A DNA stretch of 63,948 bases, counting the filler, from Reclinomonas americana ATCC 50394 (taxonomy: Eukaryota), in the NCBI GenBank assembly GCA_048213135.1. It is 11 parts of 11 records of this genome, joined end to end, with 100 filler letters (N's around TTAATTAATTAA, not from the genome) between each part and the next. Parts side by side here need not be neighbours in the genome. Positions count along the whole stretch, not along the records: positions 53,844 to 59,739 come from AFZH01020862.1; 10 more parts are not named here. One strand, 5' to 3'. Positions 1-63,948 of this stretch are shown piece after piece (the first letter of the stretch is position 1; every line of letters begins with the position of its first letter). The translations under genes were made by a program, and so were the position numbers. The notes below the pieces were generated by a model. It was not told the DNA's origin. It saw only the letters and a program-made list of their open reading frames with translations, and ran no database searches.

Positions 1-519
1 TGCGATTGAGATGCTCGACACACTGTACGGACGCCACTTTGTCAGCGGTGCCAGTGACGAACTCAATCTGGTACGCATGTGTAAAACAATTTCATTTTTC
101 TCGGGTTCCTGACCTCGATCGAGCTACAGCCTGGCCATGTGGTCCGTCAAATCCGGGCCTCGTTCGGCAATGCCGCGGACGCCTCACCGGGCACCGATGT
201 GTTGCAACGAGTGTGCGCCGACGAGCCACTCCCCGACCTGTCGTCGTTCACTGCCGAAGACACGCCCGACGACCTGGCCACCTTCACCAATCGACGATAC
301 ACTGGCAGTGTGTTCTTCACGGCCGCCAAGCAGTGCCTCTTCATCTTGCGGTCAGGTACGCGACGCCTACCACCTGCAATGCCGTCTTCCATGGCTGCTC
401 GCTCACTTGTTGTTGTCGCAGACTGCTGGGCTCGCTTCCGCACCTCGCCGACGTACGTCAAGTACCTCGAACAGGGCAACGAACTGGCATTACGAACTGC
501 CGTTGCACTGACGCTGTAA
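1..519 (+). CDS. RGS-domain protein, 3' part (probably a 7TM-RGS paralog; 5' end lies outside the window)
   Basis: Spliced translation (introns ~71-129 and ~356-421) reads AIEMLDTLYGRHFVSGASDELNL|PGHVVRQI...VFFTAAKQCLFILRS|DCWARFRTSPTYVKYL. This matches the RGS consensus (IY..YI...AP.EVNI; F..AQ.EV..LM..D.W.RF..S..Y). Stop at 517-519. Confidence 0.8.
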
Positions 520-680
520 TGTGCTACAATCCACCAATCCTAGCCGGTGTTCTTCCGAGAGAGAGGAACGCCATAATGAATTCTTGTTGTAAGTTGTTGA
601 CCACACGTTTCGGACACGCATTCATTCATTGGTTGCGCAGTGTTTGTGTGTTGCGCGACGAGTGCGTGTCTGTGCTCGTC

Positions 681-2311
681 ATGGTGAGTGGTTTCGAATG
701 AAGAACGCAGACAAAGAGCGCATGTATGCGTGTGTGTGAGAGAGAGAGGAGAAGGCATCACAGACGCCTCGTGCTTGTCACCGCTTGACTGAGTTGATTA
801 TGTGCAGAACACACCCAGTGAACAGTGCCAACTCACCTTGCAGGTGCTGCGTGAGATCGCAGGGGCGAGCTATGTTGCGTCAGTCTCACTTGCATGTGTG
901 TGATTGCCCGTGATTGCTCATCCAATCGCGCACTAGTTGAAACCGAGTGTGATTGCAGTCTCCATCTCACTCGTTGCGCTGTACTCTGTAACTTCTGCTG
1001 GGTTCCTCACGTTGCGTGCACCAGAGGGAGAGAGAGGAGAGACTCGCTCTCACTCTCCGCATGCGCAGGTATGCTCGCCTGCGAGCGCTGCGACCTCGGT
1101 CGCCACTGCTCACCGCACTAGGCTTCGTGGCCATGGCCATCACCAGTGTGTTCTTGTTGGCATTCATCCTCCGACCACACTGCGTCATGCTGGTGTTTGC
1201 GCTGCCGGGTACGATTGTGCTTCTGGCGTCGCAGGTACTGGTCTTTGTTCCGACGACACCCTTGGAGATCATAACTGACCCGTCCCCTCGCCACAGTTTC
1301 TGCGTGCTCTCCGACTGCTGGCCCTCTTCCGAACGTCACGCAAGCAGTTCCTGCGTTATTTGCAAGACGTCGACACCTCGGTGGATCCTTCAGCCTCCAT
1401 CTCAACACTCACCCCACGCCTCGTCAAGTCGCAACCCGCGCTGTTTGGGAAAGCATCGTTCATTGCCGAGTCGTTCTACGTGTATGTGCTTCTCGGTGTT
1501 GTGGTGGCGGCACTCGGCGCCATCGCCATCGTTCTCAGCTTACGCATCCCGAATCTGTGGAACCCCAACTCGGCGCTGACAGACATTGAAGTGTGTGATT
1601 GCTATCATGCGGCGCACGACACTGTGACGGGCACCACTGTCGCATGTTGCGTTTGCATGCCCCATTTCTCCCTCACGCACGTGCACGAGTTGACCGTGCT
1701 GCTGTGCTGTGGGGTGCAGATATTCTCCTGTCGGCAATGCTGTTGCTGACATGCTACTGGCTGCGCGACATTAACGACTTGCTGAACGTGCGTTCCGAGA
1801 TTCTGCTGGTCGGCGCCACCAACTTGCCTTCTGGTACATGTGCGTCGGCGGGTTGATTGTCCTTTTACTGCCGTGCCCGTCTCGTGTCTCACATGGCCCC
1901 CCACCATTCGCAGTGACGCTCATTCTGTGGGTGATGGACAAGAACCCGCCTGCCTGGGCCTACGTCGCGAACGGCGTGCTGTTGGTCGTGGTGACGGCGG
2001 CCTGCTCGTTGTACATTTTGTACTACACCATGGCAGACAACCGTCTGCGCAGTCGATGGGACGCTGTGGCGGCGTCGGTGGGCAAACTGGAGGAGCCGCT
2101 TGTGGGTGGCCAACGGAGCGGTTTCTGCTCAGTATTGGTGGACGAAGAAGCGCGAGCCCTTTTCCGTCAGCATCTGGTCTCACAGATGGCTGTCGAGGTG
2201 TGTGTTGGGGGGGGGGGGGGGGGGAGGGGATACTCGTCCGTGTTGGTTTTGTATGTTTCAAACGACCCTCCCCTCCGTTACCGCCAGCACTTTGTCCTCG
2301 TTCCCTTCCGA
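681..2311 (+). CDS. 7TM-RGS protein (seven-TM receptor-like domain plus RGS domain), 3'-truncated by a gap
   Basis: Multi-exon gene with ~7 hydrophobic segments (VIAVSISLVALYSV; RPRSPLLTALGFVAMAITSVFLLAFIL; FYVYVLLGVVVAALGAIAIVL; ...RDINDLLNVRSEILLV; AYVANGVLLVVVTAACSLYILYY). These are followed by an RGS N-terminus, FCSVLVDEEARALFRQHLVSQMAVE, at ~2123-2197. The start codon is inferred from ATG|GTGAGT at 681. Confidence 0.75.
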
Positions 2312-2411
2312 NNNNNNNNNNNNNNNNNNNNNNNNNNNNNNNNNNNNNNNNNNNNTTAATTAATTAANNNNNNNNNNNNNNNNNNNNNNNNNNNNNNNNN
2401 NNNNNNNNNNN
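2312..2411. other. Artificial scaffold-gap spacer N44-TTAATTAATTAA-N44 (also at 16632-16731, 30118-30217, 34912-35011, 43638-43737, 47847-47946, 53744-53843, 59740-59839, 61381-61480, 62763-62862)
   Basis: The same 100-nt structure occurs ten times, and the 12-mer places stop codons in all six frames. Several genes (NAA15, cathepsin, RIIa) continue colinearly across the spacers, so contigs are ordered within a scaffold. Confidence 0.97.
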
Positions 2412-2435
2412 TGTGGGGGGCAGAGACCCTGCTTG

Positions 2436-3699
2436 TCATACTACATGCACGTGTGTGCTCACGTGAGTGCTTGCTTCAGAGGCGGTGGCGGCGGCCGTGG
2501 CGGCGGGCGCGGTGGAGGTCGGGGGTGATTTGCTGGTAGGTTCTCTCCCATTGCCAGTCTCTTCGCTGTCGAATGTATGCACGCTAGCGGGGCAAGTAAC
2601 ACTCTGATTGTCGTACACTGTTTTCGGGTCTCACCGCACACGCGTTGCTGTGCAAGAGAGTGGGAGAGGATTGAGGCGAGGAGAACTACAGGGCGGCGTG
2701 GTCACGCTTGTCGAAAAAACGCAACGTTTCTCGGCATCGATCTTGGTCTTGAGCGCGAGTGCGCAGTAGCTCGCCAGCACCTGGATCATGCTGTAGACCA
2801 CGAGAATGGCGGTGCCCACGGCGAGGATGGTTTTGTCCTGATCGCAGATCTGCAGAACACACTAGCGTTGGTGTGCGGGAGAGGAGGATTGTGTTGTGCA
2901 GCGTTGTTGCGCACCTCCTTGGGGAAGGCCTTGCAGCCTGTGCCTTGCAGGTCCTTGGCTGCACAGAGCACACACAGTGAGCTCGACCTCACAAGCATCA
3001 GATCATTAGCGCACGCTCACACCTGTGCACGTGTTTGTGGCGATGCACGGAAGCTTGTCACACTACGGCCCACCCCCCAGACACACACAAGATGAGCTCC
3101 AGCCTCCTTCATCGTCGCACACAAAGAGACGCAACGTGTCTCCAGTCGGCATAGTTGAAGTCACATCCCACCGACAGCACCGTGAAGCCAATGAGGAAGG
3201 CGGCAACGACCACAGTCAACGACAACACACTCGACAAGTAGTACTGCGGAGACAGGTGAGTTGACTCACAGACTCGCTCATTCTCTCTTCTTGCTTCCCA
3301 CTCAAGTCGCAACATACAGCAGCATACTTCGGTACCCACAACATGAGCCAATGATGCCCAGCAGCGCTGGTATGAACAACAACGAGCCTGCGCCAACAAC
3401 AGGTAAGAGCTCTGAAGAGATGAGAGAGTGACAGAGAGAGAGCACACTCACCCGCACACAGTCCACCAATGAAGGTAAAGTCATGACGGTGACCCTCCAG
3501 CACAACAAACACAATCAGCCCAATGCTACCAAGCTGCGCACAGTGTGTCAGAGACAGAGTGAAGGAATGAATGAGTGAAAGAAACAAGCGCAACTGCTTG
3601 GAAAATGGAGAGAAAGTACACGCCACACTCCAGTGCGCGACGGCCTTTTCCCTGTCTCCCACGCTCCTCGGGGAGTTTACGATGCCGTGGACCTGACAT
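2436..3699 (-). CDS. Four-TM tetraspanin-like membrane protein with a Cys-rich large loop
   Basis: Spliced model: MSGPRHRKLPEE...|LGSIGLIVFVVL...|LLFIPALLGIIGSCCGYRSMLL|YYLSSVLSLTVVVAAFLIGFTVLSVGCDFNYADWRH|CDKLPCIATNTCT|AKDLQGTGCKAFPKE|ICDQDKTILAVGTAILVVYSMIQVLASYCALALK. It has 4 TM segments and 6 Cys in the TM3-TM4 loop. The 3' end is uncertain. Confidence 0.6.
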
Positions 3700-3786
3700 C
3701 CCTCGCTGATGATGATTTTTCGCGCGCACAACAGAAGTAACAACAACGAAGCAGGACACGAGTGGATATCGCGAGCGACAAGACGT

Positions 3787-4777
3787 TCATTGCCGGTGCG
3801 GTAATCTGGGCGGAGGAGCCAGACGAGCAAGTTGCGCATCGTCGACTTCCTCCATGGCGCGCGGGGCATCGTCGTCGCCATCGCCGTTCTTGCGAGCGGA
3901 GGCCCGAGCGCGACGTCGCGAACGTCGATCCTCGCGTGCCTCCAGCTCCATCGACATGCGAGCCTCGCGTACGACGGGCTGCAAGCCGCGCTTCTTCTGC
4001 TTCTTCAGGCGCTTCGCCAGGACCACACGAAGCGGTCCTTTCAGTGCTGCAATGGTCTCCTCCGGCTTGACTTTCGGTGGCACCGAACCAGAGGACGCCG
4101 ACAGCGGATCGTCCATGGCCAGCACCGCCTCAAAGTGCGCCTGCTGCTCGCATGTGGCCAACTCGGCGGCATGTCGCGCTGTCTGCTCCTCCTCCAAGGT
4201 CTTGCATTGCAACAGGATGCTCTTTCGCGCGTCCTTTTGCGATCGATGCGCACGCAGCCTGCCTGTCACGGTCAGAGAGATGGTAGGCAATCGACACTAG
4301 ACAAAAAAAAACAACACACCGATCATTACGCAGCGCGCGGATCTGTGCACGTAGCGCCTTCCACTCGCGCTTGTGTCGTTGCAGGATTTGACCGCGTGTC
4401 TCTGGCCGATCGCCATTCATGACCACTTCCTCCTCTTCCTCTTCCTCATCGTCATCATCATTGTCGGCATCATCATCGGCATCATCATCCACATCCACAT
4501 CATCGTCGACAGCACGTCCACTGCCAGTCATCATCTCGTCGTCACCGTCCTCGATCATTCTCCACTCGGCGGCCACCGCCTTCTTCTTGTGCGACTGATG
4601 AGGCTGCTGTTGTTGCTGGTGGTGGTGGTGCTGTTGCTGCTGTTGCTGCTTCTGCTTCCGCGCCAGTTGCACGCGGCGCTTGAGACGATCGACCAGTGTC
4701 ACTCGCTCACTACCCGTCATCTCCGCATCACCATCGTCATCCACGTGAGCATCGTCGACCATTGCTTGTGATGGCAT
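3787..4777 (-). CDS. Charged/coiled-coil protein resembling the OTUD6B/Otu2 N-terminal region; no OTU catalytic domain seen
   Basis: Two exons (intron ~4263-4320). ETRGQILQRHKREWKALRAQIRALR...ILLQCKTLEEEQTARHAAEL resembles the OTUD6B N-terminus. It also has poly-Q/H and acidic tracts. Stop at 3787. Confidence 0.55.
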
Positions 4778-5077
4778 GTACGCCGGCTGGTGGCGCACGC
4801 GCCGTGAGAGACGCGGACCCGACTGACGTGGCATTGTTTTCTGTGAGTGGTGGTGGTGGGCAAGTCAGTGATGTGAATGTGCACATGGCGGCGCGACTTG
4901 GCACGCCCGACACGCGCGCGCATGCTGACATCGGTGCGCTAATATGTGTACGTGTGTATGTGTGAGTGTGTGGTCTACGCACCGCAGCAACCGGAACGCG
5001 TGTCGGGGGTTGTTTGTCGGGTTTGCCGGATTCCAATCCGTCACCGATGTCGTCGATCGATCGCAGTCAAACTTGCG

Positions 5078-11842
<6,765 letters not shown>

Positions 11843-12051
11843 CGTCGAATCGGGGCAAGCAAGCGCGAAGCAGCTCCATCACAGCTGCAGATCGAGGCGC
11901 CTTTTGGCCCTGCTCAACAGAAATAGAGACGCTTGCGTAGACGCTGCGTGCTGAGAGGAAACGCAGCAGACCATCGTGAAGTGAAAGTTCGATATCACTC
12001 GTCAGGCAGGTGTTGTGAGGAGCAAGGGGGGCGGCGGATGCGTGTTGTGAC

Positions 12052-15000
12052 ATGTGTGCCTCCCCGTTGCCGCCGCCGCTGACGGCCCTCCCGGCTGTGC
12101 GACGGGCCAGCAGCCGCCGCGCCAGCGCCATTCACAACCGTCTGTGTGAGATCTTTCGACAGCCTCGCGCGCCACTCAGTCCGCGACACTCGCCAGCCAG
12201 CGGCGACTCCTCCGACTCGCACGCAGCAGGCACGCCTTTCCTTCTGCGGCATCGAGCGCGATCACAACACGACGATGATGACTACGATGAGGCGACCTCC
12301 ACTGCATCCGCCTGGTCTCCACAGTCGCCTCTGACGCCGCCAACAGCCGCAGCTGATGCCGCTACACTGTTGATGAACTCGCACCAGCAGCAGCAGCGCA
12401 AAACATTGTCACCAGTGGAACTGGATGTCGATCAAGACGACGATGGTGATGATGATGATGATGATGATGATTATGAAGATGTGGCATCGTCAGTGTCGGA
12501 GGATGACCAGGATGAGCGCGATGTGCCTCCACCGCCCCCGCCATGGCCCAAGGCACTGGAGGCATTGGCCGGCGTGTCTCCACCTCCGCGTCGTCTGCTG
12601 GTCTCCCGCGAGGCACCTCTTCTGTCGCCTCCCTTGTCGTCGTCTTCCTCGTCGTCGTCGCCGTTGGTGTGGACTCCACGATTGTTGATGGCCGGTAATG
12701 TGGCGGTACATGTGCCGTCGAGGTCTTTGTCCAGCGCGACAGGCCCGCTGGCGCTGGCACAGTTGCCGGTAGAACCGCCACCAGTGCCACCGCAGTGGTC
12801 GCCGCCGTCGGTGCGCCCGCAGCTGAACACCACGCTGCTTGTGCCGCCACCATCACAACAACAACAAGAGCAGCAGTCGGCGGCGGCGCCGTCGCTGGTT
12901 GTTCCTACAGGAGCCCCATCGCGGTTCCCGTTGCCCGTCATGAGCTCCGCCTCCCCGTCGACGTTCATCGACGATGTGCCGCTGCTGGTGCGCGCGCCTC
13001 TCCATTTGTTTTTTGACGAGGTTTGCCTCCGACACGCACCGCCCACGCTCTTCCCCGTTCCCGCAGGTGTCGGCTCAAGTACCGCAAAGGAACTTTACTC
13101 CGGTGAACTGGCTGACGCTTCCACTCGCTGTGTGGCTGCGTATCATTGAATTCCAGACACTGTCACCCGGCGACGCGCTGGTTCGATTCAGCTGCGTCTC
13201 GCACCGCTGGTACCAGTTCTGGAGTCGACCCGTGGTATGGCGACGCATTCCGGTATTCCCCGGCACGAAACGCGTACGAGAGCTCACGGAGCACTCGGCA
13301 CGCGAGACCTACCTTACGCTGCGAGAGCGGTGCGTACACACCATCAGTCGCCAGCATGGCACGCAGGCCCTTTTTTTCACCTCCTTGTTTTTGTATTCAG
13401 GCACTACGTGGCCTCCAGTCCGTGTGTCGCCAGCGTGCTCACGTGCTGCAGTGCACGCTTGATAATGTCGTCGCTGATGAACCACGCCATCCCGTTCATG
13501 GTCCTGCTGTGGACAGTTGGCTGCGTCATCAACTCTATCCGCCCACTGCTGCCGTGGTCGATAGTGTTCATCCCACTCGATGTTGCCGCAGCCTTGTGGT
13601 GAGTGCCCAATCTCCACTTCTCTCCCCGTGCCCGCATTGACCCTGAGTTTGTATGTCATCTGTGTAGCTGCTGGTCGAGCCTGTGGAGATGGGTTGTGCA
13701 CACATTCCCCAGCTGGTCCAATTCGTGGCTCTCCTGGTTGCTGCTGCAACATTCCATGTTCGACAATCGTTTTCTCCGGGGACGGCTCATGAGTTTTGCC
13801 GACCTGTTTGTTGCGTTCACATGGATGTCACGCACCACACACAGCTGTCGCTCATCGTAATCGGCCGACGCAGCTCTTTGACGGATTCGAGAACCAGAGC
13901 TACTCACTCACCAACATGATCTTCAGCGGCGCCTTCTTGGCCACTTCGCTCGGCTTCACCGCACACCTGTCGGACAGCAGTTTTCCCACCAAGCTGTCGG
14001 CGTGGCTCTATGTCTTTGTGCCGTACTATGTTTGTTACGCCTGCCTGCTGGTGGTGGTGGTTCGAAGCCACCTGCGCACCATGCGATTCCTCGATTACAT
14101 TCGCGAGTATGCGACGGCGGCACTCGTGCGGCGGAGGGAGTCGCGCTTTGTCTTGCGGACAGCACGGCGCAACAGCAGTGCTCGCTTGCCCTCCGTGCGG
14201 GACATTGAGATGGGCCAGCTGGGTCGTCCAGGTGCACAAGACGTCGGCTAGCTGTCACATGACGGATGAACATTCTGACCCATTCGTTTTCTTCTGTGCT
14301 GCAGTGTCGGCAAGCCAGATTGCTCTGCTGCAACCCGACGACGACGACGACGGTGCGCGACCGCGGTTACCGGTGGTCATCATGCCACCGGCACCACAAG
14401 TGGCCGACGCCGATCCACTTGTCGACACGGACGCCGTGTTCCCGGTGTGGGCACCCACTGGCCGCTGGCGGATACTGACGGCCGCCGATGTGCTCGCCAA
14501 GCATGCCTCCAAGTTCTCCAACGTCGCCAAGGCCATGTCCGTCTACCGACTGCTGTTTGTGGTCACGGTTTCCGTGCCAGTGGTAGTGTTCCCGCTGTGG
14601 ATCGGAGCGCTGGTGCCGTCCACTTCGTGGCTCGGTCAAGCGTTGCGTTTCCGGCAATGGGTTCTCGTGGGTCTCGCGTGTTGTTCATGGTCTTCTTACT
14701 GCTCGTGCTCGACAGTTTGGTGTCGGCTCCGCTCACTGTCTCGTGGGTGTTTCTGTTCATGGTCGCCGTGGTTGCCAGTCGTTTCGATGATGTTGCGTTG
14801 ACGCAGGGAGGGTCATCGGAGTCGCGCAGTGCTGACTGTGAGGCGCCTGCAGCTGGTGTTGCAGACGTATCGTGCGAGTGAGTGGCGACTGTCGCGACTG
14901 CGATTGCGACTCACCGGCGCCGCCATTGCTTCGTGCTTCTGCGCGTCGTTCGTTCTCAACTTTTACATTCATCTCTGGCCCGTTCTCGGTGCGTCTGTTC

Positions 15001-15194
15001 GTTAAGCAGCACACCTCCATCTTGCAATGCGCTGAACCATATTCTCCTCATGCACAGCCTTCCAAGGGTGGATCGTAATGTCGCCGTTCTTGGTGATTCC
15101 GGGCATCGTGGCGGCCAGTTACGCCCTCGGCAACTGTTTGCGCATCCTTGCTTTCGGTAGTTGGAGTGTCGTGCTGAGCTTGGCACTTAGTTAG
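12052..15194 (+). CDS. F-box protein with a long Pro/Ser/Asp-rich N-terminus and multi-pass TM C-terminus (TMEM185/203-like W..VF.P motifs)
   Basis: After intron 13021-13066: NWLTLPLAVWLRIIEFQTLSPGDALVRFSCVSHRWYQFWSRPVVWRRI (F-box). Then TM segments LPWSIVFIPLDV, AWLYVFVPYYVCY, VPVVVFPLWIG and WIVMSPFLVIPG. Apparent frame break near 14670-14690; 3' exons are uncertain. Confidence 0.65.
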
Positions 15195-15425
15195 GTGTGT
15201 TATCTCTCTCTCTCTCTCTCCTCTATTCCGTGTGTACCATGTTATCACTTGTTGTTTGTGTGCGTGTTTAATAATGCAATGTAAAATCTAAACAATTCAA
15301 GATGAGTGTCAGGGGAGGGCCTTGTTCACTTTCGCGCTCTCTCTCTCTCTCTCTAGATACTGCACAAGCGATCTGACGACTCAAACAAACAAACAAACAC
15401 GCACACCGGACGGCAGAGATCATCG

Positions 15426-16631
15426 TCATTCGTCGCCAGCCACCGCAGCAAACATGCGCTTGTACATGCCCTTCTCCCGCTGGTGATACTCGGCCTCGGT
15501 GCGATTGAGTAGTTGCAGGCCGGCCAGCAGCGAAGCATCGCCTGGGTTGTGGGCGAGGGCCTGCTCGTAGTCCTGGCGCGACTTGGCATACTCAGTCAAC
15601 GACATGTACGCCTGTGCGCGGCGGTAGAGGGCTTTTGGGTTGTTGGCCGACAGCTCCAGCGACTTGGTGCACTTGTCGACCGCGTCGCGGAAGCGGCCGA
15701 GCTTCAGCAAGCTTGCCGCCTGATTCAGATTCAGCACGGCGTTGAGGGAGTTGGAACGCTCGCGCTCGCTATCCGACATGCCGTACAGGTACTCGAGGAA
15801 CTTGGCGGCCGCCTCGTACGCCTTGAGCGAGCCGTCCCAGTTGCCGGCCTTGAACAGGTCGTTGCCCTCCTCCTTCTTTGCCGCCGCCTTCTCCACCTTC
15901 TCCTCGAACGACATTTCCCACGGCTGACGCTCGCGCTCCTTGACCTCCAGCAGCTCCACGTCTGCAGAGTTTATCATTGTGAGAAAACCGATAAAACAGT
16001 GGAGACGATACAACTCGCTTCTCACCAAACACCAGCGTCGCGCCACCGGCGATCTTTGGTGGCGAGCCGCGCTCGCCGTACGCGTACTTGGCCTCGCACG
16101 TGAGCACCGCATGCTCTCCCACGCGCATGGTCGCCACTACCGACCCCCCAAAGTCAGCAAGAGATTGGGGAAACAATACGCTCTGCTGCGATAACGAAAG
16201 CACTCACCGCCTTGATCCCACGCCTTGATGACCTCGCTGCGGCCGATGGTAAACTCAAACGGATCACCCCGGTCGCGCGACGAGTCAAACTTGTCGCCGT
16301 TGCTCGCCAGTGTGCCCGTGTAGTGCACCCTGCAAGAGCACGCTCATCATCAGCACAAGAGCGTGAAGAGGAAACAATGAGACCAGAGACAAGAGAGAGA
16401 CAGACGCAACACCACACGCTGGCCCTTGCGCGGGTACGCGCCATCGCCCAGACGCAAGATCTTCTTCTTCACACCGCCATCGCCCGAGATGTCAATCTCG
16501 TCGCCCTCCTTGGCGTTCTGCACACGAGCACCACACTCTTCATCATCACAGCTCATCTTGTCATCATCGCTCTCATCCACATTGTCACCAAATGGGCGAC
16601 GATGATGATGATGGTAGTGATAGTGATGATT
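15426..16631 (-). CDS. FKBP-type peptidyl-prolyl isomerase with TPR domain (FKBP35/FKBP4-like); 5' end at a gap
   Basis: [16 protein letters not shown]...[48 protein letters not shown]...[25 protein letters not shown], then [14 protein letters not shown]...[11 protein letters not shown]. Stop at 15426. Confidence 0.93.
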
Positions 16632-16731
16632 NNNNNNNNNNNNNNNNNNNNNNNNNNNNNNNNNNNNNNNNNNNNTTAATTAATTAANNNNNNNNNNNNN
16701 NNNNNNNNNNNNNNNNNNNNNNNNNNNNNNN

Positions 16732-17665
16732 CGGGAGACAAAGAGACAACAACCGGGAGAGACGAACCCGCGATACACGGTAATAATCTTTGGATCGAGC
16801 TCACGGCAGGCCGCTACATACATATACACACACACGCGCGCTGAATGAGCACAGACAGCGTGCCGGGTCGACATACAACACCTCAGCGCAACGAGGAATG
16901 CTCGGATCATCCATGGCCTCTGCTCTCGCCGCAATGCGCTCCTTCTCCTCAAACTTGGCCATAATCACATCCGCCAGTGTCTGCTGCTCACGCCGTGACG
17001 AGGGCATCAGAGCGGCCAGAGCAGCCTCATCGCTCTCGTCGATTTGCTGCACAGCATGCGTAAGCGACGAGTGACAAGAGTGTCCAGTGACTGCACGCTC
17101 ACCAACTCCTCTGAGAGACTCTCGGCATCTGAGAAGTCACTCTCTGACATCGAGTCGACATCCACTGAGCCTGCACCGACCATCGGAGCATCACGACTGG
17201 TGTCGACGATCAGCACACGTGATCACACACTCTTGCGAGTCAAAACGCATACACACCGCTTCTCCTCATCATCCAGCTCCGCACGCTGTCTCCTGGCCAG
17301 CTTGGTGATACGCCGAGCGTCCTTCTCTGTCATGTGCTGCAGAGTGTGTGAGCGGCCATGTGCACATTCACATGCACAGACTTGACACCCTTCTCCCCCC
17401 AAACCAGCTCATCGGCATCATCGTCATCTCCATCGTCCTTGTGCGCGGCTGCGGCTGCTGCAGTGGTGCCAGTGCCGACCGACGACGCTGTCTTTCTCCT
17501 CTTCTTCACGAGCTGCTTGGCTCCGCTCGGGTCGTGCTCCAGTGGGCCCTCGTCCTCGCCATCGTCGGCCCTGCTCTTCTTGGAGGTGGCGTACTGATCG
17601 GCAATGATCTGCTCGCCGAGTGGATCGTGCCGTTGGCTCTGCTTCGAGGTCTTGGCGCGTGGCAT
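16732..17665 (-). CDS. BYSL: Bystin (40S ribosome biogenesis factor), 5' part; remainder lost in a gap
   Basis: MPRAK...RHDPLGEQI...; TEKDARRITKLARRQRAEL; QTLADVIMAKFEEKE; ELDPKIITVYRG. These are characteristic bystin/Enp1 motifs. Confidence 0.85.
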
Positions 17666-18228
17666 GGTGTGATTGGAGAGGTGTGTTGGTCGTTTGGTTT
17701 GATCGTCGACATGCTTTGGATTGTCGCGTGCATGCGCAGGTGGGATGTACATGCTGGTCAGTGGTGAGTGCAGCAGGCGACGCAGCGACTGCAGCGAGGG
17801 GTCCGAAGGCATACGGAGAACGAAACATGACAAACATGACAACCCGCCACAACAAGGCCATGGGGCAGGGATCTATCTCGGGAGGGTTCTTTTTTTGGCT
17901 CCCCCACAGTGATCCCTCAGAATCTGCGACCGCCCACGCGAGCTAGACAGGTCGACCACACCGGTGAAGGCCGTTTGTTGGACAACCGTGGAAAAGGGTC
18001 TATTTCAAGACCCGGCAGATATCGCAAATTTTTCAATCGCGACCGAGAGACGACAACTTCCTGCCACTGAGTTTCGCTCTCACTCTTCGCCCCTGTGTGT
18101 GTGTGTGACACGTGTCACCCACTTGCTGCGTGTGTGCATAGACACAACTCAACGAGTGATTAATGTTGCAAGAACGCTCACGTGTCGACGCTGCTGCCGC
18201 TGCGCATGTGGCGGTGCGTGATCACGAC

Positions 18229-25286
<7,058 letters not shown>

Positions 25287-25402
25287 GTGACACACGTAGC
25301 CATCGGTGAGTGAGAGGATGAATGAGTGAAGCCCCTGCAATTCCCCTTTTTGTGATGTTTCGGAGGCCGGCGCATTGCATTCGATCTAAACACGGGCACC
25401 AC

Positions 25403-26667
25403 TCAGCCCGAGCCGCAGTTCATGAACACGCCAAGGTACCTGCACGATGCGATACAGCATGAGCAACATGACAAAGGTGGAACGGGACGCAGCAGTGAGC
25501 GTACCACACGTGATCCTTGATGGAGCCCTCCACGAAAGGCACGTCGCATGCCGGGTCAGACTCGCCGTTTCCGTAGCACTCGACAAATGACGTGCTTGCC
25601 TCGTTGTAGTGGATCTGTGTGATTCACGCTACAGTTAGCGACGCGTGAACGTTCCTGCGGCGTCAGTTACAATGCTCACCTCCGTTGGCAGGTGGTGGTA
25701 GCCGAGGAGTCCCTTGGGCGGCATCATCGGCACCTGCAATATTGTACAGCGTATGAGTCCACTGCGTTGCATACACAATATATACCCCGTCCGTGCGCCG
25801 AACGCAACGATATCGTGATGGTGCACAATGCGCCATGCGTTCTCCGGCTTGATGAGTGACGCGAACAGATTGGCGTACTTGGCATCGCCCACTCGCGGTG
25901 AGCCGACAGTGTACAGCGTCACATTCTGCGTTTGGGTAAAGGGTGAGTGTTCATACACGAGAAGAGACACGTGCACGCTCGTCAGCACACGAGTACCTTG
26001 TCGGAAAAGGTGGTAGCCAGGTGCGTTGACGCCAGAGTGGCGATGGCAGCGCCGAGCGAATGTCTACGCAAAAACAGCATCACGTCCGTCATCACAGTTA
26101 AACAGAGCACACATAAAACACGCAGCGCGGTACGGACCCCACGCAGATGATTGGAGCCTCGGGATACTGCTGTCGGAGGGCCTTGACACTCGCGACCACC
26201 GTGTCCTTGACGTCTGCGCCACGCGAGTGAGATCAAACGCCAGGTTCGGCCATCGCCTACATGCACGACTCACCGTGGTACGCCTCATACCAGCCGCGGT
26301 ACACTGTAGCACACAAAAGTTAGATGCGCGGCAATCCACACTTTCATGCTCTTCTCGCGGGGTGACAACCGACCATAGGCATCCGTGTCAAAGTACCTGC
26401 GAAAAAAGGAGAGAGATAGGGAGTGAGCAACACAAAGCCATCAAAACTCGGAGGCAACACAAGAGGCTGGCTCACTTCACAGCCGGGAAGTCCAAGTCCT
26501 AATCACCAAAGCAAACACAAGGTGAGCACAGTGCTAGGGGAGAGAGCACATGAGGGGAGCGTTGCGAACACACACCGTGAGCCAATCCTCAACAGAGATG
26601 GTACCACGAAACGTGATGAAAATGCTGTCACACCGTGTGAGACGAGCAGGTGATAAAGCAGCCGTGC

Positions 26668-26754
<87 letters not shown>

Positions 26755-27270
26755 CTTCCACGTGTGATCGTAGGCCACCATGCCAATTGTCGAGTCCAGC
26801 GCTGACTTGTGCTCAAAGTTGGCGGTCGGCGGAAGAATGCCAGGCACGTGACTGTGAGCAAGAGAGGGATGATGAGAGTGTGTGTATGATCAGAGAAAGA
26901 GGGAGAGAATGGGTTTGCGCAACTGGCAGAGACTGCAGTTCCACGCACGCACGTTGCCAAACTGGCACGTCATGGCGTCGCCAATGTAGCTGCTCTCCAT
27001 CGATGTGATCCATGAGTGATTCATGAAAATGTGCATCGATGGATGTGTGTGTGCGTGACGCAACGTGGCAGTGAGCGCAAGGTCCGCATTGTAGCCTGTC
27101 GGCGGTGACGGAACAGCTGAGAATGCGCGCGACACAGCTCCGTGTGAGAAAACAGACAGGCATGATATGATGCGTGGAGGGTGGCAATCACCAGTGACGC
27201 TCACAGACGCAGTGGCTGCGGCAATCAGAGCCAACACTGCAACGAGCTGCAGCAGAGTGCCTTGTCGCAT
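25403..27270 (-). CDS. Secreted class-3 lipase (fungal-type triacylglycerol lipase)
   Basis: Signal peptide MRQGTLLQLVAVLALIAAATA; IFITFRGTISVEDWL; nucleophile elbow ICVG|HSLGAAIATLA (GHSLG); YTVGSPRVGD; WRIVHHHDIV; YHHLPTE; DHVWYLGV. Confidence 0.9.
26669..26752. repeat. Compound (TC)n(AC)n microsatellite in a lipase intron
   Basis: Directly visible: ~11 TC units followed by ~30 AC units. Confidence 0.9.
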
Positions 27271-27426
27271 ACTGATTCGTTGATGACGGACGAGGGAGAG
27301 AGTGTGACGAGGACACACGACGTTCGTTGATTGCTTCTTTACTCTCTCGTTGTACATACATGAGGCTGCAGATCAGCAACTAGTACTCTCGTGACGAGTA
27401 CGTTGGTCTGCAACAACATAATCCAG

Positions 27427-29986
27427 TCAGCGTTTGAAGTGCATGAACACGACGGCGCACGCGTACCTCTTTCGGTCAGGCTGATAGATGCTGGACGAAG
27501 AAGAGGAAAGGGATGAGCGGCCGTAGGTGTCCCCTTCGACATCGAGAGCTGGACTGGAGCGCTTGCGTCGGTATCGTTCCTCGCGGTCGCGCAGCGATTC
27601 GCTCTCACGCTCACGTCGACGCTGCGGTAAAGAAAAAATGCTCAGCAGCGTTGGGCAACAGCGCGACGAGCACTGCAGGCGGTACCTCTCGATCTGGCGA
27701 GGGCGGCTGCGGTTCTTCGCGGCGTGGAGGTGGCTGTGGATTCTGCAACGTCGCATTGTAGACATCGTCGCTGACCAGGGTTTCGTCGACCAGAATCGGA
27801 GATTTGGACAGGTCGACGCTGAAACCGAGAGTGAGACTGGCACGCAGCTCCTACCCATGATCGAGAAACACTCACCGCAACGTGTAGCCGTAAAAGGCGG
27901 CACCGTTGAAAGTGGCACGAGCGCGCATAGCGCCCTCCTCTGAATAAAATTCCACAAAACCAAACCGAGTGACTTTTGGATCGCCCGGCACCTGTGCCAG
28001 CATTGGCCGTGAGTGCTGACTGAGACGTCGCATCAAGTGTGTCGACAATGGTTGCGTACCCTCTCGCCAGCCAACACCACTTTCTCCACGCGACCGGCGC
28101 GCTCAAAGAATTGCGCGAGCTCGGCAGCCGTAACCTGATCACGTTTCAGATGAGCACAACGCAAACCGTGATCAGAGAATGTTCCTTGTCACGCACCGCC
28201 GACGATATGCTGCCCACGTAGATCGTGCGTGAAATGGCCTGCAAGCGTTCACGTGGGAGGGTCTCTTGATTGCGCACCTCCTTGATGGAGGCCGCTATGG
28301 CCGACTTGCTCTTCTGTACCAGCAGTTTCTCCGCGCCCAGAACAATGTGGTTGAGCTGCAGAGCCACATCGGCCTCCTCCGGCGTGCTGAACTCTACAAA
28401 GCCGAAACGGCACGTGTGTGCACCCTCGGCCGTGCCGACCAGGCGCGACGCCGTCACCTGATATCATGAGAGCCCATTATCAGAAACGTGGCTGTCAGTT
28501 CTTTCTGCAGCTGCACCACTCACCCTGCCACACACTCCAAAGAACTCCTCCAGCTGCCTCTTGGTCAGGCCCTTGTCAATGTTGGTCACGTAGACGGTGC
28601 GTCGGATCAACTCGCGTTCGATGCGACTCTCCAGCGCCCTCTCGTCGGTCTCCACGGCGCCGGAAAGCAATCGCCCGTGCACGTAGCGCGGCTGCTCGTC
28701 CATCGAGCCGCCAGCCGAACCAGCAGCACTAGCAAACGAGGATGATGACACTGATGACGACGACGACGGCGGGTAAGCTGGCGGTTGCGGTGGCGGAGGC
28801 AGTGGTGCATGCATTGCTGGCGGCGCACTCATGTGCATATGTTGCGGCATACCCATCATCGCCAATGGGTGTGCCGCCTGCTGCTGCAGCACGCTGGCCA
28901 CCGCGGCGGCAGCAGCAGCGGCAGCAGCCGGTTGAATGGAGGCCTTTTTTCAGGCGAATTAGGTCATGCGCCAATACAGATACACGGAAGCAGGGAGGAC
29001 GAAACTGGCACTCCATGCTGTTGCAGCACGGCAACAATGCTGGTGGCCACGGTGGCCGACAGCTCCGCGGCACCCATCTGGGTCTGCAAGAGGCCGCAAA
29101 GAAAGAGGCACATGACACAGTGCAACAGAGCAGGGGGGTGGGAGAGGCAAGGGCGCAATGCGTGTGCGGGCCAGTGCAAAAACTAGGACGAGGGCAGGGG
29201 GAGAGGTGTGTGCGTGCGCTTACCGGGTACGCGTGCGACATTGGGGCCATAGGCATGGAACTGGCGTAGACGGAAGGCACGGGCTGTGGGGGCGGTGGAG
29301 GCGGAGGCGGTGGTGGTTGCGGAGCAGTGCAATGCAGCTGGAGCACGCTGATGCCCTTGGCGGCCGGACACACACGCAACGACACGCCTTCCAACGAATA
29401 GTTGTCAAGTTGCAGCGCTGCGTGCGCCTGCGCGCTGTCGGCAAACTCGACAAACGCGAAACGGCTGTAGGTGACCACCGGAGGGTTGCTGCAACACACA
29501 CGCCGGGTCAGCTCGGCGGGAGAGCGGGGGATGACAGATCTAGAGAAAAGACGCAACGCATTGGGATCGGGCCACTGGCCACTCGGCCCGATCTTGCAGT
29601 GCGTGATGCGCGCCACTGGCGCGAAGAACACCGACAACGAGTCGTCCGTCATCCACGCCGCCAGATTGCTCACATACACGGTCCGTGCCGAGTCAAAGAA
29701 GCCATGGTAGGGCCAGTCGGCGGGATATGCGGCACTGGCGGCGGAGAGTGCGGAGAGCGGAGGCACCGATGCGTAGCCGGCAGGCGGCGTGAAAGCCGAG
29801 ACGCCCATTCCTGGAGCTGACTGCTGAAGTAAGGAGAGAGATGTAAGTGGACTGTTGTCTTGCTGCCTTGCTGATGAACAGCCTGCGTACCTTGCCTACT
29901 TCCTTGCGTTTCGAGGTGCCGGCGGGCACGGCGCCCACGGCGGCGGTGGAGCCGGGCGGTGGAGCGGGGATGTCGTACAAGGGCAT
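27427..29986 (-). CDS. RNA-binding protein with three RRMs and an Arg/Ser/Glu-rich tail (SREK1/SRSF11- or plant CID8-13-like)
   Basis: RRM1 ARTVYVSNL...SRFAFVEFAD; RRM2 IRRTVYVTNID...RFGFVEFST...VQKSKSAI; RRM3 SRTIYVGSI...RFGFVEFYS. C-terminal RRRERESESLRDREERYRRKRSS. The 3' end is approximate. Confidence 0.8.
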
Positions 29987-29998
29987 GTCCTGCGCGCA

Positions 29999-30040
<42 letters not shown>

Positions 30041-30647
30041 TGAGTGAGTGAGTGTGTGAGTGAGAGAGTTGGTGATCGCATGAGCGACGAGGAGGTGGGT
30101 GGCGGGCGAAGAAACTANNNNNNNNNNNNNNNNNNNNNNNNNNNNNNNNNNNNNNNNNNNNTTAATTAATTAANNNNNNNNNNNNNNNNNNNNNNNNNNN
30201 NNNNNNNNNNNNNNNNNTGAGAGATTGGTGATCGCATGAGCGACAGGAGTGGGTGCGGGCAAGAAACTACGAAACTACAGAAACGCGTTTTTTCCCGCCA
30301 CTATCATCATCTTCACTCATGTGACTTTGGTGGTCAGCTGTACGTGTGTGTGGAGGGTGGAGAGGAGAGAGGGGGTGTGTGTTCTGTCAGAAGAGAATTG
30401 TTGTGTTTCTGCTGGCTGCGGGTCTGCGTGTGTGAATGAGCGAAGAAGGCGCAGGACAGCAAAACTGTGCTTTGTTGAAGGCCTTTCTTTGTTGCCAAAG
30501 TCGACGTCTTTCGGCAAGCACTTCATAATGGCACAGACTTATATTCAACGCAGTGCTCACCAGACTTGTTTTCTTTCTCACTTTCTCTTTGCCGCTGCAT
30601 CACTTTTTCTCGCACTTACTCACTACCCTTCCTCATGCTCCCGACCT

Positions 30648-32445
30648 CTATCCGCCCACCGCCGCCGCCCCCCTCGGCGCTACCCTCAGAGTTCACCAAA
30701 CAGCTCGGAAGGTGCTTTCTGTACGCCACACACATCTGTTAGCCACTTGCTTGCCACCAGCTCGTGCGACCAAGACATGAAACTCAGCTCCATTGTAGGA
30801 AATGTCGACCATCTCCTTCATGAGGTCGTACGCGATCTCCTTGGTGACCACCGCATCGCCGCGGTACAGCGGGTGCTGACGCACAAAGTTGCGCATATAC
30901 GAGGCCGTCGTGTGCAGCTCACCGCTGGCTCGCTGCGACACGAACCGGATGTAGCGATCGAGACAGCTGCGAGTCTCGGCCGTGATGGTGTCAGCCTTGG
31001 TCTCCAAGTACTTGTAGACCAGGGAGATGAGGCCGGGGAAGTCCTTCGGGTCGCCCGAGCGGACACCTGCACAAGCGAGTGAGTTGAGCTGCACAAGAAA
31101 AACACAGTGAGTCCACCGCGCACAGCAAACCATTGATGATCTCGTCGATCGTGTACTCGGTGAGCTCGCCATAGCCGGGGGCGCACACGTTGCGGCGCCA
31201 GTAGAACTTGGACTCCAACACGGCGTCGCGCTTGTGTGCCTCGGCCAAGTTGACATCCACCTGCGAGCGCACGCACACACTCGTCAGCGACAAGGCGCCC
31301 CTCACCAACTCAAAGACACCACAAACCAGCGACAGTGGCATGTACATGTTGAGCGAGAAGTGCTGAATGGCGCGAGCCACCAGCACAATGAAGACAGTAA
31401 AGGCAGCATTCTCAAAGTCCGTCAACGACGCCTCCATGACACGGAACTCGACGCGCCAGCCAATACCACTGTTTCGCACGTCAGACAGGCATCGCGCAGT
31501 GAAGGAGAGGATTGGAAATAACAAAAATGACACGCAACGAGTTGGGTGGCGGCGGCTTGAACCGCACCGTCTGCCAGTTTGTGCTTTGAATGTTCTCAAA
31601 ATGATCGACATTAACTCGATCGTCCAACTCAATGCGGTTCTGGTAGATCACCAGCGGATCACGGATGAACAGATGCGCACAGTGGCGCGCCAACATGTGG
31701 TCGACACCAGCGGCCACCAATCGATCGTACGCCTCCTTATTTATGGGAGCTCGCACATCGTTCAGTGCCTCCACATCCACGTCTGCCAAACAAGACGGTG
31801 AGTGGGCAGTCGAAAAGCGCCCATTTCCAGCAATAAGTAAACAAACCATCGCGGCTCGAGATGAAACACGAGACCGAGTCGTACCGACTCTTCGGCACTC
31901 GCGAGAACCCGTCCTCTCCCAGTTCCAACTCTTCCAGTGTGCGGTCGTCCACTGCACCGCTCACCTGCGTAAAATTTCGAGCGACAGGCGTTGAGCAATG
32001 CGTGCATGAATGAAAACGAGGGGACGGAGAGTGCCACTCACCACATGCCATCGCACGTCCGTGTCCACCAGCGTGCCCTTGAGAATCGGTGTCGCCGCCG
32101 TCAGGGCCAACATAATGGGGCACAGCACGGCAAACTGATCGTAGAGGAAGCGCGCCTGCACCATGTCGCGTGTTTGGAATGTGACCTGCAGACAGCAGCA
32201 GCCCATGCCGAATGCCATGCAGTCCATGTGCACGGTATCCAGCGGCTTCTCGCACCCGCTGCACACGCCATTCTGCAGCGGAACCTCGGGAGACTCGCGG
32301 CGCACCGGCACCTCGATCTCACTCGTGTCATCGCCCGACGCTCCGCCACTGGACGAACCAGAGACGGCATCGGAATCACGGTCGACCTCGTCCGTCGGCT
32401 GCGCGCGCGCACGCACACAAGTCAACACGAGTGGCACTCGAGCGC

Positions 32446-32495
<50 letters not shown>

Positions 32496-34061
32496 GCACT
32501 CGCTACGCACCGACGGCAGGTAAGACATTTTCCGCTGCGATGCACGACGCGGAATGTCGTCTGTGATGGCACTGACACGCATGCCGGCGGGTTTGTAGTA
32601 CTGCGGCAAAAAGTATGCATTGCGCGACAGTGTCGGGGCGTCGGTGGTTCGTCTGCGTCAGGGCACGACTCGTCAGTAAAACTGTGTGCACAAATCAAAA
32701 GAGAAGAGAGGAAGGCAGAATTCATACCGGTACACGAGTGCCGCATAGGCGTGACACCGAGCATCGGATCCCACGGTGGAGCACACGTCGGGGTGGGCGG
32801 GCACATAGATGCACACTCGTCGACCGCGTCGCTCACGAATGTTTCTTGTCAGCGTTCTGCAACCATAGCAACAGCCTGTGAGTCGAATCGAAACACGCGT
32901 ATACGCACAGCCACGTGGTGGCGCAACTGGAATCGCTCGTGTGGATTGATGCACTCATCGGGCACGTAGCGCGATCGTGACACGTGACCCGAATCGCCGG
33001 GCGGCGCATGCGGAGGTGTCGTAAAGTTGTACGGCACACCCATCAGCGGGAACGACGTGCACGACATGACTCGCACACTGTCCTCGGAGCGACCTGCACG
33101 ACGACAGCACACACGCGTCACCAATCGCGAGAACGATAGTGAACGAACAAAATAAGCCAGCAAACCATTCCGGCGACACCATCGCTTGACGCATTCATCC
33201 GCAATCCGCCTCCTCGCCGCCATGTTGACTTCCACCAGCGGCAACGCATTCAGACTCTCACTGTACGGGCTTCCAGGCGTGCCTACACCAGCGCAACGAG
33301 TGAGCACGCATGTTGGAGGGATCAGATCAATCCAGCTGCACAGAGACACTGACCCTCAATCATGAATGATCCATACTCTGGTCGCCACAGCGCCACCATG
33401 TCTGGCTTTGGCACCGACTGCGGACTGCACTCCCCACCAGTCAACATCCATCACAGATAGAGGGAGAGCAAATTGCAACAACACGCAACTCACGACCCTC
33501 CTCTTGCGCATGATGCACCGCCTCATTGTACGCATCCTCCTCCACTGTCAGCTCAGCCAGCAGCTCCGCACCAATCAGTGCCAGTGTCACACTCTGCTCG
33601 AGAGAGGGAGAGGGAGAGCGTGAGTGTCGCCATGTCGCACGACTGCTGCACTCGTCGTCATCACCACTCCACGCGCTCCCAATGCACACAATGCATACAC
33701 CTTGGCAGCACGCCACAGACACGATCTCATGGTCGCCACTGTGGCCTTCCTTTGTCTCTTTTCCACGAGCAAAAGACGCAACTTTCGACTCATCATCAAA
33801 CGCCCACAATTGGTACTCGATCTCATCGCCCCATGTCAGAGTCTCACTGCGCAGATCTCGGTACCGCTCCCACAGTGCCAGGAACTGCGTTTCGCGTGGA
33901 GGAGGGGATGAGGCAAGCGCGTGAAATGACCGCGAAACAAACACACACGCTCACACACACTCACTGACACACACCTGCTCAATGCCGTGCTCACGGACGT
34001 AGTTGAGGAATGGTTGGGCCTCGGCCCATGGCAGTGCGTGACCACTGGTGAGGAAGCCCAT
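30648..34061 (-). CDS. GCLC: Glutamate-cysteine ligase catalytic subunit (eukaryotic/Gsh1 type)
   Basis: MGFLTSGHALPW...VREHGIEQ|FL; LTWGDEIEY; HMDCMAFGMGCCCLQVTFQ; LALTAATPILKG; DVRW; KSRYDSV; HLFIRDPLV; HFENIQSTNWQTVRFKPPPP; GWRVEFRVME. Confidence 0.97.
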
Positions 34062-34617
34062 TGCGTTTCTCTCGAGTCGCGCGCTTTGAGGATGAGAAAA
34101 TTCGGAGTGCGCTCGGAGTGAGCGGAAAAATGGGGAGGTTGTTGGTGTGTTATGCGTGGAACGCGCTGGTGTTACGGCGCTGTGCCTCTCGCGTACACAC
34201 TCCGGTGTCACAGTGTGTGCTGCGCGCGCGCGCAATGCGTGTGACTGCTGCAACGGGTGGGTAAAGTTTCAAGAGTTTTCGGCCGCGTGGGTTTCGCGGG
34301 TTTTTCTCACACTCACAAGCACGACGCAACACACACCCCTGCGAGCGCACGCAGACGCACAGGCCTAGGCTCTCTCTCTTCCTTGGGTGACGAGAGAGAG
34401 AGAGAGCAGAGAGAGCAGAGTGAGAGAGAGGAGAAAAGAGACCACGACGTCGGACACGAATCGACCTCACACTTCCGCTCCCCCTGTCTCTGCCTTGTTT
34501 TCTCACAGACAGACACACACACGCAGCCGCTAGCACACACAGACGCTGGCCGATACCCACTGACGTCGCGTAATATGGATATTCGCGTGGGACAGCTCCG
34601 CGCTTCTCAATTTGGCA

Positions 34618-37600
34618 ATGGAGGTTGGCGCGGAATCACTTCCCCAGCCGCCGCCACCGGCCTCGCCACAAGACAGCGAGCGGCCGCCGCCTCCACGCAC
34701 ACCAGAACCACCCGCACTCCTGCGCATGCACGAAGACGAGGAGGATGACGAAGCGGAAGAGGACGATGAGGAAGAGGAAGAAGAAGAGACCATCACTCCC
34801 ACACCTCTGCAAATCAAACCGCCTTCCCCACCACCCTTGGTCAGCGCAGAAGCCGCTGCGCGCATGATCCCACCACAGCCACCATCGCCCTCGTCAATGG
34901 ACGATGCTCCANNNNNNNNNNNNNNNNNNNNNNNNNNNNNNNNNNNNNNNNNNNNTTAATTAATTAANNNNNNNNNNNNNNNNNNNNNNNNNNNNNNNNN
35001 NNNNNNNNNNNGCAGCCACAACCGCCGCCGCCGCCTCCTCCACCGCCTCCACCGCAGCAACCGCCGCTAACGGTTATCACGGCCACGGTGTCGACTACGC
35101 CGCCGGCCGGTCGACTGACGAGTAACATTATCGTGATGCCGAGTCCGTATCCGTCGTCTACGGCGGCCAACTCGCCACCGGTGCCACTGTCGCGAGCATG
35201 GGAGGATTGGCGCACGCTGCGGCTGCTCAACAGTGGGCTTACGGTCATGCATCCGCCCTCGTGGCGAGCGTTGCGAGTGAGTCTTCTTTTCTTTTTCCCA
35301 TCAGTTGTCAGTCATGAGACAGCATGTGCTGAAGGGATTGGTGTGTGGTAGGTCGATGGCGAGGCGGAGCTGATGTTGGAAGACAAGCATGCACTCGATG
35401 GGTTGCGTTGGCCTCTTGCGTTTTCGTTCCATGCTGGCTGCAGATCGGTGTGTGCTCACATGCGTCGCAGACCGGTGACCATGACGGTGGTGCTGGAGGA
35501 TGTCCGTGCACATCCGCGTCTCGATCCGCAGCGGTACGCGGAGATGAGCATCAATCAGCATATCGTCAGTGACTCTGGTACTGCTCTGCTGCGCGTGTGG
35601 TTTCGCGTCGATGTCTGCGGATGACTGACTCGTGAAACGAAACTACGCAGTGCTGGAGTTGCTGCAGCCAAAGATGCGCTCGCGTATCAACGTGTGCGAC
35701 CGTGAGACGTGGAGTTTTGCGTTCAGCGCGCCGCAAGCGCAGCCGACTCGTGGCAAGAATTGTTTCTGGTGTGTGGATGTGTGTCTCTGTGTGTGTGTGC
35801 GAGTTGTCTCGATGCTCATACCGCTGGCAGGATGAATGTCTTCAAAGTCGGCACCACCTTTCTCATCGTCAACTGCTTCTGCCACGCCGACAAGTACGAG
35901 CGACTAAAGCCCGTCTTTCAGCAAGTGCTGCTGCGCATGGAGATTGATCGCACACTCGAACGACGCATGTCCTTGCCGTTTCAGGGTTCGTCACAGCACA
36001 GCAACACTGTATCAGTGTGCTCCCGCAGGTCGTCTGACTGTGTACACATTGTGTGTCTCTGTGTGTGTAGGATCGGCGGTGCAGAGCTACCATTTCATCG
36101 GCAAGCCCATCAGCTTTGATGTGCCGACGTACTGGGTGCGCCAGGAGGAACAGGATGAATCGACGGCATTTGCGCGTTTCCAGATGCCTGTCATTGCGCT
36201 AGATCGTGCCTCGCAGCAGCAGTGTCGCTACCTCACGTTCATGCTCATCGACGAAGGCAAGGTCGCCGAAATGTGGAATGTGGTTGGCTTTGCGGTTGCG
36301 TCGCGGTGTCTCCACCACAACCCTGTGTCAGTCGCAGCAAAATTCTTACCCCGGTGCGCAGAAAGAAGTCAAGCGCACCTTCCGCGAGGGTGTCGCCTGC
36401 TCCACGACACTGGAGGAGTCGGTGAACTTGAATGGACTCGTGTGCGTCCACATGGAGCTGCTGGTGGACGACGGCACCGACAAGAACATTATCGACGTGT
36501 GGGCCTGGTTGTGTCCGTGTCGCGAGTTGCGTTGGAATAGCAGTGTGCTTCTCTTCATGGCACGCACTGAGCGACGATGCACAGAGGCGACGGCGAGCTG
36601 GTGCAGCACGGCTTCACGGCCGTGTTTTCGTGCCCGGCTCCCTATTACGACATTTACAAGGGCTGCTGCCACGAGGTCATGCACACGCTGCGCATGTCTT
36701 CCGATTTCAAGTATGCACGAAAGAATGTCGGTGAGTGGCGTGACGCGCACGCCAAGTTCCTCCCAACGCGCTCGCCAACCCAGCCTGCCAGATCTCGATG
36801 TTGTGGTATGCTACACGTTTCCGACGGAGGGCTGCAGTGTGGCCGTTCCGGTGCCGTGGCTGCGCATCTCCAACAATGTTGCGCCCGACCGCCCATCTTT
36901 CCTTTTGTGCCGCGTGCTCACGGTTGGGGAGGCAGGAGCGCAACTCGATCGAGTTTGTTGTCACGACGCTGGTGACAGAGGAGGTGGTGGGCCAGCTGGA
37001 AGTGATTTGGCGCGATGTGTCGGCGCAGCCGAGCATCACGATTGAGGAGTACGCGCAGCTCAACTTTGACAAGATTGTGAATGCTGTCGATACGCAGTCG
37101 GCCTCGGAGAGCTCGATGAAGATTGTGAAGCATATTGAGCGGTGTTCCATTGGTCGTGGGTCGGCCACGCGGCCGGCGTGCAAGTTTGCGGTGAGGAGGG
37201 TAGGAGGGGTAGAAGGGGGAGAAGGGGGAGAAGGGGGAAAGGGGAAGGGGGTAGAAGGGGAGGGAGAAAGGAAGGTAGGAGGGGGAAAGAGAAGAAGTGA
37301 CGCTGAGAGGGGAAAGCAGTGGCTATCTCTGTGATTCACCGAGTGGCACGTGCGCATTAGGTTAGAAGAAGACAGGAAGGCAGATGAAAGAGGGGATACC
37401 TGTCTCTGTAGGCACGTGCAGGTGGGCTTTGAAGGAGACAGACGGAGAGGGAGGGGGAGGGAGAGAGAATGAGGGCAAAGAGTTTCTGCCTCTGCAATTC
37501 TTCAAGAGAAATATGCAGATGGACCTTGATGGAGATGGGAAGAGAGGCAGGAGGGAGAAAAGAGAATAATTGCACATCTCTGTAAGTTTTCACCAAGTTT

Positions 37601-38046
37601 TCTCCTGCAGATTATACGTCGAAGGAGACAGGAAGAGAGAGAGAGAGAGAGAGATAGAGAGATTGAGACAGAGAAATCTAGAGATACAGAGGGTGGAGGA
37701 AGTGCGTGTCTCTGTCATTCACCAAGCGGTTCGCGCATGTGGGTTTGAGGAAAGGGAGAAGAAATTGCCCTTATCTCCAGTTCACCGTCGATCCCCGCAG
37801 ATGAGCTTTGTCGACGAGGACGAGGAGGGCGCCGATCTGCACAGCTACTACGTGTGGTATTTCATGCTGGATGGCATGAAAGCATGGTCGCTGCAGCTGC
37901 TGGTGTTTGAAGAGGTTTCTCTCCCTTCTCTCTCTCCCCGCCTCCTCCCGCAGTGCGTCGTATTTTCTCACGTCCACACGCAGTTCGACGAGAGCGAGCG
38001 CACCCTCGACCTCCTCGTTGCGCCATCCTTCAAGACATTAAAGTAA
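34618..38046 (+). CDS. Uncharacterised protein: Pro/acidic N-terminus followed by three tandem PsbP/Mog1/DcrB-like repeats (spans the gap at 34912)
   Basis: Three similar units. They open with GLTVMHPPSWR / ISFDVPTYWVR / CSVAVPVPWLR and close with YERLKPVFQQVLLRMEI / YDIYKGCCHEVMHTLRM / FDESERTLDLLVAPSFKTL. About 12 GT-AG-joined exons. Confidence 0.6.
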
Positions 38047-38142
38047 ATCACCGTCGGTCTGCTTGTTAAAAGCCCCATTGCTTCATTCCGTCTCCCTCGG
38101 TTGCGTGGATGCACTACTCGTCCTGTATGCTGCTTGTGCATC

Positions 38143-41100
38143 TCATGCTGATGGTGCCACAAAGCAAGTGGCCAGCGGGAAATGCACCGCGAGCGCACTG
38201 CGGTACTTGACCTCCTCCTCCGCCCCAAACAGGTCATTCACCAGTTGAATTTGGTCAAAAAGGAAGTCCTGCGCGACACCACCCCATGTCAGTCACACTG
38301 TGTCTCGCAGCGGAGACGAATCGGCAGCACGACTCACCCGGCGGAACTTGCAGTTCTCAAAGTTGTGCAGTGCGCGCAAGAGTGCTGCCGAGTTCTCCTC
38401 CGACGGTGCCAACTCACGTGCGCAGCGCGCGTACATCACACGGCCCTCATATGATGCGCGTGTGGCGTCCGAGCGACCGTACGCCTCGTTAACTGCCTCC
38501 GCACCCTGCGCGCCGTACAGTTGCACCGAGGCGATGCCCTCCGGACCACGGAGTGTGGCAAGAACCGCCGGATGCAGGGTCGAAAAGTCGGCTTTCTCAA
38601 CTGAGTGGAGAAGGGGAAAGGGAACAGGAATGTCAGCGGAACAGAAACACACATACGTGCACATCCACGAGCACTCATACAATGACACACACTCATTCGC
38701 TCCTCTTTCTTCATGCAGACGACACGAAAAAGAAGTGACACTGTGGTGGCCTTCGTCACAAAGTTCACAGGGATGGAGTGAAATAGAGAGAGAGAGAAAG
38801 AAAGCGAGGCAGACAATCTCTCGACGAGGCAAAGGGGCTGAGTCAGAATCTTCTTCTCCTTCTTTGCTTGATATTCTCCTCCTCCTTCTACTCTTGACTT
38901 CTTCACGCAGACGACACGAAAAGGGCGTGACACTGTGGTGGCCTTTGTCACAAAGTTCACAGGGATGGGGTGAAATAGAGAGAGAGAGAAAGAAAGCGAG
39001 GCAGACAATCTCTCGACGAGGCAAAGGGGCTGAGTCAGAAAATCTTCTTCTCCTTCTTTGCTTGATATTCTCCTCCTCCTTCTACTCTTGACTTCTTCAC
39101 GCAGACGACACGAAAAAGGAGAGACTCTCTTCTTGGTGGCCTTTGTCACAAAGTTCACAGTGATGGGGTGGAATAGTAAGAGAAGGAAAGCGAGGCAGAC
39201 AAACTCTCAAACAAGAGAATAGCAAATGAAGAGGCAAAGAGGCTGAGTCAGAATTTTCTTCTCCTTCTCCTTCTTCTTCTTCTCTCCCTGTCTCTCACCA
39301 TCAGCAAGGAAGTTCACAGTTAGCCGGTGCACGCGAGGATCATCGCGCCATCTCGACTGCGCACGCTTCACACTTCGCAAGTAGGCCAACCACAACTCTG
39401 CACAGCGTCGCACAAATGTGAGGAGAGTGTCCGTGTGAGGGCGAACACGACATTGCACGAGACTCAACGCTGCGTCCGATACAACTCGCCAGCAAGCAAG
39501 TGCGTCTCCACCGCATCCGCCGCGTGCTCATTGAGTCTCCGCAACAGCACTCGAGCCTCGCCGAGAGGATCCGCCACCTGAAGTGACGAGTGAGTGATGC
39601 ACTCGACAGCAACGCTGCGGAATGCCGTCGCCTACCTTGATGACTTGTGCGCCACGCAGCTCCTTGGCCGACGCATAAATCTCCACCGCACCCCTGGGCA
39701 TCGCCGCCGCTGACGACGACGCTCCTTCTGACGGACCAGCCGCAGCGGAGCCGGAAGCACCTGACGACGACGACGGTCCCTCGCTGTCCACGTCCGTGTC
39801 AGCCGGCGCGTCGCCACCCTTCTCTGTGAATATTTGGAGCGCACGCCGACGTGAGACCAACATCACCGAAGGCACTGCCCGACTGTGAAGCATGACACGC
39901 AACTCTTCTTCTGCTTCTGCAAGTTCTTCTTGGCTTCGTGCTTCTTCTTCTTCTCCAGAGCCTTGCGCTGTGCACTGGTCATGGTGGCCATCAGCTTCTC
40001 GTCCTCGGATTTGCCCAGATCGGGGTTGCCGGCGAGTTGCAAGAAACCCTGTAGCCGGCAATGAGGGACACGCCATATGAAAGAGAAGGACAAGGACGTA
40101 CGCACCGTGGCCAGTCGCACTGCGGCCTTGCGGTAGAAGCGACTCGAGAAAATCGAGTCCATCCACTCCAACAGAGCAATGTACGCTCGCAGGGTGCCCT
40201 TGCGCAGGCAGTAGCCGTGGAAGTCCCATTGATCCTCTAGGTGGTCCACAAAGAACTTGTCGACACACTTGAACTTGCCCATGGCTCCGATAAAGTCGCC
40301 GCGACGCAGCAGGGCCTTGCCTTGTTGCAGCAGGTACCACGACCATTGCATTTCGAAGGCGTTGTTTTCCTCCTAGGCAAGGGGAATTTAGGGGGAAGGG
40401 AGAAGGACGGGGAAGGGAGGGGAAGGGGAAGGAAGGGGAAGGGAGAGAGTGTGAAGAAAGGACGAGAACGGGGAGGAAGTGAATGAGAGATGGCCAAGGA
40501 AACGAATGAACGAGATGGAACTAAGACGGAGAGAGGTGCGGAAACGGAGAAAGTAAGAACACGAATACAACAGGAAGTGAAATGAGAAGGGAGAGGGACG
40601 AGTGAGAGGTGGTGGGAAGTGCAGAGAATGTGTGGTTGAGAAAGAGTAAAAGAGACAAGATGGCGAGAAGATGACGAGGGAGGATGAGAGAGAGCGATCA
40701 ACACGAATGAGGAGAAAAGAAGGAAAAAGGTAATGAAGTAGGGAATGAATGAGCGACAGGAGAGTGAAGGTGAGGAACAGCAGCGAGAAAGTGAGGGGCA
40801 AGTGAGAGACGGAGAGAATGCGCAAACGAGAGAGTAGAGGAGATAGAAGGTGTGGCAAAGATGGAGAGAACGGAGAAGAGATAACGATGCAAAGTGAGAG
40901 TGAGTGACGAGAAGACAAGCAGCAAGTGAAGTGAGAAGAGTGAGGGGCGGATGAAAAGGAGGAAGTGCAGAGAGTGAGCGATTAAGACAGAAAGCAGAAG
41001 GTGCAACATGAACAGCGACATCGCAGAGGAGGAGAAAACAGGAAGTGAAGTGCGAAAGGGTGAGGGACGAGTGCTTGGCGAAGAAAAGTGCAGAGAGTGA

Positions 41101-42225
41101 GCGATTAAGACAGAAAGCAGAAAGTGTGATATGAAGAGCGACATCGCAGAGGAGGAGAAAACAGGAAGTGAAGTGCGAAAGGGTGCGGGGCGGGTGAGAA
41201 GGAGGAAGTGTAGAGAATGAGCGATTAAGACAGAAAGCAGAAGGTGTGACATGAAGAGCGACAAAGAGAACGGCAGAGAGAGAGAGAGAGAAGAAGACTA
41301 AAAAAGTTGGCACCAGTCTTCGTGTGTCATTGCCTCCCACACACCTTCATAAACACCGATGCCGTCTCCTGCGCGCCCACCAGATTCCCAGCGGCCAGTG
41401 CGTACTTGACAGCCATCTTGTTGAGGTAGCGATCGGCAATGTCCAACAAGCGGCCGGCCTCGGCCACCTCGGCCGCACCGAAATAGTCACCAGCGTGCTG
41501 GGTGGTCGAGCGTTAACCTCTGAGAGGCGCGCCCTCATCTCCAACAAAAAATACCTTCAGAATTTTGGCCTTGGCCAGATACACCTCCGCAATGGTGGGT
41601 GTGTGCTGCATGGCGCGCTCAATGGTTGTCACGGCGCGATCACTGGCACCGATTCGGTCGTAGTGCAGTGCGAGAGTCAGGTCGATAAATGGCGACACAA
41701 TCGGCGACTCGGGCTGCACTCGCGACCATAAGACGCTTTGTAATGTGTTTGCGCACAGGACCACACACAAGTGCCTCCTCACCTGCGCTCCCGCCGCTGC
41801 CGCCTCACCCGGCATCGACAGTGGCACACCGCGTTCCACACACGAATTGTAGTGCACCAAGAGCTCCTCAATCGCGGCCACCTTGGCGGCATCGCCGTAG
41901 AGACCGACGAGGCTGGAGAACAGACTTGGAATGCACTTGCGCACGAATGCAGCAGCGTACTTGTGCAGGCGACGCAGGAACTGCTCGCCACGGGTGAAAT
42001 CCAGTGGCACACGTTCAACCATTCGCGATCTCGGATGCAAGCTCGCCAGTTGTGCGTATGTCTCTTCCAGAGTGCGCAAGCTGCGGTCATCCGGTGGTGA
42101 CTGCAGTGTGGAGAGAGAGAAAGAGAGAGGGAATGAGAGGGAGAGGGAGAGGGAGAGGGAGAGGGAGAGGGAGAGGGAAGGAGAGGAAGGAGAGGAAGAG
42201 GAAGGGAGAGGAGAGGAGAGGAGAG

Positions 42226-42264
<39 letters not shown>

Positions 42265-43459
42265 AGAGGAGAGAGGAGGAGAGAGAGGAGGAGAGAGAGG
42301 AGGAGAGAGAGAGAGAGAAGAGGAGAGGAGGAGAGAGAGAGACAAAGAGAGAGAAAGAGAGCGAGAAAGAAAGGTAGTGGAAAAGAAAGAAAGAAATCAT
42401 TAGAGAGAGAGAGAGAGTCAGTCAGTCACACACTTGGAGAACCGAACAAGATTCCAGTCCGTACCTTGCGGAAATGCTTCAGGTCGACGCCGCGCACCGA
42501 GCACAGATATTCGTGGTACTTGATATTTTCGGGATTGGTGTCGACCAGCTGGAGTGCCTCGGCTTCGGCCTGCTCCATGCGACCGAGTTCCAACAGAATC
42601 TCAAAGCGCATTTCGGCTGCGAACAGCGGATCGCGGCACACGTCGTTCTCCACGGCTTCGTGGAGGCACTGCAGAGCCTCCTCCAGCTGCGACACACAGA
42701 GAGTGAGTGATGAATCATGAAAAAAAGGAGAGGACGACCACCAACCTTGCCGGCCTCGCGCATGATTTGGGCGCGGTACATTTGCAACTCGGAAGCCTCC
42801 GTGTCATTGTCCGGCAGACCGCCCGCATCCATTCGACGACCGCGACCACCCTTCTCGTCGGGCTGCAGAGTGTTCCACAGTGATTCCATTGCGCGCAGTG
42901 CCAACTCGGCGTTCTTGTTCAGGTGCTGACCGACAATGAATCCAATCCAGTGTGGTCGCTGCGCCGGCTTCATTTGCAACAATGCTCGTCGCGACACCTG
43001 CACGCACCATCGTGAATCAGTGTGGGTGTTCCCTCCCACCAAGTCTCTCCCACAGTCGCACGAACCAAGAATCCCTTAAAGTTGCGGTTCTGCAGCTGGA
43101 TGAACGACAGATCGCGCAACAGTTGCATGTTGTCCTGTGAGGGGAGAAAAGAGTGTTAGGAGGGAAGGGGATGAGGGTGAAGAGAGAGGGGAGGAGAAAG
43201 AAACACAACTGATTGCAGGCGAACGGCTCGCTTGTAGCACTTCTCGGCCTCGGCGTAGTTGCGGTCGGAGCGGTGGAGGAGGCCGTAGACCTTTAGAAGG
43301 GGAAGGGTGGGGGTGAGGGAAGGAGGAGAGAGGAGGTCGGTGAAGGGGGAAAGAGGGGGAAAGAGGGGGAAAGAGGGGGAAAGAGGGGGAAAGAGGGGGA
43401 AAGAGGGGGAAAGAGGGAAGGAGAGAACTATCCGTACAAACAGAAACGACAAAAGCTGC

Positions 43460-43507
<48 letters not shown>

Positions 43508-43778
43508 AGAGTAGAGAGAGTAGAGAGAGAGAGTAGTACGACGAACGACGTACGACGACGACGGTACCGGTACCGGGAGACGGACGGAGACGACGACGAC
43601 GAGTAGTAACGTACGAGACGTACGGTACGTACGACGTNNNNNNNNNNNNNNNNNNNNNNNNNNNNNNNNNNNNNNNNNNNNTTAATTAATTAANNNNNNN
43701 NNNNNNNNNNNNNNNNNNNNNNNNNNNNNNNNNNNNNAGAGTAGAGACGTAGTAGAGAGAGAGAGAGACGAGAGTAGA

Positions 43779-43830
<52 letters not shown>

Positions 43831-44737
43831 GCACGCACGCACACAGAGAGAAAAGAGTACAAAATGCACCGTACGCCCGCAGAACAGTACACAAAGAAGT
43901 GAGGAAGTGGAGAGAGACAGAGAGGGAGGAGAGAATGCACAGCGTGCCCGCAGACACAGCAGCCATGAGAGGAAGGAAGGGAAGGACAACCCGCACCTGG
44001 ACAGAAGAAGAGGAGAGTGCAAGAACACACGCCACGATCGGAAAGACAGGAAGGAAATGACAGAGTGGGGAGAGCATGAACAGCAGAACACCAGTGACGA
44101 TGGGGGGAACGAAAGGCGAGAAGGACCCGACTGGGAGGAGAGATCGGAGACGAGAATGCATGATACAGGAGAAGAGAGGAGCTCCTCAGACAACAACAAC
44201 ACCCACAATGCATTCCGCTCGCCCCTCACGCAACATGCCAGCACACGTGGCTATCCAATGCCTTCTCCAGTCCACGCTTGGCGCACTCATACGCCTCCGC
44301 CTGCACGCAGACAACTCAGTCTCACACACACACACACAGTGAGAGAAATCGCAGTGCCTCTCGCCCACCTTGCGATCGACGCTGTTGAGGATGAGACCGC
44401 GCATTGACAGAGTCTCTGCGCCACACACACACACACAGTGTGGTGTGTGAGAGAGAGGAGAGACATGTCACACACAGTGCGCGTCACAGACCGCCGTGAT
44501 CAGGACACTTGCGGAGAATCTGGTCTGTGATCTTCAGTGCCTTGGTGTGCTGCTTGGACTCGTACAGCTTCTGCACAAGGAGAGGGAGCGGGGGAAAGAG
44601 CGTGTGAGTGGCACATTTCAAGTCATCTCACGCACACGCGCGCGCAAGCGCGCCCCACTCTCTGGATTGCGGTGGATTGCAGACGGAACTGTGAGGTCGC
44701 GGAACATGCCGCGCTCCTTGGCCGGCAGAGAGTCCAT
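38143..44737 (-). CDS. NAA15: N-alpha-acetyltransferase NatA auxiliary subunit (spans the gap at 43638)
   Basis: MDSLPAKERGMFRDL|KLYESKQHTKALK...CPDHG|ETLSMRGL...SHVCWHV|YGLLHRSDRNYAEAEKCYKRA; HTPTIAEVYLAKAKILK|HAGD; LDIADRYLNK; MQWSWYL; EDQWDFHGYCLRKGTLRAY. Confidence 0.95.
38716..39275. repeat. ~192-bp tandem repeat, ~3 copies, inside an NAA15 intron
   Basis: The unit begins GCAGACGACACGAAAA at ~38716, ~38908 and ~39101 and contains GTCACAAAGTTCACAG and GGCTGAGTCAGAA. The first two copies are near-identical. Confidence 0.9.
40960..41270. repeat. ~121-bp tandem repeat, ~2.5-3 copies, inside an NAA15 intron
   Basis: GAGCGATTAAGACAGAAAGCAGAA recurs at ~40976, ~41099 and ~41219. Confidence 0.85.
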
Positions 44738-45116
44738 GGTGATCTCGTGATCAAAGTGCAAAAGTGATTCGCGGGACACGCAAAGGACATTGCCTTTCTC
44801 CTTCGTTGATTCTTCTTTCTTTCTCACACTCAGCGTGCGGTTTGTTGCGTGGCTGCACATGCTTCGTGCAGCGACTTTTGCAGAGTTTGAAAGAGAGACG
44901 GCGGAGTGACGTCGGATCGGAAATTTTGCAGTGTGATTGCGAAGTCAGCGTGAAGGCCGCGTAGAGTCCCTTTGATGACTGTGGCGACGTGTGAGAGTTT
45001 GAGGAGCAGAGGAGTAGAGAGAGAAGACAAGAGAGGCACAAGAGGCAGAGAGAGGAAGAGAGAGTGTGTGTGTGAATGTGTGAGAGGGAGTGTGTGTGAG
45101 GAGAGAGAGGGAGTGA

Positions 45117-45151
<35 letters not shown>

Positions 45152-45179
45152 TGAGAGTGTAAGAGAACAGAGTACAAGA

Positions 45180-45390
45180 GGGAACCACAGATCTTGTTGC
45201 AGAAAGCGAGATGCAGAGTGTGAGTGTGTGAGAGGGAGTGTGCGAGAGAGTGCAAGAAAGAGAGTGACAAGAGGGAGCCACAGATCTTGTTGCAGAAATT
45301 GAGATGCAGAGTGAGAGAGAGAGAGAGAGAGAGAGAAAAGGGAATGACAGAGAGATCCACAGTTCTTGTTGCAGAAGGCGAGATGTAGAA
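45180..45390. repeat. Degenerate ~85-bp tandem repeat (3 copies) upstream of NAA15
   Basis: CACAG(A/T)TCTTGTTGCAGAA..GAGATG recurs at ~45186, ~45279 and ~45358. Confidence 0.75.
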
Positions 45391-45938
45391 GAGAGGATTG
45401 CTCAGCTTCCCAGTGGCGTTCTGCAACTCCTTCGCTGCACAAAGCGATCTCCGCCACAAACGCTCAACTCCGCTTCATGCATGCATGCATGCATGACACG
45501 CGTCAATCCTTCTTCTTCTTCTTCTTCTTCGCGATCACCAACGATAACGATGACGGTGATGATTAAAGCACGAACACATCCGTTGCAGAGCGTACCGATA
45601 CACGCCAACGGTCGTTGCATCCACTACTCCACTCATCGCCACATGCGCACAAATTGGCGCCTTTTTTCAAAGTCTTTCGCCCGTTGTTAAAAAAATCCAG
45701 TACCTCTGCTCTGTTTCACACTGGATATCGTGTCTCATCTCTCACAGAGCACACACACACTGTGACACACACACGCGCGCACACGTGTTTGCCTTTGGTT
45801 TTTGTGTGAATCCACGTGTGGTGTGTGTGTCCGACAACTCTTGTCGCGTCGTCCCATTCTTTCCACGCACAACAATCATTGCTTTTCTGCGCGCGCACGC
45901 ACCACCTGCCCTCTTCCCTCACACACACACAAACAAGA

Positions 45939-46610
45939 ATGCAACTTGCTGAGCCTGCCGACTGCTGCAACAGCCCCACCACATCGTCCTCTGTGCTGCG
46001 CTGGAGGCGGCATCGTCGCCAGTCGCTGTCTCGTCGCGATGATTCGGCTCCTCTCTCGAAATCGCCACCTGCCTCCACCAACGAGAACATGCTTGCTGCA
46101 CCTGCTGCGACAACAACAACAGCCAGCAGCAATGGAAGCAGCAGTGGCGTGCGATCAGATGCCTCTAGCGATCTGCAACAGCAACTACAAAAGGTGATGA
46201 TTGTTGTCTTGATCAGCACGCGCGCGCGCGCCACTCGTGCCTGACTTTTTCGTGTCGAGCAGCAACGACGCAACAGCCAGCTTACACAAGCGACGTTGCT
46301 GAAACACGCGCTGCGATCGGCGGCCTCGACGATCCGCCCACGACCGGACTCGCCACCTTCTGCTGTTGCCGCCTCGCCCACTGGTCTGTCTGTGGCACTA
46401 CGCGCGCGGTTGCGTGCCACTGTGGAGGCGGCCATGGCCGGCACCAATGCCACGCAGCTGCAACGCAAGGCGTACCTCGCGCAGTTGGTGTGCGAGTTTG
46501 AGGAGCTGAATGGGCGCGTCGACTCGTGGTTGCACGATCTGGCCATTGACGACACGCTGTCGCCGTTGCATGAGCAGATGCCGTGCTGTGTGCCCGAGGA
46601 GTGCACATGA
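45939..46610 (+). CDS. Hypothetical protein (2 exons)
   Basis: MQLAEPADCCNSP...QQQLQK|QRRNSQL...LRARLRATVEAAM...VPEECT*. Coding-like composition; an intron of ~70 nt at ~46194-46262. Confidence 0.5.
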
Positions 46611-46850
46611 TTGCTGCATGTTGCATGTATGTTGTACAAAGTTGTTTTGCTTGATTTTTGTTTTGCATTGTTGTTGTTTCGCTTTCTTCTTTTCTGGTTT
46701 TTCTTTTTGTTTTCCTTGCTGTGTGTGGCAGGAAAGACGGTAATTGAGAGAGACGCAGATAAACGCGATGAGGCGGGCGATGAGATATCGATATCTGCTG
46801 AAGGAAATTTCACTTGACTTAGCCGTTTTGTGGAGTTTTTGTAACACGCG

Positions 46851-47973
46851 ATGAGCACAAAGTACAACGAAGTGGAGCTTCCTCTCCAGAAGGACTTCCC
46901 AGAGGTTTGTGTATGTGAGAGAGAGAGGGAGAGAGGGGAGGGAGAAGAAAGAAGAGGACAGACGTTGATGACATGAAGCAACTGACGATCTCTTGTTGCT
47001 CTCTCTTGGTGTGTGTGTGTGTGAGAGAGAGGAGAGAGAGAGAGAGAGAGAGAGCGATAACAAGAGAAGAACTGACTTGCACTTTCGTTCTCAACTGTCT
47101 CCCTCTTCCCTTCCTCTCTCTCTCTCCTGTGCGTGAAAGAGAGTGTGTGTGGCAGTGTGTGTGAGGGAGACACAGGGAAAACAGCGTCGATTGCAAAGCA
47201 GTCGTTGGCATGCTCTTTCGTTCACTCTCTCTTCTCCTCTCTCTCTTCTCCCTCTCCCGTCCTCTCCCCGTCCTCCCTCTCCCTCATGTACATGCAACAG
47301 TGTGTGAGAGAAAGAAGACATCGCTGTTGAGCAAAGCTCCCGACATTTCATTTTCGTTCTCAAGTGACTCCCCCTTCCCTTCCTCTCTCTCTTGTGTGAA
47401 AGAGAGTGTGCGAATGAACGGCAGTGTGTGTGTGTGTGTGAGAGAGAGAGAGACAGGGAGAACAGCGTTTCTAGCAAAGCAGTTGTTGTCATTCACTTTC
47501 GTTTTCTCTCTCTGTCTCTTCCCCTCTCTTTCTTCTCCCTTCCTCGTTCTCCCTCTCCATCTCCCTCTTGTACGTGGAGCAGTGTGAGAGAGAAAGAGGG
47601 CATCCCTGCTGTCGAGCAACGCACCTGACATTTCATTTTCGTCCTTGCCATGCCGCTCTCCCCCTCTCGCTTGTGCATGTGACTGTGGGAGAGCAGGTCA
47701 GCACGAGTAGTCAGCATGCTCTTGCGTTCACTCTCTCCCGTTTCCATACTCTTGTGCGTGTGACAGTGAGAGAGGCGGGGAGAACAATACCAGAAATCGT
47801 TGCGTTCTCTCTCTTCTCCTCTCTCCCCTCCTCTTGTACGTCGAACNNNNNNNNNNNNNNNNNNNNNNNNNNNNNNNNNNNNNNNNNNNNTTAATTAATT
47901 AANNNNNNNNNNNNNNNNNNNNNNNNNNNNNNNNNNNNNNNNNNNNGAGTCGAGTGACGAGAGAGAGTGACGT

Positions 47974-48055
<82 letters not shown>

Positions 48056-48532
48056 CAGGGAGAACAGCGTCGATTGCAAAGCAGTTGTGCTCTTTCGTTC
48101 TCTCTTCTTCCTCCCTTGTCCTTTCCCCCGTCCGCGTGAGAGAGAGGTGTCGCTGTCGAGCAAAGCACCCGTCATTCCACTCCTTCCTCTCTCTCTCTCT
48201 CTCTCTCTCTTTTGTAAATTTGACTGTGTGAGAGAGAAAGACAGTAGAACAGGACCGTCCACCCTCTCCCGTTTCCCTCCACTTGTGCGTTGAAGAGAGA
48301 GTCAGGGAGAACAGCATCGCTAGCGACCAATCGTTGTCATTCACTTTCGTTCTCTTTCTCCCCCTCCCCCCTCCTCACCCTCCCCTCCCTCTCGCCACAG
48401 ATTCTGAAGAACTTTACGCGCGAGGTGCTGCGGAGCCAGCCGCGCGACATTTACGCGTTTGGGGCACAGTACTTTGCGGATTTGGCGAGGCAAGCAGAGC
48501 AGGGTGGCAGCGGTGGTGGCGGCAGGTCGTGA
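46851..48532 (+). CDS. Small stand-alone RIIa dimerisation/docking-domain protein (~61 aa; Sp17/RSP7/RSP11-like D/D domain)
   Basis: Exon 46851-46904 (MSTKYNEVELPLQKDFPE) joins in phase 0 to exon 48401-48532 (ILKNFTREVLRSQPRDIYAFGAQYFADLARQAEQGGSGGGGRS*), giving a classic RIIa motif. Confidence 0.8.
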
Positions 48533-48665
48533 GGGCACGTGAGGAGGAGGAGGAGGGCGACACACACACACATGCAACGAATTTGAGTGGAATGGAGTTG
48601 CGAAGAAAGTGTAGTTCTCCGTACACTACATGTTGCTGTTGTGCGCGCGTGTGCGTGTTGCGCGT

Positions 48666-51339
48666 CAGGTACCGAATTCCTGTGCGGGCGGTGAGGGGAG
48701 GGGGACATGGGGACGGGGGAAGGAGATGGGAGGCGCAGCTCACCGATTCTGTCTCCGAGGCTAATGTGGACATGCGGCCGAATGATACAGAGTCTGGGTC
48801 GATGCGACCGCCTACAACATGTGTAATGAGACAAAGGGAAGGGAGCGAGAGGGAGATACAAAAAGAGGCGATGAGGTACAGAGAAGAAGCAGAGTACAAC
48901 CGAGAAATTTCCGATAGGATAACAGCGTTTGTGGAACAGCTGCTTCTCAACGCCAGCAACAGAAACAAGGAAGGCAAGCCTGCAGCTCTCTCCAACACAC
49001 ACGCATGCATCAACATCCAGCTGCTTCTCAACACAAGCAACAGAAACGGAAAGACAACCGCACTTCTCAACACGCTTCCTCTTCTAGCACCAGAAACTGA
49101 GACAGCAGGCCTTTTTGCAGAACGCTCTTCCTCTCTGCACGCTTCTCAGCACCGACAGAAGGAAAGTTCTTCTGCTGAACACGCTGCCTCCTTCCAAGAC
49201 CAGCAACACAAGAAGGGGAGCTTGCTGCGGAACACCCTCCCTCCAGCACCAAAAACAGAAACGGCAGGCCAGCTGCAATACTAACTATCTCCCTCACGAT
49301 TCTCCAACAACTGACTCGAGCACGGCAAGCACAACACCCTTCCCACCCTTCCCCTATTTCCCCCCTCCCCTACCCCACGCACCCGGCTCCATATCATCAT
49401 CATACACCCTCGGCAACTTATACGACTGATGCATCTCCATCCACGCATTCAACGCCGCCAGCGCCTCATCGCGCGACGCCCTGCTCTCAAACGCCAAGAA
49501 CCATACTCGATCTGTGAATGGGAGTCAGTGCCACCCACTCAGAGACACGCAGAGACACAGACACACACACCCATTGGGTTCAGTGGCTCAATCACCAACA
49601 CGTTCTGGCGACCACCATGCGCGTCTAGTCGCCGTATGCGCCCAATGCTGCTCTGCACGATTTCTCCTTTTGTTTTCCGGCCCTGCACGGAGAACAAGAG
49701 AAGATGATCATGACAAGAAGAAGAAGGGGGGAGGGGGGAAAGAGGAGGAGGGGGGAGGAGAAGGAAACGGAGGGGAAGAACAAGAACAAGAGCAAGAAGC
49801 AGATGAAGAGAACAAGAAGAGAGGAGGAGGAGGAGAAGAAGAAGAAAGAGGAGGAAGCGAAGAAAGAAGACAGTGAGAAGAAGGGCAGGAAGCGGATGAA
49901 GAGCAAACAAGAAAAAGAAGATGATCGAAAAGAACAAGAGGAAGAAGAACGGCAGGAAGCAGATGATGAAGAAGGACAGGATGGAGAAGAAGATCAAGGA
50001 GAATAAGAACAAGGAGGAGAGGAGGAGGAGAGGAAGAAGGGCAGGGAGCAGATAAAGACGAAGAAGAAGGAGGAGAAGAACAAGAACAAGAAAAAAGAGG
50101 AGGAAGCGAAGAAGGAAGACAGGGAGAAGGAGGAGAGGAAGAAGAATAGACGGAGGAGAGAAAGGAGACGACGACAGAGCAGAGCAAGAAGAGAAGAGGA
50201 AGAGGAAGAACAGCTGGTAACAGATGATGAAGAAGGACACGATGGAATAGGATCGAGGAGAAGAAGAACGAGAGGAGGAGGCGAAGAAGGAAGACAAAGA
50301 GGAGGAGAAGAGGGGCAGGAAGCAGATGGAGAGCAAACAAAAAGAGAGGAGAAGGAGAGGAAGAAAGAGGAAGAGGCGAAGAAGGAAGACAGTGAGAAGG
50401 AGGAGAGGAAGGAGACGACGACAAAGAAGAATAAGAAAAGAAGATCAAGAGAGACGAGGAAGAGGAACAACAGGAAGCAGTTGAAGAAGATCAGGGAGAA
50501 GAACAAGGAGAAGGAGGAGGACAAGATGAAGGGCAAGAAGCAGATGAAGACGAAGACGAACAAGGAGAGGAAAGAGAAGGAGGAGAGAAAGAAGCAAATG
50601 ATCAAGAAGAAGCAGGAAGCAGATGATGAAGCAGAAGAACAAGAAGAAGATCAGGGAGAAGAACAAGAAGAAGGAGGAGGCGAGGAAGAAGGGCAAGAAG
50701 CAGATGAAAACGAAGAAGAACAAGGAGAGGATGAACAGGAAACAGATGATGACAAAGGACAGGATGGAGAAGAAGATCAAGGAGAAGAACGAGGAAGAGG
50801 GAACAGCAGGAAGCAGTTGAAGATGATCAGGGAGAAGAACAAGAAGAAGGAGGAGGAGAGCAAGAAGGGCAAGAAGCAGATGAAAACGAAGAAGAACAAG
50901 GAGAGGAAAGAGAAGGAGGAGAGGAAGAAGCAAATGATCAAGAAGAACAGGAAGCAGATGATGAAGCAGAACAAGATGATCAGGGAGAAGAACAAGAAGA
51001 AGAAGAAGGAGGAGGAGAAGAAGACGAAGACGAACAAGGAGAGGAAAGAAAAGGAGGAGAGAAGAAGATATTGATCACAAGATCACAAAGCAAAAGCATC
51101 AGAAGACGAAAAAAAAGCAGAAGAGAGGATCGCCCACGCAACAGGCCCATCCTTATCATGATACGTCACAATGCCACTGTCCAGCACAAAGAACCGACGC
51201 TGCACAACAAAACAAATAAGCCTCAACACAAAGACACACTCACAGAGTCACACACCTTCCACGATCGCACCACAGCGCCCTCCTTGAACGCCCAAAAAAA
51301 CCGCACAGAAGACGACGAGCTGCTTCCAGGCACACTCAT
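48666..51339 (-). CDS. Small PH-domain protein (6 exons, two introns expanded)
   Basis: MSVPG...FKEGAVVRSWK|RRFFVLDSGIVTYHDKDGP|GRKTKGEI...LVIEPLNPM|DRVWFLAFESRASRDEALAALNAW...|GGRIDPDS...|EFGT*. This fits the PH consensus (KxGxxxKSWKRRxFVL plus C-terminal helix). Confidence 0.8.
49690..51135. repeat. ~1.4-kb polypurine (GAA/GAG-rich) low-complexity intron with internal degenerate repeats
   Basis: Almost purely A/G on the + strand, with recurring GAAGCAGATGA and GATCAGGGAGAAGAACAAG. It lies between in-frame PH exons. Confidence 0.85.
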
Positions 51340-51379
51340 TATTAAACAGACAGACACAGACAGACAGGACACAAGAATC

Positions 51380-51945
51380 ATGCTCACCAGTGCACGCCTT
51401 CATCGCCTGCTCTTCTCCACCAGCGCCAGTGGACGCCCTGCATCAGTGCCCATCATCCGGCTAGTCTCCGGTCGCGACCACGACTGTGGCAACCCCGACT
51501 GCTGCGCGCATGAGCATCTAGTCGAGGTGCACGAGGCAGAGGAGGATGCTGAGGGTGCGCGACAGGCACTTGCGCGGGAAATGGAGGCCAGTGGAGTGGT
51601 TACAGAGGCGGATCGCGGGGTGGAGGTGTTCTTTGAGCGGTTGAAGACGATGAGTGATGCAGAGGTGAAGCAGTTCTTATCGGTGAGTAGAACGGTGTGT
51701 CATTGGAGTGCGTGTTGTTTGGTGTGTTCAGCTGTTGTTGGCGTAGAGGGCAAAGGAGCTGGAGGATGCGCAGGCGGAGAAGCAGCGGGTGAATCCGCGG
51801 ACGGGCGAGGTCGATGGGCCAGCGGGTCCAGGTTTGTGCTGGTGACTCACTTGCGCCTTCTATTCCTCTCACTTGCACGTGGTGTGGTGTAGAGCCGACG
51901 CGGTATGGCGACTGGGAACGCAAGGGAAGGGTCACTGACTTCTGA
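51380..51945 (+). CDS. SDHAF4: Succinate dehydrogenase assembly factor 4 (Sdh8/DUF1674) with a mitochondrial presequence-like N-terminus
   Basis: Three exons. C-terminus VNPRTGEVDGPAGP|EPTRYGDWERKGRVTDF* is the diagnostic DUF1674 motif. N-terminus MLTSARLHRLLFSTSASGR is Arg/Ser-rich. Confidence 0.9.
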
Positions 51946-51964
51946 GCGGAGCTTTCGAGACTCC

Positions 51965-52775
51965 GATGCCAAGTAGATAGATGTACAATGGAGTGTTTCA
52001 TTCGACAGCAGGCGCAGAGTACTTACTTGCTCAGAGTGAAACGGTAGTAGATGCAACGCTCCTCCAGGTCTCCACCTTTCGATCAGCAGCAGGCGCGGAG
52101 TATTTCCAACATCAGGAGCTTGCGGCTGTCCCGCGTCTCTCCACCTTTCGATCAGCACCTGGCGCGGAGTACATTCTAACATCTTGTGCGTTGCTGCTCA
52201 GAGTGACGCACAAATAGATGCAACACTCCTCCAGATCTCCTCCCTTCGATCAACAGCTGGTGTAGAGTACTTTCTGAGCAAGTAGATGCACGCTCCTCGA
52301 GTCTCCACATTCCATTCAGCAGCTGGCGTTCTGCCGTCAGGTGCTTGCAGTTCCAACCGATCCAAGTAGATGCAAGGCTCTTATCTCCACTTCATTCGAC
52401 AGCAGGCGCAGAGTATTGCCAACATCAGGAGCTTGAGTCAAGCAAATACAGATGCAACGCTCCCAGACTCTCCGCCGTTCACTTGTCAGCCGGCATCAGG
52501 TGCTTGCAGTTCCGAGCGACAAGTAGATGCAACGCTCCTCTCTCCTCCTTGCATTCGACAGCTGGCGCAGAACGCATCTAACATCGTGCCAGGTGCTTGC
52601 TTGCTGTTCGAGTCACCACATAACATTCAGCAGCTGGCGTTGGTTCTTGTAGTTCCGAGCGATCCAAGTAGATGTGATAGAGCACAGGCAACGCTTCTCA
52701 GGTCTCCTCCACCATTCATTCAACAGCAGGCGCAGAATACTTTCTAACATCAGGTGCTTGCCGGCTGTTTTCGAG
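51965..52775. repeat. Degenerate intergenic minisatellite, ~8-9 units of ~70-100 bp
   Basis: The core AGTAGATGCAACGCTC...CTCCAC...CAGC(A/T)GGCGC(A/G)GA recurs at ~52047, 52216, 52282, 52366, 52446, 52522 and 52667. Confidence 0.8.
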
Positions 52776-52814
52776 TGAAACACGCGGAGAACGACTGTCC
52801 CCGTCATCCAATCC

Positions 52815-55800
52815 TTACTGGTTGGCGCGGGCAAAGCCGACCTGGTTGCCACCAACGTCGAACACGGTCGCGTCTGCACATTATCAACAGAGAGAGGAGA
52901 GTGAGTTGACTTAAAAGAGCACGGATGGGAGAGAAAGAGTGTGTGAATGTCACGCACAGGTGCTGATAAACACGTCGCCCAGAATCCACAGCTCGCCGAG
53001 CTGAGCCGGCAGGTCAATGGCCATGATGCCAATGATGCACTCGGACTGGCCGAGCTCGGACACCTTGAGCACGTACTCGGAGCCCTTCAGCTCGTAGGTC
53101 TTGCCGCTGATGGTGAACGACAGGGTCGGCAGCGTGCTGAGGTTGCTGCAGTCCTTGGCGACGGTGCCAATGGCCGCCAGCACCTTGTTGACCTCATCGC
53201 GAGGGCCAGCAATGAGCGAAGTGCCAGTGTCCACAATGGCGCTGTGCGAGGCACACAACAGTGGTGTGAGTGGAGAGCAAGAATATAGAAGGGGGGTCGG
53301 TGAGACGCAACGGGGTGTTGGCGTTCACAATGGCCTTGCCGTTGACGTTGATGGCGTCGACACCAATCTTCCAGTAGGTGTCCGAGGTCTGCACGCGCGA
53401 CAAAGAAAGAGTTAGGTGAAGGCGAAGGGAAGGCGAGGGGGGTAAGGGAGGCAACAACGAACCACGGGGGTGTAGCTGAAATCGCCAGACACCTTGCTCT
53501 GGTCAATGCCGCCGAGCACCATCACGGAGGTGGTGGCGCCGGGGGTCTGTGGAATGGGGGAAGGGGGGAGGTGAGGGGAAGGAGAAGGGGAAAGGAGAAG
53601 GGGGAAGGAGAAGGGGGAAAGAGGGAAGAGAAGGGGAAGAGAAGGGGAGAGAGGGAGAGAGGGAGAGAGGAGAGAGGGGAGAGAAGGGGAGAGAGGCTGC
53701 TGTACCGTACATCCGCCGAGTGCCCGTTTCAGCGAGCCGTACGNNNNNNNNNNNNNNNNNNNNNNNNNNNNNNNNNNNNNNNNNNNNTTAATTAATTAAN
53801 NNNNNNNNNNNNNNNNNNNNNNNNNNNNNNNNNNNNNNNNNNNTGGGAGAAGAGAGGAGGGGAAGAGTGAGAGAAGAGAGGAGGGGGAAGAGTGAGAGAA
53901 GAGAGGAGGGGGAAGAGTGGGGGAAGAGCAGGCGGGAGAGCAGGGGGAAGAGCAGGGGGAAGAGCAGGGGGAAGAGCAGGGGGAAGAGCAGGGGGAAGAG
54001 AGGAGAGCGGAAGAGAGCGGAAGAGAAGGGGGGAGAGAGGGGAAGTGGAGAGAGCACAAGAATTCTGCTTCCTCACTCGCTTCTCATGAGAAGGGCAACC
54101 CTCATCCCACTCAGCATCTGCGCTCACACTGCTCCCCTTCCTCAATTCCCCCTTTCCCCTTCGTCCCATCCACAAACCTTCGACAGGTAGAAGAAGAACT
54201 TGTTGGCCAGCTGACCATTGCTCTGCTTCACGGCCTGGTCAAAGAACGTCGGCACGCTGTCGACGCTGATGGCCGGGAAGGCCATGCCGAGGATGCCGTC
54301 CATCTTGCCGGCCAAGAACGAGATGCCAGACTCCTTGGTCACCTCGCCGAAGAGCTGCGCGAGAAAATGCAGGAAAATGAGCACGGGGGGAAGGGGAAGA
54401 GGACACGGCGGAAAAGGAGAAGAGAGGACACAACAGGGAAAATTGAAGGAGGAGAGGCCAATGCTCTCAGACATGACAAGGAAAGCAAAAGAGGACACAG
54501 AAGAGTAGGAAGGAGACAGGAAAGAAGGAGAAGACGAAGAGAGGTTAATGCTCTCACACGAGAAGCAGAGAAGGTGAAGACCACGCTTAATGAAGGCAAG
54601 AAGAGAGGCCAGCGCTCTCAGAATATAGCAGAAGAGAAGAAGAGAGGACGACAAGGAAGAGAGGCCAAAGCGCTCAAACAAGGTAGGAGAGAAGAAAAGA
54701 GAAGACAGAAGAGAGAGAGAGAGAGTGAAGTATGAAGCAAAGGAGGAGAGGGAGAGACTTACGCTCTCGGTAACGGCAGGGAAGGAGAAGAGAACAGACA
54801 GGAGAAGGCACAGTTCGTGAGCAGAAGACAGGCCACCACTCTTGGACAAGCGGGGGAGTGAAGATAAGCCCATGTTCTCGGAAGCGCAGAAGAGATGAAG
54901 TTGGAAGGCAAGCACTCTCAAACAAGCAGGAAAGAAAACGAGAGGAAAACGCTCTGCGAAGGCAGGAGAAGAGAGGTGCAACAATGTTAGACAGAAGGAA
55001 GACGTGAGAACACAGCAGGCAACAAAGAGAGAGGATAACGCTTTCGGAACAGACAGGAAGAGAAGAAGAGAGGGCACAGCAGGGAAGAAAGAGAGAGGTC
55101 AACGCTCTTAGAGCAAGGCAGGAGAAGGAGAGGAGAAGCAAAGAGAGGCGCAACAATGTTAGACAAAGGAAGGAAGACGTGAGAACACAGCAGGGAACAA
55201 AGAGAGAGGATAACGCTCTCGGAACAGACAGGAAGAGAAGCACAACGAGAAGGCAGGAGAAGGCAACCCTTCATCCAAACCAATCCCCCTTCAACCAATC
55301 CATCCACGCAACGAAGCGCTGCGACTCATCCGAGCTGGCGCCGACCGACACGTCACCGACCGTGACCTTGTCCTTGGAGAGGAAGCCGTGCACGCCACCC
55401 GACCCGTACTGAATGTCAAAGTCGCGTCCATCAACGCGGTACGTCGACGACTTGCTCGAGTCGAAACGCGAGTGCAAGAGGCACGAGACCGCGCGGCACT
55501 TGCTCGACGGCACCCACAGGTTGGAGGAGCCAGTGTCAAAGACGACCTTGAACGACTGCGGCGGAGTGCCAATCTGCGCAATGCCAAAGTACTGCGCGTC
55601 CTCGTAGTCGCTCAGCGGGACGTTGTGGCCGTCGCCGAGGTCGAACGACGTCGTCGAGTCCATCAGCGACGTCGCACGCAGGCGGCCACTGCGAGAAGAA
55701 GCACCGGGGGTCAGTGCCATGTCGGAAAAACACAAAACCCCCGCACAAACAACAAACGCACACAGATACAACACGAATGGAGGGAATGAGGAGAGCAGAG

Positions 55801-56067
55801 AGAAGAAAAAAAGGAGCCCGGTTGTGCAGCGCGTGTGTGTTGAGAGTTTCGAGCATTTGCAGCACTCAACTTGACCATCTCCATGCGGACACCGCCGGCC
55901 TCCTGCATCTTGCGGAGGATGCGGATGCGCTGGAGCTGCTCCTGCGCAGTCATCAGCTCGGAGCGGTGGCGCATGGGCACGGCCACGCCGCCTTCGGCGG
56001 AGGCGGAGATGGCGGCCATCAGCACGGTGGCCAGGAGGGCCAGGCAGACCACGGAGAGGGTGCGCAT
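52815..56067 (-). CDS. Cathepsin D-like (pepsin family A1) aspartic protease, secreted/lysosomal; spans the gap at 53744
   Basis: Signal peptide [34 protein letters not shown]...[70 protein letters not shown]. Confidence 0.95.
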
Positions 56068-56413
56068 GGTGGGGGGGAGAGGCTGTTGAAGGGGGAGGTG
56101 AGGAAGGGGGCGAGGGAGAGGCGGCGAGTGCTCCGAGGGAAACGCAACTTTTTTGTCTGAATAATGAGGAAATTTCGAAATGCATCGGTTTTGGGAAGCG
56201 AGGAAGAGCGGCGCGCAGGCGCACGTGCGTGGAAGGAGAGGGAGAGGGAGAGGGTGAGAGAGACGTGTTAGTTCTTCAAGCTGCTAAGTGGTTGACAGGA
56301 TCTGCCAGGAATCATGGACGCGACGACACTGTCGTATTTGTCAGGTTATTGCATCCTTTTGTGTGTGCGAGAGAGGTAGGACCACAGAGCGTGTGTGCGC
56401 GAGAGTGTGAGAG

Positions 56414-59103
56414 ATGGCAGCTGCCGCTGGAAGTGCGACGGTGCCAGTGCGGACGTCAAGTCGCACAGGGCTGCCGCTCAAGTGAGTCGTGCCTCACTCA
56501 AGTTGCACTCCACACACGTCATTGCTCACAACGCAGTCATGGTGTGCATCCGCATCCGCAGTGTGCCTGCACTGCGCATCACTTCCGCCATGGATGGCCC
56601 AATGACGCTTGCCCTGCAACACAAGGTGCTGCAGGTGTTGCCAGCGTTCCTGAACGACCCTGCTGGCGCTGGCATTGAGCACTTTGAAGAGTGGTCGAAA
56701 CAACTTAACTGCAACTCCAGCGGACGAGATCGAAGGTAATGTGCCATAGTCACACTCACGTACGATATCGATACACGCGCTTGCACTCTTCCCTCGTGCA
56801 TCCTTCGCTCCGCTGCGCATGCGATGTGAACGTGGCTCAAATGAGCATGATCATAATTTCACCGGCCGCGGTACCCTTTTTCTCATCGCGACGCGTCATT
56901 CCTGATTGCAGAACTGTGCAAGTGGTGGACGGCGCCTACTGCGGCGCCAAGATATCGAGTGCTGCTGCAGCCACCTTGCAGCAATGGCGAGGAAACATGT
57001 GTGACTTGCCCGCGCTTGACATCTCCAATGCCGCACCGATTCTGGAGTTCGGCGCATTCATCGCCAGTGACGACACGGTCCATCGCGTTCTCCCTGACGA
57101 CCGACAGGTGAGCCCATCGACAGCGGCGAGTGCACTGTTGTCTGTGTTGTTGACCTTTGTGTTTACGCGTCCTTGCAGCGTGCTGCGGTCAAAGCCGCGC
57201 GAGAAATCCGCAACTCGATAATCCATGATCGAGGATCGCAGTCGCACGAAGATCTGGAAGATTTGCTTGGGATGCCCGGCGAACAAGGTCGCCTACATGG
57301 TATCATTGTGGACTTGCAACTCGGTGTCGATGTGCAGGAGACGTTGTTGACACAGTTGGATGCGGCTCGTGAGGGTGAGTTGTTCGCTGCGCATCATCGA
57401 TGGGTGTGATTGTGTGCATTCTCATGTGCATCTACAATGTTTCTGTGTGCTCGCAGGTCCACTCGATGGGAATAGACTCCCTCCTCGAGCTCTTGCTGTG
57501 CGCGTTAAAGAGCAGCTGCTAACACAATTGTCGTGCTGCACACGTTGCGACAAGCTACCACGTCTGGTATTGTTAATAATCCAAATAACCGGGCTTCTTG
57601 TATGGATGGTAGTCCTTGCGACACCATTTATACTTGAATGTAAGTATTTGGATTGGAAGACACGCTCTGGCGACTGGAGTTTGGATTGTCACAGCCATGT
57701 CAATGCCACCGACTGCCGCGTTGCTTCGCTCACTCAGTGCTCCGAGTATGGAACGTGTGGCTGGTGTGCATTGCCCGCAGGCGACGGTTCGGGGACTTGC
57801 ATGTTTGCTTCGACTGATGGCTGGCCGGCACTCTACCGGTGTGACGGAGGAGTATGGAGTGGATACGAAAACCTGTCGTGCGACTACCACACGGCCGCTG
57901 CGTTCTCGACTGCTGTATACGCGTCATTCGTACTTTTGTTCTTGCTCTTGTGTACGATGCTCCACAGCGGAACTGCCAGGTGACAGTTCCCGTGGTGCTC
58001 GCTTTGTTCTCCCAGTACACGCCACCGTTCTGAACAGAAGTCTGCATCCCCACAGATATCGAAGGCGAATGCGAGGCTTTGCGCAAGTGTCGTGTCGCAA
58101 GGTGTTTTCATTTGCATGCTGCGCGTGCAACTATCCAGACTGCGAGACCGCTGGCGCTGTTTTTCTCGGCTACTGCATGGCACACTCTACCACGTATTTG
58201 CCTCCCATTATCTTGGCACTTCTTCTCATGTTTTGGTCGTCGGATGGCGTACCTGCTGTGTTATACGGTCGCGAACGGGTGGCATTCATTTGCTGCATGT
58301 TTCTTGTGGCTTCTGCCATGTATACTGTTCGCGAAATGGAGAAGCTGGAACGGACCGCAGCATTGCACGGAGTGCTGAATAGACATGCGTTTGGTGCATT
58401 TGCGATATTGATATGTGCTGTTGGTGACGAGTCTGTGTTGCTCATTTCTCCTCATTTCTACTGTTGTCTTTCGCGCAGCCATCGTGTTCATGAATTTGTG
58501 CTGGTGGTCAGTGATTCTGTTCCCATTGAACTTTGACGCTGGCGAGCTAGTTCCTGCAACGCGGACCACGTGGCTAGCCGTCGCAGTATTGGTGCTTTTC
58601 GCTGCGGAAGGGGCGGGGGCCACGGCTCGATTAGACGTAGACCTCCGCGTGAGCCCTGCTGTGGGCTCTCGATGGTTGACATCTGTTATGGCCATCATCG
58701 TGACAACGACCAACATTGCACTTGTCATCGCCATTGCGGTGCTCGAGGCCAGAGCGCAGCGCACCCTGGACTACAATCTGTACGGCGTTGTGGGCAAGCT
58801 GCTCTCTGCATTGTGTGGAACCGTCGTCTGCAGTATTTTCCTCCGCATGCTTACTGTGCCTGCGCCGGATGCGGTCGACGTTCTCACCAGTGATGAACCG
58901 GTCCCCGACGTTGAGGTGGCCGTCTACGACGCCGGTAAGCAGGGCTGACTTGCAGAATGACAAGCGTGCAACAACACTGCCGGGAGCACTCACACTGTGC
59001 TGTTCATCTTGCAGAACGCCAGCCACTCCTGGAACCAGGAAGTGTACAGCTTCCAGTTGCCACCGAGAACGGAGGAAGTATTGACGCCACTGAGCAAGTG
59101 TAG
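56414..59103 (+). CDS. Predicted HEPN-domain (DZIP3/Swt1-like) protein fused to an ~8-TM membrane domain with a PSI-like Cys-rich loop
   Basis: Eight exons join in frame: MAAAAG...LPLN|VPALRITSAMDGPMTLALQHKVL...|...LPALDISNAAPIL...|RAAVKAAREIRNSIIHD...|...TM1, CHSH..DC..QCSEYGTCGWC..GTC..RCDGGVW..SC, TM2...|TM3-5|TM5-8...DA|ERQPLL...EQV*. Confidence 0.65.
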
Positions 59104-59875
59104 CTCAGTGATGCACTTGATTGACTATTGTAAAACAGACATACTTGTGCAAACTCACACCACCAACAAAGACTTCATACACGCAAGCATAACGATTACC
59201 GTCTTAAGTGAGCAGCAGAAACTGAGACATCACTGAATAAGAACGAGAACAATTGAATGCCTCATGCTGGCGTGTCAGCACGAGAAACCACGGAGTGTAG
59301 CACACACATAAACTGCAGCCAGACTTCACTGGCATACACAGAAAAGGTAAAGCGTTGGTAGGAAACCAACAACATAGCCAAGCAAAGAGAAGGAGCGTGG
59401 TGTTGTCGTCAACAGTGACTGCCTTTTGTTATTGAGATTGTTCAGTTGATGCTGGGGCACTCCAACAGCCAAAACTCATTCATGTGAACATGCACCGCAC
59501 ACTTCACAAGCGCCTCTTGCCCTGGACAGTCTGCACGCAGCACTCCGTCATTCAGCAGCACGAGAATACAAATACAACAAATCATGATCACTACAAACTT
59601 CAAGCACCAAAAAACCCACCTCCACCATCCTCCTTCCCTCCCTCCCTCCCCCCACTCTCACCCACCCACCCGCACTCCCTCGCGCCCCCGCACACACACA
59701 CACACACACACGACGACGACGACGCGACGACGTACGTACNNNNNNNNNNNNNNNNNNNNNNNNNNNNNNNNNNNNNNNNNNNNTTAATTAATTAANNNNN
59801 NNNNNNNNNNNNNNNNNNNNNNNNNNNNNNNNNNNNNNNCCCCACCCACCACCACCACCACCACCACCACCGCGG

Positions 59876-61231
59876 CTAGCTCCCGCGCATCATCTCAACG
59901 ACGACCTGCAACACCGACACGGGAAATACGCGTGCCGGCCTACAGTTATCCACGCCATCCAGCACGATGCACCCGCGGTCGTTCAAGTGCAGCAGCGCAA
60001 ACACGAACGCGCCTTCTCCCTCGCCCCCGCCCCCGCCCCCGCCGCCCTCCTTCCACACGCTTATCGACTCCTCGTAGGTAAGCGCCTTGAACGTTGTCCA
60101 CACGGCCTCGTCGGAGACAATGTTCTCCTCGACCTGCAGCGCACCCAAAATCCACTTGTTCTTCTCGGCCATTTTGCGGAGAAGCGCGGCGAGCAAATCG
60201 CCATACTTGTTCTTCTCGCCACCATCGCTGCTCCTGTCGTTAGTCACGCCCGACGCGGACGCCATCACGCGCTCCAGCGCCCTCATCGACGAACCGACCA
60301 TGAACACGCACAGGCGCGCAATCCTCCTCCTCCGGCACACATCGTCACACCCCTTGGCCTCCAGCATCGCAAGTGCCGTGTCAATGTCGACGGGCGTGCT
60401 GCTGTGGACGCCCAGTGTGCGGTACTTGGTGCCGTTGAAGTTGGGCGCCCCGCGCAGCCGCGGGTACTCTTGCCGCACCGCCTCGTTGCCGTTGCAGGTG
60501 ACGAGGAGCGGGAGGATGGCGGCCGAGGTGCAGAGGTTGGTGGAGATGCGGCCGCTGGCCTGGTCGCCGAGGAATGCAAGTTCGTGGAGGGTGAAAAGGG
60601 CCTTGTCGTACGCTCGTCCGGCCGCCCCCCCAAGCCGGTACAACTGGTCGAAATCGTCTACGAGAAGCAAGAGGCGCCGGTCGTGCTCCGCCAGCGCGCC
60701 GATCAGCGCAACGCCAGGCTGATGATTCGAATGGAGCGGCACGCGGATGCCGTGCACGGCGGCGAGCTGCTCGGCCACCACCTCCAGCAGGCTCTTCTCC
60801 GCAAACGGACTCTGCATCACGTCGGCGAAGCTGACGTAGACCGGGATAATGCCGGGAAAGATGACAGGGCACAGAGCCGCCCAAGAGCGCACAATGCACG
60901 TCATCCCCATGCCCTGGGAGCCGACAAACAGCGTGTTGCCGATGCCGCGCTTCCCGGCGTACCGGTTGCTCGAGAGGTTGCCGGAGACTGTCATCAGACA
61001 CTGGTACATCTCGTGGTGCGTGAGCGTCTTGTAGCAGGGCGTGCGGCCGGAAAAGTGCACTGCCGCCTCCGCGGATTGCCCGACGCGGTCAATGGCGCAC
61101 ATCACATCGTCGGGAGTCGGCCGAGGGCCGAGATCGCCGACCGCGCGCCGGACGAGGTCTGTCGAGGCTCTCGAGGGCGACCAGACGGCGGTGAGGTGAC
61201 GCAGGTGGCAGAGCAGGGGAGGTGCGAGCAT
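59876..61231 (-). CDS. Intronless P-loop NTPase (STAND/AAA-like, possibly CR-NTPase-related) with a degenerate Walker A
   Basis: Single ~450-aa ORF. NTLFVGSQGMGMT (Walker A, K>M); IIPVYVSF; RLLLLVDDFDQLY (Walker B); C-terminal ALLHLNDRGCIV is winged-helix-like. First ATG at 61231. Confidence 0.7.
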   Translation of the reverse strand: MLAPPLLCHLRHLTAVWSPSRASTDLVRRAVGDLGPRPTPDDVMCAIDRVGQSAEAAVHFSGRTPCYKTLTHHEMYQCLMTVSGNLSSNRYAGKRGIGNTLFVGSQGMGMTCIVRSWAALCPVIFPGIIPVYVSFADVMQSPFAEKSLLEVVAEQLAAVHGIRVPLHSNHQPGVALIGALAEHDRRLLLLVDDFDQLYRLGGAAGRAYDKALFTLHELAFLGDQASGRISTNLCTSAAILPLLVTCNGNEAVRQEYPRLRGAPNFNGTKYRTLGVHSSTPVDIDTALAMLEAKGCDDVCRRRRIARLCVFMVGSSMRALERVMASASGVTNDRSSDGGEKNKYGDLLAALLRKMAEKNKWILGALQVEENIVSDEAVWTTFKALTYEESISVWKEGGGGGGGGEGEGAFVFALLHLNDRGCIVLDGVDNCRPARVFPVSVLQVVVEMMRGS

Positions 61232-61481
61232 GTGCTGATGAGGGGGAGTGAGAGAGAAGGAGAGTGAGGGTGGTGGGGGGGTGTGAAAGCAGAGGGATGC
61301 AATACGCACTCTCTCTCTCTCTCTAAACGAGAAGCGTACTAGTGTAAAGTGCGCGACGGGTGGTTTACACTTCGTGTTGTNNNNNNNNNNNNNNNNNNNN
61401 NNNNNNNNNNNNNNNNNNNNNNNNTTAATTAATTAANNNNNNNNNNNNNNNNNNNNNNNNNNNNNNNNNNNNNNNNNNNNT

Positions 61482-61520
<39 letters not shown>

Positions 61521-61725
61521 CTTTCTCTTTCTCTCTCCTCCTCCTCCTCCTCCTCCTTCCTTCCAAACACGCACCGTGCTTCCCTGTGTGCCTCATGTGA
61601 CTGGGCAGATTACGGTGGAGGCCCAATGCTTTGGGGGGCAGATCCGACAAACCCACCACGAGTTGTCACGCCCGATATCAAAAACCTGCCGCCACCATTC
61701 CCGACACACTTTCTGATTTTCATTC

Positions 61726-62450
61726 ATGGCGTGGAGCGCTGATCTTTGGCCGGATGTTTGCTCGCTTGGCTTTGACGAGATGCCATCACCGCTCCCTCAC
61801 CCTCTCCTGCTGGGTGGACTTCCAGAGGTTCTGCTGGTACCGCCACCACCGGTACCACCGCTGCCAGCTGCAGCACTGCCTCCGCCGCTGCCTGTCGTGT
61901 CCTCGGCATTGTCTTGTGCTGCATCGCCTCCTCCTCCTCCTCCTCCTCCTCCGCCACCCCCCCTCGGCAGCGATGTGCTGCAGCTGCTGTGGAAGCCAGC
62001 GAAGAATTCGGACAAGTGTTTCCGGCCGCAGCTGCCACTTGGCGAGGAGGGCTTCATGTGCTCGGTACGCTCATCTGCCCGACTCACACATCATGTGTCC
62101 ACGCACTCACCTCTCTTTCTCTCTCTCTCTCTCTCTCAGGCGCCCTACAAGTACGACGTGCTGCTCGACTTCACACCGGCACCGTGGCGTCTCTTCGCGT
62201 TGCCGCAACAGCTGCGCGTCGACATTGTCATGACTGTGGGCGGGCACCAGTTGCGTACACACACGACGGACTTGTCTCCATCGTGAGAGTCTAACTCGCT
62301 GATGATGATGATGTAGAGTTGAGGAGGCAGTGGACTGCGCGTACTTCACCCTGCAGCAGAACCAGGCGGGGTACAAGGGACGCACAACGGTGCAGTTCCT
62401 GACGCAGTCGTCGCGACATGGGAAGCAGCCATTTGCCATGCACTTGCGGG
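61726..62450 (+). CDS. Pro-rich protein with a possible beta-sandwich (CudA/STAT/p53-like) DNA-binding domain; 3' end in a gap
   Basis: Three in-frame exons ending ...YKGRTTVQFLTQSSRHGKQPFAMHLR|. The F...SS.H....F motif recalls protist Ig-fold transcription factors; the domain call is tentative. Confidence 0.45.

Positions 62451-63948: not shown

Follow-up and report, generated by a model that had tools for sequence, protein, structure and literature searches.

The HEPN fold is a bundle of four helices, arranged as two alpha-hairpins, that comprises about 100–120 residues and has an Arg and a His in its active site. The HEPN motif is given in section 6 of the HEPN survey as Rx4-6H in which the residue next to the Arg is polar (N, D or H) (PMC3710099). 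The logic weighed in the present work is that of Ire1 and RNase L, in which a cytosolic RNase, membrane-tethered in the case of Ire1, carries a site of the RNxxxH type and is activated by oligomerisation (PMC3710099, in the parts of the survey drawn on here). Ire1 itself has a single transmembrane (TM) segment and a lumenal sensor; its KEN domain follows a kinase, and its RNase is C-terminal. The C6orf70 family is likewise eukaryotic and combines a predicted HEPN domain with an ER-membrane anchor and no kinase, and in bacteria a cytoplasmic HEPN domain is carried on TM segments by several groups (DUF4145-type proteins with a WP helix, and others), for which section 15 of the survey proposes a role in linking stimuli at the surface to the cleavage of RNA (PMC3710099). 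Within the same parts of the survey, the membrane-linked HEPN proteins have one or two TM helices only (PMC3710099), and our literature search found no multi-pass, receptor-like HEPN protein in a eukaryote.

Here we describe a locus of Reclinomonas americana for which a sequence-only reading had proposed such a protein. The locus was analysed within a window of 63,948 nucleotides, filler included, by which we mean the whole stretch of DNA under study. The eight-exon gene predicted at this locus is probably real, and probably encodes a lineage-restricted polytopic membrane protein; a HEPN fold for its N-terminal domain we put at about one in three.

Results

Pieces bounded by GT and AG at this locus can be joined in frame into a predicted model of eight exons (56414–59103, plus strand), with a joined length of 2070 nt, 689 encoded residues and a single terminal stop (Table 1). 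That eight exons can be joined in frame into one predicted protein, as had been claimed, is borne out at the level of the sequence. All seven introns are of the form GT..CAG and are 55–176 nt long. Exon 1 must stop at 56481 because an in-frame TGA lies directly behind its GTGAGT donor, and the join of exons 1–4 to the TM exons hangs on a single intron of 82 nt.

Table 1. Features of the predicted gene and its product, in window coordinates; residue numbers (aa) are those of the joined frame
Feature	Position	Strand	Description
Exon 1	56414-56481	+	Putative start ATG; aa 1-22, split codon at end; Ala/Ser/Thr/Arg-rich, non-hydrophobic
Exon 2	56562-56735	+	aa 23-80; sole E-x3-[KR] upstream of RNSIIH (EEWSK, aa 65-69)
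Exon 3	56912-57107	+	aa 81-146; contains LDISNAAPIL stretch
Exon 4	57179-57374	+	aa 147-211; three predicted helices; carries HEPN-like motif
RNSIIH	57209-57226	+	aa 157-162; Rx4H motif, Asn after Arg
Exon 5	57457-57979	+	aa 212-385; end of N-terminal domain, TM1, Cys-rich loop, TM2
TM1	57558-57635	+	aa 246-271; Kyte-Doolittle 19-residue peak 2.7; limits by eye
Acidic Cys loop	57636-57893	+	aa 272-357, 86 aa; 9 Cys; CGWC at 57756-57767; N-x-S/T sequons at aa 294 and 350; predicted lumenal/outside
TM2	57894-57965	+	aa 358-381; followed by a basic, predicted cytosolic loop with 7 K/R in 38 aa and 5 Cys
Exon 6	58056-58423	+	aa 386-508; basic loop and TM3-TM5
Exon 7	58479-58934	+	aa 509-660; TM5-TM8 and start of acidic tail
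Exon 8	59015-59103	+	Tail with ERQPLL (59015-59031; Glu codon split over intron 7) and stop codon

The N-terminal ~245 residues of the joined frame lack a hydrophobic segment, the first one beginning at about aa 242 by hydropathy. The statement that the N-terminal ~250 residues carry no signal peptide agrees with this profile, in which no signal-like segment appears. In the whole protein, eight hydrophobic segments of TM length were found (Kyte-Doolittle peaks above 1.5), a count that may be 6–8 because two of them, TM4 and TM6, span only 17 aa. Lys and Arg together make up 13 of 73 residues in the predicted inside loops versus 10 of 129 in the predicted outside loops. Judged by its several TM segments and this consistent charge bias, the predicted product is a polytopic membrane protein. 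The earlier description of TM1, a loop of 8–9 Cys with a CGWC and about seven more TM helices matches what we counted, namely nine Cys in the loop and eight hydrophobic segments in all, and the proposed topology, with an even TM count that places the N-terminal domain and the tail in the cytosol and the Cys loop in the lumen, is supported by the bias in Lys and Arg, by the sequons and by the nine Cys in the predicted outside loop.

The CGWC motif is typical of PSI domains. The further suggestion that the Cys loop is PSI-like found no support: the PSI family (PF01437) gave no match at E<=10 to the whole loop, which lies intact in a single exon and was scanned in the 173-aa exon-5 piece as well as in pieces of 85 and 40 aa. 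The sole Pfam match in the loop was a sub-threshold one to the Cys-rich toxin family Toxin_17 (14.7–17.5 bits against a cutoff of 25), and an AF2 model of the loop was unusable (pLDDT 46.5). At the other end of the protein, the ERQPLL that had been read as a C-terminal dileucine signal is present at aa 661–666, 27 residues past TM8, and matches [DE]xxxL[LI]; by a rough estimate, about 1 in 10 tails of 55 aa would contain this pattern, which is therefore not rare. ERQPLL arises solely when intron 7 is removed, and it would lie on the cytosolic side given an even TM count.

RNSIIH was present at the position that the sequence-only reading had given for it, and it has the form of the HEPN motif, Rx4-6H with a polar residue after the Arg. 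To place this match in context, we counted related patterns in the six-frame ORFs of at least 60 aa in the window (72,522 residues). RxxxxH occurs 357 times and RNxxxH five times in these ORFs, so the bare RNxxxH is common, and the stricter pattern h-R-N-x-h-h-H has one occurrence, which is the RNSIIH site. Motifs by themselves are weak evidence. HEPN domains also have a conserved acidic residue ahead of the motif, typically in the form E-x3-[KR]. A single E-x3-[KR] (EEWSK) lies 92 residues upstream of RNSIIH, and such matches are common by chance. In an AF2 single-sequence model of the 65-aa exon-4 piece, with a mean pLDDT of 63.9, helices span residues 2–20, 23–30 and 35–64, and RNSIIH falls within a predicted helix. 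The remaining four RNxxxH sites of the window are in junk-like frames.

The first alternative to an orphan gene is that of the sequence-only reading, a membrane-anchored HEPN RNase. The cytosolic N-terminal domain (approximately aa 75–220) would fold as a HEPN bundle of four helices, in which R157, N158 and H162 would make up an RNase site that needs no metal. The Cys-rich ectoloop or the 7-TM bundle would control dimerisation, and a lumenal or external signal would in this way lead to RNA cleavage at the membrane in an Ire1-like manner without a kinase. In its favour, RNSIIH combines the Rx4-6H spacing with the typical polar Asn and a helical setting, one E-x3-K is found upstream, and HEPN families were the only named neighbours of the exon-4 piece in the Atlas language-model comparison, namely clusters of Csm6 HEPN (PF09670, PF09659) and HEPN_Apea at 0.80–0.84. 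These scores lie below the Atlas lead line of 0.9, and the neighbours share 98–115 features with the piece, whereas true family members usually share at least 170. Among 5027 PADLOC models, RTasHEPN was the sole match to the exon-4 piece (E=0.038, 12.1 bits); it aligned residues 3–20 with profile positions 76–93 of 148, was centred on RNSIIH, and by its placement would extend the whole 148-position domain over about aa 75–220, within the predicted cytosolic part. There is also precedent for membrane-tethered HEPN proteins in Ire1, in the single-TM C6orf70 and in three bacterial groups (PMC3710099, in the parts of the survey drawn on here).

The uniqueness of the stricter motif in the window, the Atlas neighbours and the RTasHEPN match together make the motif region more HEPN-like than a bare RxxxxH. 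These leads are not independent, however, because the sequence was chosen for the motif and all of them come from one stretch of 18 residues. Exon 3 contains a 'DIS...IL' stretch upstream of the motif, which may resemble the DZIP3-like HEPN family. In a scan of the exon-3 and exon-4 pieces, the Pfam model of that family (PF18738) gave no match at E<=10, with the profile divided between the two pieces by the intron that it would straddle. More broadly, none of the seven exon pieces matched any of the many HEPN families in Pfam at E<=10, in a scan of half-domains with the domain split over 4–5 exons, and a PDB sequence search gave no match to any HEPN protein. The exon-3 piece had no match in Pfam, PADLOC or NCBIfam and no PDB sequence match, and in the Atlas it had a recognition score of 1263 and no named neighbour. 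By these searches, support for HEPN is limited to the motif region in the exon-4 piece, and the candidate N-terminal domain belongs to no recognisable family. Taken together with the lack of homologues described below, these results leave the HEPN RNase as a possible but doubtful explanation, and RNase activity of the N-terminal domain as a motif-level candidate rather than an established property.

Searches for relatives covered several of the exons separately. For exon 7, a complete scan with phmmer, covering 1.84 billion representative proteins, yielded no true relative; the lone match (E 6.6e-05, in eight stretches) was to a tandem-repeat protein and was set aside as an artefact. Against 5.8 billion clusters, exon 5 had no homologue among longer proteins, and exon 4 had none among longer proteins at E<=1 or among proteins of similar length at E<=10. 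No family was matched at E<=10 in Pfam (seven exon pieces) or NCBIfam (six exon pieces), and the exon-2 piece was without a match in Pfam, PADLOC and NCBIfam. Exon 5 had no match in viral contigs, exon 4 had none in plasmids by tblastn, no paralogue was found within the window, and an Rfam scan of the window returned 0 families. Two short matches were attributed to chance: one of 24 residues at the end of a metagenome contig, where the long adjoining ORF resembles, by eye, a bacterial polytopic membrane protein, and one of 48 residues, 40% of them identical, between the acidic tail and a viral sequence.

Next, we assessed whether the spliced frame is more than chance. In the interval 56300–59300 we determined the longest spliced ORF, allowing donors of the form GT[AG]A, acceptors CAG, introns of 50–200 nt and at most seven introns. 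On the plus strand this ORF measured 2132 nt, whereas the reverse complement gave 596 nt and 60 dinucleotide shuffles gave 332 to 1262 nt, none of them reaching 2070 nt. The joined frame is far longer than expected by chance. The best path (2132 nt) has exons 1–4 and 7 in common with the model, and exons 1–5 stay joined in it. An alternative open frame of 307 codons (57613–58536) overlaps part of exon 5. Longest-ORF paths that replace the Cys loop by the other open frame were dropped, since the translation of that frame is rich in Arg, Ser, Thr and His and is not protein-like.

A second alternative, that the model merges two transcription units or isoforms, we consider quite unlikely. The product of exons 1–4 would be soluble, about 220 aa long, and would stop 11 codons into 'intron 4'; the other would be a separate 8-TM protein that starts at the in-frame ATG at 57360 and is read through 'intron 4'. 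Consistent with such an arrangement, the exon-5 frame extends upstream without a stop to 57351 and contains that ATG, the exon-4 frame ends at 57410–57412 when intron 4 is retained, and it is the one 82-nt intron that links the two halves. However, with both units on one strand and overlapping, no room would be left for a terminator or a promoter, intron 4 (GTGAGT..CAG) has the same form as the other six, and the best path of the chance test does not separate exons 1–4 from exon 5.

In base composition and splice donors the model differs from its surroundings. Its GC3 is 0.58 versus 0.67–0.93 in nine neighbouring coding stretches, one of which is an orphan ORF with 0.85, and is near the GC of the model's own introns (0.53). 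Donors of the form GT[AG]A account for all seven in the model, whereas three neighbour genes with Pfam support have 3 such donors among 13 (one-sided Fisher ~0.0015, hand calculation). An unsupervised survey of introns guided by GC3 proved too noisy for donor counts. Codon log-likelihood, trained on one neighbour ORF, barely preferred the model frame and was hardly discriminating. Weak codon bias is usual in weakly expressed genes, and GC1 exceeds GC2 in the model, as coding sequence shows. That the locus holds no functional gene as modelled, with the 689-aa protein not being made because the gene is in decay or very young or because some of the exons are spurious, would account for this composition, for the donors, for the barely favourable log-likelihood, for the second open frame and for the lack of homologues, but is distinctly improbable given that no shuffle reached a spliced frame this long, that the translation is protein-like (regular hydrophobic segments, a charge bias fitting one topology, and Cys and sequons in one loop), that GC1 exceeds GC2, and that a weak codon bias is what weakly expressed genes usually show. 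A codon bias and a splice-donor type unlike those of the neighbours present a small puzzle on gene classes in this genome.

Discussion

The explanation that we favour, though tentatively, is a real gene confined to its lineage (an orphan) that encodes a polytopic membrane glycoprotein of 689 aa, of receptor-like or sorting type, whose N-terminal domain is of no recognisable family. We prefer it because the frame goes beyond chance, because charge, Cys and sequons are consistent with one topology, because no relative of any tested piece was found, and because the bare motif is common. In such a protein, the N terminus and the tail would lie in the cytosol, TM1 would serve as a signal anchor, and the Cys-rich loop, lumenal or extracellular, would carry disulfide bonds and glycans. 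TM2–TM8 would then run from outside to inside, oriented like a seven-helix receptor. The protein may act in the secretory or endocytic pathway, as a receptor-like or sorting-type component, with the ectoloop binding something and the cytosolic N-terminal domain, at least partly helical, providing the output or adaptor part. RNSIIH would have arisen by chance or else belong to a helical domain that is too diverged to assign.

The full proposal, a polytopic receptor with an active cytosolic HEPN RNase as its N-terminal domain, gated by ligand or cargo at the plasma or endolysosomal membrane and lacking a kinase module, is in our judgement unlikely. Were the N-terminal domain a HEPN RNase, this would apparently be the first multi-pass, receptor-like HEPN protein in a eukaryote, the theme of RNA cleavage at membranes known from Ire1 and C6orf70 would gain a new type of sensor, and the protein would offer a simple system in which to study the gating of a HEPN dimer by a signal at the membrane. 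Should the domain not be HEPN, what is left is another orphan membrane protein, of local interest only.

Compared with Ire1, the present protein has no kinase, its candidate domain is N-terminal, it has eight TM segments, and its exon pieces have no KEN or HEPN match in Pfam. The C6orf70 family is conserved widely and its members have one TM region, in contrast to the eight hydrophobic segments, the Cys-rich ectoloop and the absence of detectable relatives here. For the bacterial TM-linked HEPN groups, with their one or two TM helices, no sequence match to the present protein was found in Pfam, PADLOC or NCBIfam. The DZIP3/hRUL138-like HEPN family (PF18738) is eukaryotic and has a mostly conserved Rx4-6H (PMC3710099, Table 1), but it is mainly of the animal lineage, and the fusion partners that the survey gives for it are TPR, RING, NACHT or Death domains and not TM segments (PMC3710099). 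As a small extracellular Cys-rich module, the PSI domain is similar to the Cys loop in kind, although PF01437 found no match here. No 7TM family in Pfam or NCBIfam matched any of the TM exons. By its inferred topology the protein is similar to seven-helix receptors with a Cys-rich ectodomain, in that TM2–TM8 would run from outside to inside, preceded by a Cys-rich segment that could be glycosylated and followed by a cytosolic tail; unlike these receptors, it would carry an extra TM segment and a 245-aa cytosolic N-terminal domain ahead of the ectodomain.

Predicted gene structure

When the model of the candidate gene was rebuilt from raw sequence, the eight exons proposed in the sequence-only reading joined in frame, as had been stated there, into a predicted coding sequence of 2070 nt (689 aa) whose one stop codon is at its end. 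The seven predicted introns are 55–176 nt long, all end in CAG, and begin with the donors GTGAGT, GTAATG, GTGAGC, GTGAGT, GTGACA, GTGACG and GTAAGC. Positions 56300-59300 were searched for the longest spliced ORF, allowing up to seven introns of 50–200 nt with GT[AG]A donors and CAG acceptors. The + strand gave 2132 nt versus 596 nt for the reverse complement; in 60 dinucleotide shuffles the longest spliced ORF was 332–1262 nt, with at least 2070 nt reached in none. The best spliced path has exons 1–4 and 7 in common with the eight-exon model and swaps the Cys loop for a second open frame. This swap was rejected and the eight-exon model retained, because the second frame's translation is not protein-like. 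The joined frame holds as a fact of the sequence and goes beyond chance; the gene itself is a predicted model.

The exon 6 frame is open for 148 codons 5′ of the exon, through the Cys-loop part of exon 5, and over ~370 nt two overlapping frames are both open. An open stretch that long is unexpected; its upstream part, with an Arg/Ser/Thr/His-rich translation, is probably non-coding.

Coordinates of the candidate gene and of surrounding features
Feature	Positions	Strand	Remark
Candidate exon 1	56414-56481	+	rebuilt from raw sequence
Candidate exon 2	56562-56735	+	rebuilt from raw sequence
Candidate exon 3	56912-57107	+	rebuilt from raw sequence
Candidate exon 4	57179-57374	+	rebuilt from raw sequence
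Candidate exon 5	57457-57979	+	rebuilt from raw sequence
Candidate exon 6	58056-58423	+	rebuilt from raw sequence
Candidate exon 7	58479-58934	+	rebuilt from raw sequence
Candidate exon 8	59015-59103	+	rebuilt from raw sequence
Open frame of exon 6	57613-58536	+
Neighbour-gene introns	55312, 54177, 53462, 53311, 52957; 31846, 31538, 31326, 31130; 16410	-	by eye
Aspartyl protease gene	52950-56070	-
Single-exon ORF	59876-61432	-
N-run pairs	2312-2411, 16632-16731, 30118-30217, 34912-35011, 43638-43737		44 N + 12 bases + 44 N
N-run pairs	47847-47946, 53744-53843, 59740-59839, 61381-61480, 62763-62862		same build

Predicted protein and topology

The HEPN-like motif RNSIIH lies at aa 157-162 (57209-57226), exactly where it had been placed, and the first hydrophobic segment of the candidate protein begins near aa 242. 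In the loop after TM1 (aa 272-357) are nine Cys, the CGWC motif and a pair of N-x-S/T sequons. Seven more hydrophobic segments follow it, and the dileucine-type motif ERQPLL (aa 661-666) lies in an acidic tail with 12 D/E against 1 K/R. Across the whole window's six-frame ORFs of 60 aa or longer (72,522 residues), RxxxxH occurs 357 times, RNxxxH five times and h-R-N-x-h-h-H once, at the RNSIIH site, while [DE]xxxL[LI] matches the candidate protein twice. Such short motifs are much weaker evidence than the joined frame.

Charges were counted assuming eight TM segments and an inside N terminus, a TM count that is insecure since TM4 and TM6 are only 17 aa long. Inside loops carry 13 K/R in 73 residues versus 10 in 129 outside, the densest cluster (7 in 38 residues) lies after TM2, and the predicted outside loop holds the nine loop Cys and every sequon past aa 74. 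The K/R bias and the placement of sequons and loop Cys fit the topology originally proposed, under which TM2-TM8 would be oriented like a seven-helix receptor. Because the Cys loop lies entirely within exon 5 it could be scanned intact; PF01437 was unmatched at E ≤ 10, and the loop is therefore not classed as the PSI domain that had been suggested. It is an acidic, Cys-rich predicted ectoloop, probably glycosylated and not assigned to a family.

Search for relatives

Homology, family and fold searches were run on single-exon pieces rather than on the joined protein. A full phmmer scan of the 151-aa exon-7 piece against 1.84 billion representative proteins found no true relative, the lone match being a tandem-repeat artefact. 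A word-indexed search of 5.8 billion clusters gave no match to longer proteins for exon 5 or (E ≤ 1) exon 4, nor to similar-length proteins for exon 4 (E ≤ 10). A lone metagenome match (24 residues at a contig end, the neighbouring long ORF looking bacterial) and a 48-residue viral-contig match to the exon-7 piece were read as chance; the exon-5 piece matched no viral contig. Nothing relevant came from Pfam for any of seven exon pieces (E ≤ 10) or from NCBIfam for any of six, PHROGs returned no match, and the window contains no paralogue. Our leading reading, held tentatively, is that the candidate is an orphan polytopic membrane protein whose N-domain (~245 N-terminal residues) would belong to no known family.

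The HEPN question

That the candidate is instead a membrane-anchored HEPN protein is possible but doubtful. Three leads point this way, all confined to the 65-aa exon-4 piece. In a language-model Atlas, the nearest clusters include Csm6 HEPN (PF09670, PF09659) and HEPN_Apea; HEPN clusters make up four of the six matches listed and are the only named ones among them, with scores (0.80-0.84; 98-115 of 256 shared features) under the tool's lines for a credible family match. PADLOC gave one match in 5027 models, RTasHEPN (E = 0.038, 12.1 bits), aligning residues 3-20 of the piece with profile positions 76-93 of 148; extended, this placement could fit a whole HEPN domain at about aa 75-220, in the cytosolic part. 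Single-sequence AlphaFold modelled the piece as three helices, the first of which contains the motif (mean pLDDT 63.9). Four points count against HEPN. Since the sequence was chosen for RNSIIH itself, the three leads largely repeat that motif. Neither a profile nor a PDB sequence matched the exon-3 piece, the expected first half of the domain; the Atlas gave it no neighbour with a name and a recognition score of 1263, within the range for shuffled sequences. Pfam HEPN models matched neither half (exon-3 and exon-4 pieces, E ≤ 10), and fold searches started from the fragment gave nothing informative.

A HEPN survey gives as criteria the motif Rx4-6H whose R is followed by a polar residue, an acidic residue or E-x3-[KR] further upstream, and a four-helix bundle of 100–120 aa (PMC3710099). 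RNSIIH has the spacing and the polar residue, and the candidate sequence contains one possible match to the upstream feature. The bold HEPN-receptor reading stands on a single motif in a protein without relatives, and the odds that the N-domain adopts such a fold are, in our estimate, roughly one in three.

Codon and splice features

Three neighbour genes with Pfam-supported exons (aspartyl protease, glutamate-cysteine ligase, FKBP-TPR protein) served for comparison, with 13 introns placed from reading frame and profile order and junctions set by eye. Their donors comprise nine of GTT type (GTTGCG, GTTTGT, GTTCGT, GTTTGC), three of GTGAG type and one GTGCGT, whereas the candidate has GT[AG]A at 7/7 and GTT at 0/7 (one-sided Fisher ~0.0015, hand calculation). 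This dominance of GTT over GTRAGT in the neighbours (9/13 introns) is unusual for this eukaryote. GC3 is 0.58 in the candidate (own introns, GC 0.53) versus 0.67-0.93 across nine neighbouring coding stretches, one orphan ORF (0.85) included. By eye, CAG acceptors and branch-like CTSAC motifs are similar in both.

The codon and splice features of the model, whose splicing is predicted, are atypical: either the candidate is a member of a gene class that is young, foreign or expressed at low level, or the model is partly wrong. A wrong joining of two products is improbable; a soluble product of exons 1–4 would stop 11 codons into intron 4 and a separate TM protein would begin at ATG 57360, but same-strand overlapping units would be needed. 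That the gene is not functional as modelled is likewise improbable.

Surroundings in the window

The gene for the cathepsin-D-like aspartyl protease, with PF00026 matches in four of its exon pieces, is divergent to the candidate and ~350 nt upstream; two of its introns, CT-repeat-rich, measure ~975 and ~640 nt, versus 55–176 nt in the candidate. The long single-exon ORF (455 aa scanned, GC3 0.85) is convergent with the candidate and matched no Pfam family at E ≤ 0.01; the Walker-A-like and Walker-B-like stretches seen in it by eye make it a possible orphan P-loop NTPase. Positions 40001-56000 show strong GC and AT skew and long low-complexity ORFs, for instance at 50007-51892, where frames are rich in Glu and Lys, and in antisense frames rich in Ser and Leu. 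The ten N-run pairs, one ~640 nt 3′ of the candidate stop, could represent gaps in the assembly or masked sequence; their positions coincide with the filler between joined records.

Comparison with known membrane HEPN proteins

Among the papers listed by full-text searches, in part restricted to 2014 onwards, we found none on a eukaryotic HEPN protein fused to a multi-pass or 7TM region. HEPN proteins associated with membranes are known: the survey covers Ire1, with a kinase and a KEN domain, the C6orf70 family of single-TM HEPN proteins, and three bacterial HEPN groups, whose members have one or two TM helices (PMC3710099). If real, the candidate's architecture would be a variation on this membrane-HEPN theme rather than a new principle.
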